Part shown: one piece after another, positions 1-64,000 of the stretch | Position numbering within the stretch: position 1 is the stretch's first letter | Layout of the letters: every line of letters starts with the position of its first letter | Assembly: GCA_003599295.1 (NCBI GenBank) | Contig: QZJK01000006.1 | Location: 14,681-78,680 of the forward strand | DNA: 64,000 nucleotides | Direction of reading: 5' to 3' | Origin: Candidatus Parcubacteria bacterium | GTDB lineage: Bacteria; Patescibacteriota; Minisyncoccia; Phycocordibacterales; UBA2100 | Position numbers and translations under genes: made by a program | The notes under the pieces: generated by a model | The model's input: the letters and a program-made list of their open reading frames with translations, nothing else | Told to the model about the DNA's origin: nothing | Database searches by the model: none

Positions 1-52
1 AGTACGCACGATTCGGGTTCGTGTAGACCGGGTTCGATTCCCGGCGGCCCGA
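1..52 (+). tRNA. tRNA-Pro(CGG), 5' end outside window
   Basis: T-arm ccggg/ttcgatt/cccgg. Anticodon stem cacga/tcgtg with loop ttCGGgt. 3' acceptor cggcccg then discriminator A, which implies a C1:G72 pair typical of bacterial tRNA-Pro. Confidence 0.55.
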
Positions 53-55
53 TAA

Positions 56-126
56 CGGGATGTCGTATAGTGGTAGTACGCAAGCATGGGGTGCTTGTAG
101 CCCGAGTTCGATTCTCGGCATCCCGA
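56..126 (+). tRNA. tRNA-Pro(GGG)
   Basis: Acceptor cgggatg/catcccg (C1:G72). U8, D-loop with GG, anticodon stem caagc/gcttg with loop atGGGgt (G37). T-arm ccgag/ttcgatt/ctcgg. Folded by hand. Confidence 0.6.
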
Positions 127-298
127 ACGAACGAAGTGAGAGAGGGATGAGCGAAGCCGCGCTTCGCGTCCGAGTCGCATGTCCCCGTGGAGGAAGGAAT
201 GGGAAACCGAAAGGTGTCCCAGACGGGGGTCGGGGGCATGGGCTCGGTGTCCCGAACGTAGACGCATGTTTTTTGCTAGTGTATTCTGTGCGTGCTTA

Positions 299-369
299 GG
301 GCTTATAGTAAAGTGGCATTACGCGGCATTCGCATTGCCGAGTCCCGGGTTCGATTCCCGGTAAGTCCA
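299..369 (+). tRNA. tRNA-Ala(CGC)
   Basis: Acceptor gggctta/taagtcc gives a G3:U70 wobble, the Ala identity element. D-stem gtaa/ttac. Anticodon stem cggca/tgccg with loop ttCGCat. T-arm ccggg/ttcgatt/cccgg. Confidence 0.65.
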
Positions 370-415
370 CAAACAGCATTCCATTCGCGCCTTTTTCTGC
401 TATACTGCTTTCCTA

Positions 416-1372
416 ATGGACTACCGCGTCTTCAGCCTTGGCTCGAATGACGGTCTCGCGACGAAGATCGCAGAAACGCTGGGAATGCCGCTGGGCCAAG
501 TGAAGTGCAGAGCGTTCTCCGACGGCGAACAGCACGTGCAGTTCCTCGAAAATCTTCGCGGCAAGAATATCTTTCTCATTCAGTCGACGAATCCTCCGGC
601 GGAGAATTGGATACGGCTTCTTCTTGCGATAGATGCGGCACGTGGCGCTTCTGCCCGCGAAATAACCGCAGTCATACCATACTTCGGCTACTCACGGCAG
701 GATAGGAAAGCTCGACCGCGCGAACCGATTTCCGCGCGGATGTTCGCGGAGGCCCTCGAATCCGTCGGCGCGAACCGCATTCTTACGATGGACCTTCACA
801 ATGACGCCATCGGCGGTTTTTTCCGCGAGGCGAACGTAGACTATCTGTACGCGCGGCCGGTATTTCTCAACTATTTCCGCGATTATTTCAAAGAAGCGCT
901 CAAAAAAGATGACCTAGTCGTCGTATCACCGGATGCCGGAGGCACTGTTCGCGCCCAATCCTATGCGCGGCGTCTTATGAAATCCGCAGACCTCGCCATC
1001 ATCCACAAGGAGCGAGAGATACCCAACAAAGTCGCGCGCATGAAGCTCGCCGGAGACGTGAAAGGAAAAATTGCACTCATCGTGGACGATATGGCGGACA
1101 CCTGCGGCACCTTGGCGCGCGCAGTTGAACTGCTCGTCGAAAACGGCGCAACGGAAGTTTACGCGGCCGCGACGCACGGCATTCTTTCGGGAGACGCGAT
1201 ACAAACGTTGGAGTCTTCCGCCATTAAACGCGTCTTTATCACTGACACAGTGTCCACCGACCGCGAACTTGGTTCGAAAGTGGAAGTCGTATCAGTGGGA
1301 AAGACCTTCGGAGAAGCAATAGACCGTATCGAAAGCGGCGAATCTTTAAGCGCATTGTTTGAAACGGAGTAG
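416..1372 (+). CDS. prs: ribose-phosphate pyrophosphokinase
   Basis: 318-aa ORF with a typical Prs N-terminus (MDYRVFSLGSN...IAETLG...FSDGE) and a PRPP-binding region (IALIVDDMADTCGT). Confidence 0.9.
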   Translation: MDYRVFSLGSNDGLATKIAETLGMPLGQVKCRAFSDGEQHVQFLENLRGKNIFLIQSTNPPAENWIRLLLAIDAARGASAREITAVIPYFGYSRQDRKARPREPISARMFAEALESVGANRILTMDLHNDAIGGFFREANVDYLYARPVFLNYFRDYFKEALKKDDLVVVSPDAGGTVRAQSYARRLMKSADLAIIHKEREIPNKVARMKLAGDVKGKIALIVDDMADTCGTLARAVELLVENGATEVYAAATHGILSGDAIQTLESSAIKRVFITDTVSTDRELGSKVEVVSVGKTFGEAIDRIESGESLSALFETE

Positions 1373-1593
1373 GAACACTCGGGGTATTGTCCCCACAGAA
1401 CCCGGATGCGCTTTCCCGCGAAGCGCATCCTTAGGTTCGACGCTCGGCTCGCGCTTCGCGCGAGGCCAAGCCCTCGCGTCTGCACAGGTTCCGCACGGAC
1501 AATACCCCTCGCTTGGAGTTGGAAGGGGAACGTCCCAGATGCTTTAATTGCGCGTCTGAGAAAAACGCGTAATTATGAGCGCGTGCGATACAC

Positions 1594-1665
1594 GCTCCCA
1601 TAGTTTAATGGATAGAACGTAAGCTTCCGGAGCTTATGATCGAGGTTCGATTCCTCGTGGGAGCA
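1594..1665 (+). tRNA. tRNA-Arg(CCG)
   Basis: Acceptor gctccca/tgggagc. D-arm tagtttaatggatagaac. Anticodon stem taagc/gctta with loop ttCCGga. T-arm gaggttcgattcctc. Confidence 0.65.
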
Positions 1666-1725
1666 CACGAATACAGTGAGTACCGTAAGCAAGTCCTCGT
1701 TTTGAACGTCTGTTATACTATACAT

Positions 1726-2190
1726 ATGACGAAAACATGGCTTCTCTTGGGTTTAGCGCTCCTTCTCGCGATAGTCGCGGGGTTTCTTTTGTCTCTGCCT
1801 TCACAAACTCCAAGTGGCGAGGTTTCCGCCATTTCTACATTTGAGGAATGTGCCGCGGCAGGCTACCCAATCATGGAATCGTATCCGGAGCAATGCATGA
1901 CGCCTGATGGCCGCACGTTCACTCGAGACATTTCAGGGGTGGGCGGTGGAGAGGACATAACATTCAACGGTTGCGCGGTCGCGGGTTGCAGCGGACAACT
2001 CTGTGTTTCGGCGGAAGAGGCTGAAGGCATTTTCACGACGTGCGAATTTCGACCGGAATATGCATGCTATAGAGAAGCTTCATGCGAGCCGCAAGCTAAC
2101 GGAAAATGCGGTTGGACGGAAACAGCTGAGCTCCGGCAATGCCTCGCGAATCCTCCAGCACTTGATGATAGTGAACCGCAGGTTTACTGA
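1726..2190 (+). CDS. cysteine-rich secreted/membrane-anchored hypothetical protein
   Basis: The ORF-track start at 1636 overlaps tRNA-Arg. The internal Met (MTKTWLLLGLALLLAIVAGF) gives a signal/anchor helix, followed by 8 Cys in about 120 aa. Confidence 0.45.
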   Translation: MTKTWLLLGLALLLAIVAGFLLSLPSQTPSGEVSAISTFEECAAAGYPIMESYPEQCMTPDGRTFTRDISGVGGGEDITFNGCAVAGCSGQLCVSAEEAEGIFTTCEFRPEYACYREASCEPQANGKCGWTETAELRQCLANPPALDDSEPQVY

Positions 2191-2340
2191 CGACGTAGAG
2201 CGAGTGAAATGCAAATGTACTCATTTGCATTTCCGAGCCGAGGAGACAGAAACTGGCGTAAACGTGATTGCGCTTTTGCGCAGGGAGTGCATTCCGACCC
2301 GCAGGGTCAACGCCCTGTGGTGTCGGAATGAGCCAGTTTA

Positions 2341-4014
2341 CTAAAGTCGGCACATTTTGTTAGGATGGGTCGCGCAGGGCCCATAGTATAGCGGTAGAAC
2401 GGTTCCATGGCATGGAACAGGTCGGGGTTCGACTCCCCGTGGGTCCACATCGTAGGAGTTGGTAGTTACCAACTCATTAAATAACCTTGTACTGCTTAGC
2501 GAATGAGCGGTTCGATAACCCTCATTTTGGAAATAGGGCAATTTTCCATCAAACAGGAAGAAAAAGAGCCGCTGCTTTTCGTAAGCAGTGACACTTTTCC
2601 ATATACTTACAGGGTTATTGAGAAGCCCCGTCGCCTTTTCGAGAGCGGTTCGATAAGGTACGCCAGGGTCATCATTTGCACCCATTCTGGCCTCGATACT
2701 GTCGACCTCTTTGGCCGTAGTCTCCATCTCTTTCTCGTACTCTCTCCTCACAGTGTCTGAGGACGTCTTCCGTGCCAGCTCAGCGAGCTGCTTAATCTTC
2801 TTTTTGAGATCGTCCGCACGCTCTTGCATAAGTGTCTTATTCCATTCGACATTGCGTAGCTCTTGTGCCCAAACACGATCAAATACAGTCGCAACAACCT
2901 GCCCAACATCTTGCTTGAGAGCCGTACCTGCGAGAAGTAGTATGAAATTATCCTCAACCTCCTGCTTGTGAAGCATTTTGCTATAGCGTGCACAGACTTT
3001 GTTCTGGCAGTAGTAATATCCATATCTCGCGCTGCGCCCTTTAGACCACGCCCCCGTTAACGGTTTGCCACAATCGCTGCAAACGACCAGCGACCTCATC
3101 GGGAAGTCCTCCGACGTTGTTCTACGAACTTTTCCCCGAATACTATCCTTGTTCAGCCGCTTTAGTATCTGCGCGTGCATTTCGGGCGAGATGATACCTT
3201 GATGCTTGCCTTTGCCGCGAGGTACCTTCCACGGTTTATATTCGATGTCACCGCAGAAGAAACAATCTTCGAGTAACTCGCGTGTTTGTGTGATGCATTT
3301 ATCCGGAGAGCGACCCTTCCAGAATCCGCGCTCTACGAGGAAACGGGCGACATCAATTTGCCGCGCAAGATTGCCGGTAGCAAAGCCTTCGAGTGCTTCT
3401 TTGACCACTCCGAGCCCTTCTTTGTTTGGCACTGAGAATTTCCCATGCAGAGGGTTCTTCACCATGTCGTATCCACGTTTCTTTTTGAAGGGCCAATAGC
3501 CCAGCTCGAGACGAGCTTTCATTTTTTGAATCACTTGGCGTCGGTTCTGGAGTCGTTCGAGCTTTGCCTGTGCTGCAAATATGGTCTCGGCGAACTCTCC
3601 TTCGGGTGAGTCATCGAAGCTGTAGTTGAGACAGTGCAGTAAAACATCTCTCGCCTTGAACGCTGCTCGGAGTTTGAAGTGGAACTCTGTATCGCGAGCG
3701 AACCGTTTGAGATCATCGAAAATCACCAAGAATTTTTGATGCGGGTTTGCGTCTATGTAGTCCAGCATCTCTTTCATTGCAGGGCGTCGCATGAAATCGC
3801 CGCCTCCGGTGAAGCTGTCCGGAAAGGTTGCCTCGTAAGGCACACGCAGTCGATGCTCTAGCTCGTCTTTGCATCGTCCCTCCTGGCTCTGGAGTCCTGT
3901 GCCTTCGGATTCCTGTCGCTTGCTTGATACCCGGACATACACGAGACCGATTCTTCCTTCGTATGGCGAAGTAGTACTGGGGACGACTGTTTCATTTTCT
4001 GTTTTATTCACCAT
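2341..4014 (-). CDS. large serine recombinase (resolvase/invertase N-domain, recombinase domain, zinc ribbon, coiled coil)
   Basis: N-domain GLVYVRVSSKRQ with catalytic Ser. Zn-ribbon CSDCGKPL...YYYCQNKVC. Coiled-coil E/K-rich segment. The start was chosen at MVNKTEN; Met codons up to 4128 are possible. The in-frame C-terminal tail (about 35 aa) is encoded antisense across tRNA-Ala(GGC). Confidence 0.8.
   Translation of the reverse strand: MVNKTENETVVPSTTSPYEGRIGLVYVRVSSKRQESEGTGLQSQEGRCKDELEHRLRVPYEATFPDSFTGGGDFMRRPAMKEMLDYIDANPHQKFLVIFDDLKRFARDTEFHFKLRAAFKARDVLLHCLNYSFDDSPEGEFAETIFAAQAKLERLQNRRQVIQKMKARLELGYWPFKKKRGYDMVKNPLHGKFSVPNKEGLGVVKEALEGFATGNLARQIDVARFLVERGFWKGRSPDKCITQTRELLEDCFFCGDIEYKPWKVPRGKGKHQGIISPEMHAQILKRLNKDSIRGKVRRTTSEDFPMRSLVVCSDCGKPLTGAWSKGRSARYGYYYCQNKVCARYSKMLHKQEVEDNFILLLAGTALKQDVGQVVATVFDRVWAQELRNVEWNKTLMQERADDLKKKIKQLAELARKTSSDTVRREYEKEMETTAKEVDSIEARMGANDDPGVPYRTALEKATGLLNNPVSIWKSVTAYEKQRLFFFLFDGKLPYFQNEGYRTAHSLSSTRLFNELVTTNSYDVDPRGVEPRPVPCHGTVLPLYYGPCATHPNKMCRL
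2377..2447 (+). tRNA. tRNA-Ala(GGC)
   Basis: Acceptor gggccca/tgggtcc with G3:U70. Anticodon stem gttcc/ggaac with loop atGGCat. T-arm cgggg/ttcgact/ccccg. Confidence 0.65.
2458..2473. repeat. perfect palindrome gttggta-GT-taccaac, 11 bp after the tRNA-Ala 3' end; candidate serine-recombinase crossover core
   Basis: Read directly from the sequence: 7-bp arms around a central dinucleotide. It lies inside the recombinase ORF tail. Confidence 0.3.
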
Positions 4015-4270
4015 ACGGTCGTAGTTCATCTCTAATAATACTCCTGCAAACGTTCTCGACATACCAAAGCCTTCTGGATATAAGGTCATCGGGTGTTGTC
4101 TCGTCGCACAGTAGACGGCGATACTCATGGACGGACATGACAGTATCGCCGCTTCCTACAGTGCTAATAACGAGACCGTATACGACTGCAATAATCGTTG
4201 CGTCCGACACCGACACTGTGTCGTGAACAAATACCGCGATAGTCCTATTTTCTTCTGTCTTTGTGTTCAT
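4004..4270 (-). CDS. small hypothetical protein upstream of the recombinase (possible directionality factor or leader)
   Basis: 88-aa ORF filling the gap between the 4289..4816 gene and the recombinase start. No recognisable motif. Confidence 0.2.
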   Translation of the reverse strand: MNTKTEENRTIAVFVHDTVSVSDATIIAVVYGLVISTVGSGDTVMSVHEYRRLLCDETTPDDLISRRLWYVENVCRSIIRDELRPYGE

Positions 4271-4288
4271 ACGGTCTCCGTGTCGTGT

Positions 4289-4816
4289 TTAGGTTTTGAC
4301 TCCGCCCCCTTGGTCGTTTTGACCCCGATTCTGGTACGCCTCGAGGGGTTTCGTGTGGACATACAGTTGCGCCAGGATCGACCTTTTCTCTTCCTGCGCA
4401 TAGTCGTCTTTATCGACCAGTTTTTTGAACCATCGCCGAATCAGATCGGGGTGGAAGTTCTGCCCAAGAATCGTGAGGGCGAAGTTTAAATAAGTGCTGT
4501 GGTTAGGGCGCTCACGTTCGAGCGCTGCAAACCGGCGTTCAATGCTTCTCATACGAGTTGTTTTATGACCGAGTAATGTCGCACGATTTGGTATTTCATA
4601 TTCATTTGCGCCATTACTTCCCGAGAACGACAAAAGGAGCACGCGCCTTCCGACGTGCTCCTCCGCATTCCCGCCCAACAAAAAACCCGAAAGCGACCGG
4701 CGAATGTCGATTCCGTATGGTGTACGAAGAGAATCGCCAACCGCTTTCGAGCGGCTTGTTCGGATTACCGACACATGATCCTCGTACACCATGTATCCAT
4801 CCTCTCTAAGTACCAA
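4289..4816 (-). CDS. hypothetical protein (element cargo)
   Basis: 175-aa ORF co-oriented with the recombinase. No recognisable domain. Confidence 0.4.
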   Translation of the reverse strand: MVLREDGYMVYEDHVSVIRTSRSKAVGDSLRTPYGIDIRRSLSGFLLGGNAEEHVGRRVLLLSFSGSNGANEYEIPNRATLLGHKTTRMRSIERRFAALERERPNHSTYLNFALTILGQNFHPDLIRRWFKKLVDKDDYAQEEKRSILAQLYVHTKPLEAYQNRGQNDQGGGVKT

Positions 4817-5022
4817 ACCCTAAATCGGCATTGCTTTGTGGATAACTCTCGCCGCTACTATCCCACAATAGGCCGCCTCCCGATGCTGTAAAAAATGCCC
4901 GGGTCTGAACGTATACGGTATCTTATGATTCCTTTTTGAGGCCGGAGTCCCACCCAAACCACCCCCACCCCAATGTCTCAGTAGGACTGGATGTGTGCAT
5001 TACCAGATAACGATGCACACCT

Positions 5023-5247
5023 ATGTACATTCAAGTACTACACCGCGAAGTGTGGTGCGACGTGGAGGGCAACTACGTGCCCACAGATGAGATTGTCGCG
5101 TACCGGGCGTTTAGTGAGGATGGTTTGATATTCGGTTACGGAGAGACCAAGGAGGAGGCAGAGGCCTGTCTGCAGCGTATTTTGTGGCGTATCGAACACC
5201 CCCTTGGTCCAAAATACCCTTGTCCTGCAAAGCCCTTGACACCTTGA
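5023..5247 (+). CDS. small HicB-like/UPF0150-like protein (weak)
   Basis: 74 aa. The pattern ...FSEDGLIFGYGETKEEAEACLQRIL resembles the HicB antitoxin fold signature. No HicA partner was identified. Confidence 0.3.
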   Translation: MYIQVLHREVWCDVEGNYVPTDEIVAYRAFSEDGLIFGYGETKEEAEACLQRILWRIEHPLGPKYPCPAKPLTP

Positions 5248-5315
5248 CTTTCTTATTGTTTGGGTGTACAATAAACACCGAGGAAGTCCTTTCACAGCAA
5301 TGGGAGAACGAGACT

Positions 5316-5813
5316 ATGGCCATTTCCACTTTGGCATTCATTGACTTCACCACCGCGGTGAAGCCCACCATCCACGATTTCTATCGATGGCAAGCGAAGG
5401 GTTTCGACGGCTTCGTCGGAACTTCAAGCCAATGCAGTCTGGAACTTCACAAGCCTGGCGGCAAATACTGGTGCACGTTGCACAATGGCATGTGGCACTA
5501 CGAAGGGGCAGCAGGTCGGCTCTTCGCTGCCGCACCTGTTGTGCCGATTTTCGCTGAGCTTGGTGAAGCGCAGGTGCACATGGTTCGGGGCGCTTTCGGC
5601 AAGTTCGTCGGCGGCAACGCTGTCACGGACTATCTCGCCAAGGAGACCGAGGCCGTCACCCGTATCCTCGAGATGGTGAGCAAATTCGAGGAGTTGTCCG
5701 GCGTAGCGTACTTGGAGGACGAGCGCGAGCGTCTGGCGCAAAAGCTGCTCCACGAACTGGCCCACAAGCCGGAGCACGAGCACTATCTCGACAAGCTCGC
5801 CAAAGCCGCCTGA
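5316..5813 (+). CDS. hypothetical protein in a high-GC patch
   Basis: Start MAISTLAF. Strongly GC-biased third codon positions, about 60% GC versus about 55% in flanking DNA. No known motif. Confidence 0.4.
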   Translation: MAISTLAFIDFTTAVKPTIHDFYRWQAKGFDGFVGTSSQCSLELHKPGGKYWCTLHNGMWHYEGAAGRLFAAAPVVPIFAELGEAQVHMVRGAFGKFVGGNAVTDYLAKETEAVTRILEMVSKFEELSGVAYLEDERERLAQKLLHELAHKPEHEHYLDKLAKAA

Positions 5814-5922
5814 GCGTCAGGCAAACCGAATTGGGAGGACGGTCATTTCCTCCCCTCTACTGAGATGACGACCCCAGCGTCGAAGTCTCTGCGAGATAGC
5901 ACATTCACATCAGCAAGGGAGA

Positions 5923-6462
5923 ATGCCAATGTTTGTCGACCACCCACCGGTGCCGAACTGTCCTGCACGTCAGGTCATCGTCATCGAGGAAAAGGACAAG
6001 CCTTATACCATCCTCTTCGTCGACCAAGTGGTCGAGAAGGCTCGAATGTTCGACGCCACCTCGCGTGACGCCGACAATGACGAGATCTTCTGGATCGTCT
6101 ACGGCAACGAGCCTCGGCGCGTCTGGGACATGACCGAATCGGCGTTGCGCAGCTCGCTGCGTCGCCCGAAGTCGGAGCGTTTGCCGAAGGAGCAGTTGCT
6201 CGCAATGGGCGACGATGCACCGCTCGGCGAAATCCTGGAATCATTCGAGTACGGCAGCAACCTGGACAACTTCGCTCGGCGCGAAATGCCGAGGGTCTGT
6301 CGTGAGCTCGAGGTCAACACGCTTGGCCAACTCCGGCAGCATAAACGCGCCGAGATCAGGGGGCCGCAGTGCTGCAGGGCTGGCCAAAGGACCCTGTCGT
6401 ACCTCGACGCCGTCCTGCGCGAGTTCGGCAAGCCCGATCTGCGCTACTACGAAAACGCCTGA
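5923..6462 (+). CDS. hypothetical protein with a C-terminal helix-hairpin-helix-like segment
   Basis: 179 aa. C-terminus ...LEVNTLGQL...AGQRTLSYLDAVLREFG resembles an RNAP alpha-CTD/HhH pattern. High GC. Confidence 0.35.
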   Translation: MPMFVDHPPVPNCPARQVIVIEEKDKPYTILFVDQVVEKARMFDATSRDADNDEIFWIVYGNEPRRVWDMTESALRSSLRRPKSERLPKEQLLAMGDDAPLGEILESFEYGSNLDNFARREMPRVCRELEVNTLGQLRQHKRAEIRGPQCCRAGQRTLSYLDAVLREFGKPDLRYYENA

Positions 6463-6612
6463 CGCCGAAGGAGGAACCAATGGCGCTCATTCGTGCCCCG
6501 CCCACTTCGAGACCACCCCTGAAAAGGTGGTCTCTTTTTTATTTACATACGCCTCTTTGGTCATGGAGCGCTTGCTTTCCAAGGCTCTAAAAAAGGAGTA
6601 GTCTGGCCTCAA

Positions 6613-7749
6613 ATGGACTATCGCGAAATCCGGGAATACCAAATAAAACAACTGGCAAAGAATGTCGCCGAGACACCGTGGCTTATCCTGCCCGGAGAGA
6701 ATAAGCTTACCCGCCGTGCTGTGAAGCTTAGTTTTATTAAAAGCCATACCGACCCCGATAAATTCGTAGGCGTCCATGCGGAGGTTCTATTTCAGAAGCG
6801 TAAAAACCAGAGGGAGCCGTGGCCCGCTCGGTTCGTAAATCTCACAAAGGTTCCCTCAGACTTCGGATTTAGGTTCGCTTTAGACTCAGCACAGACATAC
6901 GAACTCGCACAGGCGTTACAAGATGCTTACCCCATAGGTAGCGAAAAATTATCCTCCGGCAAGCGCACGGTGTTGCGCGGTATTGGCAAGGACGAGCTGG
7001 TGATCACGGATAAGAATAAGGTGGAGGCTCTCCAGCAACTCTCGAAGGTTCTTACAGAGGAAGACATAAATAAATGGATCAAGGAGAACTTGCACGCGCT
7101 CTCTGCAGATCTCGCACTTGCCCGTCTTTATCATGAGCGCAAGGCGAAAGTGGAGGAGTTTAGGAAAGCGCTCGAGCGAGATGAGGACGAAAACTTTTGG
7201 CAAAGGTTCCTCAAAGAGAACGACTGGATGTTTGGCACCGCGTGCGTGGAGATACTGAGCGAACGACGGCTCGGCATCCATCACACCACAGATTTTCCTC
7301 TCAAGACCCATGGCGGGTTTATGGATATTGTTGAAATAAAGCGTCCCGGGCTTTCTTTCTGGACTATGGCCAAGAGTGGAGGTCACTACAAGTACCGCAA
7401 CAAGTTCCTAATACCGCATCCCGAACTACAAGGTGCTCTTGCCCAAACCACGAAATATATTTTGCAGGCAGAGAAAAAGGTAAACGATAAGGAGTACATT
7501 GACGATCATGACGGTGTAATTCCACTCAAACCACGAGGCATTGTAGTGCACGGTAGAAGTAATAAATGGGGCGAGGAGGAATGGGAGGCTTTCCGCTTGC
7601 TTAATGACGAGATGCATACGGTTCAGATTCTGACCTTCGACCACCTACTCGCACAAGCCGACCGTATGCTCGCAGTAATGCAGGTGAAAGACGAGAATCC
7701 TCCACTAGAGGAGGTGGAGGATATTAACCCCGATGATATTCCGTTTTAA
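6613..7749 (+). CDS. Shedu-like (DUF4263) PD-(D/E)xK nuclease, putative anti-phage defence protein
   Basis: C-terminal half carries FWQRFLKENDWMFG, then TDFPLKTHGGFMDIVEIKRP (D...E.K catalytic motif), then VQILTFDHLL. These match the DUF4263 signature pattern recalled from Shedu SduA. Confidence 0.5.
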   Translation: MDYREIREYQIKQLAKNVAETPWLILPGENKLTRRAVKLSFIKSHTDPDKFVGVHAEVLFQKRKNQREPWPARFVNLTKVPSDFGFRFALDSAQTYELAQALQDAYPIGSEKLSSGKRTVLRGIGKDELVITDKNKVEALQQLSKVLTEEDINKWIKENLHALSADLALARLYHERKAKVEEFRKALERDEDENFWQRFLKENDWMFGTACVEILSERRLGIHHTTDFPLKTHGGFMDIVEIKRPGLSFWTMAKSGGHYKYRNKFLIPHPELQGALAQTTKYILQAEKKVNDKEYIDDHDGVIPLKPRGIVVHGRSNKWGEEEWEAFRLLNDEMHTVQILTFDHLLAQADRMLAVMQVKDENPPLEEVEDINPDDIPF

Positions 7750-8013
7750 TGCCCGTCCGAAGAATCGGATCAAAATCCCTGAAAACAGAGAATTTGCCAC
7801 CCCCAGGTCTTGTACTCCCCATATCTAATACCTGCTATGTGGTAATACCTTGTGGCGTTCATGGCTCCGCTGCAAGCAATTCCTGCAAATGAGGGGAAGC
7901 CTGGTAATGACCCCAGAACCGAGAAAGATAGGTTTTAGTGCGGTTCAATATTTGATACGCTGAGTCCACAGAACTACATCAAGTGCGACATGGCGTATGG
8001 TACCCTATAACGA

Positions 8014-8352
8014 ATGAAGGGAGAGGGAATGCATCATCTGCATCTGCGGAAACGCGTCTACAAAAAACTGGAGCCGTATCCGCATCCTGTAGCGTGGAAG
8101 CGCTATCTCGACTATTTAATGTATGTGGTTGCTATCGTTGCTCCTATCGCCCTTGTGCCCCAAGTCTGGAGCGTGTATGCGACAAAGAACGTTTCCGGTC
8201 TCGTTGTCGCGCCATGGATACTGCTCGGCGCCATGCACATACTATGGGCATTCTACGGAACGATACATCGCGAATTGCCGCTCGTGGTGACTTCAGTTCT
8301 CTTTGCCTGCATGAACTTCAGCCTCCTTATCGGCATTTTGCTCTTCAGATAA
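8014..8352 (+). CDS. PQ-loop (SemiSWEET-like) small membrane protein
   Basis: 112 aa with 3 predicted TM helices. PQ motif in TM1 (LVPQVWSVYATKNVSGL). Confidence 0.4.
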   Translation: MKGEGMHHLHLRKRVYKKLEPYPHPVAWKRYLDYLMYVVAIVAPIALVPQVWSVYATKNVSGLVVAPWILLGAMHILWAFYGTIHRELPLVVTSVLFACMNFSLLIGILLFR

Positions 8353-8391
8353 GCACACTTTGACTGGGTACGAGAATGCTAGAATAACGAT

Positions 8392-9255
8392 ATGAAGGCG
8401 GCGTTCTATGTAGTACTCGTCCTTTTTCTTCTCCTCGGCGGTTTTTTCGCGCTAAATACTTATATATACGAGGAAAAGCAGGAGGAGGAAAATACCTTCG
8501 CGACATACCTCTGTTCGGACGGAAAGTCTCTCACGGCGCGGTTCGAAGAGGGCAATACAATCGTTTTCTTGGGCGATGATAGGGTATTGACGCTTGCGAA
8601 AATTGCGGCCGAATCCGGGGCTCGGTATGAAGATGCTACCGGCCAGGCTGTTCTCTCAACGACCGATACCAATGCGTCATTTGAAGAAGGCGGAACTGTC
8701 ACCTACGCCGACTGCGTATACGCTTCGGAGCGAGAAAGTTTCGAGCGGGGCGATGAGCTGTGGACGCGATACACGAACGAAAACATCGGTTTCTCGTTCG
8801 AGTATCGCGAAAGGCCGCAGGGGTATTTCTTGCAAGAGCCCCGTGGCACGGATGAGCATCCCGATTTCGTGAAAGCACTTGTTCTCACGAACAAGCAAGA
8901 GTACGAAGAACTCTTGCAGAGCACGAATGGACGCGAGGGTCCGCCTACTATCACAACCCTTATCTTCAATAATCCGGAGCGGCTTTCGCCAAGCGCGTGG
9001 GCCGACGCCAACCCGGGGTTAAGCAATATCGGGCTCATTCGCGGCGAAGTCGTTGAAACATCGGTAGCCGGCGCGCCGGCGATCCGCTACGCGGCCGACG
9101 GACTGTATCTCTCCGATAACGTCATCATCGCGAACGGCTCATACATCTACGCCATAACCGGCTTTTACCTCGAAGAAGACTCACGCATCCGTGAAGACTT
9201 CGAGCCGTTCTTACATTCTATTACGTTCATGGTGAAAGGAGAGCAAGAGCTTTGA
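8392..9255 (+). CDS. membrane-anchored protein with N-terminal MliC-like (lysozyme-inhibitor) domain
   Basis: N-terminal TM helix. C...SLTARFEEGNTIVFLGDDRVLTLAKIAAESGARYED...TYADC matches the MliC fold pattern. C-terminal domain unknown. Confidence 0.4.
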   Translation: MKAAFYVVLVLFLLLGGFFALNTYIYEEKQEEENTFATYLCSDGKSLTARFEEGNTIVFLGDDRVLTLAKIAAESGARYEDATGQAVLSTTDTNASFEEGGTVTYADCVYASERESFERGDELWTRYTNENIGFSFEYRERPQGYFLQEPRGTDEHPDFVKALVLTNKQEYEELLQSTNGREGPPTITTLIFNNPERLSPSAWADANPGLSNIGLIRGEVVETSVAGAPAIRYAADGLYLSDNVIIANGSYIYAITGFYLEEDSRIREDFEPFLHSITFMVKGEQEL

Positions 9256-9833
9256 GTACGCAGGAAACTAATGACATGAAAAGGGCGAAGCGGAACGGTT
9301 TTCTTCAGGACATCGGCATCATCGCATTAAGCGTCGTTGTATCCGTTCTTCTCGCGAAAACGGACGTCATCGTGAATCTTCTCGCGTCATCGGAGAAACT
9401 CGAGTATCTCGGGACGTTCGTTGCAGGGATGTTCTTTACTTCGATATTCACGACGGCCCCTGCTATCGCGACGCTCGGTGAACTTTCTCTTCTCCATGGG
9501 ATACTTCCGACGGCACTCGTCGGAGCCCTCGGCTCTGTTGCGGGAGACCTCCTCATCTTCCGCTTCATACGCGACCGATTCTCCGACCACATAACCGAGC
9601 TCTTGGGGCATAAGAAAGTGCTTCGCCGATTCCACACTCTTTTTAAGCGGCGAGTATTTTATTGGTTTACGTTCCTGTTAGGGGGCATAGTACTTGCATC
9701 GCCGCTTCCCGATGAACTCGGCATCAGTCTTTTAGGGCTCTCGAAGACTAAGATGATGTACTTTATAGCGATGTCTTATGTATTTAACGTGCTCGGCATA
9801 TTCGCCATCGGAATTATCGCCGCAAATCTCTAG
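9252..9833 (+). CDS. hypothetical integral membrane protein
   Basis: 193 aa with multiple hydrophobic helices. Translationally coupled to the upstream gene. Confidence 0.45.
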   Translation: MSTQETNDMKRAKRNGFLQDIGIIALSVVVSVLLAKTDVIVNLLASSEKLEYLGTFVAGMFFTSIFTTAPAIATLGELSLLHGILPTALVGALGSVAGDLLIFRFIRDRFSDHITELLGHKKVLRRFHTLFKRRVFYWFTFLLGGIVLASPLPDELGISLLGLSKTKMMYFIAMSYVFNVLGIFAIGIIAANL

Positions 9834-9842
9834 CGTGTAGTA

Positions 9843-11444
9843 TCATCCCCATTCGATCGTCGCGGGCGGTTTGTCAGAAATTCGATAGGTGACAGCACCG
9901 ACCTCGCGCACCTCGTTCGTTATGCGGCGCGAGACTTTTTCGAGGAAATCATAGGGGAGGGTCGCAAAGCGGGCCGTAAAGCCATTAACGCTCCACACGG
10001 CCCATAGTGCAACGACATGTCCGAGTCCCGCATCGTCTCCTTTTGAGACGGTGTGTTCGGAGTGGGTGACCACGGCGCCTGCCTGCCAGACCGTCCTATA
10101 GAGATCGGCGGCGCGCAGTTCCTCGATGTAGATGCCATCCACGGCGCGTGCGGTTTTCAGTTTTTCAGCGGTCACCTCGCCTTCAATGCGAACGACAAGG
10201 CCAGGCCCGGGGAACGGATGGCGCAGGAGCAGGTCTTCAGGAACGCCGATGTCGGCGCCGATGCCGCGGGCGGAATCCTTCACCTGATCTTCAAGGGGCG
10301 TGAGTTCCGGCACGGAAAAGTCTATGCCGGTATTGTGGTGCACTTTTATTTCCGCGATGCGCGCGCCTGTCGCATGGCCCATGCCGCTTTCGCGGAGGTC
10401 GGTATAGAGCGTGCCCTGCACGATGAAATCCGCTCCGAATTCTCGGATCTTTTCCTCCAGTACGTCTTTGTAGACGCCGCGCATCGCGAGCCGCTTTTCC
10501 CGCATGGATGTTTTCCCGCGAAGCGAATCCAAAAAGAGCGCCGTCGCGTCGGCAATTTCCACCTCTATCCAGTCTTGCCCGCCGAAATACTTTTGCACGT
10601 ACGCCTCGTCGTCCGGACGGTCTATCCCGCGGATGTACACGCCTTTGATACCGCCTTTCACGCCTTCATGCGCTTTTTTGAGAAGATAGGCAACCACGGA
10701 TGAATCGGAACCGCCAGAAAGCGCGATGAGCACTTTTTTGCCGGCTATCTGCTTTTGTAACTCGGCAATTTTTTGTTCCGCGACGCTGTGGGCAGGGAAG
10801 CGGTCGGTTATGCCGCAGATCTTTACGCAGAAGTTTTCGTACATTTTCGCACCCTCTGCCGTGTCTGTGACTTCCGGATGGAACTGCACGCCCCATAGGT
10901 GCTTGTACCGCGCCGCGGCGATGGGCGTGTTGTCCGTCGAACCGAGTTCAATCATACCCTTGATGCTTCCCACAATGTCGCCGTGCGTTTCAAGAACAGG
11001 AGTTTTTTTGGAGACTCCTTCAAAGAAGGGGTCTTCGGCGGATATGTTCAAGGTATGTACGCCGAACTCGCGCTTTTCGGCGGTAGAAACGGGCGCACCG
11101 ATATGTTTCGCCCACATCTGGAAACCGAGGCACACGCCGAGGACCGGAATGCCAAGGTCGAAGATAGCGCCGTCAAAAGGTGGCGGCTCGTCAAAAACCG
11201 ACGCGGGACCGCCGGAAACGATAATGCCTGCCGGAGCGGCTTTTTTGACATCATCAGCGCTCACCGTCGAAGGATCCGCGACGACCGCATATACACCGAT
11301 CTTCGCGAGCCGCTGGACGATAAGGTGGTCGAACTGGCTCCCCATTGAAAAGAGGAGGATGAAGTGGGCGGTCTTCCGCACGCGCATTTCTTCCGCTATG
11401 TGTTCGAGTGCTTCCGGTGTTGCCTTTGTGAAGATACTAGGCAT
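9843..11444 (-). CDS. guaA: GMP synthase (glutamine-hydrolysing)
   Basis: GATase domain (GVCLGFQM with catalytic Cys) and the ATP-PPase SGGSDS P-loop. Full length 533 aa. Confidence 0.9.
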   Translation of the reverse strand: MPSIFTKATPEALEHIAEEMRVRKTAHFILLFSMGSQFDHLIVQRLAKIGVYAVVADPSTVSADDVKKAAPAGIIVSGGPASVFDEPPPFDGAIFDLGIPVLGVCLGFQMWAKHIGAPVSTAEKREFGVHTLNISAEDPFFEGVSKKTPVLETHGDIVGSIKGMIELGSTDNTPIAAARYKHLWGVQFHPEVTDTAEGAKMYENFCVKICGITDRFPAHSVAEQKIAELQKQIAGKKVLIALSGGSDSSVVAYLLKKAHEGVKGGIKGVYIRGIDRPDDEAYVQKYFGGQDWIEVEIADATALFLDSLRGKTSMREKRLAMRGVYKDVLEEKIREFGADFIVQGTLYTDLRESGMGHATGARIAEIKVHHNTGIDFSVPELTPLEDQVKDSARGIGADIGVPEDLLLRHPFPGPGLVVRIEGEVTAEKLKTARAVDGIYIEELRAADLYRTVWQAGAVVTHSEHTVSKGDDAGLGHVVALWAVWSVNGFTARFATLPYDFLEKVSRRITNEVREVGAVTYRISDKPPATIEWG

Positions 11445-11515
11445 GTCGGGGTGATTTTAGCACAAAATTCTGCCGATTTCCCGCACTTCATCGAGAACTC
11501 ATATTTTGCACAATC

Positions 11516-11581
11516 GTGTGGATAACTGGGTTGCAGTCGTGTATAGTGGTATATACTCTATTGCAGTGGGATAGAGTGGTA
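11516..11581 (+). promoter_or_regulatory. mraZ upstream region with GTGG(G/T) direct repeats (putative MraZ boxes) and promoter
   Basis: GTGG at 11518, 11547, 11566 and 11577, the last two 11 bp apart. A ttgcag...tatact-like promoter is embedded. By analogy with E. coli MraZ operator repeats. Confidence 0.3.
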
Positions 11582-11584
11582 AAT

Positions 11585-12028
11585 ATGGAACACCTGTTGA
11601 TCGGCGAGTACGAGCACACGCTGGACGAAAAGAAACGAATATCCTTGCCCAAAGCCTTTCGAACGGCGCTCGGGAAAAGGGTCATCGTGACGAGGGGCCT
11701 CGATAACTGCCTCTTCGTATTTTCTCGTGATTCGTGGGGAAAGATCGCGGAGAAATTACAATCTCTCTCGTTCGCGAACGTGGATACGCGCGGGTTCAAC
11801 AGATTCATGCTTTCCGGAGCGGCTGAAGTGGATATAGACGACGTCGGCCGCATTCTTATACCGGATCATCAGAAAGCGTTCGCAGGTCTGAAGAAACGGG
11901 TCGTCTTTACCGGCGTATCCGACCGGGTCGAGATATGGGACGCCGAAACGTGGTATCGCTACAAAGCCCGCATCGACAAGGATGCAGAACGGCTGGCGAA
12001 AAAGCTTGGAGAGATAGGAGCACTCTAA
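11585..12028 (+). CDS. mraZ: transcriptional regulator MraZ
   Basis: MEHLLIGEYEHTLDEKKRISLPKAFR... with duplicated SpoVT/AbrB-like halves. First gene of the dcw cluster. Confidence 0.85.
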   Translation: MEHLLIGEYEHTLDEKKRISLPKAFRTALGKRVIVTRGLDNCLFVFSRDSWGKIAEKLQSLSFANVDTRGFNRFMLSGAAEVDIDDVGRILIPDHQKAFAGLKKRVVFTGVSDRVEIWDAETWYRYKARIDKDAERLAKKLGEIGAL

Positions 12029-12071
12029 ACACCTGGTGGCACGGGGTAGCTGGAAGAATTGCATACACGTC

Positions 12072-13022
12072 ATGCGCACGCGACGCTCACAATCTTCCAG
12101 CGACCCGGTGTCGTCAAAGCCGCTTTCCGGCGGAGGACACCGAAGCGTTCTTTTACACGAAGCTGTCGAGAGTCTTTCGATAGCGCCGAACGACATAGTA
12201 GTGGATGCGACATTGGGAGGCGGAGGCCATGCCAAACGCATTGCGGAGAAATTAGGGAAAGAGGGGATATTCATCGGATTCGACCTGGACGGGTCCGCGA
12301 TAGAACGGTCGCGGGAAGCACTTGCGGGAACGCTTCCGAGAACGCACTTTTTCCAAGACAATTTTCGAAATCTTTCCGCAAAACTGCAGGAGGCAGGCAT
12401 ACCGCACATAACGAAAGCCCTTTTCGACCTTGGGTGGAGTTCTTACCAACTCGACTCCGGAAGAGGATTTTCGTTCCTAAAGGATGAGCCCCTTCTCATG
12501 ACGTATGCGACGGAGATAATCTCTCAAACGCTCACGGCGGAGAAAATCGTGAACGAGTGGGAAGAAGGGAATGTCGCCGACGTGTTGTGGGGCTGGGGAG
12601 AGGAGCGCTACTCGAGAAGGATCGCGCGCGCGATAGCCGAAGCGAGAGCGCGAAAGCCTATCAAGACCTCGCGGGAACTTGCGGAAATAATCGCAAACGC
12701 CGTACCGCGCGCATATCGTCATGGGCGGATACACCCGGCAACGCGCACGTTCCAGGCGCTTCGGATAGCGGTCAATGACGAATTGGGCGCGCTCGCGGAA
12801 GGTCTGCGGGGTGCGTGGGAGAAGCTTTCTCCCGGCGGGAAGCTCGCGGTCATTACGTTCCACAGCATCGAGGACCGCATCGTCAAACAGACATTTGCCG
12901 CGTGGGAGAAGGAAGGGGTCGGACTTCGCATGACGAAAAAACCGATGTCCCCAAGCCCGGAAGAGATACGAGAAAATCCCCGCTCGCGCAGTGCAAAACT
13001 TCGTGTCATCGAAAAAGTTTGA
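12072..13022 (+). CDS. rsmH: 16S rRNA (cytosine1402-N4)-methyltransferase
   Basis: HRSVLLHEAVESL...VDATLGGGGHAKRI SAM motif. The start was chosen at the internal Met; the ORF extends to 12036. Confidence 0.85.
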   Translation: MRTRRSQSSSDPVSSKPLSGGGHRSVLLHEAVESLSIAPNDIVVDATLGGGGHAKRIAEKLGKEGIFIGFDLDGSAIERSREALAGTLPRTHFFQDNFRNLSAKLQEAGIPHITKALFDLGWSSYQLDSGRGFSFLKDEPLLMTYATEIISQTLTAEKIVNEWEEGNVADVLWGWGEERYSRRIARAIAEARARKPIKTSRELAEIIANAVPRAYRHGRIHPATRTFQALRIAVNDELGALAEGLRGAWEKLSPGGKLAVITFHSIEDRIVKQTFAAWEKEGVGLRMTKKPMSPSPEEIRENPRSRSAKLRVIEKV

Positions 13023-13047
13023 AATTTGAAAATCAAAAATTCTCACC

Positions 13048-13449
13048 ATGGGTACGCGTATACATAAAATAAGCAGATACAAACCCTCGATATTCCAGGG
13101 TTCTTTGCGCCTTTCTACGGAACGCGGCGGCTTTTCGCTCACCGTCGAGCATCCGGCGGAGCGCGTCCTTTTTAAGACGCTTATCGCGGCACTGGCATTG
13201 CTGACGGTCGGATATGTCTATTTCGTAAGCGCCTCCGTCCTGAACGTTATCGCGAGGAAAGACGCGGTCCGTGAGACAGCATCACTCGAAAGTAAAGTCT
13301 CGCTTCTCGAACGCGATTATTATGCCGCAACAGCCGCTCTCACTCCTTCATCCGGAGAGCGCCTCGGGCTTTCGCCGGTGTCGAACACGCGCTATGTGCA
13401 CCGCCCCGGAGTCGTGGGCGTCGCGGAGACACCGTTAAATGAGATCTAA
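13048..13449 (+). CDS. FtsL-like cell-division membrane protein
   Basis: Single TM helix plus a coiled region. Sits at the ftsL position between rsmH and ftsI. Confidence 0.4.
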   Translation: MGTRIHKISRYKPSIFQGSLRLSTERGGFSLTVEHPAERVLFKTLIAALALLTVGYVYFVSASVLNVIARKDAVRETASLESKVSLLERDYYAATAALTPSSGERLGLSPVSNTRYVHRPGVVGVAETPLNEI

Positions 13450-15154
13450 GTTCGTACTGCGTGCGCGGCTCCTTTCCGGAGTCTTGATACTCATTGCCAT
13501 ATTTTTGGGCGCGCGCCTCTACTTTGTTCAGATAGTGAACGGCGAAGAATATCGCGAGAGCGCCAAGGGTCAGTACGTGGTCGAAACCGACCAAAGCATC
13601 ATCGATCGCGGCAATATCTTCTTCACGAAAAAGGACGGCACGCAGGATGGTGCGGCGGTCATGCAATCGGGATGGCGGGTCGCCATTTCTCCCAAGGACA
13701 TAAAAGATGCAAATGAGGTCTTTGCGGCAATAGCTGCGGAGACCGAACTGGACAGCGAGCGCTTCTTCGCGAGCACGGCGAAGGAAGAAGACCCCTATGA
13801 AGAGGTTGCGTTCCGTATTTCCGACGAAGCGGCCACCGCCATTCGCGCAAAGAAATTGCCCGGTGTGATACTCGTGAGAGATCAGTGGCGCTACTATCCG
13901 GCAGGGGAACTTGCCGCGCACGCGCTCGGTTTCGTCGGTTTCCAAGGCGACAAACGCGTCGGCGTCTACGGGCTCGAGCGGTTCTGGGAGGCGACGCTTT
14001 CGCGCACATCATCAGGACTCTATGTGAATCCGTTCGCGGAGATCTTTATGAATCTTGAAGAAGCTCTGACAGCTGATCCTGTCTCGCGAGAGGGAAGCAT
14101 TATTACGACCATAGAACCATCCGTCGAAACTCGCCTCGAAGAAACGCTGGAAGACGTGATGGAAACTTACTCGCCGAAATTGGTCGGCGGCATCATCATG
14201 GATCCGAAGACGGGTGCGATACGGGCGCTTGGGTTGCGTCCCGCATTCGATCCTAACACCTACAACACCATAGAGAATCCGGCGGTCTTCACGAATCTTC
14301 TCGTCGAAGGCAGGTACGAAATGGGATCCATTATGAAGCCTTTGACCATTGCGGCCGCGATAGATGCGGGTGCCGTGACGCCCGAAACTACATACATGGA
14401 CAGGGGATGCATTGAGAAAAGCGGGAAGACCATTTGCAACTACGACAAAAAAGCGCGCAACAGGGTCTCGATGCAGGAAGTATTGAATCAGTCGCTGAAC
14501 CTCGGCGTTTCGTACGCAGTCGACCAAATGGGGCATGAAGTGTTCGGGCAATACATTCACGCGTACGGTCTTGGCGACAAGACGGGCATCGAACTCCCAA
14601 ATGAGGCGGCGGGGAATATCCGCGCGATAGATAACGGGTACGACGTTGATTACGCCTCTGCGGGATTTGGACAAGGCATTGCTGTTTCGGCTGTCGGCAT
14701 GACGCGCGCGCTCGCAACGCTTGCGAACGAAGGCGTGCTCCCGAATCCGCATATCGTATCGGGTATTCGCATGAAAAGCGGCATTAGCCGCTCGGTCGAA
14801 CCGGAGGCCGGCACGCAGGTGTTAAAGCCGGAGACCGCGCAGACAGTTTCGACGATGCTCGTGAAAGTGTTCGATGACGCGCTTCTCGGTGGCATTCTGA
14901 AGCAGGAACACTATTCGATTGCGGCGAAAACCGGAACCGCGCAGGTCGCCGTTCCGAACGGAAGCGGCTACTATCCCGATCGCTACCTTCACTCGTTCTT
15001 CGGGTATTTTCCGGCGCACGACCCGCAGTTCATCGTCTTTCTGTTCGCCATCGAGCCGAAGGGAGTTGAATTCGCTTCCGCATCGCTCGCGCGGCCATTC
15101 CTCGAAGTCGCGAAGTATTTGATAAATTATTACGATATCCCACCAGACAGATGA
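13439..15154 (+). CDS. ftsI: penicillin-binding protein 2/3 transpeptidase
   Basis: N-terminal anchor and PBP dimerisation domain. Transpeptidase motifs SIMKP (SxxK), SxN and KTGTA. Confidence 0.85.
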   Translation: MRSKFVLRARLLSGVLILIAIFLGARLYFVQIVNGEEYRESAKGQYVVETDQSIIDRGNIFFTKKDGTQDGAAVMQSGWRVAISPKDIKDANEVFAAIAAETELDSERFFASTAKEEDPYEEVAFRISDEAATAIRAKKLPGVILVRDQWRYYPAGELAAHALGFVGFQGDKRVGVYGLERFWEATLSRTSSGLYVNPFAEIFMNLEEALTADPVSREGSIITTIEPSVETRLEETLEDVMETYSPKLVGGIIMDPKTGAIRALGLRPAFDPNTYNTIENPAVFTNLLVEGRYEMGSIMKPLTIAAAIDAGAVTPETTYMDRGCIEKSGKTICNYDKKARNRVSMQEVLNQSLNLGVSYAVDQMGHEVFGQYIHAYGLGDKTGIELPNEAAGNIRAIDNGYDVDYASAGFGQGIAVSAVGMTRALATLANEGVLPNPHIVSGIRMKSGISRSVEPEAGTQVLKPETAQTVSTMLVKVFDDALLGGILKQEHYSIAAKTGTAQVAVPNGSGYYPDRYLHSFFGYFPAHDPQFIVFLFAIEPKGVEFASASLARPFLEVAKYLINYYDIPPDR

Positions 15155-15190
15155 TTGAAAATCGCACTGGCGATTTTCAATCATCTTTTG
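15153..15190 (+). terminator. rho-independent terminator after ftsI
   Basis: gattgaaaatcgc-actg-gcgattttcaatc 13-bp stem followed by atcttttg. Confidence 0.5.
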
Positions 15191-15434
15191 AGGTCACGCA
15201 TATTCACCTGCTGGCAAATTGCGCGACCCCGCCTCGGCCGCCTACGCGGCCTCCGGCCTTGCGGAGCAGCGCTTCGCTCGCTCCTCACCCTCGGTTTTCA
15301 ACACTTCGTTGCTTTCCGACACGGGAAACTCTCGTTTCCCGACCCCTTCCCACTTCGTGCCAACCGACTGGGTCTTTTGGCACGAAGGGTAAGTCAATAA
15401 TGAAGGGTCGGAATAATGGTATTCTGGAATACGT

Positions 15435-15764
15435 ATGATAGAACGTCCAAGAAAGCAGTCTCCAGTAAGTGAACGCGTTAAAGAAGTCGAAGAAAAGCGT
15501 ACAGAGCGTTTGAATACGATTTTTGATAAGCGCGTGCAATTCAAAAAAGAAGCAAAGCTTCGTCAGGAAAAGATCGCCGAGCTCAAGATAGCTGAAGGTT
15601 CAGCCGTACTAGTTCATACACTCGAAGGTTTGAAAGAGGGAATTGTAGACAGCTTTGATGAATTTGGCCGAGTCTGGGTGCGTTTCAAGGATTTAGCACG
15701 GCCGCACGGGAACCACAAACAAACGAACCTCTGCGATCCGTTTGATATAGAGCCAAAAAGCTGA
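15435..15764 (+). CDS. hypothetical protein
   Basis: 109-aa ORF, charged N-terminus. No recognisable motif. Confidence 0.35.
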   Translation: MIERPRKQSPVSERVKEVEEKRTERLNTIFDKRVQFKKEAKLRQEKIAELKIAEGSAVLVHTLEGLKEGIVDSFDEFGRVWVRFKDLARPHGNHKQTNLCDPFDIEPKS

Positions 15765-15779
15765 TACTTTTGTACACGC

Positions 15780-15851
15780 GGCCCTATCGTCTATCGGCTA
15801 GGACACATCCTTCTCAAGGATGGAAGCGGGGTTCGATTCCCCGTAGGGTCA
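15780..15851 (+). tRNA. tRNA-Glu(CUC)
   Basis: Acceptor ggcccta/tagggtc. Anticodon stem catcc/ggatg with loop ttCTCaa. T-arm cgggg/ttcgatt/ccccg. Confidence 0.6.
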
Positions 15852-15982
15852 TGACGAACATAGTGAGGAATGACCCTACGGATAGGAAGGGGTCGGGAAA
15901 CCTGCATGGTTTCCTGCGGAGGAAGGCAGTGAGTCTAGCGAGCGTTGGAAAACCGTGGGTTTCCAAAGCCGTATGGGTCACA
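15852..15982 (+). other. structured/repeat region after tRNA-Glu (att remnant or small RNA)
   Basis: An inverted copy (tgaccctacgg, 15871-15881) and a direct near-copy (ccgtatgggtca, 15969-15980) of the tRNA 3' acceptor segment. They bracket two similar hairpins, gggaaacc-tgcat-ggtttcc and ggaaaacc-gtg-ggtttcc. Confidence 0.3.
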
Positions 15983-16039
15983 AATTAGAACTTAGGCAGG
16001 TGTGATGGAAAAATCGACCTAAGCCGAGCCCTAACCTCG

Positions 16040-16438
16040 TCAAAAATGGATGTTGGGGTGCGTAGAAATCAATTTTTGTAGCGAATCAGCATCTCCGACA
16101 ATTCTTAACGCCTCTGCGAATAATCGCTGATCGTCCATTTGGTCAAGATGGTAGTGGGCGTCCACGGACTTAGGATCAGTTCGCAATATTCCATATAAAG
16201 CGACTCTTTTGTCGACGCTGCCCGTTTCGTTATGCAGCGCAATGCCGGCAGTTCTTGCAATAAGTCCGGCTTGTAATATCGATACCGTGTCTGGTGCAGC
16301 CGCGCCCTCAGCCCTTAGAAGAATTTTTCCGTATCCCTCTTCATCGATAATGCCACCCAGTTCTTGATAGCGTTGATAACCTTCAGCTTTTTTGGGCGCT
16401 TCAGGCACGGCGTTCTTTTTTCCAGGATCTTCGAGCAT
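16040..16438 (-). CDS. hypothetical protein
   Basis: 132-aa ORF. No motif recognised. Confidence 0.4.
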   Translation of the reverse strand: MLEDPGKKNAVPEAPKKAEGYQRYQELGGIIDEEGYGKILLRAEGAAAPDTVSILQAGLIARTAGIALHNETGSVDKRVALYGILRTDPKSVDAHYHLDQMDDQRLFAEALRIVGDADSLQKLISTHPNIHF

Positions 16439-16575
16439 GCTTCTATCGTATTCTGCTGGTGGTGAAAAGCAAACACGTACGGAAATACAACAAAAATTGG
16501 CGAGACTGACTGAAGCGGGAACTAGATCATCGGTTTTGAGTTCTTTATCTTAAGGTCACCTGATACAATGTTTTT

Positions 16576-17016
16576 ATGCGCTATCTGCACACGATGGTCC
16601 GTATCAATAATGTCGAGGAGTCGCTCGGGTTCTATTGTGGCCTCTTAGGAATGAAAGAGGTCCGCCGCTACGACAGCGAGAAAGGCCGCTTCACGAATAT
16701 TTTCCTCGCGGCGCCTCTCGATGAGGGCATCGCGAAAGAAACGAAGGCGCCCGTTCTTGAACTCACCTACAATTGGGATCCGGAGAAATATACCGGCGGG
16801 CGGAACTTCGGGCACCTCGCATACGAAGTCGAGAATATTTACGACACCTGCGCGCGGCTTCAAAAAGAAGGAGTGGTCATCAATCGTCCGCCGCGCGACG
16901 GCAAAATGGCGTTCATACGATCTCCCGACGGCATTTCCATTGAATTTTTACAGAAAGGCGAACCGCTTCCTCCCGCTGAGCCGTGGACTTCGATGCAAAG
17001 CACCGGCACCTGGTAG
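16576..17016 (+). CDS. gloA: lactoylglutathione lyase (glyoxalase I, VOC family)
   Basis: MRYLHTMVRINNVEESLGFYCGLLGM...GHLAYEVENIY...ISIEF, typical GloA. Confidence 0.7.
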   Translation: MRYLHTMVRINNVEESLGFYCGLLGMKEVRRYDSEKGRFTNIFLAAPLDEGIAKETKAPVLELTYNWDPEKYTGGRNFGHLAYEVENIYDTCARLQKEGVVINRPPRDGKMAFIRSPDGISIEFLQKGEPLPPAEPWTSMQSTGTW

Positions 17017-17035
17017 GTTGAGATATACTCTCTGC

Positions 17036-17974
17036 ATGTCCCACGTCCTCGTCTCCGGTTCCATCGCGTATGACCGCATCATGGATTTTCCCGGGCACTT
17101 CCGCGACCATTTTCTGGCGCACAAACTGCACACCATCAACGTGAGTTTTGCCGTTGACGGGGTCGAAGAGAATTTCGGCGGCACGGCAGGCAACATCGCA
17201 TACAATCTCGCACTCTTGGGGCACGACCCTCGCATCATCTCGACAGCGGGTTCGGATTTTTCGGCATACAGAAAATATTTTGAGGGGGAAGGAATTGCGA
17301 CAGATACCGTGCATATAGACACAAGCGAGCTCACGTCTTCGGCATACATCATTACCGACAAGGCGGACAATCAGATAGCGGCGTTCTCTTTCGGCGCCGG
17401 CAAGCGGGCGTATGGGGAGCCGGGTCTCACCGAGGGAATAGCGTGTGCCATCGTCGGGGCGGGAAATACCGAGGACATGCGCCGACTGCCCGCGTTCTAC
17501 CGCGAGCGGAAGATTCCATACTTTTACGACCCAGCCCAGCAAATACCGATTCTTTCGGGCGACGATTTGCGCGCCGGTATCGAAGGCGCCGCGGGTTTGT
17601 TCGGCAATGACTATGAGATCGAGCTCATGACGCAAAAGACAGAGTGGAGCGAAAAAGAGCTCTCTGCCCGCGTGCCGTTCGTCGTAGTGACGCTTGGTGC
17701 GGGCGGGACGCGCATCATGACAAAAGAATCCACCGAGAAAGTAAAGGCGGTCCATGTGCCGAATGTCGTCGACCCGACAGGCGCAGGCGACGCATATCGC
17801 GCGGGCTTCCTCGCGGGCCACCTCGGAGGGCTGCCGCCGCGTGTCTCGGCACAGATCGGAAGCACGGCGGCGGTCTATGCCATTGAACAGAGTGGCACGC
17901 AAAATCATCGGTTCACGATGCAAGAGTTCGCAGGGCGATACGAGGAGGCATACGGCGAGAAATTTCCGTTATAG
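17036..17974 (+). CDS. PfkB-family carbohydrate/nucleoside kinase (adenosine-kinase-like)
   Basis: GG motif near the N-terminus. C-terminal DPTGAGDAY anion hole. The ORF-track start at 16721 overlaps gloA; ATG at 17036 chosen. Confidence 0.7.
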   Translation: MSHVLVSGSIAYDRIMDFPGHFRDHFLAHKLHTINVSFAVDGVEENFGGTAGNIAYNLALLGHDPRIISTAGSDFSAYRKYFEGEGIATDTVHIDTSELTSSAYIITDKADNQIAAFSFGAGKRAYGEPGLTEGIACAIVGAGNTEDMRRLPAFYRERKIPYFYDPAQQIPILSGDDLRAGIEGAAGLFGNDYEIELMTQKTEWSEKELSARVPFVVVTLGAGGTRIMTKESTEKVKAVHVPNVVDPTGAGDAYRAGFLAGHLGGLPPRVSAQIGSTAAVYAIEQSGTQNHRFTMQEFAGRYEEAYGEKFPL

Positions 17975-17989
17975 TATACTCACACATTC

Positions 17990-19243
17990 ATGGAATCCGA
18001 CATAAAAGACAAGGCACTCGCGGCAGAGGGAGCGAAGCAAATTGACTGGGCGGCGCGTGATATGCCCGTGCTTCTTCAGGTGCGCGAGCGGTTCCGCAAG
18101 GAGAAGCCGCTCAAGGGCAAGCGCGTCGGAGCGTGTCTCCACGTCACCGTGGAAACGGCGAACCTCATGATAACGCTCAAAGAAGGCGGTGCCGACGTCG
18201 CACTCTGCGCGTCGAACCCGCTTTCATCGCAGGACGAAGCCGCAGCGGGCCTCGTCGAGAAGCACGGCATTCCCGTCCTCGCTATTTCCGGCGAAGACCG
18301 CGACACGTTCTTCAAACACATCAAAGCGATCATCGCGATGAAGCCGGACCTCACCATGGATGACGGGGCCGACCTCATTTCGACCATTCACAAGGACTAT
18401 CCGGACGTTCTCAAGGGTCTCATAGGAAGCACCGAGGAGACGACGACAGGGGTCATACGGCTCCGCGCGATGGCGCGGGATGGTGCCTTGAAAATACCCG
18501 TCGTCGCCGTGAATGACGCAAAGACGAAGAATCTTTTCGATAATCGCTACGGCACGGGCCAGTCCACGCTCGAAGCGATCATTCGCGCAACGGACATGCT
18601 CGTTGCGGGGCGCACGTTCGTTGTCGCGGGATACGGTTGGTGTGGAAAGGGGCTGGCGCTTCGCGCGCGCGGCATGGGCGCGAACGTCATCGTTACGGAA
18701 ATAGACGCGGTGAAAGCGCTCGAAGCCGCAATGGATGGGTACCGCGTGATGCCCATGGCCGAAGCCGCACCTTTGGGAGACCTTTTTTGCACGGTAACGG
18801 GAGACATCAACGTCATCCGCCGCGAGCACTTCGAAAAGATGAAGAACGGCGCTTTCGTGTGCAATTCCGGGCACTTTGACGTTGAAATAAACATCAACGA
18901 CCTCCGGAGCCTCGCCTCGGCGGACCCCGTCCGCATACGGGATAACGTGGACGAGTACACGATAGGGGGTAAGAAGATATACCTCCTCTCCGAAGGCAGG
19001 CTCGTGAACCTCGCGGCTGCCGAAGGGCACCCGGCGAGCGTCATGGACATGAGCTTTTCGACCCAGGCCCTGGCCGCAGAGTGGCTGACGGTGGGAAAGA
19101 GGAAAGAACCGGGGGTCTATGACGTCCCCGAGGCCATAGAACGCACGGTAGCCTCCCTAAAACTGGCCTCCATGGGACTTTCAATAGATGAATTGACTTC
19201 TGAACAGAAAAAGTACCTCGAAAGTTGGCAGGAGGGGACCTAA
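17990..19243 (+). CDS. ahcY: S-adenosyl-L-homocysteine hydrolase
   Basis: N-terminal substrate domain and NAD-binding GYGWCGKG motif. 417 aa. Confidence 0.9.
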
Positions 19244-19326
19244 AAACGGGTATTTGGGGACCAGTTTCTAGACTCTCTGTCAAATCCCATGGCATAAATA
19301 TGGCTCTGTAGAGCCAAGACAGGCCC

Positions 19327-19355
19327 TTGACAGGGGTCGCTCGTTATGCTAATGT
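19327..19355 (+). promoter_or_regulatory. sigma70-like promoter TTGACA-N17-TAATGT
   Basis: Read directly. Lies 33 bp upstream of the 3D-domain gene start. Confidence 0.4.
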
Positions 19356-19387
19356 ATGTGGCGTAGGAAGGTTTCTTCCTGCATCAC

Positions 19388-19978
19388 ATGCAAATGATAG
19401 CTACAGGGGCCTTGATGGCCTTTTTTCTTTTGTCAGGAGCCGTCTCGGCGGAGCCGGTCAATGTTCGGGTAGAGGTCGCCTCTACCGAGCCAGCAACCGT
19501 CCCAGAGAAGGCAGACAACGTGTATTCTGTCTCGATGACAGGATATAACGCTGTGCCGGAACAGACGGACAGCGATCCGTATACAACCGCAAGCGGCGCC
19601 TACTCCGACCCGGACATCGTCGTCGCGCGCTCCGTAGACCTCGCCGACGAGCTCCCGTTCGGCACCGTCATCCGTTTTGTACTCCCGGAAGGGGATTCGA
19701 AGCCCCCGTGCGGCCTTTCGTCCGTCGGACACCTGCTTGGCCTTCGAGTAGTCGCAGACTCCATGCATCCGAGGAAGCGAAATCAAGTGGACGTCCTTTT
19801 TGACCATGAAAGGACCGTCTCGGTGAACGGAAAGCGCATGAACCCGGCTGTCGTGCTCGGCGTCTGCAAGGACATCGAAATACGCATAGTTGGTAAGATA
19901 GACATCAAACAGATGCCGAAGAGCCAGACCCAGCTTCTCGCACAAGTCGGCGAAGCCGCGCTCGCGCTCGAGAAGTAA
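19388..19978 (+). CDS. secreted 3D-domain protein (MltA/YuiC-like cell-wall hydrolase fold)
   Basis: Signal peptide. SMTGYNAVPEQTDSDPYTTASGAY...LPFGTVIRF matches the 3D (Asp-rich) domain pattern. Confidence 0.55.
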   Translation: MQMIATGALMAFFLLSGAVSAEPVNVRVEVASTEPATVPEKADNVYSVSMTGYNAVPEQTDSDPYTTASGAYSDPDIVVARSVDLADELPFGTVIRFVLPEGDSKPPCGLSSVGHLLGLRVVADSMHPRKRNQVDVLFDHERTVSVNGKRMNPAVVLGVCKDIEIRIVGKIDIKQMPKSQTQLLAQVGEAALALEK

Positions 19979-19997
19979 AGCAGGTAGAATCTCTCGG

Positions 19998-20870
19998 ATG
20001 AGGCAGTGTTATGCCAGCGAGATCATAACCCCGAAGAAAGTACTTCTTCGGGGTTTATGGTTTGGGCCTAAGAAAGCGAAGCGAGCGTACGTCTGGGTGC
20101 ATGGGCTCGGCTCCTCCGTATTTTCTATGCAATCGCTCGCCACCCGTCTCGTTGACGGCAAGACGGCCGTTCTCATGTTTAACAATCGCGGGCACGACAA
20201 GGTAAGCCGTATCGCGCATGTCGGTGAAAGGTTGACCCGGAAAACGCATCTCGGTGGAGCCGCGCACGAAGTCTTCACCGATTCTGTCGATGACATGCAG
20301 GGGGCCATTAATTTCGCGAAGCGGCAGGGCGCGAAAGAAATTTTTCTTGTCGGGCACTCGACGGGCTGCCAGAAATCCATCTACTGGGCGAGCCGGAAGA
20401 AAAGCCGCGGCGTGAAGGGGATAGTGCTTCTCGGGCCGGTCTCGGATTGGTCTGCGGAAACGAAACTCAAGGGAAAGATAAAAATAGCGCGTGCCGAGGG
20501 TGTCGCGCGAGCTTTATTGAAACGCGGGAGAAAGCACGAGCTTCTGCCCCCCGGCGTCTGGCATGAGGTGTTGGACGCGCAGAGATTTTTAAGTCTCTAT
20601 ACACCCGAGAGCGTCGAAGAGATATTCACGTATGCGCAGCCGAAGAAAAATCCCCGCGTCTTGCGCGCCGTTCGTGTTCCCGTGCTTGTGTTGTGGGCGG
20701 AAAAAGAGGAATTCAGCGACCGTCCGGCGAAAGACGCTGTCGCGTGGTTCAGTAGGCATTTGCGAAAGGGGACGGCGCTCGTCGTGCCGCGCACGGGACA
20801 CCTCTTTCGCGGCGCGGAGACCCGAGTCGTACGAACGATACGGCAATGGACCCGTCCACACGGTTCGTAG
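19998..20870 (+). CDS. alpha/beta-fold hydrolase
   Basis: GHSTG nucleophile elbow (GxSxG). HG oxyanion region VWVHGLGSS. Confidence 0.65.
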   Translation: MRQCYASEIITPKKVLLRGLWFGPKKAKRAYVWVHGLGSSVFSMQSLATRLVDGKTAVLMFNNRGHDKVSRIAHVGERLTRKTHLGGAAHEVFTDSVDDMQGAINFAKRQGAKEIFLVGHSTGCQKSIYWASRKKSRGVKGIVLLGPVSDWSAETKLKGKIKIARAEGVARALLKRGRKHELLPPGVWHEVLDAQRFLSLYTPESVEEIFTYAQPKKNPRVLRAVRVPVLVLWAEKEEFSDRPAKDAVAWFSRHLRKGTALVVPRTGHLFRGAETRVVRTIRQWTRPHGS

Positions 20871-20969
20871 TCGAAGCTACATGGTGCGCGCAGCTTGAAA
20901 TCCCCAGAGACTGTTCCGTGTGACGGGTGGATGAAAATGCGCTGAATTAATGCTACGATTCCGCCATCT

Positions 20970-21743
20970 ATGGCCGTCGAAGAGGGTCTTGAACACGCAG
21001 GCGAGGCGCAAGAGGCGGGCATTCACGTCGCGCTTGCGGCCGAAAAACTGGGAGAATTTCTAGGTATTCCAATCACAAATACGCTTCTGACCAGCTGGGT
21101 AGTCATTGCTCTCCTGGTCGGGCTTGCGTTTCTTGTCCGCGGACGGCTTGCGATGATACCCGGCCGCCTACAGACGCTTCTCGAAGAGGCGTTTGTGTAC
21201 GTATACGACTATGTGGCCGAAACGCTTGAGAGCAGAGAGATGGCGCGACGCTTTTTCCCGCTCCTCATGACCATCTTTCTCTTCCTGTTCATCGGCAACA
21301 TGATCCACTTCGTGCCCGGCATCGGCTCGATCGAATATTTGGGAGAACCGCTCCTCCGCGCTCCTGCGACGGATCTCGTTGCTCCGCTCACACTCGCGCT
21401 CATTTCTTTTTTCGTCGTCGAGTTCACCGGCATCTTTGCTATCGGCGCATGGAAGTATGGGAGCAAATTCATCGTCAATCCTTTGAAAAATCCGATGGGT
21501 TTCGCGGTCGGCATTGTGGAGCTTATAAGCGAGCTCGTGCGCATCGTGTCGCTCTCGTTCCGTCTATTCGGGAATATTCTGGCCGGTGAGGTTATCATCG
21601 CGGTCGCTATTTTCTTCGCCCCTTTCTTGGGACCCCTGCCCCTCATGCTTTTCGAGATATTCATCGGTTTCCTTCAGGCCGCAATCTTTGCTCTCTTGAC
21701 GCTCTTTTACATCAAACTCGCGGTGACGGAGCCCGCTCACTAA
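20970..21743 (+). CDS. atpB: F0F1 ATP synthase subunit a
   Basis: Conserved SLSFRLFGNILAGE helix with the essential Arg. Multiple TM helices. Confidence 0.85.
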   Translation: MAVEEGLEHAGEAQEAGIHVALAAEKLGEFLGIPITNTLLTSWVVIALLVGLAFLVRGRLAMIPGRLQTLLEEAFVYVYDYVAETLESREMARRFFPLLMTIFLFLFIGNMIHFVPGIGSIEYLGEPLLRAPATDLVAPLTLALISFFVVEFTGIFAIGAWKYGSKFIVNPLKNPMGFAVGIVELISELVRIVSLSFRLFGNILAGEVIIAVAIFFAPFLGPLPLMLFEIFIGFLQAAIFALLTLFYIKLAVTEPAH

Positions 21744-21904
21744 CTTTGGCTTGGTTGCCGCTTTGTTTCCCACGTTTTCGAGATACCTCTCTAACGAGTG
21801 ACAGAACGTGAACGAAAGTTGGCTTACGCGGCACGGTCAACAGGCGAAGCCAAAGTTAGTGGCTTGGGCATGGCCGCACGAAGCGCATTAGAATTCTATA
21901 AAAA

Positions 21905-21955
21905 CCTCGCCGCGGCAGGATGTTTCCGAAGAAACTCCCGCCGCGGCGTTTGTTG
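21905..21955. terminator. bidirectional rho-independent terminator
   Basis: cctcgccgcggcagg ... cccgccgcggcg GC-rich stem with an inner gtttc-cgaa-gaaac hairpin. Flanked by tataaaaa upstream and tttgttgt downstream. Confidence 0.5.
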
Positions 21956-21975
21956 TACTCGAACCGAGGTCTGGT

Positions 21976-22677
21976 TCAGTTGACCGGGCAGAATACGCGG
22001 CTATCGACGCTGTACTTCACGTCGTACCGACGCCGGTAGGCTTCAACATGCCAACCTTTTCCTCTGCCGCTTAACCCCACCCCGCCACTCCATCGCACTT
22101 CAACGACGTGAGAGGGGAGGTAGAAGAGGTTGGATTTTCCGGTATGTTGCAGTTTGCCCGGTTCGCCATACCGTTGCGCGGCGATCATCGTCGCGATGAT
22201 AGCGCACAGAGTGCTTTCATCGAAGAGATGACGTTCGGGCAGTGCCCCTTCCATCTCGTCGTGAGAGGCACCGTCCATGTTGCCGATGTCGAAAGAGTCG
22301 ACATCGAACGTCGTCCCCGCTTCGACAGGAAAAGCTTTCGGCAGGACGACCTGCGTGAATCCTTCGAAGCGGGAGTCGACGAAAGTCAATCCCTGCCCGT
22401 TGTAATTCACGTAGAATTTCAGCGGTTCGTGCCGTGCGGAAAGCGTGATAGTAAACGACTCCCGCGGCACGAGTGTCATCATGCGACCGATGGTCTTTCG
22501 GAGAGCCTCCTCCATGTGCTCGGTGAGCTTCGCGCCCCTGTTCTGCAGAGCGCGGAGCACTGCTTTTGGATCCTTGAACTTTTCTGCAGTCCGAGGGAGA
22601 GCAGTCGCACTCGCGATGTTAATCGCTGTGCTTAACTCGGCCAGCTGGCCGGGTGAAAAGGCTGTTCCACGTGACAT
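21976..22677 (-). CDS. hypothetical protein
   Basis: 233-aa ORF with host-like GC, convergent with atpB. No motif recognised. Confidence 0.4.
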   Translation of the reverse strand: MSRGTAFSPGQLAELSTAINIASATALPRTAEKFKDPKAVLRALQNRGAKLTEHMEEALRKTIGRMMTLVPRESFTITLSARHEPLKFYVNYNGQGLTFVDSRFEGFTQVVLPKAFPVEAGTTFDVDSFDIGNMDGASHDEMEGALPERHLFDESTLCAIIATMIAAQRYGEPGKLQHTGKSNLFYLPSHVVEVRWSGGVGLSGRGKGWHVEAYRRRYDVKYSVDSRVFCPVN

Positions 22678-22887
22678 CGTGGCTGTTCCTTTTATTGCTG
22701 TTGCACCATCGCACTTAGGGCATTGCTACCTTGCTTTGCCACAGCAGAAAAAGGCACGCGTTCGAGTCGCTTTCTGCTGCGGCAAAGATTTCCTTGGCAA
22801 AGAACTCCTGTATGTTTTTACTACAAATATTCAAGAAGTCAATATTTTTCGGTAGTCCTGACGAAGAAATGCTCCAACCTCCTTAGA

Positions 22888-22916
22888 TTGCGAGATATTC
22901 ATTCTCGTGTTATAAT
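22888..22916 (+). promoter_or_regulatory. sigma70-like promoter TTGCGA-N17-TATAAT
   Basis: Read directly, upstream of the FAD-oxidoreductase gene. Confidence 0.4.
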
Positions 22917-22936
22917 ACTTCTTCTATTTTTTGTAT

Positions 22937-23983
22937 ATGAAGCGGAAATGCTTTTGGCGAAATCCTGGATATAAGGCCTGCAAACCTCTCACCGGTCATC
23001 ATAAGACACGCTATCTCATTATTGGGGGTGGTGTTGCGGGTCTCTTTATAGCGCACTATCTGCTGAAGAAAGGTGTTAAAAAAATTACGGTTATCGATAA
23101 GGGAATAATTGGCTCAGGATCTACCGGTCAATCGGCAGGCATGCTTGTGGCTCAGTTAGAGACGGCACCGATAGAAAGGTTGGCTACACTCTATGGTCGG
23201 CGCGCCGCTGTGCGATATGCGCAGGCCCTTAAAGATGCGCAAGGGGAGGTTCGGCGGTTGATCCGGAAAGGAGAAATTGCCTGCGAGTATAAGAAACACA
23301 GCCTCAAGTTTTTCAAGAACGAATCTGGAAAAGGTAAGCATTTGGAGGAAAGTATTTCGGTTAATCCGATAAAGTTCATACAGGGTATGGCGCAATACTT
23401 GCGGTCGCGAGGGGTCGTCATTTACGAAAATACTTCCTTGCGCAAAGTGCAAGAAAACATCGCGGTGACTCCGCAAGGAACCATACGGTTCGAACACATC
23501 GCGTATGCGCTCGGCACCTCAGTGAGACATAAGACTCTCGAAAATTACGTGACTACGATATGCGTAACGCGTCCGCTCTCGTCAAAAAAGATACGCAGAT
23601 TGCGCCACGCGGGCAAGGAAATGTTCTTTCACGATGAACGGCAATCTTATCTTTACGGTAAGATTACTCAGGATCGACGGCTTTTAGTGGGCTACGGCGA
23701 TGTCCGCAGAAAATCAACCGGGGCAGCGGCACGCCTCCACGTTCCTCATGTGCGGAGCATCAAACGGTATATTAGACGCGCGATTGGAGCGAATGTCTCT
23801 GTACACCGCGCATGGAGCGCGGCATACTCTCTCTCCAAGAAACCGCTTCCGTATGTGTCTGTTTCAAGAGGAATAATCGGTGGAGCAGGTACGCAAATCG
23901 CCACCATCGCGATAGCGTCGTATTTGGCAAGTGCGATTCTTGGAGAAAAACATCCTCTCAATCGACTTTTTACGGATCGGTAG
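22937..23983 (+). CDS. FAD-dependent oxidoreductase (DAO/glycine-oxidase-like)
   Basis: Rossmann dinucleotide motif YLIIGGGVAGLFIAHYL...VIDKG. C-terminal GGAGTQIAT. Start uncertain (TTG at 22931 or ATG at 22937). Confidence 0.65.
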   Translation: MKRKCFWRNPGYKACKPLTGHHKTRYLIIGGGVAGLFIAHYLLKKGVKKITVIDKGIIGSGSTGQSAGMLVAQLETAPIERLATLYGRRAAVRYAQALKDAQGEVRRLIRKGEIACEYKKHSLKFFKNESGKGKHLEESISVNPIKFIQGMAQYLRSRGVVIYENTSLRKVQENIAVTPQGTIRFEHIAYALGTSVRHKTLENYVTTICVTRPLSSKKIRRLRHAGKEMFFHDERQSYLYGKITQDRRLLVGYGDVRRKSTGAAARLHVPHVRSIKRYIRRAIGANVSVHRAWSAAYSLSKKPLPYVSVSRGIIGGAGTQIATIAIASYLASAILGEKHPLNRLFTDR

Positions 23984-24076
23984 GCTCCTTCAAAAGTTTG
24001 CCACGTCCCGGCCGGACACCTCGTGGATATCTGGGTTGATATCTTGTTGTTGTAATGCGAATATTAGGCATACTTC

Positions 24077-25318
24077 ATGCTTGAAAAGCCGAATCTATTG
24101 ATCGCTGGAGCCTCTGGAGGAGTGGCGAATGCTCTTCTGCACCACATGACCTCTGTTCGCGATCTTTTCGGCAAACTCATTCTTCTCGATAGAAACAACA
24201 AAGTTCTCAGAGACATTTATCTCGATCACGAGCGCCTTAAATACGAGTTTCTTGAAGTTGAATTGATGCTCCCCGATCGCGTCGATGAATACCATCGAAT
24301 ATTGCGTGAGCACGCTATCGACATCGTGCTCGACATCACCGATATGGACAGCCTTCCATTTATTGAGGCCACGAACGATGCCGCTGTGTCTTACGTGAAT
24401 ACCGGCATGAATGACGAGAAGTTAAGTATTGAGGAAACAGTCATCAGGGCATTCGAGAAGAAAGAATCATATAACAAAGCGCCTCATATTCTCTGTTCGG
24501 GTATGAATCCCGGGAACGTGAACATGTGGGTGCGATATGGCATATATAGGTTCGGCGTACCGAACGAGATCATTCACTTCGAGTACGATACTTCCAAATT
24601 CGTGCGGCAGTGGCATCCAATGATGACGTGGTCTGTGCACGAATTTCTTGTCGAATGCGTGCGAGATACGACTGGCAAGATTCTTGGCAGAGGACGTGAG
24701 AAGGTCGAACAACTTCTTCCGAATGCTCTGGAGCACCGAAAGAATATGCATGCAATTCTTTCGCCCATCATGAAGTTCGATAAGTATCCGGATGGCATGA
24801 TCACTATGCATGAAGAATGCGTAAGTATCGGAAATAAATACGATATTCCTTCCCAGTTTGTTTACGCGGTTCACCCGAAAACGATGGACCTTCTCGTGAA
24901 GATATACGAGAAGAAAGGAAACGTGAGCAAAGACGCGCTGGAGCTTGGCAACAACACGAGCGAAATGCTTGACGGTGCAGATAACATCGGCGTAGCACTC
25001 GAGTACAAAGATAAACGTGTATACTATTTTAATACCATCCCTAGTGTCGCGATCATCGGAACTAATGCTACCTTTACGCAGGTCATCGTCGGAGTGTTTG
25101 CGGCGCTCAATGTTTTAATATCTGATGAACTCCAGCCAGGAGCGTATTTTCCCGAGGATCTATTCGACACCTGCTACAGACATTTCGTGTTCGACAACAT
25201 GCGCGTGCAAGAGTTCGTTTTCCAAAAGGGGAGAAATGAGCACTTAAAACTCAAGTCCTTCAACCCGATGCTAAAGAGCCACAAGACTGATCACTATCGG
25301 CACCTCTACATAATTTAA
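24077..25318 (+). CDS. saccharopine-dehydrogenase-like NAD(P)-binding protein
   Basis: N-terminal LLIAGASGGVANALL glycine-rich motif and overall size. The specific family is uncertain. Confidence 0.4.
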   Translation: MLEKPNLLIAGASGGVANALLHHMTSVRDLFGKLILLDRNNKVLRDIYLDHERLKYEFLEVELMLPDRVDEYHRILREHAIDIVLDITDMDSLPFIEATNDAAVSYVNTGMNDEKLSIEETVIRAFEKKESYNKAPHILCSGMNPGNVNMWVRYGIYRFGVPNEIIHFEYDTSKFVRQWHPMMTWSVHEFLVECVRDTTGKILGRGREKVEQLLPNALEHRKNMHAILSPIMKFDKYPDGMITMHEECVSIGNKYDIPSQFVYAVHPKTMDLLVKIYEKKGNVSKDALELGNNTSEMLDGADNIGVALEYKDKRVYYFNTIPSVAIIGTNATFTQVIVGVFAALNVLISDELQPGAYFPEDLFDTCYRHFVFDNMRVQEFVFQKGRNEHLKLKSFNPMLKSHKTDHYRHLYII

Positions 25319-25324
25319 CCCTCC

Positions 25325-26560
25325 ATGCTCCGACACGTCAGAGAGATATTCGGAGCAGAACGTTCACCCATCTTCGTTTTTGGATTCATAGTTCTTTTTT
25401 GGACTATGGCGGACAGCGTTGGGCAATACATAGCTCCGCTCATGATCCAGAACCAAGGTTTCTCTAATACCGTAATAGGTTTCATTCTTGGTTTTTCATC
25501 GATAGCGGGTGCTTTTTTCGATTTTTGGGCCGGAAAAATATTCAAAAATACGGATTTCCGCAGAATATTTTTAGTAATGTTCGCACTGTGCTCTATTTAC
25601 CCTCTACTGCTTTGGTCGGCGAACACGATAACGCTCTTCTTATTCGCAATGGCTATCTGGGGGGTCTATTTTGACTTGTACGGGTTTGGCACCTTCGATT
25701 TTATCGGACGGTATTCAAATAAAGACACGCATGCGTCGAATTTCGGTATTGCACAGATGTTCCGAGCGCTTGGCCAATTACTCGCGCCTCTCATCGTTGG
25801 GTTCGTAATAGTAGAGGGTATTGATTGGCGGTCATTCGGTCTCTACTGGCTGTTCTTGCTCATAGCGTTTGCTTTTCTCCTTGTCCTCTTCCTCATGTAT
25901 CACAAACGAAGCCCTCAAAAGGAGGTTATAAAACCAAGAAGGCGGCATTTTTTTATTGAGCTCCGACTTTGGAGAAAGATGGGGTGGCATATGATGCCTA
26001 TTCTTTTCGTAACCTTCTATCTGTGGTCCATTGACGCCTTTTTTTGGACACTTTCGCCACTATATCCCGGGGCCGTCGGCCTTCCGGCGCAGTTTGGAGG
26101 ATTCATGCTTGCGGCGTTTGTCTTTCCCGTCCTTATTGTCGGCTGGTTTGTCGGGTCTCTGACCAAACGTTTCGGTAAAAAACGTACGGCAATTGTCAGC
26201 CTCCTCGCAGGTTCGGCGGTACTGTCTTTTTTCACGCTCGCGCCCAATCCTTTTTTGGGATTACTAGTCGTTCTTTTGGCGTCCTTTTTCACGAGCGTGG
26301 CGTTGCCCTCCATTAATTCTTGGTTTACAGGATATATTTATGATGTGCCTGCGTTGGAAGGCGAAACGGAGGGCTTGGCGGACCTTGCGCAGAACACTGC
26401 GTATATATTCGGGCCTTTCTTCGCCGGCGTTCTTGCAGATGTCGTGGGAATAGCAAGTGCGTTCACGATACTTGGGCTTGTGGGTTTTCTTGCTGCAGCT
26501 GTTCTTTTATTCCTAACCCCGAACAAGATTTTCATTCCAGTTAAGAAGTCGGAGATTTAA
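25325..26560 (+). CDS. MFS transporter
   Basis: 12 hydrophobic segments. Conserved loop 2-3-like motif (AGKIFKNTDFRR). Confidence 0.7.
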   Translation: MLRHVREIFGAERSPIFVFGFIVLFWTMADSVGQYIAPLMIQNQGFSNTVIGFILGFSSIAGAFFDFWAGKIFKNTDFRRIFLVMFALCSIYPLLLWSANTITLFLFAMAIWGVYFDLYGFGTFDFIGRYSNKDTHASNFGIAQMFRALGQLLAPLIVGFVIVEGIDWRSFGLYWLFLLIAFAFLLVLFLMYHKRSPQKEVIKPRRRHFFIELRLWRKMGWHMMPILFVTFYLWSIDAFFWTLSPLYPGAVGLPAQFGGFMLAAFVFPVLIVGWFVGSLTKRFGKKRTAIVSLLAGSAVLSFFTLAPNPFLGLLVVLLASFFTSVALPSINSWFTGYIYDVPALEGETEGLADLAQNTAYIFGPFFAGVLADVVGIASAFTILGLVGFLAAAVLLFLTPNKIFIPVKKSEI

Positions 26561-26584
26561 GATAGCTCTAGAATTATAAATCGT

Positions 26585-28105
26585 ATGGTAGAAGCAATAG
26601 AGAAGAATCAGAAGCCAGAGACACAAAAAGATCCGGATAAGAAGCTTGAGCAGATTTCCGTCGATTTGGCGCCTCTTACACCAGAGAGGCTTGATGAGGC
26701 GCTCTCACTCGCGCGTGTGATCTTCCCCGACATAGGTTCAAGCGAAGAACCACCCGACATCGTGTTTCCTGCAAGCCTTGAACCCGGGAAATATAGAGAA
26801 CAACTGGAAAGATTTAGCATCGATAAGCTCAATTACTGGCTTGCACAAGAGAACGGAAAAAGTGTAGGGATAATGGGTCTTTACAGCAGAACGGAAGATC
26901 CGAACGATACCGCATGGGTCGGATGGTATGGCGTCACTCCAGAGGCGCGCGGTAGAGGTGTAGGTGGCAAAATATTCCAAGAGACCATCGATAAGGCACG
27001 CACAGAGGGCGTAAAAGAATTAAAACTCTACACGACGGATGAAGACGATCCGGTAGCACACACGCTCTTCGAGAAATTTGGCTTTACAATTTCGAGCGAA
27101 GAAACCGCCCCAGAAGGTTACAAGATTACGTACATGTCAAAGCGGCTCGATGAAGCACCGCAGGAGCGCTCATTCATGCAGCGACTTATCGAGCGGAGCA
27201 GATACACACGCGATGATCCGAGCAATTTCAACACCGGTCTGGAGAGAAACGGCGAGAAATTCACTACAGAGACTATTGAGAGTATCGACCATCCTGATTT
27301 CCCAAAAATGCTCGACTTGTTCCGCAAAACGTTCAAACCAGACGAGGTTGATTCCCCCGAAACGATGCAACAATACATGGAAGAAAGCGAATTACTCATG
27401 CATATTATGAAAAATGACAAAGACGAAGTTGTGGCCGCACTTCTGGGGTATCGTTTTGATATGGGATCCAATGACCCGGCGTTCGCAAACAAAAGCATTT
27501 TCGGTGTTGATATGGTCACTACTAATCCCGAATATCAGCGAAAGGGACTCGCCAGGGAGTTATATATTTCTGCTGCGATGAAAGCCGAGAAAAACGCACA
27601 GGCTGAAGGAAAAAAGACTTCTCTCGCCATGGGAGAATGCACGTCCACTTCTGAAAAATTCTGGAATGATGTGGGGTGGAAGCGCATATATACTGTTGAT
27701 ACAAAAAACAAGAAACTCACAGAACTCAAGTATGTCCAGCCACCCGTGGAATTTGATGCAAAAACGGGCAAGTCAGCCGAGGGTCTAAGTGCAATACCGG
27801 AACATTTCATGACCGACAGTCTCGAACGGAAAACGCCGCCGACGAAAGAAGAGATTGCCGCAGTCGGAGCCGAGTGGCTCTCTTCTTTTGCCGAACCACA
27901 AGATTCTTTTGAAAGTCCGGAGGCGTATACAACCCATGAAGCCATGATGCAAGGGTACGTCGATGATTTCCAAAAGCAGCTAACTGGCGCCGAGCGCACC
28001 GTGCTATTGACCGAGCGAGCGCGGCGGCTGCTCTTAAGGCGCGGTTGGAGCATTGAAGAACATACTGCCGCTGACGGAGGAGTCGCGGGTCCAGAGGATT
28101 TTTAG
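26585..28105 (+). CDS. tandem GNAT-domain N-acetyltransferase
   Basis: Two acetyl-CoA motif A regions: ARGRGVGGKIF and YQRKGLAREL. Confidence 0.65.
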   Translation: MVEAIEKNQKPETQKDPDKKLEQISVDLAPLTPERLDEALSLARVIFPDIGSSEEPPDIVFPASLEPGKYREQLERFSIDKLNYWLAQENGKSVGIMGLYSRTEDPNDTAWVGWYGVTPEARGRGVGGKIFQETIDKARTEGVKELKLYTTDEDDPVAHTLFEKFGFTISSEETAPEGYKITYMSKRLDEAPQERSFMQRLIERSRYTRDDPSNFNTGLERNGEKFTTETIESIDHPDFPKMLDLFRKTFKPDEVDSPETMQQYMEESELLMHIMKNDKDEVVAALLGYRFDMGSNDPAFANKSIFGVDMVTTNPEYQRKGLARELYISAAMKAEKNAQAEGKKTSLAMGECTSTSEKFWNDVGWKRIYTVDTKNKKLTELKYVQPPVEFDAKTGKSAEGLSAIPEHFMTDSLERKTPPTKEEIAAVGAEWLSSFAEPQDSFESPEAYTTHEAMMQGYVDDFQKQLTGAERTVLLTERARRLLLRRGWSIEEHTAADGGVAGPEDF

Positions 28106-28228
28106 ATTTATAATCGAGCAGATTGTTTCGTGTGTTATTTCCGGCACGTGTACTTAAGGTCGTAGTCTTGGCCGCCGAAGAATTTCTTTGCGAAGCGACC
28201 CTTCTTTTGTTTTGCTATACTGAAGCGC

Positions 28229-28438
28229 GTGAAGATATATCGTCGGTTCAAGAAAAGGCATCGTCTACTCCACATCATGATAGTGGCGATTGCTATCGTC
28301 ATGTTCTGGAGAGGAGTATGGTCGCTTCTGGACACGTATCTTTTGCCCGATCATTTTCTTATAAGTAACCTGGTATCAATCCTAGTCGCATTTTTTATTT
28401 TGTATCTTGACGATTTCCATCTCAAGGAGTTGGAATAA
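28229..28438 (+). CDS. small two-TM membrane protein
   Basis: 69-aa ORF with two hydrophobic helices. Weak call. Confidence 0.2.
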   Translation: MKIYRRFKKRHRLLHIMIVAIAIVMFWRGVWSLLDTYLLPDHFLISNLVSILVAFFILYLDDFHLKELE

Positions 28439-28531
28439 GTTTGTTATCGTTGCATCAGTTTCGTTTAACCCCTGAACAATTTGTTCCGAGCCTATTCGTG
28501 GGGCGTGAGTCGCATTTCAGACGTATGTTCG

Positions 28532-29701
28532 TTATACTGCCTTCTTACGAAGTGGGTCTTCCCAGCCGGGGCCTTTACGAGGGACTTGTTTCCACCTGTC
28601 GCGCTCTTCGATTGGTTCGGATCGAGCTTCCACAGGTTTCTCTATACTGGGGGTTTCTTTTCGGCGCACTTTTCCGGAGTCTATTGATACCCATTGTTTG
28701 TCGGGATGCGCCTCCATTTGTTTGAAGAATTGATCTATCGCTGGATACCCCTTGCGAAGTTCTTCTTTGCTCGGAACGCCCTCTTTTGAACCGTACTCCA
28801 ATTGCATTATCTCCAAATAGAATTTTTCATATGCATCACGACTTATAGCAGTTTTATCCTCATTGAACGCATCTTTCCATTTTGGGTCATTATCATCAAG
28901 TGTACGGAACGCAAGCACATCGTACGCTTGTATCTTTTGGGGGTCGTCAGACGCGGGGCGGCAATAGGGAACATCCGGGTCGTTAACAACATGGCAATTT
29001 ACAGAACGTTTCCAGAAATTAATGCGCGCTTCGCAACGACGGACCACATCTTCGGGTTTTTCGTCAGGATATGCATTAGCTTGAATGATACGGGTCGGGT
29101 CCTCAAATTCATACAAAACATGGTTCTTGCCGTGCTGGCGCATTTGCTCATCGCTAATACGCGCGGCCTTAGGATAGATACCCATATTACGATAATCCGA
29201 TAGAAGTCCTGCATAGGGCACGTACATCGCATCCGGAATGTTGGGATTTAGGCGAATGAGCTCAAACCCGATTGGCCTTTCGCCGTCTTGTATCATGTAA
29301 TAGCGCGCTATCTCCGGACTGAAAAAGAAACGGCTCATTGACCTGTTTGAGTCCAAATCAGTTGGGTCGGTGAAAACCGTCTTTACGATGTCCATGGTTT
29401 TCCGGAAGTCTTCCTTCGTCTTAACTTCTGCGGTGGATAGGCCCGCCGGCTCTTTTTGCGGCGCTTCTTGGCGAAAAGGCCGTGTAGGACCGCCGTTTAC
29501 TTTGTCGAGCGCGTCTTGTATCGCTGTCTCATCCTCTATCACTCGGTCACGTTTTTCCGTTGCCTCTAGCCTCGCCGCCTCATCAGTCGCCGCCTTTTCT
29601 TCAGGGGTTATCGAGGTTATCTCGGCCGCGCGAGGCTTTTCAGGAGTTGGAAGAGAGTGTATGCGCTCTTTTTTAGCATCTGGTTTCTCAAAATCAGACA
29701 T
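28532..29701 (-). CDS. hypothetical protein with charged low-complexity N-terminus
   Basis: 389-aa low-GC ORF, E/K/P-rich first 110 aa. No confident domain. Confidence 0.45.
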   Translation of the reverse strand: MSDFEKPDAKKERIHSLPTPEKPRAAEITSITPEEKAATDEAARLEATEKRDRVIEDETAIQDALDKVNGGPTRPFRQEAPQKEPAGLSTAEVKTKEDFRKTMDIVKTVFTDPTDLDSNRSMSRFFFSPEIARYYMIQDGERPIGFELIRLNPNIPDAMYVPYAGLLSDYRNMGIYPKAARISDEQMRQHGKNHVLYEFEDPTRIIQANAYPDEKPEDVVRRCEARINFWKRSVNCHVVNDPDVPYCRPASDDPQKIQAYDVLAFRTLDDNDPKWKDAFNEDKTAISRDAYEKFYLEIMQLEYGSKEGVPSKEELRKGYPAIDQFFKQMEAHPDKQWVSIDSGKVRRKETPSIEKPVEARSEPIEERDRWKQVPRKGPGWEDPLRKKAV

Positions 29702-29745
29702 AAGAAGTATCTTGTCATTCTAACGCATTTGTATCGAACAATGCA

Positions 29746-29774
29746 TTGAAAGTGTATAAAAACGATGCTAGTAT
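29746..29774 (+). promoter_or_regulatory. sigma70-like promoter TTGAAA-N17-TAGTAT upstream of atpE
   Basis: Read directly. Lies 46 bp upstream of the atpE start. Confidence 0.5.
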
Positions 29775-29801
29775 AGCGCTATAAATAGCATTAATTATTA
29801 A

Positions 29802-30047
<246 letters not shown>

Positions 30048-30182
30048 TTTTGACGTATTGCGTCGTTGGACTTTACTTGCCATCGCTCGCCGTATGCTCA
30101 ATCAAATACGTCTCGCTCGGCAAGTTCGTCCTCCTAGCACTGCATTCAAAATTAAGTAAATTCCGAGAACGGTTCATATAGC

Positions 30183-30632
30183 ATGTCAGACCTACTCGCA
30201 GTCTTCGGCGTCAACTGGAAACTCCTCCTCGTGCAGGCGTTCAATTTCGGGTTTCTCTTGGTGCTCCTCTGGTATTTTTTGTATACGCCGGTACTGCGCC
30301 TCATCGATGAGCGGCGCAAGAAGATATCCGAAGGGGTGAAGAATGCGGAAGACGCGGCGAAAGCACTCGCGGCTTCAGCGGGAGAGGGGAAGGAGATAAT
30401 CGGCAAAGCCTCGCGCGAGGCGGAGGGAATCGTTGCGAGTGCGCGGACGCGCGCCGACAACAAAAAGTCGGAACTTCTGCGAGAAGCGGAATCACAGGCG
30501 AACGCGCTTCTTGCGGATGCTACTGCCCGAGCCGAAGAAACGAAACGGCAAGCTTTGAAGCAGAGCGAAAAGGAAATAGCGCAGGCCGCGATGCTTGCGG
30601 CTGAAAAAATACTGCGCGGCAAGTCCGCCTAA
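30183..30632 (+). CDS. atpF: F0F1 ATP synthase subunit b
   Basis: N-terminal TM helix then a long A/E/K-rich helix. Confidence 0.8.
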   Translation: MSDLLAVFGVNWKLLLVQAFNFGFLLVLLWYFLYTPVLRLIDERRKKISEGVKNAEDAAKALAASAGEGKEIIGKASREAEGIVASARTRADNKKSELLREAESQANALLADATARAEETKRQALKQSEKEIAQAAMLAAEKILRGKSA

Positions 30633-30674
30633 AATTATGACGCGATGCGACCTTAAAATAATTAAACGAGTCAG

Positions 30675-30767
30675 GTTGTGTGCTTTTCGGAGTGTCTCGC
30701 AGTGCGACGGCGCGAGAGGCAGCGCTGCCGCAGCAGCGGCAGACAGCGACTCCGAAAAGCACACAAC
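30675..30767 (+). other. long hairpin (19-bp perfect stem, structured 55-nt loop) between atpF and atpH
   Basis: gttgtgtgcttttcggagt ... actccgaaaagcacacaac. The loop holds further GC-rich sub-hairpins (tctcgc/gcgaga and gctgccgc/gcggcaga). Confidence 0.5.
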
Positions 30768-30781
30768 AAACGAGTAACCCT

Positions 30782-31168
30782 ATGTTAGAGAATGCATACG
30801 CAGAAGCGCTCCAGAAAGTAGCAAGGAGCGGGAAAGAACCGAAAGCAGTCGTGTCTTCGCTCCACGAAGCGCTCGCACGGCGCGGCAGGCAGGCACTTCT
30901 TCCGCGGATAGCACGCGCATTCGCACGGATAGCTGAGAGAGACCTTTCGAGAAACGCACTCGTGTTGAGCGTCGCAGGTGCCGAAGCGAAAGCGAGAAAA
31001 GAGACCAAACAAGTTCTAGATGCGATGCATGTCGATATGAAAGACGTCGAAGTTCGCGAGGACGATACGTTGATAGGAGGATGGCGCCTCGAAGGGCGGG
31101 AACATTTGTATGATGCGAGTTTTAAGAAACACCTGCTCTCCATTTATAATCGAACTATCAAATCGTAA
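30782..31168 (+). CDS. atpH: F0F1 ATP synthase subunit delta (short)
   Basis: Operon position and OSCP-like C-terminal region. Start chosen at MLEN, after the hairpin; the ORF-track start at 30680 would translate the hairpin. Confidence 0.6.
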   Translation: MLENAYAEALQKVARSGKEPKAVVSSLHEALARRGRQALLPRIARAFARIAERDLSRNALVLSVAGAEAKARKETKQVLDAMHVDMKDVEVREDDTLIGGWRLEGREHLYDASFKKHLLSIYNRTIKS

Positions 31169-31174
31169 AACACT

Positions 31175-32746
31175 ATGGATAATTCCACCGTCGAAAAAAT
31201 CCTCAAAGAGATAGAGCGATTCGAACCGAAAGGGAATGTCGAGCATGTCGGACGCGTCGTTTCCGTCGGCGATGGAGTTGTCGCAATAGACGGTCTTTCA
31301 AAGGCCGTGATGAGCGAGATAGTCGAATTTGAAGAAACGAAGGGCAAGTCGCTTAAAAAATCATTCGATGCCGAAGGCGCGCTCTATGGATTAGTGCTGA
31401 ATCTTGAAGAAGACGGCGTCCGTGCGACTATCCTCGGCGATACCGCGCGTGTTTCGGAGGGAATGACCGTAAAATCCACCGGACGCATTCTCTCGGTGCC
31501 CTCTGGCGATGAACTTCTCGGGCGCGTGGTGAACGCGCTCGGAGAGCCCGTCGATGGAAAAGGCCCCTTCAAAAAGGCGACCATGATGCCGGTCGAGCGC
31601 GAATCGTACGGCGTCATCGATAGAAAGGGCGTATCCGTGCCGCTCGCGACAGGCATCAAAGCGATAGATGCGATGATACCGATAGGTCGCGGACAGCGCG
31701 AACTTATCATCGGCGACCGCGCGACGGGAAAGACTACGGTCGCGATAGACACCATCATCAACCAAAAGAACGAACCGGAAGAAAAGCGGCCTATCTGCAT
31801 CTATGTCGCTATCGGCCAGAAGGAATCGAAAACCGCGCGCATCGTTCAGCAGTTGAAGGATGTTGACGCATTCTCATACACGATAGTCGTTGATGCGCCC
31901 GCTTCCGCGCCGGCGGCGCTACAATTTCTTGCGCCTTTCTCCGGAGTCGCTATCGGCGAGTATTTCATGGACAAGGGGAGAGACGTGCTCATCATTTATG
32001 ACGACCTTTCGAAACAGGCGGTCGCGTACCGCGAACTCTCGCTTCTGCTCCGACGTCCGCCGGGCCGCGAAGCGTATCCGGGCGACATCTTCTATTTACA
32101 CTCGCGCCTCCTCGAACGAGCGGCGTGCCTTTCCGACGCAAAAGGCGGCGGCTCTATCACGGCGCTTCCAATTATCGAGACGCAGGAAGGCGATGTATCC
32201 GGTTATATTCCAACCAACGTTATTTCCATCACCGACGGTCAGATATTCCTCATCGCGGACCTCTTCAACAAGGGCATTCGTCCCGCGATAGACGTCGGTA
32301 TCTCGGTGTCCCGCGTCGGAAGTGCGGCACAGACCAAGGCCATGAAAAGCGTTGCCGGCGGCATCAAGCTCGAACTGGCGCAGTTCCGCGAACTTGAAGC
32401 GTTCATGCAGTTCGCTTCCGACCTCGACAAAGAAACGGCAGACCGCATCGAATCGGGCCGCAGAATGGTGGAAGTGTTGAAACAGAAGAACGGCGAGCCG
32501 ATACCCGTGGAGAGGCAGGTCGCTGCCATTTATGCCGCGAACCAGAAATTCTTTAAGGACGTTCCCGTGAATAAAGTGACAGTCGTTGAACGCGCGTTCG
32601 TTGATTTTCTCGACGCGAATTTCGCCGCAACACTCGCTGACATTAAAAAGACAGGCGCGCTTTCTGACGACGCAAAGAAAAAACTCGGCAAGGGAATGGA
32701 AGATTTCCGCGTCGCACATTCGGAATACTTTAGCCTCGCAAAATAG
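31175..32746 (+). CDS. atpA: F0F1 ATP synthase subunit alpha
   Basis: Walker [38 protein letters not shown]. Confidence 0.95.
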
Positions 32747-32758
32747 GTGATTTTGCGT

Positions 32759-33666
32759 ATGGCCAATCTTAAGTCCATAAAGTCAAAAATACTCTCCTAT
32801 AAAAAGACCGGAACGGTCACGCACGCCATGGAGGCGGTCTCGGCCGTGAAAATGCGGAAAGGCCAGGAACGCGCGCTTTCGGGCCGCGCGTATGCCGCCG
32901 CAGCGCTCTCCGTCATGGAACGCCTCTCCGGCACGGCCGATCTTTCGCGTCATTCACTGATGCAGGAGAGGGAAGGAAAAATCGCGCTCATCGTCATCAC
33001 GAGCGACAAGGGACTTGCCGGCTCCTTGAATAGCGGCGTCGTTCGCAAAGCGGAGCGCGAAGCAGGAATTTCCAAAGACAAGACGATCGTATTCGCTATC
33101 GGCAGACGGGGCGGGGAATACTTTTCTTCGCGCGGGTACGACGTGCGGATGAGGCTGCAAAATGTGAGCGATTCCGTCTCGGAAAGCGATATGCGGGAGG
33201 TCACGGATAAGGTACTCGAATTGCATGAAGCGGGGGAGATAACGAAATGCGCGGTCGTGTATCAGAATTTTATTTCGACGTTTGAGCAGGAGCCGACGGT
33301 ACGGAACATAATCCCCGTACGACCCGAAGCGATGAGAAAAGTAGTGGAAGGCATCCGCCCCGCCAAAGGAAAGTATGCGCCCCAAAAAGGGGGAGAGAAG
33401 GTGCACGCTCCGGCTTCATACACGGTGGAGCCTGACACCGACAGCGTATTGTCGGTACTTCTTCCGAAACTGATAAACATCGCCGTCTTTCATGCGCTCC
33501 TTGAGAACAAAGCCTCGGAGCATTCAGCCCGCATGGTGGCGATGAAAAGCGCGACCGACAAAGCGAAAGAAATGGCTCACAACCTGACGCGCACGTTCAA
33601 TAAGGTCCGCCAAGCCGCCATCACACGCGAGGTATCCGAAATAACGAGCGGCATCGAGGCGATGAA

Positions 33667-33670
<4 letters not shown>
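32759..33670 (+). CDS. atpG: F0F1 ATP synthase subunit gamma
   Basis: MANLKSIKSKI...ITKAMEAVSA N-terminus and a conserved C-terminal helix. Start chosen at ATG 32759; the ORF track starts at GTG 32747. Confidence 0.85.
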
Positions 33671-35438
<1,768 letters not shown>

Positions 35439-35440
35439 CT

Positions 35441-35683
35441 ATGAGCGCAACATTCCAATTGGTCGTTTCCTCGGTAGGGGAAACGTATTTCGATGGTCAG
35501 GCGATCTCTGCAACTTTTCCCGGCTCGGCAGGAGAAATGACCGTCCTCGCGCACCACGAGCCTCTCATAACAACCCTCAAGGAGGGAATTGTCACCGTGC
35601 GCACGCTTGAAGGCGTGAAGGAGTTCCCCGTCCGGAACGGCATTCTCGAATGCGCCGACAATCGCGCAGTCGTTCTCCTTTAG
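35441..35683 (+). CDS. atpC: F0F1 ATP synthase subunit epsilon (beta-sandwich domain only)
   Basis: 80 aa aligning to the N-terminal domain of epsilon. The C-terminal helical hairpin is absent. Confidence 0.7.
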   Translation: MSATFQLVVSSVGETYFDGQAISATFPGSAGEMTVLAHHEPLITTLKEGIVTVRTLEGVKEFPVRNGILECADNRAVVLL

Positions 35684-35748
35684 GAAAAAAGGAAGGTTTT
35701 CAACACATAGCCCGTAAAGCACGGAATTTCAAGCTACAATAAAGCTCA

Positions 35749-37722
35749 ATGCGAGCGCGAATCGTTCTCGTTGCGTGTCTTTTTCTTTTGACCCCTCTAT
35801 TCATCGTGCACGCCGCTGAAGAGGCGGCAAGTACGGAGACAGGAGAACCACAGGCGGTGTCCAGCTGCAGCAAAGATCAGTGTCAGGATGAAGAGGTCAT
35901 CGTATCGCCCAGCGCGAAGCCCCCAGTCTCATGCAAGCCGGGGAGGATAGTTCCGAAGGAGCAATGCAAATGTCAGGTCTCAAACGGAAAATATAGTGGA
36001 GCCGGTGTCGTTACCTGGAAAGATGTCACGGGAAAAACGACGAAGACTATCAGCAAGTGCGAGCCGAACTATGCGAAACGAATGGATCGCGTAAGCGATG
36101 CTCTTCAAAGCGATAATCCGGCAGAAGCCCTCAAGATAGAAGAAGCGCGGAATCTTCTGGAAACGAGTATTGCTGCCGGGGAGCTCCCCAAAGAAATTTC
36201 GGACGCATTTAGCCCCGCACAATTGAACACATTCAACCAGGAGCTAAAAGCGGATCCGCGGAGCGCGGCAGAGAAAATTGGAGCCCTCATGTACGGCGAC
36301 AGTCAAGAGAAGTTAGTGGCAGCGCAATCGCTCGGCATAACAGGAGACCAGCTTGATAGGCTCGGGAAACTTGCGGTGAGACTCACCCCGCCGGACGATA
36401 CGTATGAATCGGCAGTGAATACATTCAAAGGCGCGCTTTCCGGATATCAGCCGCCGGTGGCACAGGTGACCGGCTTTGGAGCCACCGATGGAAATCGCAC
36501 CATTGTTCCGCAAAACCTTGTACTTAATCCGACGGGAACTCCAACAGCTCCGACAGAGCGGAGAATAGTCAACGGCCGCTTGCAGGAAAAAATCGACCCA
36601 CAGGTCCTCGGTACGCTTGCGGCAGACGCTCAGGCGAAAGTCTGCGCCGCCGTCCGCGGAACATGTTATGTAACGACGGAAGCGCAGTTCGGAACAATGA
36701 TGAACGAGACAAGCGGCGATGTCCGGGTGCTTGGAGACGGGGGAAATTCAGCGAGCCTCGCGCAGGCATACGCATCACAATCCGGCTTTGGACAGTATCT
36801 CTCCCGATACAAAGCAGTATTCGGCGAAGACTACGTGTTGCATAAAACAGATATCGGCAACCCTTCCGTCAATCCGGAGTGGATAGCGTCTCAAAGTGTT
36901 CGCATGCAAGCCATCATTCTTCAAGATAAAGCTCAGATAGTTGGCGGCAATTTCGCCCGCCAGGTTACCGCCTACAATGGTAGTGGTCCGGCCGCAGCGG
37001 CATACGGGAGTCGTGCGCTCCAAAACACACAGCTCCTCCAAAGCGGCAACGCGAGGTCGTATTGGCAAGCGGCGTACGATGTGGCCACAGAAGGCGGCGG
37101 ACCCACCATTACGAACCTGACGCCGGTCAATCTCCCAGGATACAGGGGAGGAACCGCGACCTCACCGTTCGCCAACGTGAGCATGTTCAACTCCGGACCG
37201 ACGGGAGTGTCTGGCCCGACCGGCTCTCCGCTCGGTTCTGTATTCCAAAGCGGCGGATCTTCACCGCGTCCTTCCGCACCGTCTTCGGGAGGCGCGCCAT
37301 CTACGCCTATCCAACCTGTACCGGGAGGAGGCACGATTACGCCGGTACCGGGACAAGGAACTGTGTCTGGTCCTTCTCCCGCGCAACAGCTAGAAGATGC
37401 GCTCAAACCGACCGGGGAGACTCCGCAGACGCTCCAACCGGTGCAAGCGGTCGCCACCATCATCGCCCAGCCGTCGGGCATCACGCGAGGAAGATCAGTC
37501 ATCGTTTCCTGGTCATCCGTCGGCATGAGCACGAATGTGCCCTGCACGGTAACGCTCCAAAGCGGCACCACCACATCTGTCGTAGGGCAAGGGAACGAAG
37601 GCACGAGAACTATCGAGACGAGCACGACCTCGGCGTCGGGCACATGGAATTTCGTCCTCAAATGCACAGCAGCCACGAACGGCACAGCAATAGAGCGCAC
37701 AACGTCAGTCCCTGTTGAATAA
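35749..37722 (+). CDS. large secreted protein with G/S/T/P-rich low-complexity C-terminal region
   Basis: Signal peptide MRARIVLVACLFLLTPLFIVHAA. 657 aa. Cys-containing N-terminus and T/S/G/P-rich tail. Confidence 0.5.
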   Translation: MRARIVLVACLFLLTPLFIVHAAEEAASTETGEPQAVSSCSKDQCQDEEVIVSPSAKPPVSCKPGRIVPKEQCKCQVSNGKYSGAGVVTWKDVTGKTTKTISKCEPNYAKRMDRVSDALQSDNPAEALKIEEARNLLETSIAAGELPKEISDAFSPAQLNTFNQELKADPRSAAEKIGALMYGDSQEKLVAAQSLGITGDQLDRLGKLAVRLTPPDDTYESAVNTFKGALSGYQPPVAQVTGFGATDGNRTIVPQNLVLNPTGTPTAPTERRIVNGRLQEKIDPQVLGTLAADAQAKVCAAVRGTCYVTTEAQFGTMMNETSGDVRVLGDGGNSASLAQAYASQSGFGQYLSRYKAVFGEDYVLHKTDIGNPSVNPEWIASQSVRMQAIILQDKAQIVGGNFARQVTAYNGSGPAAAAYGSRALQNTQLLQSGNARSYWQAAYDVATEGGGPTITNLTPVNLPGYRGGTATSPFANVSMFNSGPTGVSGPTGSPLGSVFQSGGSSPRPSAPSSGGAPSTPIQPVPGGGTITPVPGQGTVSGPSPAQQLEDALKPTGETPQTLQPVQAVATIIAQPSGITRGRSVIVSWSSVGMSTNVPCTVTLQSGTTTSVVGQGNEGTRTIETSTTSASGTWNFVLKCTAATNGTAIERTTSVPVE

Positions 37723-38018
37723 TGAGCTTTCAAAAGCGCATCGAAGATTTTGTTTGTGAGCATTGTCATGCGGTCATTAAAGGGAGCGGCTACACGAACC
37801 ATTGCCCGAAATGCCTATGGAGCAAGCATGTAGATGTGAGTCCCGGAGACCGAAAAGAAGTGTGCGGCGGCATGATGGCGCCTGTGCGTATTGAAGGGGC
37901 GACTCCCGAATATGTATTAGTGCATCGATGCGAGCGCTGCGGTATAGAACGCCGCAATAAGCTTTCTGATTCGGATGATATGTCCGCAGTCGCGGCAATT
38001 GCCAAACGAAGAGGATAA
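37722..38018 (+). CDS. RNHCP-domain zinc-ribbon protein
   Basis: CEHCH...YTNHCPKCLWSKHVD...HRCERCG. Four Cys pairs and an (R/T)NHCP motif. Confidence 0.5.
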   Translation: MSFQKRIEDFVCEHCHAVIKGSGYTNHCPKCLWSKHVDVSPGDRKEVCGGMMAPVRIEGATPEYVLVHRCERCGIERRNKLSDSDDMSAVAAIAKRRG

Positions 38019-38033
38019 CGCGATACTATCAAT

Positions 38034-38480
38034 ATGATGACCGAAGGAGGCACGTATGTTCCGGCTGGGAATGATTGGGGCAATGTCCCTCATTACTACG
38101 GCGACGTCGTGCGGCAATGTTTCGTCGTTGGTGCGGCATTGATGCTTCTTTCCGCGCCGTTTTACACCGACACGTTGCGCGAGCACTTGCCGTTCCTCTT
38201 GTTCGGCGGCATCGTATTCGTTGCTCTTGCCGCGCTCACCAATCCGCACAATCGGAGCGTTGTTCTTGCCGATGCGGTCGCGGCCGGCGTCGCGGTAGTG
38301 ATATATCAGACATGGGCGCTTTTTGACTATGAATCGAGCACATGGATCGAATTCGGCATTCGCCAGCTTATCGCCCTTATTTTCGTTGCGGCCTTCTATT
38401 TCAGTATGAAGACTCTGCGCGCGATGCTTTTGGGGAAGGTCGGAAAACGCGAGGAGGTCGGAGAATTCGATACCGAGTGA
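38034..38480 (+). CDS. hypothetical membrane protein
   Basis: 148 aa with four hydrophobic helices. Confidence 0.4.
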   Translation: MMTEGGTYVPAGNDWGNVPHYYGDVVRQCFVVGAALMLLSAPFYTDTLREHLPFLLFGGIVFVALAALTNPHNRSVVLADAVAAGVAVVIYQTWALFDYESSTWIEFGIRQLIALIFVAAFYFSMKTLRAMLLGKVGKREEVGEFDTE

Positions 38481-38485
38481 ATGGC

Positions 38486-39079
38486 ATGGTGAAGAAGAAA
38501 ATATTCATACTTCTGGGCCATCCCGATAAAAGCGGAATGTGCGGAGCGCTCACCGATGCGTATGAGTCGGCGGCGCGCGAGGCGGGTCACGATGTGACCC
38601 GCATGAATATCGGAGAGATGCAGTTCGACCCTGTGCTTCATAAAGGGTATCGAGAGCGTCAGGAATGTGAGCCGGACCTTTTGCGATTTCAAGAACTTGT
38701 GACGACATCGGATCATTTCGTCGTCGTGTATCCGGTGTGGTGGGTCGGGATGCCAGCAATACTCAAAGGCCTTTTTGACCGTGCATGGCTCCCAGGTTCC
38801 GCGTTTCGCTACATTAGAACGAAGACAGGCTCTCGGACGGTTTTTTGGCACCGCCTATTTCGCGGCAAGACCGCGCGCATCATCATGACGAGCGGCACGC
38901 ATCCGCTTATGGTGCGATTCTTGCCGGGCAATGTGAATGCCCAGCTCCGGTGGGGAATTTTATGGTTTGCTGGATTCTCCGTTCGAACGGATTGGTTCGG
39001 CCCCGCGGAAGATGTGCCCGAAAAGAAAAAAGCAAAATGGCTGAAACGAGTGAGTGAGCTTGGAAGAAAGGGAAGATAA
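38486..39079 (+). CDS. flavodoxin-like-fold NAD(P)H-dependent oxidoreductase (NQO1/KefF/MdaB-like)
   Basis: MVKKKIFILLGHPDKSGMCGAL...HFVVVYPVWWVGMPAILKGLFDR. Start chosen at the internal Met. Confidence 0.6.
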   Translation: MVKKKIFILLGHPDKSGMCGALTDAYESAAREAGHDVTRMNIGEMQFDPVLHKGYRERQECEPDLLRFQELVTTSDHFVVVYPVWWVGMPAILKGLFDRAWLPGSAFRYIRTKTGSRTVFWHRLFRGKTARIIMTSGTHPLMVRFLPGNVNAQLRWGILWFAGFSVRTDWFGPAEDVPEKKKAKWLKRVSELGRKGR

Positions 39080-39471
39080 AAAATAACGCGGTCGTCGAAC
39101 CATAAGGGTCCGACGACCGTCTTCTGCACGAGACGCGTGTCAGCCGCGAATAAAAGCCCATAATTTCCGGAAGAACCGGATTACGGGGTCGCCGATTGCG
39201 GGCAAGCCGAGGAAACCAACGTCGCTCGGTTTGCCGTTAAGGCTGGAAGCGTCGAACGAGTCTCCGCCACCACCAAGGTGGCGATTATGTGCACTCATTT
39301 TCTCAATACCTCCCGTATGCAATATCGGAGACAGCCTGGCCGCGTCATGTGGCCTCCTCAACTGTCTCCCTACAAGAACCATATATCACGCAATATCAAT
39401 ACGTCAATGACAAGGTGTGGACGTGGTAGGGTGCAATTAGGCAGGGTCACGTGTTTACGAGGAGACACGAG

Positions 39472-39930
39472 ATGTTCACGAAGCATGGGATTTTGACAAT
39501 GCTTCCATTGGCACTGTGGCTTAGCATCGCACACGCCGACGGAATTCCGGAAATCGAGGAGGTTCTCCAACCAGGAGACAGCATAAAGATCTCCGAATAT
39601 TATTGCATACGCGAGGATCTGCTCAGGGGATTTTTCAGGCTTCTTGAGGTATCAGATGAAAAATCCTCGCTCAAGATAATGCACGGAACAGCAGGGCTGG
39701 GAGCGTGCAATTCGAACAAAAGGTTCGACGAGGCCCAGACCATACTTCAAGGGATATTCGTCCGCGCATTCTCCAAACCCATCACCGTACGGCTCGTGAG
39801 GGACTACGTCAGAGCACGTGTTATCGAAGTTCGTTTCGAAGGCCGGCAGATATTCACATACTTGACGGATCTTCAGGTCCGGATACTCGGGACGAGCAAA
39901 GAACTCAACGCGTCCGCGGCCACCAATTGA
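39472..39930 (+). CDS. secreted hypothetical protein
   Basis: Signal peptide MFTKHGILTMLPLALWLSIAHA. No motif. Confidence 0.4.
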   Translation: MFTKHGILTMLPLALWLSIAHADGIPEIEEVLQPGDSIKISEYYCIREDLLRGFFRLLEVSDEKSSLKIMHGTAGLGACNSNKRFDEAQTILQGIFVRAFSKPITVRLVRDYVRARVIEVRFEGRQIFTYLTDLQVRILGTSKELNASAATN

Positions 39931-39986
39931 GCCGCGGACGCACACTATTTCGTAGAACTCGTTCGATAGTGTTATAGTGCCCCGTT

Positions 39987-41087
39987 ATGGGCCTTTCTAT
40001 CGGTATTGTAGGACTTCCAAACGTGGGAAAATCCACGCTTTTTAATGCGCTCACACGGAAAGGAGTCTTAATCGCGAATTATCCGTTTGCGACCATCGAC
40101 CCTTCGGTGGGTGTTGTCGCGGTTCCGGATATTCGGCTCGACAGGCTCGCCGAAATGTCGCATTCGGAAAAGAAAATGCCGGCAGCTGTTGAATTCGTGG
40201 ACATCGCGGGGCTTGTGAAAGGTGCTTCGGAAGGGGAGGGGTTGGGAAATCAATTCCTTTCGCACATTCGCGAGGTGGATGCCATTCTGGAAGTAGTGCG
40301 CGTGTTCGACGATGAAGATATTCATCACGTCGCGGGCAATGTAGACCCCCGATACGACATCGAGGTAATCGACCTTGAGCTCGTGGAGGCCGACAAGCAA
40401 TCAGCGGAGAAACGCCTCGAACGCCTTGAAAGAGATGCGAAAGGAGGCGATAAGGCTCTTGTCGCCGAACGGGACGTGCTTCGAAAGCTCGTGCCGGCAT
40501 TGAAAGCGGGAAAAGCCGCGCGGACGGTCTCTCTCAGTGAAACAGAAAAAGAGAACGCGAAAACACTCCACTTACTCACGCTAAAACCGGTCCTCTATGT
40601 ACTGAACAGAAAAAGCGGAGTGGTGAATGTTGATGCGGAAAACAGCGAGAGGTGGCGGGAGCTCAAGGGTTTTCTTGATGCGAACAATGCTCCCTATGTG
40701 ATAGTGGACGCGGGGGTCGAGAACGAGCTCTCCGATGTTCACCAGGATGAAAAAGCAGATTTTCGCCGCGAACTCGGCGTCGCCGAAGACGGCCTCAATG
40801 CGCTCATCAAAGCGGGGTACTCACTTCTCGACCTCATTTCATTCTTTACGACGGGCGAGAAAGAAAGCCGTGCGTGGACCATAAAAAGAGGTTCTACCGC
40901 TCCCGAGGCCGGCGCCGTCATCCACTCGGATTTTCGGGATAAATTCATCCGCGCGGAAGTCATCGAATGGAGCAAGCTCTTGGAGGCCGGTTCATACGCG
41001 GCGGCGCGCAGCAAAGGCCTATTGCGCACGGAGGGCAAAGAATATGTTGTGCAAGATGGCGACGTGATGGAATTTCTGCATAGCTGA
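39987..41087 (+). CDS. ychF: ribosome-binding ATPase YchF
   Basis: GIVGLPNVGKSTLFNAL P-loop. C-terminal TGS domain (IHSDFRDKFIRAEV). Confidence 0.9.
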   Translation: MGLSIGIVGLPNVGKSTLFNALTRKGVLIANYPFATIDPSVGVVAVPDIRLDRLAEMSHSEKKMPAAVEFVDIAGLVKGASEGEGLGNQFLSHIREVDAILEVVRVFDDEDIHHVAGNVDPRYDIEVIDLELVEADKQSAEKRLERLERDAKGGDKALVAERDVLRKLVPALKAGKAARTVSLSETEKENAKTLHLLTLKPVLYVLNRKSGVVNVDAENSERWRELKGFLDANNAPYVIVDAGVENELSDVHQDEKADFRRELGVAEDGLNALIKAGYSLLDLISFFTTGEKESRAWTIKRGSTAPEAGAVIHSDFRDKFIRAEVIEWSKLLEAGSYAAARSKGLLRTEGKEYVVQDGDVMEFLHS

Positions 41088-41103
41088 TGGGATGTGATGC
41101 TTG

Positions 41104-41143
41104 CCCCGTTAGAAGCGAAGCTTTCTAACGGGGGAGTTTTTGC
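41104..41143 (+). terminator. rho-independent terminator after ychF
   Basis: ccccgttagaagcgaagctttctaacgggg hairpin followed by gagtttttg. Confidence 0.55.
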
Positions 41144-41174
41144 ATAGTTAGATAGCAGGCGACGCCGCAGGTAG

Positions 41175-41390
41175 TTATCCGCGGCGCCGTTTCTTGACGA
41201 CCTTTTTCTGCGTGATGGGCGGGAACCAGAAATTAAAAGTTATCGCCCATGCGCAGAACGTGGCGCGTCCGACGCCGAACTGATCGAGAAAGTCCTCCGC
41301 TCGGGGTTGAGTAATTCGCCACATCCAAAACGGGTCAAACACCCCATTCGGCTTTGATATGCCGAACGGGTCGTACAAATTCGTGTGCAT
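41175..41390 (-). CDS. small hypothetical protein
   Basis: 71-aa ORF from an internal Met, W/F-rich. Weak call. Confidence 0.2.
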   Translation of the reverse strand: MHTNLYDPFGISKPNGVFDPFWMWRITQPRAEDFLDQFGVGRATFCAWAITFNFWFPPITQKKVVKKRRRG

Positions 41391-41483
41391 GATGATACAC
41401 CTCCTGCACGTGAGCCTAGCATGGAAAGTAGAACATTTTTCAGGACGTTGACAGAATAGAAAATGTGCTATGATTGACGGCAT

Positions 41484-42434
41484 ATGGACAAACCTAAAGT
41501 AACCCCGAAGGATTTCTTCCTCTGGGCGGGCGCGATGATAGCTCTCTACGGGAGCGTTATTTCATTTTTAACGCTTCTCTTTCAGTACATTAATTACGCG
41601 TATCCCGACCCGCTCGCGTATTACTATGTCGAGCCATATTCAGGCGGCATGCGCTTCGCAATGGCAACGCTCATCGTTCTTGTGCCGGTCACTATCCTTC
41701 TGATGCGCTTCATCAGGAACGATATCGCCCGTGATGCGATGAAGAGCGAGCTGTGGGTGCGCCGCTGGGCGCTGGTGCTTACGGTCTTTTTCGCAGGCTT
41801 CACGGTCGTCGGAGACCTCATCGCGCTCGTAAACGGCTTCCTCGGAGGCGATCTTACGACCCGGTTCACTCTCAAAGTGCTTGTCGTACTATTCGTCGCC
41901 GGCGGCGTGTTCCTTCATTTCCTTGCAGATTTGCGGGGTTATTGGACGGCAAACCCGTCTCGAGCAAAAACAGTCGGTCTCGGTACCGGCGCCTTGGTCC
42001 TTGTCGCCATAATCTCCGGGTTCTTCATTATGGGAACACCGGGAGAAGTGCGGCTCCTGCGCTTTGACGACCAGAAGGTAAGCGACCTTCAGAATATTCA
42101 GTGGCAAATAGTGAATTACTGGCAGCAAAAAGAGGCATTGCCGGCTACGATTGAGGAGCTCAAGGACCCGCTTGGCGGTTTCATACCGCCCGTTGATTCG
42201 CAGACAGGGGAGCCGTACGAATATAGGAAGACAGGAACGATGTCATTTGAATTGTGCGCGACCTTTAACGCTGAAAGCAATAAGACTGGTTCGCAAGTAT
42301 CGCGGCCGTATCCGGAATACGGCGTTGAAGCAGAGAACTGGCAACATCCGGCAGGCGAGCATTGCTTTGAACGCACGATAGACCCCGACCGCTATCCTCC
42401 CTATACTAAAACAGTGCCTGCTGCGATACGCTAG
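41484..42434 (+). CDS. integral membrane protein (DUF5671-like, common in CPR genomes)
   Basis: Five hydrophobic helices in the N-terminal two-thirds and a soluble C-terminal domain. Family named from memory only. Confidence 0.4.
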   Translation: MDKPKVTPKDFFLWAGAMIALYGSVISFLTLLFQYINYAYPDPLAYYYVEPYSGGMRFAMATLIVLVPVTILLMRFIRNDIARDAMKSELWVRRWALVLTVFFAGFTVVGDLIALVNGFLGGDLTTRFTLKVLVVLFVAGGVFLHFLADLRGYWTANPSRAKTVGLGTGALVLVAIISGFFIMGTPGEVRLLRFDDQKVSDLQNIQWQIVNYWQQKEALPATIEELKDPLGGFIPPVDSQTGEPYEYRKTGTMSFELCATFNAESNKTGSQVSRPYPEYGVEAENWQHPAGEHCFERTIDPDRYPPYTKTVPAAIR

Positions 42435-42440
42435 GGCCTC

Positions 42441-43340
42441 ATGATCCTCGACCGATTTTTCGGACGAAAGGAAAGACGATCAGTTTTTGAGGGCAAAACG
42501 CCGGAGCAGATAAAAGAAGAATGGCGCGGTCTCGTGCCTGAACCGGACGATATCCGGCGCGATCGTTTAGCGCGAGAAGAGTTAAAGAAGAGTCAAATAG
42601 AGCGTGAAAAAGAGCGTGCCGAATGGATCGTAGAGGATCTTCGTCAACCGGTCGAGAACATTCTCATTGAACTTCTCCCCGACATAGAGTCTGGTGCGTA
42701 CAGTACCATCATCGGCGATGATGCGTCCGGCAGAGTACCGACTATCATTTTGGCGCATGTAATAAAGTCCATTTATGAACTAAAAGGTCACCAGCCGCCC
42801 GTCGTACGGTTTTTGGCCGGAAGCACGGGTCTACTCAAAGATCAAAAAAGTGAAGATGTCGCTGATATCGCTGTTGAAAAAGCGAAGAGCCTCGCAGAAC
42901 AGGTGAAGAAGATCCAAGACACTGTTCGCAAGCACTCTGAACCGAAGAAAGTCCTTATTGTTACAGATATTATAGATACAGGCGAAAGCATACAAACATT
43001 GTTATCGGCATTAAAAAGAAACGACTGGGATGCAGACGTGGCGACCATCGGAACGACGGATGAGGCAAAACTGCAGGAATTAAGCGACCTTTGGGGCACA
43101 CGCATCGTCCGCGGACGATGGACGGGTGCGATGATATATCAGGACAAGGCGTTAACCGGCGTGCAGAAAAAGAAAGGTGATCTCTTCGCTACTCCACACC
43201 CCGAAGCTGATCCTGACCGGGTCCGACATGGGCGTGACGTAGCACGGCAGATCGCTCGCGAACTATTCGACAAATACAAAACGAAAGACCTAGATATGCA
43301 CTTCGAGCATGGAACGGGCATCACGTATTCTCCCAGGTAA
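42441..43340 (+). CDS. phosphoribosyltransferase-domain protein
   Basis: Type I PRT PRPP-binding motif KKVLIVTDIIDTGESI preceded by a charged coiled N-terminal region. Confidence 0.45.
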   Translation: MILDRFFGRKERRSVFEGKTPEQIKEEWRGLVPEPDDIRRDRLAREELKKSQIEREKERAEWIVEDLRQPVENILIELLPDIESGAYSTIIGDDASGRVPTIILAHVIKSIYELKGHQPPVVRFLAGSTGLLKDQKSEDVADIAVEKAKSLAEQVKKIQDTVRKHSEPKKVLIVTDIIDTGESIQTLLSALKRNDWDADVATIGTTDEAKLQELSDLWGTRIVRGRWTGAMIYQDKALTGVQKKKGDLFATPHPEADPDRVRHGRDVARQIARELFDKYKTKDLDMHFEHGTGITYSPR

Positions 43341-43355
43341 TTTTTACGCTTTCTG

Positions 43356-43604
43356 TTATAGGGATTTTTGGTTGAGACGATATCGCTGAGCGGCGAGGAT
43401 TCCCCACAATCCCGCATTCACGACGGCCATCGTAACAGCGAGCCAGAGATGAAGCGAGGCGAACACGAATGCCATTGTCGAAATACAGCCCGCAGTCATG
43501 AGGGCAGTGGAGAGGGTCGGTTTCTGTGTAGGGTGCAGGATGGTTGGGACGACAGAGAACGCGAATACGATTTGAACGCCGAGAATGACGAAATCTTGCC
43601 ACAT
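43356..43604 (-). CDS. small three-TM membrane protein
   Basis: 82-aa ORF with three hydrophobic helices. Confidence 0.3.
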   Translation of the reverse strand: MWQDFVILGVQIVFAFSVVPTILHPTQKPTLSTALMTAGCISTMAFVFASLHLWLAVTMAVVNAGLWGILAAQRYRLNQKSL

Positions 43605-43644
43605 CTGGATAGTATAGCGTATTCAGTATAAAGTATGACGTATT

Positions 43645-46600
43645 ATGCGGAAATACGACCACCGGAAGATAGAGAAAAAATGGCAGGCTGATTGGGGCAA
43701 GAAAAAGCTCTACGAGACCCGGGACAGCGTGAAGGGGAGAGACAATTTTTACCTCCTTGTCGAGTTCCCGTATCCGTCTGGAAATCTCCATGTCGGACAC
43801 TGGTACGCCTTTTCTGTGCCGGACATTTTGGCGCGCATGCTCCGGATGCAGGGGAAGAACGTGCTCTTTCCCGTGGGGTTCGACGCATTCGGGCTTCCGG
43901 CCGAGAACGCCGCCATCAAGAACAAACTGAACCCGAGAAAGTGGACTTTCGGCAACATCGCCTACATGCGGAAGCAGATGCACTCGATGGGCACGTCATT
44001 CGATTGGTCGCGCGAGGTCATCACGTGCGACCCCGCGTACTATAGGTGGACTCAGTGGCAATTCCTGCAGTTCTTGAAGAAGGGATTAGCGTACCGAAAA
44101 GAAACGGCAGTGAATTGGTGTCCTTCATGCAAAACCGTCTTGGCGAATGAGCAGGTCGTGGACGGACGGTGCGAGCGCTGCAAGACAGAAGTCGTGCAAA
44201 AAGAGATGTTGCAGTGGAACATGAAGATAACCGACTACGCGGATAGGCTCGTCGATGACCTCGAACCTCTCGATTGGCCGGAACAGATAAAGGAATCTCA
44301 AAAGAATTGGATAGGACGCTCGGAAGGCGCGGAAATTGATTTTCCGCTTGCTATCGGCGGCATTAAACGATTTGTGCTGTTGCATGGACGAGAGGGCTCT
44401 CCGGAAAAAGGGTTCTTTCCATGGCTCAAAATCGAACTAGAGAAGCGCGGATATGAAGTACAAGTACCCACACTGCCAAATACCGAAGAGCCGAACGACG
44501 AAGCGCAGGCGGATTACGTGCAAGAACACTGTACTCTGGATGAAGATACGGTTGTTATAGGTCATTCTTTCGGAGGCGTCGTCGCATTGCGTTTACTCGA
44601 ACGTGGCAAGAAGGTACAGCGTGTTTCGCTGGTTTCTACGCCGTACTCAGGGACGTACCTGGATTCTAAAAAGCGCGCGAGTGTGACCGAGGCATGCAAA
44701 AAAGGATTTGATTTCGGAAAAATAAAGAGGAATGCGCAGTCTTTCATTGTATTACCCGATAGTACGGATCTCGTCGTACCATCATCGGACGCGGAGCATC
44801 TTGCGAAGGGACTCAATGGTTTGTTATTGAAAGGCGTTGGGACGAAACCGCACTTTGGAGGTTCTCGAGAGCCCGACGTACTTATGGCGAGTATTCCGGT
44901 TATCCGCGTTTTTACCACGCGCCCCGATACGCTCTTTGGTGCGACATACTTGGTGCTCGCTCCGGAACATCCGTGGGTCACGCTTGCGCTCGATGAAAAG
45001 CACGATGTTCTTGAGAACAAAGAAGAGGTGCAGAGGTATGTAAGGGAAGCGCGCAAGAAAACGGAACTTGAGCGGCAGACAGAGCAGAAGGAAAAGACAG
45101 GGGTTCCGTTGAAAGGCGTAAAAGCGATTAACCCCGGTACGGGGCTCCAGATACCGATATACGTTGCCGATTACGTGCTGGGAGGATACGGTACAGGCGC
45201 AATCATGGCCGTGCCTGCGCATGACGAGCGCGATTATGCGTTTGCGAAAAAGTTCAACTTGCCGATACAAGAAGTTATCGAGCCTATATTCATCAGAACG
45301 GCCGGACCGGACGCCCTTCGCCACGAAGGGCCAGTTCTGGACAGGCCCGCCATTAATGCCGTGATACGGCGACCGTCAGACGGAAAGTATCTTGCTCAGA
45401 CGTACAAACCTACCATCACGCAGGGATTCGTGTCGGGGGGTATCGAAGATAACGAAGCACCTATTGAAGCCGCGATCCGGGAGGTTCGGGAAGAAACAGG
45501 CTATGCGGACATTTCATATGTGAAGCACATCGGCGGCGTCGTTCATAGCAAGTATTACAGCCCGCAGAGAGGGACGAACATTTTCGCGCACTTCACACCG
45601 CTCCTTTTTGAGCTGAAGAGCGACCGTCGCGTCGAAATGGTTTCTGAGGAAAGGGCGATGCACAGTACGCAATGGTTGGATGCCGACGAACTGACCGCAT
45701 ACATTAATCGTGAGGATTTCAGGTTTGTTTGGCAGCGCGTTCAAAAAGAGACGACGTACTATACCGGAGAGGGGATACTCGCGAATTCCGGGGAATTTTC
45801 TGGCATGGGAAGCGAGGCTGCGCGAAAGAGTATCGCTGAGAAATTCGGGCGCTTGAAGAAAACCTATAAAATGCGTGATTGGGTGGTTTCTCGCCAGCGC
45901 TACTGGGGAGTTCCGATACCCGTCATCCACTGTCCGAAATGCGGCGCGGTACCGGTGCCCGATAAGGACCTGCCGGTCAAACTGCCGGAGGTGAAAGATT
46001 ATCTCCCTGACGGCCGCGGCAAATCACCGCTCGCGAAGGCCACGAAATGGGTCTCGGTAAAATGCCCGAACTGCAAAGGGAAAGCCGAGCGGGAAACGGA
46101 TACACTCGACACATTCGTGGATTCTTCGTGGTACTACCTCCGCTACACCGACTCGAAGAACACAAAGAAATTCGCCGACCCCAAGAATCAAGCGAAGTGG
46201 ATGCCGGTGAACCTCTATTCAGGCGGAGCCGAACACACGACGATGCACGTCTTGTACTCCCGTTTCTGGCAGAAAGCTCTCTACGACATGAAGCTCGTGA
46301 AGGACAAAGAGCCATACACGCGCCGCATGAACAGAAGTCTCATTCTGGGGCCCGACGGTCAAAAGATGTCGAAATCGCGGGGAAATGTCATTGATCCGGA
46401 TGAGGTCGTCGCGCGGCTCGGCGCCGACACCGTGCGCATGTACCTCGCGTTCATCGGACCGTATAACGAAGTGTCGAACTATCCGTGGAATCCTGACGGC
46501 GTCGCCGGCGTCCGTCGGTTCCTTGAGCGCGTGTGGAATGTGCAGGAGCAATCCAAGACGGCGGGCAAGGACGTTAAAGAACTTGAGCCGCTTCTCCATA

Positions 46601-47037
46601 AAACGATAAAGAAAGTGGGAGAAGACATCGCGGCACAGAAATTCAATACTGCCTTGAGTCAGCTGATGATATTCCTGAATGCCGTGGAAAAAGCGCGCTC
46701 GATAGGCGTGAAGCAGTGGGGGACATTCCTGCGTCTTCTCGCTCCGTTCGCGCCGCATATGGCAGAAGAACTCTGGCACGAGCTGGGGAACAAAAAATCC
46801 GTGCACATGGAGAAGTGGCCGCTTTTTGACCCAGCGCTACTTCAAGAGGATACGGTGCGTATCGCCGTGCAGATAAATGGAAAAACACGCGGAGAAACGG
46901 AAGTACCGACGGGAGCCGACAAAGCCGTACAAGAAAAGGCGGCGCGCGAAGCGGTCGCAGTGCGCCTAGAAGGGAAGAGTGTCGTTCGCACTATTGTAGT
47001 GCCGAATCGTCTCGTCAATTTCGTTCTTAAAGTTTAG
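43645..47037 (+). CDS. leuS: leucyl-tRNA synthetase with two inserted domains (YdeN-like serine hydrolase about 44350-44895; NUDIX about 45277-45780)
   Basis: HIGH-like PYPSGNLHVGH, editing-domain TTRPDT, GTGAIMAVPAHDERDY and KMSKS all present in one 1130-aa frame. After NWIGRSEGAEIDF, about 180 aa carry GHSFGG and FIVLPDSTDLVV. After FNLPIQEV, about 165 aa carry the Nudix box GGIEDNEAPIEAAIREVREETGY. Confidence 0.9.
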   Translation: MRKYDHRKIEKKWQADWGKKKLYETRDSVKGRDNFYLLVEFPYPSGNLHVGHWYAFSVPDILARMLRMQGKNVLFPVGFDAFGLPAENAAIKNKLNPRKWTFGNIAYMRKQMHSMGTSFDWSREVITCDPAYYRWTQWQFLQFLKKGLAYRKETAVNWCPSCKTVLANEQVVDGRCERCKTEVVQKEMLQWNMKITDYADRLVDDLEPLDWPEQIKESQKNWIGRSEGAEIDFPLAIGGIKRFVLLHGREGSPEKGFFPWLKIELEKRGYEVQVPTLPNTEEPNDEAQADYVQEHCTLDEDTVVIGHSFGGVVALRLLERGKKVQRVSLVSTPYSGTYLDSKKRASVTEACKKGFDFGKIKRNAQSFIVLPDSTDLVVPSSDAEHLAKGLNGLLLKGVGTKPHFGGSREPDVLMASIPVIRVFTTRPDTLFGATYLVLAPEHPWVTLALDEKHDVLENKEEVQRYVREARKKTELERQTEQKEKTGVPLKGVKAINPGTGLQIPIYVADYVLGGYGTGAIMAVPAHDERDYAFAKKFNLPIQEVIEPIFIRTAGPDALRHEGPVLDRPAINAVIRRPSDGKYLAQTYKPTITQGFVSGGIEDNEAPIEAAIREVREETGYADISYVKHIGGVVHSKYYSPQRGTNIFAHFTPLLFELKSDRRVEMVSEERAMHSTQWLDADELTAYINREDFRFVWQRVQKETTYYTGEGILANSGEFSGMGSEAARKSIAEKFGRLKKTYKMRDWVVSRQRYWGVPIPVIHCPKCGAVPVPDKDLPVKLPEVKDYLPDGRGKSPLAKATKWVSVKCPNCKGKAERETDTLDTFVDSSWYYLRYTDSKNTKKFADPKNQAKWMPVNLYSGGAEHTTMHVLYSRFWQKALYDMKLVKDKEPYTRRMNRSLILGPDGQKMSKSRGNVIDPDEVVARLGADTVRMYLAFIGPYNEVSNYPWNPDGVAGVRRFLERVWNVQEQSKTAGKDVKELEPLLHKTIKKVGEDIAAQKFNTALSQLMIFLNAVEKARSIGVKQWGTFLRLLAPFAPHMAEELWHELGNKKSVHMEKWPLFDPALLQEDTVRIAVQINGKTRGETEVPTGADKAVQEKAAREAVAVRLEGKSVVRTIVVPNRLVNFVLKV

Positions 47038-48506
47038 CGCTTAGAAATACGCGTGCCGCCCGCGGTATCTTCAAGGATGTAGCCCTTCGTCTCCAGTTCG
47101 TCGCGTATCTTGTCCGCAAGCTCCCAGTTCTTCATGTTGCGCGCTTCGTCGCGTTCTTTGATGCGCGCTTGCACATCCCCCGGTGTTTTTTCTAGGGCGA
47201 TGGGCTTTCCGAAAAGCTTCGTATATATAGCTGCAGCTGTCGAGTCGGGAGCGCCAAGTCCGAGGCCGAACACGCGGTCCGCATCGAGAATGCCGGCTTT
47301 TATATCGGCGGAGGAAAGTTTCTTATCCTTCAGCATCTCCCACAAGACACTTAGAGCACCCGGCGTGTCGAGGTCATCATTCCACGCTTCGTGCATCTTT
47401 CGCAGGTATGAGGAAGGGGGAGTGCCCGGCGCAGCTTCTTCCAGGTCCACGAATCGCCGCAATTTCAGAAAGGAAGTTTGAGCACCTTCAAGCGCCTTCC
47501 AGCTGAAGTTGGTCGTGCTTCGGTAGTGCGCGGTCAGAAATAGATACCGGAGCGCAAGTGGATGGAATCCGCGTTCGACTATCTCCGAAAGGAACACCGT
47601 GTTGCCTTCCGATTTCGCTATCTTTGCGCCTTCTATTTGCAAATGCGCGCGGTGGAGCCAGAAGCGCGAGAACGGGCGCTTGCCTGTCGCTGATTCCGAT
47701 TGCGCTATCTCGTTGTTGTGGTGAACGGGAATATGCTCGATGCCACCCGTGTGAATGTCGATTTGTTCTCCCAGTGTCGAGCGTATCATCGCGGAGCATT
47801 CGATGTGCCAGCCAGGGAAGCCTTTACCCCACGGAGAATCCCAGCCCATTTTTTTGTCGAGCTTCCACAAGTTAAAATCGGTCGGATTGCGCTTCTCGGG
47901 ATTCGCCGCCACGCGTGCGCCCGCCTTTAATCCGGATAGATTTACGCCGCCAAGCTCGCCATAGGAAGGGAAGCGGGATGTGTCGAAATACACGCCGTGT
48001 TTTGTCCGGTACGCATATCCTTTTTCTTCGAGCGACTGTATCATCGCGATTTCCGCAGGGATGTGGTCGCTTGCGCGCGGGAAAAGTATTTTTGCGGTAT
48101 CAACGTTAAGCGTTCGGATGTCCTCCAAGAATTTCGATGCATATCGCTCGCCGAGCGCGCGCATATTCTCAAGATTCAGTTCAAGTCCCTCGCGCTTCAG
48201 GCCGGCAGTCATCTTATCTTCCCCCTCGTCGGCGTCTGAGACGAGATGTCCCACATCGGTGAAATTAATGACCTGCTTCACCTCGAACCCGTTGTATTCA
48301 AGGACTCGGCGCAATATATCCGTAAAGACGAACATCGAAAGATTCCCGATGTGCTGTACCCCGTATACGGTCGGCCCGCAGTTGTACATGCGTACCGTCC
48401 GTGCCCAAGAGGGAAGCGCGAACACCTCTTTAGATTTCGTTCGCGTATTGTACAGGTACAATGTCCTGCCGTCCTTCGAGCCGAAGAGTCGTTGCCACAA
48501 TCCCAT
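47034..48506 (-). CDS. cysS: cysteinyl-tRNA synthetase
   Basis: CGPTVYGVQHIGN (HIGH), WHIECSAM, AKIAKSEGN (KMSKS variant). Start uncertain (48506 or 48530). Convergent with leuS, overlapping by 4 nt. Confidence 0.85.
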   Translation of the reverse strand: MGLWQRLFGSKDGRTLYLYNTRTKSKEVFALPSWARTVRMYNCGPTVYGVQHIGNLSMFVFTDILRRVLEYNGFEVKQVINFTDVGHLVSDADEGEDKMTAGLKREGLELNLENMRALGERYASKFLEDIRTLNVDTAKILFPRASDHIPAEIAMIQSLEEKGYAYRTKHGVYFDTSRFPSYGELGGVNLSGLKAGARVAANPEKRNPTDFNLWKLDKKMGWDSPWGKGFPGWHIECSAMIRSTLGEQIDIHTGGIEHIPVHHNNEIAQSESATGKRPFSRFWLHRAHLQIEGAKIAKSEGNTVFLSEIVERGFHPLALRYLFLTAHYRSTTNFSWKALEGAQTSFLKLRRFVDLEEAAPGTPPSSYLRKMHEAWNDDLDTPGALSVLWEMLKDKKLSSADIKAGILDADRVFGLGLGAPDSTAAAIYTKLFGKPIALEKTPGDVQARIKERDEARNMKNWELADKIRDELETKGYILEDTAGGTRISKR

Positions 48507-48587
48507 ACCGAATTTCACCCAGAATAGCACATTACGTCCGTTCCGGCGTTAGGAACGAAAGGCCTCTTTTGCTATAATGGCCGCTTC

Positions 48588-49850
48588 ATGCGTACGCTTT
48601 TCGACCAAGAATCCGGCAGAAATCTTTCAATGCGGGCGGCTCTCGCGGGCGGCATTATTCTTGTGGCGCTTGGATTCGCGCTTGGATTCACCATGGGCGC
48701 GGGCGCGGAAGGGAAGGGTGGTCCTTTGGGCACTCTCGTGCCGCCTCCGGGGGTCGACTTTTCTCCCGTATGGAAAGCATGGTACGTCATCGACGAGAAA
48801 TTCGTTCCCGCGGCGGTTGCGACTACCACCTCGCTCGCAACTTCGACGGAAGAAACGAATCAGGAGCGCGTCTGGGGTATGGTGCAGGGGCTTGCAGAGT
48901 CTCTTGGCGACCCATACACGTATTTCTTGCCGCCTGTCGAGAACGAACAGTTCGTTGAAGATCTGAGCGGCCAATTCCAAGGTGTCGGCATGGAAATAGC
49001 GGTTCGCGATCAGATTCTTACGGTCGTGGCACCTTTGAAAGGGAGTCCCGCAGAAGCCGCCGGCATACAAAGCGGCGACCACGTATTGAAGATAGACGGC
49101 GAAGACACGCGCGGACTTGATATAACAACAGCGGTCGGAAAGATCCGGGGGGAGAAGGGAACAGTCGTGACTCTTACGATACTGCGCGACGGATGGAGTG
49201 AACCGCAGGATATCAAAGTCACTCGGGACGTCATCAGTGTACCTGCCATATCGACCACGCTTCGCTCCGACGGCGTGTTCGTCATCGAGCTTGCAAGCTT
49301 TACGGCGAACGCCCCGCAGCTCTTCCGTGAGGCGCTCCGAGAGTTCGTTGAATCAGGAAGTTCGCGTCTCGTTCTCGATCTTCGCGGGAATCCGGGAGGC
49401 TATCTTGAAGCGGCTGTCGACATGGCGAGTTGGTTCCTTCCTTCCGGTAGAGTTGTTGTGACAGAAGACTATGCAGGACACGCAGGAAGCACTGAGCATC
49501 GCTCTCGCGGCTATGACGTGTTCAACGAGAATCTGAAAATGGCCATCCTCGTCAACCGCGGCTCGGCTTCGGCGTCTGAGATCCTTGCAGGGGCACTTCG
49601 GCACTACGGCATCGCGAAGCTAGTCGGAGAGCGGACATTCGGCAAAGGCTCCGTACAAGAACTCGTTGATATCACCTCCGGTAGTGCCCTGAAGATAACC
49701 GTCGCACGTTGGCTTGACCCGAGCGGTGTGCAAATACCGCTTGACGGCATTGTGCCGGACGTCGAAGTCTCCATCACGCAGGAAAATATCGAAGCCGGAG
49801 ATGATCCTCAGCTCGAAGCTGCCGCAAAGCTGCTTCTTGGTGATGAATAA
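48588..49850 (+). CDS. ctpA: carboxyl-terminal processing protease (S41)
   Basis: PDZ domain (GSPAEAAGIQSGDHVLKIDG). S41 core LVLDLRGNPGGYL...GSASASEILAGAL with catalytic Ser and Lys. Confidence 0.8.
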   Translation: MRTLFDQESGRNLSMRAALAGGIILVALGFALGFTMGAGAEGKGGPLGTLVPPPGVDFSPVWKAWYVIDEKFVPAAVATTTSLATSTEETNQERVWGMVQGLAESLGDPYTYFLPPVENEQFVEDLSGQFQGVGMEIAVRDQILTVVAPLKGSPAEAAGIQSGDHVLKIDGEDTRGLDITTAVGKIRGEKGTVVTLTILRDGWSEPQDIKVTRDVISVPAISTTLRSDGVFVIELASFTANAPQLFREALREFVESGSSRLVLDLRGNPGGYLEAAVDMASWFLPSGRVVVTEDYAGHAGSTEHRSRGYDVFNENLKMAILVNRGSASASEILAGALRHYGIAKLVGERTFGKGSVQELVDITSGSALKITVARWLDPSGVQIPLDGIVPDVEVSITQENIEAGDDPQLEAAAKLLLGDE

Positions 49851-49856
49851 GAAAAT

Positions 49857-50297
49857 ATGAAAGTTATTTTTCTAAAAGATGTGGGCGGGGTAGGGGTGCG
49901 GGGCGCGGTCAAAGATGTGTCGGACGGCTACGCGCAAAATTTTCTTATTGCGCGAGGTTTGGCAGAACAGGCAACGCCTGAAAAACTCGCTGCTCACGAA
50001 GCTTCAATGAAAAAGGAAATGGAGGCTCGGGATGAAGATACGAAGGCTCGCGAGGCGACCATAAAAGAATTGAATGGTTTTACGCTGAGCATACAAGCGC
50101 GGGCCACGGAGAAGGGCGGTCTCTTTAAAGCCATCGGCCCAAAAGACATCGCACGCGCGCTTTCTGATGCGGGAAAGCACGTACCGGAAGATGCGATAGC
50201 GCTTGAGAAGCCAATAAAGACCGTAGGGGAGCACGCCATTGAAATCGCGTCGGGCAGCGCCCGTTCGCGGATAACGGCCGCAGTGGCGGCCGCTTAA
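49857..50297 (+). CDS. rplI: 50S ribosomal protein L9
   Basis: [30 protein letters not shown] aligns to the L9 N-domain. Confidence 0.85.
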
Positions 50298-50566
50298 ACA
50301 ACGTCTACGACGCGGCGGGTCTTGAACCGTCCGTCAAAATTGGTCTTTCGCTTCGTGCGGAAACGAACAACGCCATTTGCCATTGCGAAGAGGGTGTAGT
50401 CTTTTCCGACCCCGATATTCCTGCCCGGGAGTATCTTCGTGCCGCGTTGGCGGACGATTATCTCACCAGGAGCGACTTTTTGGCCGTCAGCGCGCTTTAC
50501 ACCGAGGTATTTCGGATTCGAATCGCGCAGGTTTTTCGCTGTCCCGCCGGCTTTCGTTGTTGCCAT
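50294..50566 (-). CDS. rpmA: 50S ribosomal protein L27
   Basis: [25 protein letters not shown]...IIVRQRGTK; start chosen at the internal Met. Confidence 0.85.
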
Positions 50567-50652
50567 AAGAACCACAGAATACACGACATCTGCCGCAAAA
50601 TCAAGAGGCGGCAAACTTTCGTACTTTATACTTCATACTTTATACTACCTGT

Positions 50653-51243
50653 ATGCTAGTCGTTGACGTAGAGGCCTCAGGAACAGAGCCAAAAAAGCAC
50701 TCCATCGTGTCAGTGGGGGCGCTTGACCTCGCGAACCCCTCGAACCGGTTTTACGGAGAGTGTCGCGTCTGGGATGGCGCTCACATCATGGACGAGGCCC
50801 TTGAAGTGAACGGTTTTACAAAAGAAGAGATAACGGACCCTAAAAAACAGAGCGAGGCCGACCTCATTCATGCCTTTCTACAGTGGAGCGAGGGGCTGGA
50901 GGAGAGGACGCTTGCGGGGCAGAACGTGTCGTTCGACCGCGATTTCTTGAAAGCTGCCGCCGAACGCGCGGGGCACACCGATTGGCAATTCGCGTACAGG
51001 ACCATTGATACGCACACGCTAGCTTACATGCACATGGTGACGCACGGCACTCAGCCGCCCGTCGCGCATCGCCGTTCCGCGCTCGACTTGGACGCAGTTC
51101 TCAATTATGTCGGTATTCCCGCGGAGCCGACGCCGCACAACGCGCTTACGGGAGCGCTTTCGCACGCGGAATGCATCTCGCGTCTCCTCTACGGGCGAAA
51201 ATTACTCCCCGAATTCAAGGAGTTTGAGATCCCGCGCCGTTAG
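50653..51243 (+). CDS. DEDDh-family 3'-5' exonuclease (DnaQ/RNase T-like)
   Basis: Exo I VVDVEASG, Exo II NVSFDRDFL, Exo III HNALTGALSHAE with a His. Confidence 0.65.
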   Translation: MLVVDVEASGTEPKKHSIVSVGALDLANPSNRFYGECRVWDGAHIMDEALEVNGFTKEEITDPKKQSEADLIHAFLQWSEGLEERTLAGQNVSFDRDFLKAAAERAGHTDWQFAYRTIDTHTLAYMHMVTHGTQPPVAHRRSALDLDAVLNYVGIPAEPTPHNALTGALSHAECISRLLYGRKLLPEFKEFEIPRR

Positions 51244-51259
51244 GGCATACTGAAGATAT

Positions 51260-52003
51260 ATGGAAATCCTGATAATCCTGCTCATCGTGATAGTCATCGC
51301 CGTTATTGTTCTTCGGCAGATTAACCAGTACGAGCGGGGCGTCATGTTCCTCATGGGTAAATTCACCGGTATCAAAGAGCCCGGGTGGCGCATCGTCATA
51401 CCGATCTTCCAGCAGATGCGGAAAGTGGACATGCGCGTGAAAGCCGTTGACGTGCCGGAGCAGAAGGCCATCACCAAGGACAACATCGCGGTCGGCGTGA
51501 ACGCGGTCATCTATTACAAAGTGTCGGACGCGGCGAAGGCCGTTCTCGAAGTGGAAAACTTTATTTACGCGATGAGCCAGCTCGCACAGACGACGATGCG
51601 AAACGCGGTAGGGGAGGTGGAGCTCGACGAGCTTCTTGCGCAGAGAGACAAGATATCGGAACGTATTCGCGGGGTTGTGGATGAGGCGTCCGATCCGTGG
51701 GGCATCAAGGTCTCGAACGTCGAACTGAAAGACATCGCGCTCCCCGCCGACATGGAACGCACTATTGCGAAACAAGCGGAGGCAGAACGCGAAAAGCGCG
51801 CAGTCATCATAAAAGCAGAAGGAGAGGCCATCTCGGCCGAAAACATGGCAAAGGCCGCGAACATACTCGCATCGGCTCCCGGAGCGCTTCATTTGCGTAC
51901 GCTCCAATCCATCAATGACATTTCGTCAGACGACTCCAACACGATTGTTTTTGCAGTGCCGCTCGAAGTATTGCGCGCGCTCGACAAACTTTCCGGTAAG
52001 TAA
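51260..52003 (+). CDS. SPFH/band-7 (stomatin/HflC-like) membrane protein
   Basis: N-terminal TM helix, then SPFH core (QYERGVMFLMGKF...) and a coiled region rich in AEAERE. Confidence 0.8.
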   Translation: MEILIILLIVIVIAVIVLRQINQYERGVMFLMGKFTGIKEPGWRIVIPIFQQMRKVDMRVKAVDVPEQKAITKDNIAVGVNAVIYYKVSDAAKAVLEVENFIYAMSQLAQTTMRNAVGEVELDELLAQRDKISERIRGVVDEASDPWGIKVSNVELKDIALPADMERTIAKQAEAEREKRAVIIKAEGEAISAENMAKAANILASAPGALHLRTLQSINDISSDDSNTIVFAVPLEVLRALDKLSGK

Positions 52004-52105
52004 TCTCTTCAAAAAGACCCCCCACCAGTCGGAGGGTAGGGGACGGTGCCCTGAAGGGTTCATTTGGAGCCCTCTCCCCAAATATTTTTCAGCGAGTTGG
52101 GGGAG

Positions 52106-52129
52106 TCTGCACATTGTGCAGATTTTTTT
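52106..52129 (+). terminator. rho-independent terminator after the SPFH gene
   Basis: tctgcac-att-gtgcaga followed by ttttttt. Confidence 0.5.
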
Positions 52130-52247
52130 GCGAACAAACTAAGCACGCATATGGTAAAAGATGCGCACGACACGCAGAGAGGTAAAAGGGTGTTGACAGG
52201 GCAGTGGTCTAATGTGTTCTAGGCCTAGGATGGCCGAGATAAGGGAC

Positions 52248-52343
52248 GTCGCACAATATATCTTTTGCGACGTTTAGCTCTAGCAAAACATCGCAAAAGA
52301 TAGCGGCCATTGTGCGACTGCACCTTGCCGTCGCACAATGGCC
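52248..52343. promoter_or_regulatory. operator-like repeats: perfect 14-bp inverted repeat ggccattgtgcgac-N12-gtcgcacaatggcc plus upstream gtcgcacaat / ttgcgac copies
   Basis: Read directly at 52304-52317 and 52330-52343. Additional half-sites at 52248-52257 and 52264-52270. Ends 25 bp upstream of the 52368 gene start. Confidence 0.45.
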
Positions 52344-52367
52344 TTATACGATCCATAGGACGCTACA

Positions 52368-53033
52368 ATGTCTTATATGCAGTATTCTGATCGCATATAC
52401 GCACTTCTGACTCCCCTCGAACGTGCCTTGCTCAAAAAGCTTTCGACGCCGCAGAAAATCCAGGATTACCTCGATACCCTCCCCATTAACTTTGAGATGA
52501 CCGGAGAGACCTGTATGTCGCCTCGGGCGACCATACGGGCAAAAACAGCCCATTGTATCGAAGGGGCCTTTCTGGCGGCCGCGGCCTTGGCATACCACGG
52601 CCTGGAACCCGTTTTAATGGACTTCCAGACGCTTCCGGACGATGAAGACCACGTGGTGGCGCTCTTCCGGCAGAACGGGCGCTGGGGCGCGATATCGAAG
52701 ACCAATCACGCCATCCTTCGCTATCGCGACCCCGTCTATGCGACGCCCCGCGAGCTCGCGCTGTCATATTTCCACGAATACCTCATGTGGGACGGCCGGA
52801 AGTCGCTTGTTGCGTATTCAAAGCCGTTTGATTTACGTCGCTATCGGCCGGAGAAATGGGTCACCTCGGAAAAGAGCCTCGTATGGCTCGCGGATACCCT
52901 TGATGACGCCAAGCACTTCCCTATCGTCTCGAAAAAAAATCGGCGCCTGATCCGCAAAGCGTCGAATGTCGAATTACGCGCGATGAAAATCGTGGAATGG
53001 AAACCGCCGAAAAAATTCAAGAAGCGCGGCTGA
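52368..53033 (+). CDS. transglutaminase-like (Cys-His-Asp) superfamily protein
   Basis: KTAHCIEGAFLAAAAL (Cys) ... DHVVALF...WGAIS (His, Asp) in the spacing typical of the transglutaminase core. Confidence 0.4.
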   Translation: MSYMQYSDRIYALLTPLERALLKKLSTPQKIQDYLDTLPINFEMTGETCMSPRATIRAKTAHCIEGAFLAAAALAYHGLEPVLMDFQTLPDDEDHVVALFRQNGRWGAISKTNHAILRYRDPVYATPRELALSYFHEYLMWDGRKSLVAYSKPFDLRRYRPEKWVTSEKSLVWLADTLDDAKHFPIVSKKNRRLIRKASNVELRAMKIVEWKPPKKFKKRG

Positions 53034-53034
53034 A

Positions 53035-54372
53035 TCAGAGATAATCCATCGGGTCGAGATAGGCGTTTTGCGCGGCTGTTGGCATAACGACGCCTTGCTT
53101 CGCGCACGGCGTCGTGGCCGGCAACCCGTTCTCCCGATATACCGCGCCTATATCTCGGATCTGGACTCCTTCAGACGCAAACACGGTGAAGTGCAGGTGC
53201 GGGCCCGTTGCGTAGCCTGTAAACCCGCTGAAACCGATGACATCACCAGTTGAAACGGCGTCACCGCTGACCACGTTAATTTGCGAGAGGTGCGCATACA
53301 GGGTCGAGAGACCATTCCCGTGCTTTATTAGTATCCATTTTCCGTAAGAGTAGCAGCCGCCGCCATCGGTGTTTCCTGTCCCGAGAACGGTTCCGGAAAG
53401 CGCGGCTTTGACGGGCGTCCCGATCGACGCGCGGAAGTCGACGCCGTTGTGCGTACCAGAAGCGTAGAGGCGGCCGGAATCAGAAGTTTTTCCAAAGTAC
53501 TGCGTTAGGCAGTTCTGGTTCCTGCCCATTTGAGCGTTGCATAGGGCGTTGACGATGTTATCCAAGGGCCAGCGCAGTATTCCCCGTCCCGCCGGAGGCA
53601 CGCGCGAAGGGTCGAGCGTGAACTGCAGTTTTGATTCGAGTTCTTCCATGGCGCGCTCGAACGCGGCTTTGGCCGCCTGTTTTTCCTTGAGAAGCGCCTG
53701 ATAGTTCGATTCCTGGGATTTCGTCTGTGCGAGGAGTTCATTCTGCGCGCGCTTTGCCGCATCCAAGGAACCCTGTTCCGAAACCAGCTTTTTCTGCTGT
53801 ACGACAAGTTGCGCCTGCTTGTCCTCCGTTTCGGTCTTCGTTTCGGTCAGAGTATTTTTCTGCACGGAAAGTTCCGTGATGTCTTCACGCATTGCTTCCT
53901 GTATCTGCCTACCCTCTTCCATGTCGTCCCAAAGGGTCGAAAGCGTCGAAGAAAGCACATCAAGAACAAAGCTCCGCGTCTCCGATTCGTTGAGACGCCG
54001 TAGTGATTCCGCGAGCCCCGCCTCATTGACGCTTATGGCGCCTTCGGCGCTCGCGATGCCGCGCGAGAGATTCTGTATCTCAAGTTCGAGCGTCCCTATC
54101 CTGTTCTTTGTCACGCTTATGGAAGCCGCTATCTTTTTCCGGGAGACATCTATCTGCGCGAGCGTGTTCTGGAGCGTTTGCTTCTGCGAACCGAGAGTGT
54201 TGAGCTGCTTCTCAAATGCGGCTATCTCCTTGTTCAAAGCCTCTATCTGCGAGCTATGCGCCTCTATCTGCTGTCGTATTTCAGCCGCGGACTGTCCGAG
54301 CGCCTCCGGAGGCGCCGCGGACACGCCGACGAGAAGGAGCGCGAGCGCGATGGCGATGCGGGAGTGCGTCAT
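53035..54372 (-). CDS. M23 (LytM) peptidase with N-terminal coiled coil (EnvC-like)
   Basis: Signal peptide, long coiled coil, C-terminal HNGVDF...YAHL...GPHLHF metal-binding motifs. Confidence 0.8.
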   Translation of the reverse strand: MTHSRIAIALALLLVGVSAAPPEALGQSAAEIRQQIEAHSSQIEALNKEIAAFEKQLNTLGSQKQTLQNTLAQIDVSRKKIAASISVTKNRIGTLELEIQNLSRGIASAEGAISVNEAGLAESLRRLNESETRSFVLDVLSSTLSTLWDDMEEGRQIQEAMREDITELSVQKNTLTETKTETEDKQAQLVVQQKKLVSEQGSLDAAKRAQNELLAQTKSQESNYQALLKEKQAAKAAFERAMEELESKLQFTLDPSRVPPAGRGILRWPLDNIVNALCNAQMGRNQNCLTQYFGKTSDSGRLYASGTHNGVDFRASIGTPVKAALSGTVLGTGNTDGGGCYSYGKWILIKHGNGLSTLYAHLSQINVVSGDAVSTGDVIGFSGFTGYATGPHLHFTVFASEGVQIRDIGAVYRENGLPATTPCAKQGVVMPTAAQNAYLDPMDYL

Positions 54373-55718
54373 GCTTTGGAGGTAAGAAGACTAAGCGCGG
54401 CTTCAATCCGCTTCAGGACGGCGTCTTTGCCTATCGCCGCACCGACTAGAAAAGGGTCGGGGGAGCGCTCTTTCCCCGTGAGGGCGTAGCGCAAAGGCCA
54501 CAACACGGCAGCTCTCCCCTCGTTTGTCGCATAGTCCCACACCGAATCCTTGAGCCTCGTTTCGTTCCATTCGGCGGAAGGAATTTCGTCAAATATTTTT
54601 TGTACGTGCTGTAAGTGTTTTCGCGCGGTTCCCGCATCGTTCCCTTTGCCGGGAATGGTGGATGGTTCGGGTGCTGGAGCCGCAAAGAAAAAGTCGAATT
54701 CCCCTTCCCCGATGAGAGTTCGAAGGTCCTGCCACACACTGATCCGCTCCCGCACAAGCGGCATAATGCGCTCTCCGGCCGCCTCGTCCCACGATATGCT
54801 TCGTGCTGAAAGTTCGCTCTTCATGATAGTTATCGCCTCGTGCGCGAAAGAGCTTTCTGGCTCTTTCAATAGATACTGACGGTTGAACCAGCGGAGTTTT
54901 TCAATATCGAACACCGCCCCGCTTTTATGAAGATCTCCTATCTCAAACTCCTCTATCATCTCTCTAAGCGACAGAACTTCCCGCGCCGAAGGCGGCGTCC
55001 AGCCTAAGATGGCGATGTAATTTAAAAGCGCTTCCGGCAAAAAGCCCCGTTCACGATAGCTTTTTACAGCGACGTCGCCGGTCCGTTTGGAGAGCTTCGA
55101 CTTATCAGTCCCGAGATGGAGCGGATAATGCGCATATTCTGGGCGCGGATAGCCGAGAGCCTCTTGAATGAGTATTTGGCGCGGAGTATTTGAAATATGG
55201 TCTTCCCCGCGAATGACGTGCGTGATGCCCATCTCTCCATCATCAACGACAACCGCGAGATGGTAGAGGGGATCATCAATTGCGCGCGCAATGGTGAAAT
55301 CACCCAATTCGGCGGTGTCGAACGTGATGTCGCCGCGGATGAGGTCGGTGAAGGTTATCTTTTTTCCGGGATTCCGCAGTCGCACGACTTCCACCCGGAC
55401 GCCTGGCTCCTTCTTGCTTTCCTCTTTCGATACGTACGCTTTGTCCTCGGCTATGAGACGCGCAAGCGCTTCTTTGTGCGACTCGACGAGTTCGGTCGTT
55501 CGGTAGAATTCATCCCACGAGAGACCGAGCCATTTCAACTGCTCGATGATGTCTTCTTCGTATTCGCGCTTGCTCCGTACTTTGTCGGTATCTTCGCTCC
55601 TGAAAATGATAGTTCCGCCGTGTTTCTTCGCGAATAGATAATTGAGGATGGCCATGCGGGCAGTGCCCACATGGCAAAAACCCGTCGGGCTGGGGGGGAA
55701 CCGGACACGCACGTTCAT
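54369..55718 (-). CDS. gltX: glutamyl-tRNA synthetase
   Basis: RFPPSPTGFCHVGTAR (HIGH), KLSKR (KMSKS), 449 aa. Confidence 0.9.
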   Translation of the reverse strand: MNVRVRFPPSPTGFCHVGTARMAILNYLFAKKHGGTIIFRSEDTDKVRSKREYEEDIIEQLKWLGLSWDEFYRTTELVESHKEALARLIAEDKAYVSKEESKKEPGVRVEVVRLRNPGKKITFTDLIRGDITFDTAELGDFTIARAIDDPLYHLAVVVDDGEMGITHVIRGEDHISNTPRQILIQEALGYPRPEYAHYPLHLGTDKSKLSKRTGDVAVKSYRERGFLPEALLNYIAILGWTPPSAREVLSLREMIEEFEIGDLHKSGAVFDIEKLRWFNRQYLLKEPESSFAHEAITIMKSELSARSISWDEAAGERIMPLVRERISVWQDLRTLIGEGEFDFFFAAPAPEPSTIPGKGNDAGTARKHLQHVQKIFDEIPSAEWNETRLKDSVWDYATNEGRAAVLWPLRYALTGKERSPDPFLVGAAIGKDAVLKRIEAALSLLTSKA

Positions 55719-56857
55719 ACCTTTTCGTGTTCAAGCGCGGTTTCGAGGAGGATCTCGGCGATCTTTTTCCCGGCCGCTGGGCGCGCGAACGTCGTGGCGG
55801 CCTCGCGCATCTGGTTCCGCAATGTTTCATCGTCCATGATGCGACCTATTTCGGCGACGAGGAGGTGCGGCGAAAGATTTTTTTGTTCAAGCACGGTCGC
55901 GGCTCCCGCACGTGCATACGAAAAGGCATTCTCTGTTTGGTCATGCGATATTTCTGTCGGTATAGGCACGAGGATGGCGGGGATTTTCCACGATGCTATC
56001 TCAAAAATAGTTCCGCTTCCTGCGCGCGAAACGACGACGGAGGCAATGCCGGCCGTCATGCGGAGCGCAAGCGTATTCAAAAGCCCGAACGAACGGTAGC
56101 GCTCTTTGTAAGGCGAATCCCTAAGAACGACATGTGCCACTCCTTCGACCTCATCATGATTCGCGGTGCCTGCCTGGTGGACCACATTGTAGCGCTCGAC
56201 CAAGGCCGGAAGCGCGCTTAAGACTGCCTCATTCATCGCAACGGCTCCTTGCGAGCCGCCCATGATGAACACCGTCGGCACGTTCTTATCGAGCTTCAAG
56301 AATTCATGACCGCCTTCTTTTGCTGGGTTCTCTATTTCTCTGCGTATCGGGTGACCCGTGCGCGCTATCTTGTCGAGGTATTTTTTCGGAAAATGGGTAG
56401 CGGCATCAGGATGAGCGAGTGCTATCCAGCGCGCGAAGCGCGCGGACCAGAGCGATACGCGTCCGGGTACGGCGTCTGCATCATAGATGACGACCGGGAT
56501 GCCTAAGATGCGTGCGGCAAAAAGCGTCGGAAATGCCGCAAAGCCGCCGGTCGAGAACACGACATCCGGGAAAAGACGGAAAAGTTGGAATGTTGCACTT
56601 ATGAGCCCCCATGCCGTCTTGAAGTAGTCGAAGAAATTGAGCATGCTCGCGTACCGGCGCACCCGCCCGGCGGTTCCCGGGACGTAGTGAATGTCATGTT
56701 CTATCAAAGAAGGATTGTCGAAAGCGGGCGGGCCGATGTAGAAGAACTCTGGTTCTATGAGCGTCCGTTCGCGCGCGAGGTCTTCCAGAGCTTGTGCAAC
56801 GGCTATAAGGGGGTAAAAATGTCCCCCACTTCCCCCTCCGGCAAGCACTATTTTCAT
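55715..56857 (-). CDS. murG: UDP-GlcNAc:lipid I GlcNAc transferase
   Basis: MKIVLAGGGSGGHFYP N-terminus and a GT28 C-terminal domain. Confidence 0.9.
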   Translation of the reverse strand: MKIVLAGGGSGGHFYPLIAVAQALEDLARERTLIEPEFFYIGPPAFDNPSLIEHDIHYVPGTAGRVRRYASMLNFFDYFKTAWGLISATFQLFRLFPDVVFSTGGFAAFPTLFAARILGIPVVIYDADAVPGRVSLWSARFARWIALAHPDAATHFPKKYLDKIARTGHPIRREIENPAKEGGHEFLKLDKNVPTVFIMGGSQGAVAMNEAVLSALPALVERYNVVHQAGTANHDEVEGVAHVVLRDSPYKERYRSFGLLNTLALRMTAGIASVVVSRAGSGTIFEIASWKIPAILVPIPTEISHDQTENAFSYARAGAATVLEQKNLSPHLLVAEIGRIMDDETLRNQMREAATTFARPAAGKKIAEILLETALEHEKV

Positions 56858-56893
56858 TCAGATTATTTTACCACGAGCCTTGCCGGCCTTGGA

Positions 56894-58036
56894 TTACCTG
56901 CTATGGCTCTTGTATTTGGAGATATTCAGGAGAATTCCTGCTGCGAAGAGAGAGATAAGCATGGCGCTTCCGCCTTGGCTGATGAAGGTCAGCGGAACGC
57001 CTGTCAGGGGTGCGACGCCCAGCATGCCGGCGATATTGATGAATGCCTCGATGGTCAGGTACATTACGATGCCGACGGCTAACAGGCCTCCGAATAGATC
57101 GCTTGCCCGGGAAGCGACCGCTATGCCTCGCAGGGCGAAGCCGAGGAAAAGACCGATGATGGAAACGGCGCCGACAAAACCGAACTCCTCGCCGGCTATC
57201 GCGAAGATGGAGTCCCCCATTGGCTCCGGCAGGTACGTGAATTTTTGCACGCTTTGCCCAAAGCCTCGCCCGGCGAATCCTCCGGAACCGATAGCAATGA
57301 GCGACTGGCGGATCTGGTACCCTTCCGCCTGCGGATTTTGAGACGGGTCAAGGAACGTCGTTACTCTATCAAGCACGTACGGGCGCAGCATCGCGAGTAC
57401 GGCAATTGCCAAGAGGCCGATGCATATAGTGATGGCGATATCGCGGAATCGCGCTCCCGCAACCACGAATATTGCAAGCACCGAAAAGACGATGATGCCG
57501 AGCGTTCCGAGATCCGGCTGAAGTATGAGAAGAACCGTCGGGGCGGAGAGTATCGCAAAGAGACCGCCCAAACTATAGCGGATATCTCCCATACGAGCGC
57601 GAACCGCCGAAAAGTAGGCGGCCGCGATGAATATCGTTCCGATTTTCAGCGCTTCAGACGGCTGGAACGACATGTTCGCAATGACAAGCCAGCGCCTGCC
57701 GCCGCCATGCTCGAATCCGAGCGACGGCACAAAGACAAGAGCGGTCACAACGAGTGCGGCGATGAAAAGATACGGCGCGAAGCGTCGCCACGTACGGTAA
57801 TTGATCGTCGTTGCGACGAGAAGCGCCACGAGCCCAACGCCGACCCCGAGCGCCAGATGGTTGAACGCGACCGAAGAAACATTCGACGCACCGCGCGCGA
57901 GCGGGCCGAATATGGCAGAGGCGAAAATGATAAGTCCGCCTCCTACCAAGAGCGCGATAAGTATCGCGAGCGGTTTATCAATGCGCGCTTTTCCTCCGGC
58001 CATACCCGTCACACGAAATGACTTAATCGCAGGCAA
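56894..58036 (-). CDS. ftsW: SEDS-family lipid II flippase/polymerase FtsW/RodA
   Basis: Ten TM helices and conserved SEDS loops. Start could be 58003, which would avoid the overlap with the GIY-YIG gene. Confidence 0.85.
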   Translation of the reverse strand: MPAIKSFRVTGMAGGKARIDKPLAILIALLVGGGLIIFASAIFGPLARGASNVSSVAFNHLALGVGVGLVALLVATTINYRTWRRFAPYLFIAALVVTALVFVPSLGFEHGGGRRWLVIANMSFQPSEALKIGTIFIAAAYFSAVRARMGDIRYSLGGLFAILSAPTVLLILQPDLGTLGIIVFSVLAIFVVAGARFRDIAITICIGLLAIAVLAMLRPYVLDRVTTFLDPSQNPQAEGYQIRQSLIAIGSGGFAGRGFGQSVQKFTYLPEPMGDSIFAIAGEEFGFVGAVSIIGLFLGFALRGIAVASRASDLFGGLLAVGIVMYLTIEAFINIAGMLGVAPLTGVPLTFISQGGSAMLISLFAAGILLNISKYKSHSR

Positions 58037-58278
58037 TCTGTAAGACGACGCCTGAGCGCGGTTCGAGCACCTGCGGAACGTTTTAAACGATCCTCTCTCT
58101 TTTTTGCATCTGCCTGCGATATATATGCCTCGTAATACAAGAGGTCCAACGGTGCACGGTATTTAGTTGCTGTACTCTCGTTTTTGTTATGTTCGACGAG
58201 ACGTTTGCGAAGATCTGTTGTGTATCCTGTGTACAACCTTTGATCTTTACGGCTTTTTAGTATGTATACGTAGAACAT
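58009..58278 (-). CDS. GIY-YIG nuclease-domain protein (UPF0213-like)
   Basis: FYVYILKSRKDQRLYTGYTTDLRKRLVEHN is the GIY-YIG core. About 90 aa, start at the internal Met. Confidence 0.65.
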   Translation of the reverse strand: MFYVYILKSRKDQRLYTGYTTDLRKRLVEHNKNESTATKYRAPLDLLYYEAYISQADAKKREDRLKRSAGARTALRRRLTDCLRLSHFV

Positions 58279-58310
58279 AACAAAGTCATTTCGTGTGGAC
58301 GGGCATATCT

Positions 58311-59372
58311 TTAATTCGACGCGAGCGCGATGATGACGCCGATGAACGCGAAGACGACGGAGAATACCCAATAGCGCATGACGACCTTATACCCCGGCCA
58401 GCCGAGTGCTTCGAAATGGTGGTGGAGCGGCGCGACGCGGAGGAGTTTCTTACCGAAAAATCGCTTCGATGCCATTTGCGCGATATTTGATGCGACGGTC
58501 GCGACAAGAATGATACCGATGACAGGGAGGACCGAAATCCCGACGCCCTCGCCGAGCGAGTCGGTCATGAATGCGATGGTCGCGATGGTGAGCGTGAGCG
58601 CCATGGTTCCCGTCTCCGACATATAGAATCGCGCCGGCGGGATGTTGAACCACAAGAACGCGAGGAGGCCGCCGAGGACGGCGGCGGAAAAGGCTGCGAG
58701 GTCCACCTGATTCTGCGCAAATGCGATGATGGCGTACGAAGCAAATACCGAGCCAAATACGCCGCCGGAGAGCCCGTCTATGCCGTCTATGACGCCCGAT
58801 GCGTAGACCGCGAGCGATACCAGGATGAAGAGCGGAATGATGAGCCACCCTATCTCAAAGGGGCCGTAGAATGGGATGCCTACCGTTGTCACATCGAGCT
58901 TGTCCCAGAACCACCAGCCGATGAACAGCGAAAGTACGAACACGACAAGGAGGCGGTACGGAATGGGGACTCCTTTGCCCTTCGGACGGATGATGAGAAG
59001 GTCGTCAATGAGACCCGCGAATGCCCCGACAAGGAGCGCCGCAAGTGGTATCCACGTTTGATTACGCGAGAGGAAATCAAGTTTCAAGATAGCCGCATCT
59101 GGAATGAACCGCGCAACGAGCGCTATGCCGACGATGGTCAGGGTCGCGCTTCCCCACACGACGATGCCGCCCATCCGGGGTGCGCGCACCTCGTTCGTTT
59201 CGTGCAGGCGGTTAAATTCCGCTGCCTCGGTCCCGTCCAGCGCTGTTTTTCCCGGCTGTTTCTTCCACGCCTTGTATTTATAGAGATAGTGCGTGAGGAC
59301 GGGCGTTATCGCCATGCCAACGACGAACGAACCAATGGCGGGAACGAGTACTTTTACGATGTTTGGCAGCAT
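58311..59372 (-). CDS. mraY: phospho-N-acetylmuramoyl-pentapeptide transferase
   Basis: 10-TM topology with conserved DD and HHH (APLHHHFE) motifs. Confidence 0.9.
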   Translation of the reverse strand: MLPNIVKVLVPAIGSFVVGMAITPVLTHYLYKYKAWKKQPGKTALDGTEAAEFNRLHETNEVRAPRMGGIVVWGSATLTIVGIALVARFIPDAAILKLDFLSRNQTWIPLAALLVGAFAGLIDDLLIIRPKGKGVPIPYRLLVVFVLSLFIGWWFWDKLDVTTVGIPFYGPFEIGWLIIPLFILVSLAVYASGVIDGIDGLSGGVFGSVFASYAIIAFAQNQVDLAAFSAAVLGGLLAFLWFNIPPARFYMSETGTMALTLTIATIAFMTDSLGEGVGISVLPVIGIILVATVASNIAQMASKRFFGKKLLRVAPLHHHFEALGWPGYKVVMRYWVFSVVFAFIGVIIALASN

Positions 59373-59389
59373 GTGGATATTGTACTTCC

Positions 59390-60373
59390 CTACTCCGAGG
59401 CGATCGTGTTTCTCGCCGCTTCGACGAGCTTTTGAATGTCATTGAACCGCTCCGTCGGCGTAGAGCCGAGAACGACGGCGACGACGGGGCGCGCGATACC
59501 GACGTCGAACACGACTGCGAGATTCCCGCCCGCGAGGTCCGTGAAGCCGGTTTTACCCAGTATAAGGCCGGGTATTTCCCGTTCGAGAAGATTCGTGTTG
59601 TGCACATTCACACGCAAGCCACTCTGCGAGGTCAAGGTCACATCACCCCGCGTCGTCGCCGAAAAGGCTTCCGGATTTGTTTCTGCGGCATAGGCGAAGA
59701 GAAGCGCCATATCGCGCGCGGAACCGTACGCGCCGGCCAACGTGGTCGACACATCAAGGCCGGTCACGTTGAGAAAATGGGTGGCTGAAAGCCCGAGTTT
59801 TTCCGCAAGATCGTTCATGCGCCAAAGTGCCGGACTTTCCGACGAAGCGTCGCGGTATTTCGCCCGCAATGATTCTCCGGCCACTCCCGCAAGGATATCC
59901 GCCCCTTCGTTCGAAGAAGCGGCAAGCGTGAAATCCAATACATCCCGCACCCGCCAGCGCTCGCCCTGAAGTAGTTGGTCCGGGTATCCGACCTGGAACA
60001 TGTTCCGCGGCAGTGTGAGCATGGAATCTGGTGGCAAGACTTCCGACGCTACGAGCGCAAGCGGCACTTTCGTAAGAGACGCGAGCGGCAATTGAACGTC
60101 TGGATTTTTCGCATACAACACTTTTCGCTCCGCAATATCGACGACGATAGCGCTTTTTGCGACGAGAGAAATATCCTTAAAATGATTTTCAGCGGCGCCG
60201 GCAGCGGCGACCTGCGTCTCGCCCCCGGGGCGCGCCGCGAAATCGACGGCGAGGGTCAAGCCGATCCCGAGTATGACGGCGAGCGCGCCGAACCCGGCGA
60301 GCGTCGCACGAGGAGAGACCAACGCACTGGACATGTGCGGCACGTCTCCTGTTTCGTTATCCAAAGGTCTCAT
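59390..60373 (-). CDS. D-alanyl-D-alanine carboxypeptidase (S11, PBP5/6-like)
   Basis: SLTK (SxxK), SSN and KTGFT motifs. N-terminal anchor. Confidence 0.8.
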   Translation of the reverse strand: MRPLDNETGDVPHMSSALVSPRATLAGFGALAVILGIGLTLAVDFAARPGGETQVAAAGAAENHFKDISLVAKSAIVVDIAERKVLYAKNPDVQLPLASLTKVPLALVASEVLPPDSMLTLPRNMFQVGYPDQLLQGERWRVRDVLDFTLAASSNEGADILAGVAGESLRAKYRDASSESPALWRMNDLAEKLGLSATHFLNVTGLDVSTTLAGAYGSARDMALLFAYAAETNPEAFSATTRGDVTLTSQSGLRVNVHNTNLLEREIPGLILGKTGFTDLAGGNLAVVFDVGIARPVVAVVLGSTPTERFNDIQKLVEAARNTIASE

Positions 60374-60941
60374 GGTCTTTGTCAGTAGCGCTAGCAGCTT
60401 CGAAGCGAGCGAGCTCCGCGGCTGTTTCAGCGTAGTTTGGAAGTTCGTTCACGTTCGCGACGCCGAGGTGCGCCAAGAGTTCTGCCGTCGCTTTATATAG
60501 GTACTCGCGTCCGTCTTCGGGGTTCCCCTCGCGCTCCAAAAGCCCTCTCGCAAGGAGCGTCCGCAGGGTCGAAGCCGTGTTCACGCCGCGTATGTAATCA
60601 ATGCGTGCTCGGGTCGAAGGTCCGCAGTAGAGGACTATCGCAAGCACTTCAAGCCCGGCATCCCCTATTTCGCGCGAAAGTTCCTTTTCGAGGACTTCGC
60701 GCACTGTTTCCGACGCGGCTTTGGCGACCGCGAGTGTCACCTCGTTCCCCGTATCGATGAGTGTAAGGCCGCTGCCTTCGAGACGCGCTGAAAGAACAGA
60801 GAGCGCCTCGGCAAGCTCTTTGTCATTACAGGAGAGTCGGAGGCCTAGCTTTTTGCGGGTCATGGAACCGCCCTCGACGAACAGAAGCGCTTCGGCAGAA
60901 ACGGCAAGGTCTTGGGGTGTTTTTGAGGGGCTCATATGCAT
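60357..60941 (-). CDS. scpB: segregation and condensation protein B
   Basis: Two winged-helix repeats (LEVLAIVLYCGPSTRARIDYIRGV). Confidence 0.8.
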   Translation of the reverse strand: MHMSPSKTPQDLAVSAEALLFVEGGSMTRKKLGLRLSCNDKELAEALSVLSARLEGSGLTLIDTGNEVTLAVAKAASETVREVLEKELSREIGDAGLEVLAIVLYCGPSTRARIDYIRGVNTASTLRTLLARGLLEREGNPEDGREYLYKATAELLAHLGVANVNELPNYAETAAELARFEAASATDKDHETFG

Positions 60942-61666
60942 TAGGCGCCGTAGCGCGGGGTGCCGGTGGATTCGGCGCTCAAGATGATATCTTCGAAAAG
61001 ACGCTCTTGCGTCATGCTGATAGAGCCCGAACGCACGAGTTCGAGCGCCGCAAGAAAATAGACGATGGTGTCATACTTGTTCCTCGAACGCGTGAGTTCT
61101 TTAAAGCTTGCCTTGACCGCCGAAGTGAGCCGCGTCTTCAAGTTCGAGATAACGTCTTCAAGCGCTAAGACAGGCGCCACCATGGCCTGCTTCAAGGCTT
61201 CGGGGCGCGGCAGGATGTTGATGATGCGCGCCACGGCATTCGCGATGACGCCGACACTCGCTTCGCCCGGAAGAAATACGCTTTCGCGCGCCGGAGCACG
61301 GTAGGCAAGGACGATCGGGGCGCGTCCCCATTCCTGCCGCAGGCTCTTCGCCATTTTTCGGATGAGCGCGTAGCGTGCGAGGCGGCGTTCCAGTTCTTCA
61401 ACGCTCTCTCGTTCGTCTTCGGAAAGCGTGAGCGTCGGAAGAAGCGTTCGCGATTTGATAAGGAGCAGGGTCGATGCGACGAGAATGAATTGCGCGGTCT
61501 CTCCCAGCGGAAGTTCGGGAAGTTTTTCGACGTATGCGAGGTACGCATCGGTGACTTCAGCGAGCGAAACTTCGGAGATGGAAAGTTTCCTATCCTCGAT
61601 GAGGTTCAACAGTGTTTCCAAGGGGCCTTGGAACGACTCCGTTTCGACGTGGAATTTCTCGCTCAT
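60941..61666 (-). CDS. scpA: segregation and condensation protein A
   Basis: FQGPLETLLNLIEDRKLSISEVSLAEVTDAYL kleisin N-terminus. Confidence 0.8.
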   Translation of the reverse strand: MSEKFHVETESFQGPLETLLNLIEDRKLSISEVSLAEVTDAYLAYVEKLPELPLGETAQFILVASTLLLIKSRTLLPTLTLSEDERESVEELERRLARYALIRKMAKSLRQEWGRAPIVLAYRAPARESVFLPGEASVGVIANAVARIINILPRPEALKQAMVAPVLALEDVISNLKTRLTSAVKASFKELTRSRNKYDTIVYFLAALELVRSGSISMTQERLFEDIILSAESTGTPRYGA

Positions 61667-62961
61667 GATTCGTCGGTCGAAAGAAGACTGTCTATGCGAT
61701 TCAAGTCGCGCGGGAACAGCGTCGCTTCTTTTACGTTCGCAAGTTCGAGGAGCCGCGCAGTAAAGCGCTCGAGGCCGGTCGCGGAACCTCCGTGCGGCGG
61801 CATGCCGTATTTGAAGGTCTGGAGATAGAAGGAGAAGTTCTCAGCCTTCAATCCCCTGCCATGGATTCGCTCAAGGAGGAGGTCATGATCGTGAATGCGC
61901 TGCCCGCCTGTCGTCACTTCGAGGCCGCGGAAGAGAAGGTCGAAGCTCTTTGTGTAGCCCGGGTCGTTCTCGTCTTCATAGGTGTAAAAAGGCCGCTTGC
62001 TTACCGGGTAGTGCGTAATGAATACGAAATCAGAGTCGTGTTCTTTTTTCGCCCACTCGCATATTGCCCGTTCGTGTTCGGGTTCGAGGTCTGGTTCTTC
62101 GGAAACGTTCAGTATCTTCTGCGCTTCGCGGAGTTTCAAGACGGGAATTGCAGCAGGAATACGCGGTGCTTCGACGCCATGCACAGCCCCCACCTCGGCG
62201 ACGACATGGCGCACCATGTGCTCGAGCACGCGCATCACATCGGTGTGGTCCTTGATAAAACCCATTTCAAAATCGAGCGATGTGTATTCGGGAAGGTGGC
62301 GCGATGTCGAGTGCTTCTCCGCTCGGAACACTTTCGGCGTCGCGAATGCCCGTTCATAGACACCGACCATTACCTGCTTGTAGAGCTGGGGGCTTGTCGC
62401 GAGGTACGCTTTCTGGTCGTAGTAGTATTCGACGGGGAACGCAGCTGCTCCCCCTTCCGCATCCGCGCCGACAAGAACGGGCGCTTGAAATTCCGTGAAC
62501 TGTTCTTTCTTGAGCGCCTCCCGGAACGATGCAATGATGGTTTCCTGCACCTTGAAGACTCGTTTCGCCCTCTCGCTCCGGAGCGTGTAGGGCATGTAAT
62601 CGAAATAGGTGTCCAAATTCGTTTCAACCCCAAGTTCGAACGGAAGTTCTTTCGCTTTGGATAGTACGGTGAGCGCCAGAATCTCAAGCTCGATGTCGCC
62701 GTTCTGGACCTTTTCGTTGATATTTTTTTCCGGGCGCTTATTCACCTTGCCCTCGACGGAAACGACCCACTCCGGGCGCACTTCCTTTGCCGCTTCCATC
62801 GCGGCGCTTTTCGGAAGCACGACGCCTTGCACGCTTCCCGAGCGGTCGCGTATGTCAAAAAATACGAGCTTGCCCTGATCGCGGCGGACGGAAACAAATC
62901 CCTGCACCAACACAGTGTTTCCCACCGAAGCCGACAATGCATTGATGAGCGTTCGTTCCAT
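61663..62961 (-). CDS. aspS: aspartyl-tRNA synthetase (archaeal/type-2 short form)
   Basis: OB-fold N-domain (FFDIRDRSG), class II motifs, FRAEKHSTSRHLPEYTSLDFEM (Asp-type, not Asn-type). Confidence 0.85.
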   Translation of the reverse strand: MERTLINALSASVGNTVLVQGFVSVRRDQGKLVFFDIRDRSGSVQGVVLPKSAAMEAAKEVRPEWVVSVEGKVNKRPEKNINEKVQNGDIELEILALTVLSKAKELPFELGVETNLDTYFDYMPYTLRSERAKRVFKVQETIIASFREALKKEQFTEFQAPVLVGADAEGGAAAFPVEYYYDQKAYLATSPQLYKQVMVGVYERAFATPKVFRAEKHSTSRHLPEYTSLDFEMGFIKDHTDVMRVLEHMVRHVVAEVGAVHGVEAPRIPAAIPVLKLREAQKILNVSEEPDLEPEHERAICEWAKKEHDSDFVFITHYPVSKRPFYTYEDENDPGYTKSFDLLFRGLEVTTGGQRIHDHDLLLERIHGRGLKAENFSFYLQTFKYGMPPHGGSATGLERFTARLLELANVKEATLFPRDLNRIDSLLSTDES

Positions 62962-62966
62962 ATGAT

Positions 62967-63905
62967 TTATGACAACAGCACGCCTACTTTTTGGCGCACG
63001 TCGCGCATCTTCGCTTCAGCCGCTTCGCGGGCCTCATCGCTCCCCTCTTTCAATATCTGCTTTACATCGGCATCCGTAATGCTTGCGCGTTTCTCGCGCA
63101 TGGGCGCGACGACTGCCTCGATATCTTCGATAAGCACTTCTTTGAGGGTCTTGTAATTGCCTTTGTTCTCCCGATAAAACGCTTCAAGCTTGCTCTCGTC
63201 CTTGAAAAGCCTGTGAATCGCGTACACGATTTCCGGCCGATCCCCCTTAGAATCCGTAACGATCCCCATCACGGCCTTTGTTATTTCCGCCTTCGTGCCG
63301 AAGAGCGGGATGGTGTTGCCGTAGCTTTTGCTCATTTTCTTGCCGTCTGTCCCCGGAACGACCGCGACGCTCTCGAGAATCTGCTCTTTCGGTTCTTTGA
63401 ATGTCTCGCCGTATTGCCTGTTGAATTTCGCGGCTATCTCACGCGTGTATTCGACATGCTGTTTTTGATCTTGCCCCACCGGAACGACATCGGTGTCGTA
63501 GAGAACTATGTCGCACGCCATGAGGACCGGATAATCGAAAAGGCCCACATTCGTTTCAAGTCCGCGTGCTTCTTTGTCTTTGTATGCATGCGCAAGCTCG
63601 AGAAATGACATCGTGACGAGCGTATTGAACACCCACGCGAGTTCCGTGTGCTGCGGGACTTGGGACTGTTGGAATATGACCAGCTTTTTCGGGTCTATGC
63701 CGGCCGCAACGTAGTCGCGCACGATATCGAGGATATTCTTTCGAAGCTCTTCCGGGTTCTTGAGAGTGGTCAGCGCGTGATAGTCGGCGACCATGAGGTA
63801 TCCGATATGGTCCTTCTGCATGTCCGAGAGCGGCTTCAACACGCCGAAATAGTTCCCTATGTGAAGCGCTCCGGAAGGCTGAAGCCCGGTCAGTAATTTC
63901 TGCAT
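62967..63905 (-). CDS. trpS: tryptophanyl-tRNA synthetase
   Basis: TGLQPSGALHIGNYFG (HIGH) and KMSKS present, 312 aa. Confidence 0.9.
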   Translation of the reverse strand: MQKLLTGLQPSGALHIGNYFGVLKPLSDMQKDHIGYLMVADYHALTTLKNPEELRKNILDIVRDYVAAGIDPKKLVIFQQSQVPQHTELAWVFNTLVTMSFLELAHAYKDKEARGLETNVGLFDYPVLMACDIVLYDTDVVPVGQDQKQHVEYTREIAAKFNRQYGETFKEPKEQILESVAVVPGTDGKKMSKSYGNTIPLFGTKAEITKAVMGIVTDSKGDRPEIVYAIHRLFKDESKLEAFYRENKGNYKTLKEVLIEDIEAVVAPMREKRASITDADVKQILKEGSDEAREAAEAKMRDVRQKVGVLLS

Positions 63906-64000
63906 ATATGGCCTAAATATAGCAGAAAATGAGGTAATTTCTATGTGGCGGGCAATTCAACGATGAACTTTGAACCCTTCCCCTGCCCCTCTGATTCCGC

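Follow-up and report, generated by a model that had tools for sequence, protein, structure and literature searches.

Why does a large serine recombinase (LSR) gene in a Parcubacteria (CPR) genome run antisense through an intact tRNA-Ala(GGC) gene, and what happens to its reading frame when the DNA that carries it moves? We addressed this question in a 64,000-nucleotide stretch (the window, to which all coordinates refer; Table 1), deducing the architecture of the locus by comparing 80 homologous loci. By this comparison, the 5,521-bp segment at 2449-7969 is an integrative element that was evidently placed at the 3' end of the host tRNA gene by LSR-mediated site-specific recombination. The preliminary description, which had proposed an element at this tRNA, is borne out by the junction comparison, an att arm at the far end and related backbones without the element. 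It had wrongly put the right end at 7760, since the conserved P arm and the crossover set the boundary at 7969. Our preferred explanation, to which we assign a probability of roughly 85%, is that attP lies inside the integrase gene (int) and that integration splits this gene, with a switch between integrase isoforms that we infer from this arrangement.

Table 1. Coordinates of the features discussed in the text.
Feature	Position	Strand	Evidence or remark
Maximal int ORF, 595 aa	2341..4128	-	Resolvase 1.3e-16; Zn_ribbon_recom 6.8e-6; PHROG integrase 1e-54
int as integrated, 561 aa from M35	2341..4026	-	Stop at 2341-2343
tRNA-Ala(GGC), intact host gene	2377..2448	+	ARAGORN; Rfam 55.5 bits
Inferred attL crossover dinucleotide	2447..2448	.	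AC on tRNA strand = GT of invariant GTG (Val561)
P' arm of attL = last element-encoded int codons (…LFNELVTTNSYD)	2449..2482	.	Logo
Small conserved ORF directly upstream of int	4004..4270	-	Overlaps int start by 23 nt
Second small ORF of int-proximal module, ~87 aa	4289..4552	-	C-terminal part of 175-aa ORF 4289..4816
High-GC cargo patch, two ORFs: 5184-5813 (209 aa), 5923-6462 (179 aa)	5184..6462	+	
Shedu (SduA, DUF4263) anti-phage defence gene	6613..7749	+	Pfam SduA_C 6e-21; PADLOC SduA 4e-52
Stranded int 3' end: GTG + 35 codons + TGA (VDSAYQILNRTKTYLSRFWGHYQASPHLQELLAAEP*)	7859..7969	-	Homologous tails at 24 far ends
attR: P arm 7935-7967 (reverse complement GGACTCAGCGTATCAAATATTGAACCGCACTAAAA) + crossover AC 7968-7969	7935..7969	.	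Logo, motif search

The element is a mobile defence island abutting the tRNA 3' end and carries the LSR gene, a conserved partner ORF of ~45 aa, two genes without assignment and a Shedu gene. The assignment of int to the large serine recombinases, made at first sight, is confirmed by HMM and PHROG matches and by the domain order (catalytic domain, recombinase domain, zinc ribbon with coiled-coil); all family-invariant residues are kept, and a full-length LSR fold is predicted for the homologue P0088 (AF2). Matches to NCBIfam CcrB, CcrC and XisF are weak (50-66 bits; cut-offs 375-900). The direction and strand originally given for the ORF were correct, but translation likely starts at ATG 4026 (M35) rather than at 4128, as judged from homologue N-termini, which align at ~M35-M40, and from the resulting 23-nt overlap with the upstream small ORF, which is the same as in L084. 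The conserved core of that small ORF, ~45 aa from M44 (4141..4004; SVxEYRxLLxDxxSxDxxIxxRLxYLExLCRxIIxxEL), is matched by blastp in 48-49 loci, at a constant distance of 1.5 kb to the junction, and has no match in Pfam, PHROG, NCBIfam or PADLOC; its product is a candidate for an accessory role, as an RDF or a regulator. The second small ORF matched no family, although residues 89-163 of the 175-aa ORF are conserved in 8 loci.

The cargo is mosaic, as had been noted, with a GC content of 0.56-0.62 at 5250-6500 versus 0.48-0.51 for int and Shedu. The high-GC ORF pair, followed by a strong terminator-like hairpin (6509-6534), has no match in Pfam, PHROGs, PADLOC or other elements of the family. 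The Shedu gene is recognised by both Pfam and PADLOC, and the segment at 6589-7749 is 89.5% identical in nucleotide sequence to L166, in which the copy resides in an unrelated LSR element at tRNA-Tyr. Family-wide, the cargo consists mostly of R-M, AbiE-like, SAVED, PARIS and toxin-antitoxin genes. The cargo is probably a swappable defence cassette, represented here by Shedu.

The roughly 35 codons described as lying opposite the tRNA are codons 562-595 plus the stop (2341-2445), and their antisense overlap takes in the tRNA plus 33 nt past its 5' end. This overlap is not chance read-through, because int enters the t(m)RNA gene antisense in the identical register in 41 of 46 homologous loci with a called t(m)RNA. 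The junction …GAT GTG GA… is invariant, with the GTG codon present in 44/44 loci. At least 34 loci have tmRNA as the partner gene, 18 have tRNA-Ala (with 3 more at an offset) and 3 have tRNA-Leu, and natural truncations (L010, L005) indicate that a tRNA 3' fragment of 22-27 nt is enough. In the window, the called tRNA 3' end is 2447/8 (A73 = 2447, C74 = 2448), the gene is syntenic in relatives without the element, and its acceptor/T-arm 3' part (~2422-2446) corresponds to the B half-site of the former attB in the B-arm logo.

The two element ends lack a long direct repeat, as first observed, because only a few bases are shared between them, namely GTCCACA (2443-2449 and 7964-7970). Family-wide, the two ends have no more than GTGG(A) in common, which therefore places the crossover at the last bases of the tRNA. 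Strand exchange most likely occurs within this motif (tRNA nt 70-74), at A73-C74 (2447-2448, 7968-7969); the identity data are compatible with GT, TG or GG as crossover dinucleotide, and P and P' are symmetric around GT only. The far-end motif GTGGAC-N14-AT(C/T)GAACCGCC… was found 3.4-11 kb upstream in 22 loci, only this many being delimited because the search pattern was derived from the first examples. It has a single match in the 64 kb on both strands, at 7969 (expected 0.035). The search of 7750-8010 for a partner half-site, suggested in the preliminary description, accordingly succeeded, yielding the conserved P arm and crossover at 7935-7969. The displaced host flank B' starts at 7970 and shows no conservation in its logo.

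The logos of the half-sites further support this assignment. The similarity between P and B has a sharp peak at an offset of +5 bp (0.42 vs at most 0.23 at other offsets), and that between P and P' peaks at offset 0 to +1. The P' arm has a CAAAC-like outer motif at positions 21-25 from the crossover, and, relative to the tRNA, the outer C(G/A)AAC motif of the T-arm-like P arm is displaced outwards by 5 bp. For the LI integrase, the motif of the zinc-ribbon domain is 5 bp nearer the centre in attB (PMC3783163). The half-site logos fit this LSR rule, in that the outer motif of attP is 5 bp more distant from the crossover than that of attB. The host attB appears to be essentially one half-site, made up of acceptor and T-arm DNA of tRNA-Ala or tmRNA, and the 3' flank of the host target is not conserved. 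By comparison, attP is quasi-symmetric, with the int coding end as its left arm (P') and a T-arm-like right arm (P). Excision is predicted to yield an attP reading …CTACGAT-GT-GGACTCAGCG… and an attB reading …GGGTCC-AC-AGAACTAC….

Because attP lies inside the int ORF, integration cuts the gene in two. The residues through Val561 (maximal-ORF numbering) are element-encoded. Once integrated, int (4026..2341) runs into the antisense tRNA and gains 34 junk residues (2344-2445), a host-derived tail that is predicted to be disordered (pLDDT 34-53, AF2). Its native C-terminus, 35 residues encoded at 7966..7859 and predicted to be helical after a low-confidence linker at the crossover (AF2), stays behind at the far end. 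This stranded tail, which the preliminary description had missed, continues the int reading frame beyond the crossover, and joining it to Val561 gives a full-length protein of 562 aa, which would be restored by circularisation upon excision or by a second element arriving between int and the tRNA. Naturally joined forms exist (P0019, P0088, L018 and the int2 remnant of L036), and int is fused in frame to the tail segment wherever P' and P adjoin. With strand exchange at A73-C74, the tRNA body is therefore left untouched, with displacement to attR confined to the 3' trailer and terminator. The two states might then produce different integrase isoforms. In addition, transcription of int converges with that of a highly expressed tRNA/tmRNA, and together these features, if true, could constitute a built-in read-out of the integration state. 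Full activity or integration competence may conceivably be limited to the circle, and a regulatory role for the isoform switch is purely conjectural.

Alternatively, the overlap could be incidental, with the integrase ending at ~Val561, the read-through and the tail lacking a protein function, and the conservation reflecting P-arm DNA or a promoter/regulatory site. In line with this idea, the first 8-9 tail codons coincide with the P-arm motif (AAC in 24/24, AAA in 21/24), the tail is not universal, with int in L008 and L014 running into P-type arms whose reading frame ends after 4-7 codons, and the C-termini of DsiB diverge (McMurdie et al., PMC3146451). However, conservation at the far end extends more than 100 bp (~105 nt) from the crossover, about four times the length of an LSR half-site. 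Moreover, all 24 far ends have frame 0 open for 32-47 codons with little scatter in the stop position, whereas most of the alternative frames end within 2-10 codons. The tail consensus (…LNRLKTYLSRFWxYYQSSPxLQxALENA) is maintained despite synonymous and six-fold-codon switches at conserved residues (Ser AGC/TCN, Leu CTN/TTR, Arg CGN/AGG), and the first, second and third codon positions diverge pairwise by 0.35, 0.38 and 0.52, without correction for phylogeny. These data and the predicted helix make an incidental overlap improbable. Terminators were not enriched past the tail stop codon.

Similarly improbable is an immobile remnant, in which int would be a pseudogene cut at its 3' end and the region a stable defence islet. 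It would account for our finding neither an excised circle nor a same-species empty site (the contigs of the closest relatives, L086 and L087, end before the site), for the decayed orphan-tail arrays elsewhere (L029) and for the lack of an int entry in public protein collections, whichever start codon is assumed; from this last point it follows that annotators did not call int. The exact predicted attB had no match in the metagenome collection, and IMG/VR contained no relatives of the element. On the other hand, the int ORF with its invariant residues is intact, and so are the small partner ORF, the two att arms and the tail at the far end. The family comprises more than 2000 int homologues at 50-70% identity, mostly from Patescibacteria, and 570 genomic loci (one genome per species), mainly in Patescibacteria/CPR with relatives in Rhodobacterales; the same architecture thus recurs in hundreds of species at this level of identity, pointing to recent horizontal spread. 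The site is also polymorphic. In relatives whose guaA is 71-88% identical, the backbone guaA-[x]-tRNA-Ala(ggc)-tRNA-Arg-prs is preserved, with x ranging from ~20 nt (L097, L104, L105, L108, L137) to 7 kb and L106 containing the far end of another family member at the same place. The suggested comparison with related genomes therefore revealed backbones that are empty, differently filled or occupied by another family member, but no empty site from the same species.

A third possibility, that the far end carries a small gene of its own, encoding a 36-45-aa peptide that starts at the GTG, is very unlikely. GTG is usable as a start codon, and gene callers list the orphans as hypothetical proteins of 33-244 aa (77 clusters). 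However, the called ORFs begin at arbitrary upstream positions, the GTG is preceded by non-conserved host flank without a conserved RBS or promoter (B' logo), and the in-frame fusions to int identify the segment as integrase sequence.

The preliminary description was right in placing the att region within the int 3' end and in noting a palindrome there, which is in fact longer than 2458-2473 (GAGTTGGTA-GT-TACCAACTC, hairpin-forming, 2456-2475, inside the P' arm; covariation statistics computed without phylogeny correction). A crossover at its centre (2465-2466), which would make the tRNA-proximal 17 nt host DNA, is ruled out by the comparative junction data despite the perfect dyad symmetry around GT, as 2449-2482 is kept as int coding sequence in homologues from unrelated hosts with different t(m)RNAs, GTGGAC rather than the palindrome is common to both ends, and neither palindrome half is found at attR.

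Among known systems, the closest precedent, compared on architecture, is provided by the Dehalococcoides DsiB ssrA islands, for which the overlap was noted in 2011 and left unresolved. These islands carry a CcrB-like LSR of ~540 aa at their edge, antisense to and overlapping the tmRNA gene, and form tandem arrays downstream of ssrA, features recalling those described here; their authors considered, as a speculation, that only circularisation or a neighbouring island would make the gene complete (McMurdie et al., 2011, PMC3146451). Unlike the present elements, with 4-5 shared bp and a crossover at nt 73/74, they have a 20-bp direct repeat and an inferred T-loop crossover. Their six-gene module includes a second small serine recombinase, DsiA, where only the ~45-aa partner ORF is found here, and their C-termini were reported to be divergent, in contrast to the conserved in-frame tail. 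In addition, the present targets include tRNA-Ala and tRNA-Leu besides tmRNA.

To our knowledge, the sites of canonical phage large serine integrases lie beside the integrase ORF rather than inside it. These enzymes mostly target protein-coding genes. Only 14 of 297 S-Int elements in the TIGER survey were located at t(m)RNA genes (PMC7192596). The phage LSRs (A118/LI, Bxb1, phiC31, SPbeta) have the same domain order as int, short sites with a non-palindromic central dinucleotide and the 5-bp shift of the outer motif between attP and attB, whereas attB here apparently has one sequence-specific half-site.

An attP within the integrase gene is characteristic of SSV1-type tyrosine integrases of archaeal viruses and plasmids, where integration into a tRNA gene partitions the gene into two large fragments, inactivating it, and excision restores it. 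Here, by contrast, the enzyme is a serine recombinase, and no more than an appendage of 35 aa is lost from its C-terminus. In mycobacteriophage BPs and its relatives, attP also lies within a coding sequence, such that integration alters the C-terminus of a regulatory protein and links its form to the integration state (PMC4557955). There, a tyrosine integrase acts and the altered protein is the repressor, which loses a degradation tag (PMC4557955); here, it is the integrase itself. SCCmec (CcrAB/CcrC) and tycheposons, a minority of which have LSRs at tRNA-Ala(ggc) and tmRNA sites, resemble the present family as small, LSR-moved cargo islands at the 3' end of a conserved housekeeping gene that accrete in tandem, although the SCC target is rlmH, not a tRNA. 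We know of no split integrase gene described for either group. In the present family, tandem arrays occur in L008, L029 and L036, and orphan tails are seen in the decayed array of L029.

The open reading frame read antisense through tRNA-Ala(GGC) encodes a serine recombinase of the large serine integrase class. Residues 63-208 of this protein (Int) form a Resolvase catalytic domain (PF00239, 1.3e-16) with the serine nucleophile signature R-x-S-x-x-Q in the motif YVRVSSKRQ, whose R66, V67, S68 and Q72 are invariant in 22 sequences, as are C350, C353, C374 and C379 of the zinc ribbon (PF13408, 6.8e-6). It matches a PHROG integrase family at 1e-54, and many homologues carry PF07508 in precomputed annotation. 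The AlphaFold2 model of the homologue P0088 (mean pLDDT 86.9) adopts the fold of large serine recombinases (LSRs), including the long antiparallel helices at 368-447 that correspond to their coiled coil. In Foldseek, it aligned over its full length with 9dxh, an LSR complex named only "serine integrase" in the output, and with the Bxb1 and phiC31 integrases (E 1e-11 to 2e-16); the LI integrase was also matched. Pfam detected no Phage_integrase domain in Int, setting it apart from SSV-type tyrosine recombinases. The antisense overlap reported in the preliminary description was upheld, both by the tRNA calls (ARAGORN, Rfam) and by the Resolvase and zinc-ribbon domains of the minus-strand frame, whose codons 562-595 lie opposite the tRNA and 33 nt beyond it. 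Translation likely starts at 4026 (M35), because the N-termini of homologues align there and a start at M35 makes int overlap the upstream ORF by 23 nt, just as it does in the related locus L084. Int is absent from a collection of 15 billion proteins, with five start codons tried, and the gene is apparently uncalled or else flagged as a pseudogene in public annotation; the Shedu (RJQ35050.1) and guaA (RJQ35054.1) products of the same genome are public, and their identity to the window proteins marks the host as the NCBI MAG "Candidatus Parcubacteria bacterium". The closest named relatives of the host are Kaiserbacteria.

Features of the element, consensus half-sites of its family (P and P', element arms on the far-end and int side; B and B', host arms) and LOOT RNAs in related loci
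Feature	Location	Strand	Evidence or sequence
tRNA-Ala(GGC)	2377-2447/8	+	ARAGORN and Rfam
Integrase ORF, 595 aa	2341..4128	-	Resolvase domain, recombinase zinc ribbon, PHROG integrase match
Shedu	6613-7749		PF14082 (DUF4263) 6.1e-21; PADLOC SduA 4.2e-52
Stranded tail	7969..7859	-	VDSAYQILNRTKTYLSRFWGHYQASPHLQELLAAEP*, in frame with int across the crossover
P arm			GGACAtagcg.gTAAaAcATcGAACCGccTaAAA
P' arm			ATc.t.gGagTTTg.agt.gCAAAcTCCTCAAAt
B arm			GGAgatggcgGGAaTCGAACCcgcg
B' arm			without features; frequently the terminator displaced from the t(m)RNA gene
LOOT RNA	L015 6620-6742
LOOT RNA	L023 8306-8427
LOOT RNA	L036 2042-2160 and 7469-7589
LOOT RNA	L037 8692-8804
LOOT RNA	L043 3966-4085
LOOT RNA	L048 7282-7401

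Serine integrases are commonly regarded as avoiding tRNA genes, with att sites placed outside the integrase gene. The Int family departs from this pattern on both counts, in hundreds of CPR species. It comprises more than 2000 homologues of 50-70% identity, for the most part from Patescibacteria, with 570 confirmed loci (one genome per species), and the aligned C-termini all read …TRLFEEFxxxNSxDV, followed by peptides that represent translated antisense tRNAs. Among the best 80 of these 570 loci, retrieved for a comparison of the junctions, all 44 alignable ones contained the junction …GAT GTG GA…. The partner on the opposite strand was a tmRNA gene in at least 34 loci (25 called by ARAGORN, 9 further ones by Rfam), tRNA-Ala (tgc, ggc or cgc) in 18 loci, plus 3 at an offset, and tRNA-Leu(cag) in three; the register was identical in 41 of the 46 loci with a called partner gene. 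GTGGA complements U70-C71-C72-A73-C74, which is where the alanine-identity end of the partner RNAs lies. On these comparative grounds, the antisense overlap is a trait of the family and no accident. The tRNA-Ala and tRNA-Arg genes of the window cluster (359-371, 1655-1667 and 2437-2449) end in …N-A-C-A, with CCA not encoded, and the C at position 74 belongs to GTGGA, the conserved target of the integrase. Antisense overlap with tRNA genes is also seen for more distant LSRs (22-28% identity) in relatives of the host, at tRNA-Glu(ctc) in L136 (705-1887) and tRNA-Ala(ggc) in L159 (2852-4489), and this architecture may therefore extend well past the Int family.

The far end of the element, i.e. 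its attR side, emerged only once tandem arrays of homologous loci were compared. A repeat search of the window, aimed at fragments of the tRNA 3' end and at the P' arm in inverted orientation, yielded only a 7-nt match; a long direct repeat is absent, in keeping with the earlier statement that no direct repeat of the tRNA 3' end was found. In the arrays L036 (17-nt repeat), L010 (22-nt repeat) and L008, the repeats start exactly at (T)GTGGA, and a pattern built from them revealed a conserved far-end site, GTGGAC-N14-AT(C/T)GAACCGCCTAAAAACCTATCTTTCT, in 22 loci, 3.4-11 kb upstream of the junction. The window contains a single match on both strands (0.035 expected), located at 7969 in the intergenic gap after the Shedu gene, within the region beyond 7750 in which a half-site had been suspected. 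The element therefore spans positions 2449-7969 (5,521 bp). Its two ends have only GTCCAC(A) in common, and at tmRNA and tRNA-Leu targets the common block is reduced to GTGGA or GTGG, so that the crossover must fall inside these bases. A crossover at the palindrome next to the tRNA was rejected for the same reason. The palindrome itself is real, but it is longer than the 2458-2473 first assigned to it, reading GAGTTGGTA-GT-TACCAACTC at 2456-2475. Across the family, the P' arm palindrome comprises 8-10 bp, could form a hairpin and shows some compensatory changes, with 75% of cells paired, compared to at most 50% when the partners are slid. Double changes occur in 22 cells versus 11.8 expected, a value reached in none of 500 shuffles, and synonymous E/N codons covary (Fisher p = 0.011), neither figure being corrected for phylogeny. 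Elsewhere in the window, a 4-nt spacer separates the 17-nt halves of a perfect palindrome (15149-15186), and perfect 17-nt inverted repeats (15334-15350 and 15885-15901) flank tRNA-Glu(ctc) at 15780-15851, the tRNA targeted by an LSR in L136.

Half-site logos anchored with GT as the centre display the geometry typical of LSR sites, as judged from sequence: short sites, a quasi-symmetric attP and a 5-bp shift of the zinc-ribbon-domain (ZD) motif. In offset scans, P against B peaked at +5 bp (0.42 versus at most 0.23 elsewhere) and P against P' at 0 to +1; for the LI integrase, the ZD motif lies 5 bp nearer the centre in attB than in attP (PMC3783163). The P arm looks like a T-arm with a 5-nt insertion. 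GT (A73-C74) appears to be the central dinucleotide most consistent with both the symmetry and the limits of identity, with TG or GG as possible alternatives. The predicted attP junction reads …CCAACTCCTACGAT GT GGACTCAGCGTATCAAATATTGAACCG… and that of the empty attB …CCCCGTGGGTCC AC AGAACTACATCAAGTGCG…. A tRNA 3' fragment of 22-27 nt suffices as a partner in L010 and L005. Exchange at the extreme 3' end leaves the body of the tRNA gene intact, so that no tRNA fragment need be carried by the element; given the lack of specificity in B', attL (P'-GT-B) is still a good target. Such a retargetable attL would explain the tandem stacking of elements, and an older int gene could regain its tail from a newcomer arriving there.

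The portion of the integrase gene that is severed by integration is conserved at the far end. In all 24 far ends compared, the frame in register with GTG is open for 32-47 codons, whereas the other two mostly close within 2-10 codons, and it encodes a tail with the consensus VDxxxKT(L/S)NRLKTYLSRFWxYYQSSPxLQxALENA*. Conserved residues alternate between synonymous codons (Ser AGC/AGT/TCN, Leu CTN/TTR, Arg CGN/AGG, Pro all four), and pairwise divergence, uncorrected for phylogeny, is 0.35, 0.38 and 0.52 at codon positions 1, 2 and 3, a pattern that points to selection at the protein level over about 105 nt. Naturally joined genes are found in P0019 (558 aa), P0088 (557 aa) and L018, and L036 has another joined form, a remnant of int that directly adjoins the following element; the joined protein of the window would comprise 562 aa, counted from 4026. 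In the P0088 model, the exact position of the crossover coincides with a linker of low confidence, the tail folds into two C-terminal helices, and the host-encoded tail of the integrated form in the window is predicted to be disordered (pLDDT 34-53). The P-type arms of L008 and L014 contain early stops, which indicates that the tail is dispensable in some lineages. A terminator followed the tail stop codon at one of 24 far ends, versus 1.6 expected. A profile search with core plus tail for further joined forms returned orphan tails only, annotated as hypothetical proteins of 33-244 aa (77 clusters). Given that the integrases are apparently missed by annotation as well, mobile defence islands of CPR bacteria are under-counted. 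Split integrase genes are otherwise known from archaeal SSV-type tyrosine integrases. In L029, orphan far ends or tails that lack an integrase occur at 1410, 3005 and 3966, three within 2.6 kb, and L008 has triplicated P-type arms at 2233, 3161 and 11581; these arrays suggest that a single t(m)RNA gene was targeted repeatedly and that the int-proximal parts then decayed.

It is tempting to speculate that the 35-residue helical tail serves as a built-in sensor of the integration state, such that full-length and tRNA-tailed integrase differ in activity, directionality or stability, a reading to which we assign a probability of roughly one in four. The full-length enzyme would then come only from the excised circle or from an int gene next to a recently inserted element, and the chromosome would give rise to the tail-less, tRNA-tailed form. 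More generally, regulation may be influenced by the existence of two isoforms of the integrase or by int and the tRNA gene being transcribed convergently. If the sensor model is correct, a serine integrase partly governs the choice between integration and excision by rewriting its own C-terminus, a principle that is to our knowledge undescribed for serine recombinases, and control of directionality or stability by the tail would constitute a new mode of regulation in a class of enzymes that are common tools of genome engineering. As a corollary, attB would require only one specific half-site, the 22-nt acceptor/T-arm segment of the tRNA, which would account for the repeated stacking at one tRNA gene. 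For biochemical work, the comparison of loci provides sequences of attP, attB, attL and attR, two naturally occurring isoforms and the probable dinucleotide at the centre. An integration-dependent editing of the C-terminus has been described for the BPs repressor (PMC4557955).

The nearest precedent is provided by the ssrA islands of Dehalococcoides, in which the 3' end of the gene for the CcrB-like serine integrase DsiB "always overlaps attL" and, as the authors guessed, the gene is perhaps complete only on the circle (PMC3146451). In both systems, the LSR gene borders the island, and its 3' end covers attL and an antisense t(m)RNA gene. However, the crossover of the window family probably lies at nucleotides 73/74, with 4-5 shared bp (4-7 counted), whereas DsiB islands have a 20-bp repeat in the T-loop. 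The two also differ in target range and in the conserved, rejoinable tail of the window family. The DsiB module comprises six genes, among them a second, small serine recombinase (DsiA) and ParB, RecF-like and Mom-like genes; no second Resolvase-domain protein and no ParB, RecF-like or Mom-like protein was found among the ORFs of the window element, and there were no Dehalococcoidia among the best 80 of the 570 int loci. Our model offers a precise, testable answer to a question open since 2011, namely that of a dsiB gene without its own stop codon. The TIGER survey considered the use of t(m)RNA genes by serine integrases rare and unproven (PMC7192596), and a minority of tycheposons have LSRs at t(m)RNA sites.

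A guaA-based scan established synteny, empty sites at the genus level and polymorphism of the site among relatives. Metagenomic relatives with 71-88% identical guaA retain the backbone guaA-x-tRNA-Ala(ggc)-(orf184)-tRNA-Arg-prs, with x reduced to about 20 nt, an empty site, in L097, L104, L105, L108 and L137 and consisting of 1.4-7 kb of unrelated DNA in others; L106 carries, 480 nt past guaA, the far end of a different member of the family. We infer that the element is currently active. Neither a same-species empty site, a circle or a viral contig nor, in an exact-match scan of metagenome contigs, the exact predicted empty attB was found. No relatives were detected in IMG/VR, so that elements of this family are probably not phages. 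The contigs L081-L085, which carry a joined gene, lack the terminal overlaps of circles and look like tandem or attP-like contexts within larger islands. Between attR and guaA, the window contains three genes (7970-9843) for a SWEET/PQ-loop-like 112-aa, an MliC/PsbP-like 287-aa and a 193-aa protein; they are shared by the closest relatives, L086 and L087, whose contigs end just short of the site, and are missing from more distant ones, in which guaA lies directly next to the tRNA gene. The three genes may be left over from an earlier insertion into this site.

Defence genes dominate the cargo of 17 delimited elements, which includes type I, II and IIG restriction-modification systems, AbiEii-like ATPases, SAVED, AriA, Panacea toxin-antitoxin systems and MerR-type regulators. 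In the window, Pfam and PADLOC identified the Shedu-like gene of the preliminary description as SduA, and the GC mosaic described there was reproduced. The Shedu cassette (6589-7749) shares 89.5% nucleotide identity with positions 3105-4265 of the Logan contig L166, where it resides in a distantly related LSR element with an int gene antisense over tRNA-Tyr(gta) (…NESDNV|RRGGFEPP*). The two elements are unrelated outside this cassette, indicating that cargo is swapped between elements, which explains the compositional mosaic. In 48-49 loci, translation of int is coupled to that of a core ORF of about 45 aa, which has no match among known families and is a candidate for a recombination directionality factor or regulator.

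The far ends of L166 and, within 10 kb, of Rhodobacterales relatives (about 39% identity; L073, L076 and L080, with junctions at about 11510, 11501 and 5941) were not found. These relatives retain the GTGGA junction at an apparent tRNA-Ala, as inferred from the 3' end GTGGAGCC… and the anticodon-loop sequence, and their cultured carriers, Lutimaribacter degradans EGI FJ00013 and Rhodovulum bhavnagarense DSM 24766, are experimentally tractable. LOOT RNA (Rfam RF03000) is absent from window positions 1-20000. At least seven related LSR elements contain it (70-94 bits), as a rule 3-4 kb (2.8-4.0 kb) upstream of their junction with the t(m)RNA gene, and this orphan motif may form part of such elements.

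What the first reader, a model, noticed from the sequence alone, without database searches (positions are those of the whole stretch)
5023..7749. Co-oriented four-gene block ending in a Shedu-like DUF4263 nuclease
The last gene, a 378-aa ORF, has FWQRFLKENDWMFG, TDFPLKTHGGFMDIVEIKRP (a PD-(D/E)xK D...E.K motif) and VQILTFDHLL. These match the DUF4263 signature of Shedu SduA.
It sits inside a recombinase-bearing element and follows three small same-strand genes: a HicB-like protein and two high-GC unknowns, one with an HhH-like tail. That is more partners than classic single-gene Shedu, so this could be a variant or composite defence locus.
Basis: partly seen in the sequence, partly recalled or inferred. 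Interest (0 to 1): 0.65.

Follow-up and report, generated by a model that had tools for sequence, protein, structure and literature searches.

The report
Ordinary stand-alone Shedu nuclease gene
The 378-aa gene is a genuine but ordinary single-gene Shedu (SduA) anti-phage nuclease, carried as cargo on a small recombinase-bearing island in a Parcubacteria genome, and the three genes in front of it are unrelated neighbours rather than parts of a new multi-gene system.

Summary
Window 6613-7749(+) encodes a real SduA. It hits Pfam SduA_C at 6e-21 and PADLOC SduA at 4e-52. The profile of its family aligns end to end with solved Bacillus cereus SduA (8TI8, 1.9e-31). All five PD-(D/E)xK motif residues are conserved: E193, D227, E241, K243, Q278. 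The AlphaFold model's only significant PDB matches are 8TI9/8TI8. dN/dS against a 98%-identical copy elsewhere is 0.017. GenBank already lists the protein as a "DUF4263 domain-containing protein" (RJQ35050.1, Candidatus Parcubacteria bacterium).

The "composite four-gene locus" idea is not supported:
- None of 88 SduA-bearing loci carries a homologue of the three upstream ORFs.
- Homologues of the 177-aa and 165-aa ORFs occur in six other contexts (five and one), none with SduA.
- A strong intrinsic terminator (6509-6544, -16.9 kcal/mol) separates the 177-aa gene from sduA.
- DNA similarity to the nearest copies covers only sduA plus about 25-45 nt of leader.
- GC3 differs sharply: 0.73-0.79 for the two upstream genes against 0.56 for sduA.

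"HicB-like" has no HMM support. The "HhH tail" has only sub-significant RpoA alpha-CTD-like fold matches.

Verdict: a B. cereus-type (Type 1A) Shedu cassette on a roughly 5.5-kb serine-recombinase island beside tRNA-Ala. Low interest.

The parts
2377..2448 (+). tRNA-Ala(GGC). Probable left border and integration target of the island.
   Evidence: ARAGORN and Rfam tRNA at 55.5 bits. The recombinase gene abuts and overlaps it. Its role as a border is inferred.
2341..4128 (-). Large serine recombinase (integrase) of the island. The mechanical ORF's last ~36 codons are antisense to tRNA-Ala and the sequence just upstream of it.
   Evidence: Pfam Resolvase 1.3e-16, Zn_ribbon_recom 6.8e-6. PHROG_95 integrase 5e-55. 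NCBIfam XisF/CcrB/CcrC-like, below cut-off.
4004..4270 (-). 88-aa ORF of unknown function in the island. The ORF as listed overlaps the recombinase start.
   Evidence: No hit in Pfam, PADLOC, PHROGs or NCBIfam. This exact sequence is not in the protein collection.
4289..4816 (-). 175-aa ORF of unknown function in the island.
   Evidence: No family hit.
5023..5247 (+). 74-aa hypothetical protein (GenBank RJQ35047.1, C4556_00850). Not demonstrably HicB.
   Evidence: Exact match in NCBI. No HicB or other family hit even at E<=10. An exhaustive phmmer search found 19 hits: small unannotated proteins plus apparently spurious TPR-repeat matches.
5316..5813 (+). 165-aa hypothetical protein (C4556_00855). 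High GC3 (0.73). Preceded by a sigma-70-like site at 5244-5272.
   Evidence: Only 2 homologues among 5.8 billion proteins. The non-identical one sits after a Phage_VG64-domain gene, with no SduA. Promoter-like site 10/12. GC3.
5929..6462 (+). 177-aa protein of a small conserved family (the named members are from Parcubacteria). Confident novel fold with a weakly RpoA alpha-CTD-like C-terminus. GC3 0.79.
   Evidence: 15 homologues at 61-100% identity. Five other independent genomic contexts, none with SduA. AF2 pLDDT 84, pTM 0.74. No fold match with E<0.1 in PDB or BFVD; the alpha-CTD chain 3gfk_B has TM (target-normalised) 0.60 and probability 0.63.
6509..6544 (+). Intrinsic terminator between the 177-aa gene and sduA: 9-bp perfect stem, 6 GC pairs, then TTTTTTATTT.
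   Evidence: Terminator scan. RNA fold -16.9 kcal/mol, z = -4.87, 0 of 200 shuffles as stable.
6568..6612 (+). Conserved leader and ribosome-binding site (AAAAAGGAGTAG) of the sduA cassette.
   Evidence: Alignment with L001 and L004 is conserved only from about 45 nt upstream of the ATG. blastn homology starts at 6589 (L001) and 6574 (L004).
6613..7749 (+). sduA, a Shedu nuclease of 378 aa (GenBank RJQ35050.1).
6613..6978 (+). SduA N-terminal domain (about aa 1-122): four beta-strands plus a helix. Homologous to the B. cereus SduA_N sensor/regulatory domain.
   Evidence: PF21407 is weak in this protein (0.034) but is hit by 38 of 70 aligned full-length homologues, best 2e-21. The family profile aligns to 8TI8 from residue 4. 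Model pLDDT is about 90 over residues 10-120.
7183..7650 (+). SduA_C / DUF4263 PD-(D/E)xK nuclease domain (aa 191-346). Motif codons: E193 at 7189-7191, D227 at 7291-7293, E241 at 7333-7335, K243 at 7339-7341, Q278 at 7444-7446.
   Evidence: Pfam coordinates. D227, E241, K243 and Q278 are invariant and E193 is >=90% conserved across 70 homologues. Residue-by-residue alignment to 8TI8. Motif definitions from Gu et al.. Codon positions.
7750..7997 (.). Non-coding right end of the island. Synteny with a related genome resumes at 7998.
   Evidence: L097 (86% nt identity) matches the window only from 7998 rightwards. Its 68 nt to the left match nothing in the window. No convincing att repeats were found.

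Best explanation
Window 6613-7749 is a functional, self-contained single-gene Shedu defence cassette. It encodes a B. cereus-type ('Type 1A') SduA. An N-terminal SduA_N domain holds a C-terminal DUF4263 PD-(D/E)xK nuclease in check until foreign DNA is sensed, and the nuclease then cuts that DNA.

The cassette consists of about 45 nt of leader plus the ORF. It is cargo on a ~5.5-kb island (about 2449-7997) that also carries a large serine recombinase and lies beside tRNA-Ala(GGC) in a Candidatus Parcubacteria genome. The three co-oriented upstream ORFs are unrelated island passengers, transcribed separately from sduA.

Shown: family membership, conserved active site, purifying selection, lack of conserved partners, the terminator, and cassette-sized homology. 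Inferred: tetramer assembly, NTD autoinhibition, DNA cleavage, the anti-phage role, the island borders and its mobility.
For: Identity of the protein:
- Pfam SduA_C 6.1e-21; PADLOC SduA 4.2e-52.
- 130 homologues, all those with a Pfam call carrying PF14082 and/or PF21407, the two SduA domains.
- The family profile aligns to residues 4-380 of 8TI8 at 1.9e-31, and to E. coli SduA (8PS4) over the nuclease domain only, at 5.9e-10.
- Motifs I-IV (E193, D227, E241/K243, Q278) align with B. cereus E204, D249, E264/K266 and Q295, whose D249 and E264 mutants lose defence.
- The AF2 model (pLDDT 78) has as its only significant PDB matches 8TI9/8TI8 (E 9e-10, target-normalised TM 0.78-0.80), followed by FokI and EndoMS-type nucleases.
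- SduA_N is hit by 38 of 70 homologues.

Functionality: dN/dS = 0.017 against L001 (98% aa, 89.5% nt identity).

Stand-alone status:
- 0 of 88 SduA loci carry orf74, orf165 or orf177 homologues.
- The eight closest loci (70-98% aa identity), seven independent contexts (L007 and L008 carry the same protein), all have different neighbours.
- Nucleotide homology is confined to 6574/6589-7749.
- A terminator lies at 6509-6544.
- GC3 discontinuity.

Island: recombinase plus tRNA, and a synteny break at 7998.
Against: - No experiment shows defence, nuclease activity or the transcript structure.
- No promoter was recognised in the ~65 nt between the terminator and the RBS, so some read-through from upstream cannot be excluded.
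- B. cereus octamer-interface residue Y315 aligns with D298 here, so the specific octamer-activation step may not apply.
- The island borders rest on a tRNA, one short related contig and composition. No att sites or empty site were found.
- The sampled SduA loci are mostly 30-45% identical, so a lineage-specific partnership limited to this one genome cannot be formally excluded.
Confidence: 0.88

Rival explanations
1. Composite or multi-component Shedu variant. One or more upstream proteins, for example the 177-aa protein with an alpha-CTD/HhH-like tail, act with SduA as sensor or regulator, by analogy with the two-gene KELShedu system (KELA DNA-binding protein plus KELB DUF4263 nuclease).
For: All four genes are on the same strand with no opposite-strand gene between them. 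A two-component Shedu has been shown experimentally in E. coli (PMC12577705). The orf177 C-terminus weakly resembles the DNA-binding RpoA alpha-CTD. No clear promoter lies directly upstream of sduA.
Against: No co-occurrence in 88 SduA loci, nor in five other orf177 contexts and one other orf165 context. The closest sduA copy (98% aa) sits in a different element with different upstream genes. The intergenic gap is 150 nt and holds a strong terminator, against 3 nt in KELAB. GC3 is 0.79 against 0.56. This SduA already has its own full N-terminal regulatory domain.
Confidence: 0.04
2. The same nuclease biochemistry, but serving the mobile element rather than the host. SduA would act mainly in competition between mobile elements, excluding rival linear or replicating foreign DNA, or would stabilise the island, rather than defending against phage as such.
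For: Several close homologues lie near serine or tyrosine recombinases or a Rep gene (L001, L003, L006, L007). Near-identical cassettes occur in two unrelated recombinase elements. [quoted passage not shown]
Against: Other close homologues (L002, L004, L005) show no recombinase in the DNA available. Tested Shedu systems protect hosts from phage. Being carried by a mobile element is typical of host-beneficial defence genes and does not discriminate between the two readings.
Confidence: 0.07
3. A decaying or inactive Shedu remnant: a pseudogene-like passenger with no current function.
For: It lies on a small, mosaic island. The SduA_N Pfam hit in this protein is below threshold (0.034).
Against: The ORF is full length and the same 378-aa length as many homologues. 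All catalytic motifs are intact. dN/dS is 0.017 at dS about 0.7. The N-terminal domain model is confident.
Confidence: 0.01

Closest known systems
Bacillus cereus B4264 Shedu SduA (PDB 8TI8/8TI9; 'Type 1A' of Gu et al., bioRxiv 10.1101/2023.08.10.552793)
   Same: Near-identical length (378 against 380 aa). Same three-part layout: SduA_N, linker, then the DUF4263 nuclease. End-to-end profile alignment (1.9e-31). All PD-(D/E)xK motifs I-IV are conserved. Best structural match. Single-gene organisation.
   Different: Only about 19% identity in the structural alignment. Octamer-interface Y315 is replaced by D298. The host is a Parcubacteria (CPR) bacterium, not a Firmicute. No functional data exist.
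Escherichia coli SduA (PDB 8PS4/8PS5; Loeff et al., bioRxiv 10.1101/2023.08.10.552762)
   Same: Shares the DUF4263 nuclease core (5.9e-10 over profile positions 221-354). Also a single-gene system.
   Different: The N-terminal domain does not align. That paper describes a DNA-end clamp that nicks at a fixed distance from 5' ends, which need not apply to a B. cereus-type NTD.
KELShedu two-component system (KELA + KELB; Sci Adv 2025, PMC12577705)
   Same: A DUF4263 nuclease preceded by a small same-strand gene. This is the only experimentally supported multi-gene Shedu found in the literature search.
   Different: KELA and KELB are separated by 3 bp in a bicistronic operon and both are required. 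Here the gap is 150 nt with a strong terminator, and the upstream gene never co-occurs with SduA elsewhere.
Small tRNA-associated genomic islands with a large serine recombinase that carry defence cargo
   Same: A recombinase next to a tRNA gene, a handful of small unknown ORFs and one defence gene. The defence gene is exchangeable between elements: a 98% aa-identical cassette sits in L001 beside an unrelated serine recombinase.
   Different: No att sites, empty site or excision product were identified here, so mobility is inferred.

Membership tests
Shedu SduA (DUF4263 / PF14082) | Significant match to the SduA_C (DUF4263) profile above the curated threshold | tested here: met
   PF14082 E=6.1e-21, 75.7 bits against a cut-off of 27, covering profile positions 2-159 of 159. 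PADLOC SduA PDLC00385 E=4.2e-52.
Shedu SduA (DUF4263 / PF14082) | PD-(D/E)xK active-site motifs I-IV (B. cereus E204, D249, E264/K266, Q295) present and aligned | tested here: met
   E193, D227, E241/K243 and Q278 align to those residues in the HMMER alignments to 8TI8. They are invariant or >=90% conserved in 70 homologues. Motif definitions come from Gu et al..
Shedu SduA (DUF4263 / PF14082) | Nuclease-domain fold superposes on solved SduA | tested here: met
   Foldseek top 7 hits are all 8TI9/8TI8 chains, E 9e-10 to 3e-7, probability 1.00, target-normalised TM 0.53-0.80. Superposition of individual catalytic atoms was not inspected.
Shedu SduA (DUF4263 / PF14082) | Single-gene system with no conserved partner | tested here: met
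   0 of 88 SduA loci share the upstream ORFs. Neighbours differ in all 8 closest loci.
Shedu SduA (DUF4263 / PF14082) | Metal-dependent DNase activity and protection from phage that depends on the catalytic residues | not testable with these tools
   Requires biochemistry and phage-challenge assays.
Type 1A Shedu (B. cereus-like, sPC4/Whirly-type SduA_N domain; Gu et al.) | N-terminal domain homologous to SduA_N (PF21407) | tested here: met
   The direct hit is sub-threshold (E=0.034). However, 38 of 70 full-length aligned homologues hit PF21407 (best 2.2e-21), and the family profile aligns to 8TI8 from residue 4. The model shows a four-strand sheet plus helix with pLDDT about 90.
Type 1A Shedu (B. 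cereus-like, sPC4/Whirly-type SduA_N domain; Gu et al.) | Homotetramer that is activated by octamer formation through the Y315 interface | tested here: inconclusive
   Y315 aligns with D298 here, so it is not conserved. Oligomeric state was not modelled.
Two-component KELShedu-like system | Small partner gene translationally coupled or closely linked to the DUF4263 gene and conserved with it | tested here: not met
   The gap is 150 nt with an intrinsic terminator, against 3 bp in KELAB. There is no co-occurrence elsewhere.
HicB antitoxin (for the 74-aa ORF) | Match to HicB/UPF0150 profiles and an adjacent HicA toxin gene | tested here: not met
   No HicB hit in Pfam even at E<=10, and none in NCBIfam, PHROGs or PADLOC. 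Seven small homologues have no Pfam family. No neighbouring ORF has a HicA hit. Its fold was not predicted.
Large serine recombinase (integrase) genomic island | Resolvase catalytic domain plus recombinase and zinc-ribbon domains | tested here: met
   PF00239 1.3e-16 and PF13408 6.8e-6. PF07508 is weak at 0.026. PHROG_95 integrase 5e-55.
Large serine recombinase (integrase) genomic island | Defined attL/attR, or an empty site in a relative | tested here: inconclusive
   The right-hand synteny break at 7998 is supported by L097. No att repeats were found. The related contig ends 68 nt beyond the break.

The most novel reading that the evidence does not exclude
In this one island the conserved, structurally novel 177-aa protein (alpha-CTD-like tail), possibly together with the 165-aa protein, modulates the adjacent Shedu. 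It could act as an element-encoded transcriptional regulator, or as an inhibitor that protects the island's own excised DNA. That would make this a lineage-specific regulated Shedu module in a CPR bacterium. The evidence argues against a conserved partnership but cannot exclude a local, recently assembled one.
Probability: 0.04. Interest if true: 0.5.

Novelty: new member of a known kind. Interest (0 to 1): 0.15.

Why it matters
It matters little beyond correct annotation. It adds one more uncharacterised B. cereus-type Shedu, already labelled DUF4263 in GenBank, to a family with thousands of members.

Two modest points of value:
- It documents Shedu in reduced-genome Parcubacteria/CPR bacteria as an exchangeable, gene-sized cassette on mini serine-recombinase islands. 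A 98% aa-identical copy sits in an unrelated element.
- It is a worked example showing that co-orientation alone is not evidence for a multi-gene defence system.

Tried and rejected
- **Partner-gene hypothesis.** tblastn of all island proteins against 99 fetched loci (88 with SduA) found no co-occurrence.
- **HicB identity of orf74.** No hit in Pfam at E<=10, NCBIfam, PHROGs or PADLOC. An exhaustive phmmer search of 1.84 billion representatives gave only small unannotated proteins and TPR-repeat matches that look compositional.
- **Viral origin of island genes.** Scans of viral contigs with orf177, orf165 and the recombinase found nothing.
- **att sites.** Direct and inverted repeat searches between 2300-2560 and 7740-8030 gave only chance-level 8-11-mers. 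A TG(G/A)GTCCACA match seen by eye, at the tRNA 3' end (about 2439-2450) and again at about 7962-7971, is not statistically meaningful.
- **Empty site.** The only related metagenome contig (L097) ends 68 nt left of the break, so the empty site could not be shown.
- **Conserved recombinase/tRNA overlap.** The recombinase's overlap with the tRNA was checked as a possible conserved feature. The best homologue (L039, 36% identity) has no tRNA nearby.
- **RNA families.** Rfam found only tRNAs in the window.
Full report
**1. What is in the sequence**

The listed ORFs exist as described.
- On the + strand: 5023-5247 (74 aa); 5184-5813 (165 aa from the ATG at 5316, the model GenBank uses); 5923-6462 (177 aa from 5929 in GenBank); and 6613-7749 (378 aa).
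- To the left, on the minus strand: a 175-aa ORF (4289-4816), an 88-aa ORF (4004-4270) and a large serine recombinase (2341-4128). The recombinase hits Pfam Resolvase at 1.3e-16 plus the zinc ribbon, and PHROG integrase at 5e-55. It abuts tRNA-Ala(GGC) at 2377-2448.
- To the right: a SemiSWEET-like membrane protein (weak Pfam hits only, below threshold), an unannotated secreted/membrane-looking ORF, and by eye from the translations guaA, mraZ, rsmH and ftsI.

Exact-sequence look-ups place the window in a Candidatus Parcubacteria bacterium MAG, locus tags C4556_00850 to 00860. The 378-aa protein is already deposited as RJQ35050.1, 'DUF4263 domain-containing protein'.

**2. The 378-aa protein is a Shedu SduA**

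- Pfam SduA_C (PF14082) matches residues 191-346 over the whole profile at E=6.1e-21, and 22 PADLOC SduA models match, the best at 4.2e-52.
- 130 homologues were found. All those with a precomputed Pfam call carry PF14082 and/or PF21407, the two SduA domains.
- In an alignment of 70 homologues, D227, E241, K243, Q278 and Y282 are invariant and E193 is at least 90% conserved.
- HMMER alignments to the solved B. cereus SduA pair these residues with E204, D249, E264/K266 and Q295. These are motifs I-IV defined by Gu et al., who showed that D249 and E264 mutants lose phage protection.
- The catalytically dead 8TI9 construct carries Ala exactly where the query has E241.
- A profile of the family aligns with residues 4-380 of 8TI8 at E=1.9e-31, so it includes the N-terminal domain. 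E. coli SduA (8PS4) matches only the nuclease core.
- 38 of 70 homologues hit SduA_N (PF21407).
- The AlphaFold2 model (pLDDT 78, N-terminal domain about 90) retrieves only SduA chains at significance (E down to 9e-10, target-normalised TM up to 0.80). FokI and EndoMS-like nucleases follow far behind.

This is therefore a B. cereus-type, 'Type 1A', single-polypeptide Shedu. It is under strong purifying selection. Against the copy in L001 (98% aa, 89.5% nt identity), dS is about 0.71, dN 0.012 and dN/dS 0.017.

**3. The upstream genes are not part of it**

(a) Conservation.
- The eight closest SduA loci (70-98% aa identity) form seven independent contexts, since L007 and L008 carry the same protein, and each context has different neighbours. 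These include a different serine recombinase with two small ORFs (L001), DUF350/Excalibur (L002), a recombinase plus a Rep gene (L003), an acetyltransferase (L004) and the interior of a type I R-M operon (L006).
- tblastn of orf74, orf165/209 and orf179 against 99 loci, 88 of them with SduA, found no homologue next to any SduA.
- Conversely, orf177 homologues (15 proteins, 61-100% identity; the named ones are from Parcubacteria) occur in five other independent contexts. One is near a CBASS cyclase, and others are between NUDIX and M48 peptidase genes, near glyoxalase/MFS genes, or near an amidase. None has SduA.
- The only non-identical orf165 homologue follows a Phage_VG64-domain gene.

(b) Transcription signals.
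- The 150-nt gap between orf177 and sduA contains a textbook intrinsic terminator at 6509-6544. It has a 9-bp stem followed by TTTTTTATTT, folds at -16.9 kcal/mol, has z = -4.87, and none of 200 shuffles is as stable.
- A 10/12 sigma-70-like site lies in front of orf165.

(c) Extent of shared DNA. Similarity to the closest sduA copies begins about 25-45 nt upstream of the ATG, at a conserved AAAAAGGAGTAG leader, and ends at the stop codon. L001 also has a hairpin followed by a T-run just before that leader, judged by eye from the alignment.

(d) Composition. GC3 is 0.73 (orf165) and 0.79 (orf177) against 0.56 for sduA and about 0.60-0.65 for host genes.

Together these results show a mosaic island into which a gene-sized Shedu cassette was inserted, not an operon.

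**4. The minor claims**

- 'HicB-like' for orf74 has no support in any HMM library, even at E<=10. Its homologues from an exhaustive search are small unannotated proteins, and the other hits are TPR repeats matching its helix-rich C-terminal part. A fold-level resemblance was not tested.
- The 'HhH-like tail' of orf177 gets weak backing. The confident model (pLDDT 84, pTM 0.74) has no significant fold match. RpoA alpha-CTD entries recur at E about 1 in both PDB and BFVD.

**5. The island**

- Left edge: tRNA-Ala. The mechanical recombinase ORF reads about 36 codons beyond the last non-tRNA base, through the antisense of the tRNA.
- Right edge: a related contig (L097, 86% nt identity) is collinear with the window only from 7998 rightwards.
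- No att repeats or empty site were found, and no relatives of the island genes occur in viral contigs.

The borders (about 2449-7997, GC 0.516) and the island's mobility are therefore inferred.

**6. Mechanism (inferred from family knowledge)**

By full-length homology to B. cereus SduA, the protein most likely forms a DUF4263-mediated homotetramer. Its N-terminal and linker domains would keep the motif II loop (D227) out of the active site. Infection-associated nucleic acid would relieve this inhibition and lead to cleavage of foreign DNA without killing the host (Gu et al.). The octamer step is uncertain because interface residue Y315 aligns with D298 here. The end-clamp nicking model of E. 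coli SduA is less applicable because the N-terminal domains are not homologous.

**7. Comparison and novelty**

The closest known system is B. cereus SduA. The two-gene KELShedu system shows that multi-component Shedu exists, but it has a 3-bp bicistronic junction and both genes are required. That arrangement is unlike this locus.

The finding is a new, uncharacterised member of a well-known family, in a host group (Patescibacteria/CPR) where many other SduA genes are visible in public genomes. Interest is low.

Noticed in passing
L006:4600-12334; L039:6172-13723; also L037, L053, L022, L023, L046: SduA homologues are nested inside type I R-M operons. L006 has hsdM-DUF4145-hsdS-SduA-hsdR with overlapping stop/start codons, and its SduA is 71% identical to the window's. 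L039 (Pseudomonadales MAG) has hsdM-SduA-hsdS-NYN-hsdR-YgjP, followed by a serine recombinase 36% identical to the window's. In all, 8 of 88 SduA loci have hsd genes in the flanks. This may be a recurrent Shedu/type I R-M composite.
   Followed up: partly
window 2341-2448 (minus strand ORF against + strand tRNA-Ala): The serine recombinase ORF continues about 36 codons through the antisense of tRNA-Ala(GGC) before its stop. Integration next to the tRNA may therefore have created or replaced the recombinase C-terminus. The best homologue (L039) has no tRNA at its 3' end.
   Followed up: partly
window 5929-6462; L009-L014, L098, L099: The 177-aa protein belongs to a small, highly conserved family (61-81% identity; the named members are from Parcubacteria). 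Its predicted fold is confident (pLDDT 84, pTM 0.74) and has no significant match in PDB or BFVD. In L009-L012 it lies about 2 kb from a CBASS cyclase gene.
   Followed up: partly
L001:54-4265 compared with window 2341-7749: A 98% aa / 89.5% nt identical sduA cassette sits in a second island with a serine recombinase that shows no detectable similarity (tblastn E<=0.1) to the window's. Judged by eye from the alignment, it too is directly preceded by a terminator-like hairpin and the same ~45-nt leader. This suggests cassette exchange between elements.
   Followed up: partly
L003:4498-6885: In a metagenome contig carrying a 78%-identical SduA, a serine recombinase is adjacent to a gene with Viral_Rep (PF02407) and weak RNA_helicase domains. 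A Rep-encoding integrative element in a CPR-like context is unusual.
   Followed up: no
L015:2718-3810; L016:474-1566: The only non-identical homologue of the 165-aa ORF lies immediately downstream of a Phage_VG64-domain gene. This hints that orf165 is of phage or mobile-element origin.
   Followed up: no
window 2506-2519 and 2643-2656: A 14-nt exact repeat, GAGCGGTTCGATAA, occurs 138 nt apart inside the 3' part of the recombinase gene and encodes a repeated 'YRTA' peptide. A related GCGGTTCAATA lies at 7940-7950 near the right island end. Its significance is unclear and it is probably chance.
   Followed up: no
window 56-2448: Four tRNA genes (Pro-GGG, Ala-CGC, Arg-CCG, Ala-GGC) are interspersed with prs and a small secreted protein just left of the island.
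   Followed up: no

Follow-up and report, generated by a model that had tools for sequence, protein, structure and literature searches.

A Patescibacterial Leucyl-tRNA Synthetase with Serine Hydrolase and Nudix Domains Nested in CP1

A leucyl-tRNA synthetase (LeuRS) gene from an ultra-small bacterium of Kaiserbacteria type, within the Patescibacteria (Candidate Phyla Radiation), encodes two further enzymes in frame: an RBBP9/YdeN-family serine hydrolase (insert 1) and a Nudix hydrolase (insert 2), both nested in the CP1 region. Taken jointly, this architecture, the catalytic competence of the inserts and their dispensability for LeuRS are claims that we make with high confidence, in the absence of activity data. 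No description of the nested two-hydrolase architecture was found in the literature searched, and the first-pass annotation of this DNA had likewise been aware of none.

Architecture of the synthetase

The gene occupies positions 43645–47037 (+) of the window, by which we mean the whole 64,000-nucleotide stretch of DNA that was analyzed, as one uninterrupted ATG-to-stop ORF of 1130 aa (ORF list). The NCBIfam model leuS_bact (TIGR00396) scores the whole protein at 959.5 bits against a cut-off of 548.4, and alignment matches it to the LeuRS structures of T. thermophilus (Tth; E = 1e-225) and E. coli (E = 1e-188). Its features are as follows.

43645..47037, +: complete leuS ORF, 1130 aa plus stop codon (ORF list; TIGR00396; alignment to LeuRS structures)
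43645..44349, +: N-terminal half of the catalytic (Rossmann) domain and ZN-1 region, aa 1–235 (Tth LeuRS 1–236)
43789–43800, +: HIGH motif, HVGH, aa 49–52; 99–100% conserved in 120 homologues
44350..44901, +: insert 1, complete RBBP9/YdeN-family alpha/beta serine hydrolase, aa 236–419 (PF06821, PDB profile, AF2, Foldseek)
within insert 1: oxyanion motif, His247-Gly
44566–44568, +: Ser308 of the insert 1 nucleophile elbow GHSFG
44767–44769, +: catalytic acid of insert 1, Asp375
44851–44853, +: catalytic His403 of insert 1
44902..45282, +: CP1 editing domain core, aa 420–546 (PF13603; Tth 243–363)
44914–44931, +: T-rich peptide TTRPDT, aa 424–429, within the CP1 core
within 44902..45282, +: AHDERD motif, aa 525–530, in the CP1 core
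45283..45759, +: insert 2, complete Nudix hydrolase domain, aa 547–705 (PF00293, AF2, Foldseek)
45436–45504, +: Nudix box of insert 2, G598–Y620
45760..47034, +: C-terminal CP1 part, second catalytic half, anticodon-binding and C-terminal domains, aa 706–1130 (Tth 377–580, 637–877)
46348–46359, +: GPDG linker, aa 902–905, replacing the leucine-specific domain; 92–100% conserved
46363–46377, +: KMSKS, aa 907–911; 100% conserved in homologues

All LeuRS landmarks had been placed in a single 1130-aa frame by the first-pass annotation, and HIGH, TTRPDT, GTGAIMAVPAHDERDY and KMSKS are indeed present there. Pfam matches the LeuRS editing domain (PF13603) at 188.7 bits and Anticodon_1 (PF08264) in the C-terminal part, and the CP1 editing motifs TTRPDT and AHDERD are 97–100% conserved among 120 homologues. 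Judged on its sequence, the protein is a LeuRS of bacterial type whose HIGH, KMSKS and CP1 editing motifs are all intact. HIGH and KMSKS in the core would activate leucine and transfer it to tRNALeu, and CP1, through its T-rich peptide and the conserved Asp known to bind the alpha-amine, would perform post-transfer editing; both activities are inferred without biochemistry. In the alignment to 1h3n (T. thermophilus LeuRS), no counterpart of the leucine-specific domain (Tth ~581–636) precedes KMSKS. This absence does not exclude bacterial-type membership because the domain is known to be dispensable, the GKDG linker of Mycoplasma mobile LeuRS supporting both charging and editing (PMC3643597).

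The 1h3n alignment resolves into four blocks (query 1–235 = Tth 1–236, 420–546 = Tth 243–363, 706–903 = Tth 377–580 and 907–1129 = Tth 637–877). From the block boundaries, insert 1 (~184 aa) replaces 6 Tth residues and insert 2 (~159 aa) replaces 13, with LeuRS sequence resuming in frame on either side of both. The two long insertions first noticed from the sequence sit at CP1 surface loops, and the proposed alignment to Thermus LeuRS shows both flanked by LeuRS blocks.

Two complete hydrolase domains

Insert 1 matches Pfam Ser_hydrolase (PF06821) at 30.8 bits (GA 22), and its profile retrieves RBBP9 (E = 4e-22) and YdeN (E = 5e-22) from the PDB with ~180 of 186 residues covered. Modeled alone with AF2, the insert reaches a pLDDT of 96.1, and Foldseek aligns this model to 1uxo, 2qs9 and 7oex with TM 0.76–0.80 and E ~1e-13, the next-best hydrolases following at E ~1e-7. 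Ser308 and His403 are invariant in 116 of 116 LeuRS-family insert 1 sequences, all of which have Asp or Glu at position 375. In 152 of 153 hydrolase domains taken from many hosts, the nucleophile position is Ser; the acid column holds Asp or Glu in 145 of 150. Insert 1 is a complete RBBP9/YdeN-family serine hydrolase with the triad Ser308–Asp375–His403; a point to correct is that the acid is the second Asp of 'PDSTD' (Asp375) and not Asp372, as the PDB profile and the 153-domain alignment show. RBBP9 itself has aminopeptidase activity, for which a free alpha-amine is needed (PMC8866121). Its Glu108 aligns with a Lys-rich loop of insert 1, and a conserved Asp340 lies three columns upstream, in a loop alignment that is unreliable. 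We know of no PF06821 protein with aminoacyl-tRNA deacylase activity.

Insert 2 matches Pfam NUDIX (PF00293) at 50.8 bits (GA 21.1). Its box, GGIEDNEAPIEAAIREVREETGY, agrees with the consensus GX5EX7REUXEEXGU, and the box residues G598, E604, R612, E613, E616, E617 and G619 are 94–100% conserved over ~115 sequences; Glu669 and Trp677 are conserved downstream. The AF2 model of the insert alone has a pLDDT of 95.1 and gives 508 Nudix-type PDB matches in Foldseek at E ≤ 1e-3, the top ones with probability 1.0. Ap4A hydrolases, RppH and MutT1 are among these top matches and enriched among the best, yet they share 18–24% identity with the insert, which scores far under the cut-offs of the NCBIfam RppH models. 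A conserved aromatic pair (637/638), 17–18 residues past the box, resembles what we take to be the Tyr marker of ApnA hydrolases. On such weak similarity, an Ap4A-hydrolase/RppH-like subfamily may be suspected; the evidence is not decisive.

Both domain calls made in the first pass therefore survive, with Ser_hydrolase and NUDIX found over GA where Pfam was expected to find them and every quoted insert motif (LLHGREGS, GHSFGG, FIVLPDSTDLVV and GGIEDNEAPIEAAIREVREETGY) present. Pfam, PDB profile and Foldseek results rule out ordinary lineage-specific CP1 extensions without a hydrolase fold, which would have overturned the proposal. The inserts were also said not to be inteins, and rightly: Pfam gave no Hint or intein match, and the insert ends (...MASIPVIR/VFTT and ...TTYYTGEGIL/ANSG) lack His-Asn followed by Cys, Ser or Thr.

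Spread, loss and linkage to leuS

Among the 120 best homologue clusters, 110 carry both inserts, 6 the serine hydrolase only and 4 the Nudix domain only. The double-insert architecture is found in at least 110 clusters, which belong to Kaiserbacteria, Parcubacteria or Patescibacteria where named; the search of relatives suggested at the outset thus recovered the same insertions under generic names, and this gene is not alone in having the architecture, which is widespread in the lineage. Over ~115 homologues the inserts are 41–45% identical, as against 70–80% for the LeuRS core, with the catalytic residues kept.

Single-insert LeuRS are interspersed among double-insert LeuRS, with nearest neighbors at ≤88% core identity and clean junctions. 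A hydrolase-only locus (L008) and a Nudix-only locus (L009) keep the synteny of the window, YchF–DUF5671–LeuRS–CysRS–S41 peptidase. Insert-free orthologues occur at 82–85% core identity, and one of them (L014) retains ~12 residues from the start of the Nudix insert, a deletion scar. LeuRS does not need the inserts, given that one or both are missing from same-locus orthologues; the editing motifs of close orthologues that have lost inserts show no visible change.

The closest free-standing relatives of insert 1, P0129 (218 bits) and P0136 (208 bits; 48% identity to insert 1), are each encoded 2–6 nt ahead of a leuS gene without inserts, and their mutual identity of just 38% assigns them to two lineages. 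The hydrolase subfamily also occupies a second LeuRS site, within the ZN-2 region of the catalytic body, so that its tie to leuS is seen repeatedly, in a gene directly upstream and at two sites of nesting. The Nudix subfamily of insert 2 occurs at no fewer than three LeuRS sites.

Possible roles of the nested hydrolases

The reading that we prefer, while stopping just short of calling it probable, is that both inserts are coupled to LeuRS as accessory enzymes; there are no activity data. The serine hydrolase is nested in the CP1 hairpin directly ahead of the T-rich editing peptide, and the Nudix pyrophosphohydrolase, putatively of the Ap4A-hydrolase/RppH-like group, in a variable CP1 loop past the AHDxRD motif. 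By inference, both would be active and kept co-expressed with or tethered to LeuRS, acting on molecules tied to aminoacyl-adenylate or aminoacyl-ester chemistry but not contributing to the mechanism of aminoacylation. RBBP9 suggests, by analogy, that the serine hydrolase would cleave the acyl bond (ester or amide) of an amino acid with a free alpha-amine, and the Nudix domain may cleave Ap4A-type dinucleoside polyphosphates, a by-product of aa-AMP and ATP. Aminoacyl-tRNA synthetases (aaRS) form Ap4A from aa-AMP and ATP, and RppH, MutT1 and NUDT2 are Nudix Ap4A hydrolases (PMC7705103). As specific substrates, an aminoacyl ester or amide and Ap4A-type nucleotides are guesses from analogy and individually unlikely to be right. 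Against coupling, the adjacency to leuS could be mere history, such as local duplication or insertion of a neighboring gene. RBBP9's alpha-amine anchor Glu108 has no clear counterpart in insert 1, as far as the unreliable loop alignment allows; the Nudix subfamily assignment is weak, and active-site positions relative to the tRNA 3' end were not modeled.

A serious alternative, unlikely in our judgment but not to be dismissed, is that the inserts are pure passengers: small house-cleaning enzymes lodged, within a streamlined genome, in a gene that is essential and constitutively expressed, with substrates unrelated to LeuRS and a host that supplies expression only. The hydrolase subfamily occurs in ValRS, AlaRS, Fmt, TsaD, SecA, UvrA, Der/EngA and Adk, being nested in SecA, TsaD, UvrA, Der/EngA and Fmt and fused to Adk, Ham1 ITPase, glyoxalase and peptidases (Peptidase_S51, S33/S9-type). 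It is because of the non-aminoacyl hosts (SecA, UvrA, Der/EngA, adenylate kinase, Ham1 ITPase), and of a tree in which the domains of different hosts intermix, that a host-independent role has to be taken seriously. It also draws support from the multiple insertion sites within LeuRS, the repeated and clean losses, the free-standing members common in Patescibacteria and DPANN archaea, and the other guests that LeuRS houses (HAD, GNAT and Y1-transposase domains). Loop tolerance, however, does not explain why the two nearest free-standing relatives both lie directly upstream of leuS, and the window's other aaRS genes have no inserts. Five non-LeuRS hosts, ValRS, AlaRS, Fmt and TsaD among them, handle aminoacyl-tRNA, aminoacyl-adenylates or similar intermediates. 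LeuRS is moreover by far the commonest host among close relatives, accounting for 49 of the 89 strongest cluster representatives of the hydrolase subfamily, though the search profile, having been derived from LeuRS inserts, biases this predominance.

Additional proofreading in cis, the idea put first in the first-pass annotation, is a less probable role, in which the serine hydrolase would act alongside CP1 as a second deacylase for mischarged tRNALeu (or aa-AMP) and the Nudix domain would sanitize active-site nucleotides. Only a few residues do separate insert 1 from the T-rich editing peptide downstream of it, RBBP9-type enzymes cut aminoacyl bonds and need a free alpha-amine, and the editing synthetases LeuRS, ValRS and AlaRS are among the hosts. 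The canonical CP1 editing residues are nevertheless all kept, so no editing gap is evident, and close orthologues have lost the hydrolase with their editing motifs visibly unchanged. Other LeuRS carry it outside CP1, in the catalytic body's ZN-2 region, and it also exists as a separate gene and in non-aaRS hosts. On sequence grounds, the nesting of this subfamily in unrelated housekeeping proteins argues against a simple, integral extra proofreading site.

The inserts might instead provide substrates, the hydrolase freeing hydrophobic amino acids from scavenged peptides and the Nudix domain regenerating ATP and AMP from dinucleoside polyphosphates, to feed LeuRS in an auxotrophic, energy-poor cell. 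We consider this improbable. RBBP9 is a true aminopeptidase (PMC8866121), the family is fused to Peptidase_S51 and S33/S9-type peptidases, the aaRS hosts (Leu, Val, Ala) all take hydrophobic amino acids, and asymmetric Nudix Ap4A hydrolases give ATP and AMP; the case is wholly analogical, however, leaves the non-aaRS hosts unexplained, and lacks specificity determinants, none of which were identified in insert 1 by PDB profile comparison.

Very improbable is a selfish or neutral mobile cassette spreading in frame among essential genes without benefit to the cell. The patchy distribution over many hosts and sites, a GC3 of 0.48 in insert 1 that is clearly under the 0.65–0.71 of the core, and one LeuRS in which the same site holds an IS200-type Y1 transposase domain would suit such an element. 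Against it, the catalytic residues stay invariant over deep divergence amid varying neighbors, which indicates selection for enzyme activity, and we found no flanking repeats around the inserts, no intein, Hint or homing-endonuclease domains (Pfam), no close viral relatives and no defense-system match. An artifact in which separate genes were fused by a frameshift, raised at the outset as a possible refutation, or by a chimeric contig is effectively refuted: it found no support, though a related locus (L097) shows a fragmented version, whereas the ORF is single, each insert is flanked by in-frame LeuRS sequence, and the 110 or more clusters come from independent assemblies (NCBI, JGI, ENA, Logan) with contigs up to 481 kb.

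Comparison with known systems

Compared with canonical LeuRS (T. thermophilus 1H3N, E. coli 4AQ7/4ARC), the protein keeps the order of domains and motifs from HIGH to the C-terminal domain, lacks the leucine-specific domain, and gains ~184 and ~159 residues in CP1 as two autonomous enzyme domains. The M. mobile enzyme likewise has a Gly-x-Asp-Gly tetrapeptide before KMSKS in place of the leucine-specific domain (GKDG there, GPDG here); that minimal LeuRS is also without CP1, whereas the present one retains CP1, enlarged by two foreign domains.

Insert 1 shares with RBBP9 and YdeN (PF06821; 2QS9, 7OEX, 1UXO) the complete fold (TM ~0.8), equal length, the HG oxyanion motif, the GxSxG elbow and the Ser-Asp-His triad. 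It differs in being nested inside another enzyme rather than free-standing, in having no clear equivalent of the RBBP9 anchor Glu108 (again subject to the unreliable loop alignment) and in an additional Asp372 that is conserved in its subfamily. Insert 2 shares the canonical box and fold of the Nudix Ap4A/ApnA hydrolases and RppH (Aquifex 3I7U, E. coli RppH 4S2X/7SP3, M. smegmatis MutT1, Chlamydia CT771, lupin 1F3Y), which dominate its best structural and profile matches; it is only 18–24% identical to them and is nested in LeuRS.

A precedent for a foreign catalytic domain in a class Ia synthetase is IleRS with an embedded N-acetyltransferase (NCBIfam NF040702, ileS_w_GNAT), a model included in our NCBIfam scan; host and guest domain differ from those described here, and IleRS has a single insert. 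AlaX, YbaK/ProX and DTD, trans-editing factors of unrelated fold, are likewise small hydrolases; they target aminoacyl-tRNA and are either fused to synthetases or free-standing. This parallels the range of forms (fused, adjacent and free) seen for the hydrolase subfamily of insert 1.

Results

The LeuRS gene of the window and the parts of it discussed here are as follows:
43645-47037, + strand: leuS, a single unbroken ORF of 1130 aa
44350-44901, + strand: insert 1 (aa 236-419), RBBP9/YdeN-type serine hydrolase domain
within the same ORF, aa 547-705: insert 2, Nudix hydrolase domain
46348-46359, + strand: GPDG (aa 902-905), found instead of the leucine-specific domain

The host protein is a bacterial-type leucyl-tRNA synthetase (LeuRS), scoring 959.5 bits on the NCBIfam model leuS_bact (cut-off 548) and matching tRNA-synt_1, the LeuRS editing domain (PF13603), and Anticodon_1 in Pfam. 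When aligned to Thermus thermophilus LeuRS (Tth, 1h3n), it falls into four collinear blocks (residues 1-235, 420-546, 706-903, and 907-1129 on Tth 1-236, 243-363, 377-580, and 637-877, respectively), with both extra segments between core blocks. Insert 1 places approximately 184 residues where Tth has 6, immediately upstream of the T-rich editing peptide, while insert 2 places approximately 159 residues where Tth has 13, after the AHDxRDY editing motif. The HIGH, KMSKS, TTRxDT, and AHDxRD motifs of the core are 97-100% conserved across the 120 closest homologue clusters, from which we infer, in the absence of activity data, a functional host LeuRS that edits in the canonical way. No leucine-specific domain is present; the GPDG in its stead (92-100% conserved) resembles the GKDG linker that, by experiment, supports charging and editing in Mycoplasma mobile LeuRS (PMC3643597).

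Both inserts were assigned to enzyme families by several routes. Insert 1 alone reached 30.8 bits on Ser_hydrolase (PF06821; gathering score, 22), and a profile of 32 insert 1 sequences matched human RBBP9 and Bacillus subtilis YdeN over nearly their whole length (E ~4e-22). Its AlphaFold2 model, computed for the isolated insert (pLDDT 96.1), superimposed on YdeN and RBBP9 with TM scores of 0.76-0.80 (E ~1e-13), compared with ~1e-7 for other alpha/beta hydrolases. Insert 2 reached 50.8 bits on NUDIX (PF00293; gathering score, 21.1), and the model of the isolated insert (pLDDT 95.1) matched Nudix enzymes at probability 1.0. The top matches were an Enterococcus faecalis MutT/Nudix protein, Aquifex Ap4A hydrolase, Escherichia coli RppH, Mycobacterium smegmatis MutT1, Chlamydia CT771, the lupin and human Ap4A hydrolases, and Thermus Ndx1, with identity to all best matches of only 18-24%. 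Together, the Pfam, profile, and model matches indicate that the inserts are complete, independently folding enzyme domains and not extended LeuRS loops. The first-pass annotation had described a LeuRS carrying a serine hydrolase and a NUDIX domain in frame; its coordinates and motifs agree throughout with the ORF and the 1h3n alignment, and leuS_bact, Pfam, and the models support the assignment. It had also named the observation that would overturn it, namely ordinary lineage-specific LeuRS inserts lacking a hydrolase fold, and this did not materialize, as both folds were matched.

The catalytic residues of both domains are strongly conserved among the 120 closest clusters. In insert 1, His247 (oxyanion HG motif), Ser308 (within GHSxG), and His403 do not vary (116/116), and an acidic residue, Asp or Glu, occupies position 375 throughout (116/116). 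Alignments to RBBP9 and YdeN, and a broader one of 153 domains in which this column is acidic in 145 of 150, identify the catalytic acid as Asp375 and not Asp372, which is an extra Asp found specifically in the insert 1 subfamily. In insert 2, 94-100% of approximately 115 sequences retain the Nudix box residues G598, E604, R612, E613, E616, E617, and G619; Glu669 is invariant in them and Trp677 nearly so. Homologues share just 41-45% identity with the query across the inserts but 70-80% across the LeuRS core. Such fast-evolving domains with frozen catalytic residues imply selection for catalysis, and both domains are apparently active, although no activity data exist.

The architecture is widely shared. 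Homologue searches returned one identical JGI protein and over 100 clusters that share 60-69% identity and match in length and Pfam content, drawn from NCBI, JGI, ENA, and Logan assemblies on contigs of up to 481 kb. Where named, these belong to Candidatus Kaiserbacteria, Parcubacteria, Paceibacterota, or Patescibacteria, and their annotations read only "class I tRNA ligase family protein", "alpha/beta fold hydrolase", or "leucyl-tRNA synthetase". Among the 120 listed clusters, 110 carry both inserts, 6 the hydrolase only, and 4 the Nudix only; the search of related genomes proposed in the first-pass annotation thus yields at least 110 clusters with both insertions. Neither insert occurs in any LeuRS from outside the Candidate Phyla Radiation in our scan of species-representative genomes (Chloroflexi, Firmicutes, Cyanobacteria, Thermotogae, and others).

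Both inserts are dispensable for LeuRS. In a core-only distance tree, single-insert proteins form no clades, and their nearest neighbors are double-insert proteins (up to 88% identical); a short canonical loop is present where the insert is missing. A hydrolase-only locus (L008) and a Nudix-only locus (L009) share the neighborhood of the window gene (YchF GTPase, DUF5671, LeuRS, CysRS on the opposite strand, S41 peptidase, L9, L27, and RNase T), identifying them as orthologues of the window leuS. Intact insert-free ORFs at 82-85% core identity were found in the species-representative scan at L014 (806 aa) and L017 (813 aa). L014 (1255-3666) is nearly identical to the Nudix-only L010 (1501-4383) and keeps approximately 12 residues corresponding to the beginning of the Nudix insert (ESLDIRTSEMDT versus EPMIERTIGSDA), a deletion scar that marks a secondary, recent loss. 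At a further locus on a 372-kb contig (L097, 3669-6775), a LeuRS with the hydrolase at the insert 1 position is split into three ORFs adjoining MetRS and TatD; possible explanations are a pseudogene, gene splitting, or long-read frameshift errors.

To place the hydrolase in a broader context, its profile was compared with 1.84 billion cluster representatives, giving 4952 relatives (89 at E<1e-30), and hosts and sites were classified for the best 150. Within LeuRS, the domain occupies either the insert 1 position (site A) or the ZN-2 region of the catalytic body (site B; at least 10 cluster representatives, with the architecture also in a genome named Uhrbacteria, L061), and tandem copies occur. 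The subfamily is also nested in ValRS, AlaRS, Met-tRNA formyltransferase, TsaD, SecA, UvrA, and Der/EngA, and fused to adenylate kinase, Ham1 ITPase, peptidases (S51, S33/S9), glyoxalase, an Smr domain, and generic Nudix domains. This range of hosts suggests a habit, common to the lineage, of placing entire enzyme domains inside housekeeping proteins. The nested and fused hosts other than LeuRS are represented by P0158, P0172, P0192, P0195, P0202, P0230, P0236, P0167, P0232, and P0181, and the stand-alone fusions (NUDIX, Peptidase_S51, S33/S9-type, glyoxalase, Smr) by P0243, P0262, P0235, P0259, P0216, P0220, P0234, P0226, and P0253. Of the 89 strongest representatives, 49 are hosted by LeuRS, 7 by other identified proteins, 31 are short, and 2 remain unclassified, a count biased towards LeuRS because the profile was built from LeuRS inserts. 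In a tree, hydrolase domains of different hosts intermix with free-standing forms. Stand-alone hydrolase-NUDIX fusions, found in both domain orders, are only suggestive and do not prove a dedicated pair, as their Nudix partners score 13-25 bits and lie outside the insert 2 subfamily.

Other domains are nested in LeuRS as well. The insert 2 Nudix subfamily occupies at least three positions in LeuRS, and Parcubacteria LeuRS relatives (P0182, P0209, and P0148) harbor nested IS200-type Y1 transposase, GNAT acetyltransferase, and HAD phosphatase domains, with the transposase domain occupying the insert 1 site in a LeuRS.

The hydrolase also occurs as a neighbor of leuS. The two top-scoring free-standing relatives of insert 1, P0129 (180 aa, 11 contigs) and P0136 (179 aa, 48% identical to insert 1), are each encoded directly upstream (2-6 nt) of an insert-free leuS on the same strand. 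They are only 38% identical to one another and thus represent distinct lineages. More distant free-standing members (P0170 and P0277) lie in unrelated neighborhoods.

Loci with a free-standing hydrolase gene upstream of leuS
L090-L092: hydrolase 224-766, leuS 773-3202; TAA stop, 6-nt spacer, complete LeuRS N-terminus
L096: hydrolase 2289-2828, leuS 2831-4558; TAA stop, 2 nt, LeuRS start in a different reading frame

Three arrangements link the subfamily with leuS, namely an operon-like neighboring gene, inserts at site A, and inserts at site B.

At L008, a nearby Nudix gene might compensate for the lost insert, but the two share only the Nudix box, and the idea is not supported. Nudix ORFs also lie ~0.7-1 kb downstream of insert-free, Saccharibacteria-type leuS genes at L034 (4873-5424), L070 (2686-3216), and L074 (4949-5437); scoring only 34-38 bits on the insert 2 profile, they offer a weak hint of a Nudix-leuS neighborhood. 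The window itself encodes a Nudix protein, listed here with other features outside leuS:
56-2447: four clustered tRNA genes at the window start, beside the recombinase
2341-4128, - strand: 595-aa serine recombinase (Resolvase and Zn_ribbon_recom), its ORF end overlapping the tRNA at 2377-2447
26585-28105, + strand: 506-aa protein with two GNAT acetyltransferase domains
33667-34074, + strand: free-standing 135-aa Nudix gene
35749-37722, + strand: 657-aa ORF without a Pfam match at E<=1e-5

ORFs 32747-33670 and 34071-35438, putatively the ATP synthase gamma and beta subunits, flank the Nudix gene, and stop and start codons overlap at the junctions. The Nudix gene was rejected as a source of insert 2, having box-level similarity only (15.6 bits on the insert profile). 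The tRNA cluster and recombinase may represent an integrated element. The other aminoacyl-tRNA synthetase genes of the window (CysRS, a GluRS-type enzyme, and a class II Asp/Asn/Lys-type enzyme) carry no inserts.

As for how the domains arrived, protein splicing was ruled out: Pfam detected neither a Hint nor an intein domain, and both inserts lack a terminal His-Asn followed by Cys, Ser, or Thr, in keeping with the initial report of no intein motifs. A mobile DNA element or intron was likewise rejected, as flanking direct and inverted repeats are short and at chance level and the reading frame is continuous. Close relatives of the inserts were absent from IMG/VR (weak partial matches only, 28-30% identity), PHROGs gave only generic Nudix matches, and PADLOC one weak match; a viral or defense origin was rejected. 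Insert 1 nevertheless stands out by a low GC3, 0.48, compared with 0.60 for insert 2 and the CP1 core and 0.65-0.71 for the LeuRS core.

Discussion

Given these results, our leading reading, held tentatively and at somewhat less than even chances in the absence of activity data, is that the inserts are accessory enzymes functionally coupled to LeuRS. Both domains would be active, an inference in itself, and would be kept co-expressed with or tethered to LeuRS through substrates connected with aminoacyl chemistry. RBBP9, the only characterized PF06821 member we found, is an aminopeptidase that strictly requires a free alpha-amine (PMC8866121). The bond cleaved by insert 1 would, by analogy, be an aminoacyl ester or amide; the Glu108 anchor of RBBP9 is not clearly conserved in the alignment. 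Aminoacyl-tRNA synthetases make Ap4A from aminoacyl-adenylate and ATP, and RppH, MutT1, and NUDT2 are asymmetric Nudix Ap4A hydrolases (PMC7705103). Since such hydrolases are among the top fold matches of insert 2, the most economical guess is that it would act as an on-enzyme ApnA hydrolase. These specific substrates are less likely than functional coupling as a whole.

A more explicit version holds that the RBBP9/YdeN-type hydrolase is an unrecognized synthetase partner that hydrolyzes aminoacyl esters or adenylates, as an editing factor or amino-acid supplier, and that Patescibacteria recruit it repeatedly, as a leuS operon partner and nested at several sites in LeuRS, ValRS, and AlaRS, while the co-nested Nudix would cleave synthetase-made Ap4A on the enzyme. 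We regard this version as doubtful. If true, it would give the poorly understood PF06821 family a physiological role and mean that class Ia synthetases offer, in their CP1 loops, natural sites at which whole enzymes can dock.

Coupling of the hydrolase subfamily to leuS recurs, but unrelated hosts carry the domain as well. Pure passenger domains riding an essential gene are the strongest competing explanation, although an unlikely one; loop tolerance to insertion does not by itself account for the three-way tie to leuS. True additional proofreading in cis is less likely again, and substrate provision, in which an aminopeptidase is paired with ATP regeneration, appears improbable. A selfish or neutral cassette is more improbable still, and an assembly artefact is ruled out by the at least 110 independent clusters with the same architecture.

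Together, these findings describe a bacterial LeuRS whose editing domain holds two complete, apparently active hydrolases, one of which also adjoins leuS and occupies further LeuRS sites and other synthetases. If the coupling is functional, it would add a layer of quality control or substrate handling to translation in minimal-genome organisms and provide a testable function for the RBBP9/YdeN family. If not, the data document unusually permissive insertion of whole domains into essential CPR proteins, which matters for genome annotation, where current names are generic, and for protein engineering, as CP1 and ZN-2 mark natural permissive sites.

Aminoacyl-tRNA synthetases are among the best-studied enzymes, and their acquisition of domains is regarded as mainly eukaryotic, with added domains usually non-catalytic. 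LeuRS sequences with both inserts are public under generic annotation only. Full-text topical searches found no description of a LeuRS, or any aminoacyl-tRNA synthetase, with nested serine hydrolase and Nudix domains, consistent with the first-pass annotation, which knew of no such LeuRS; nor did they find the wider domain-insertion phenomenon in Patescibacteria described. A precedent for foreign catalytic domains in class Ia synthetases exists in NCBIfam model NF040702, which describes an IleRS with an embedded GNAT domain.
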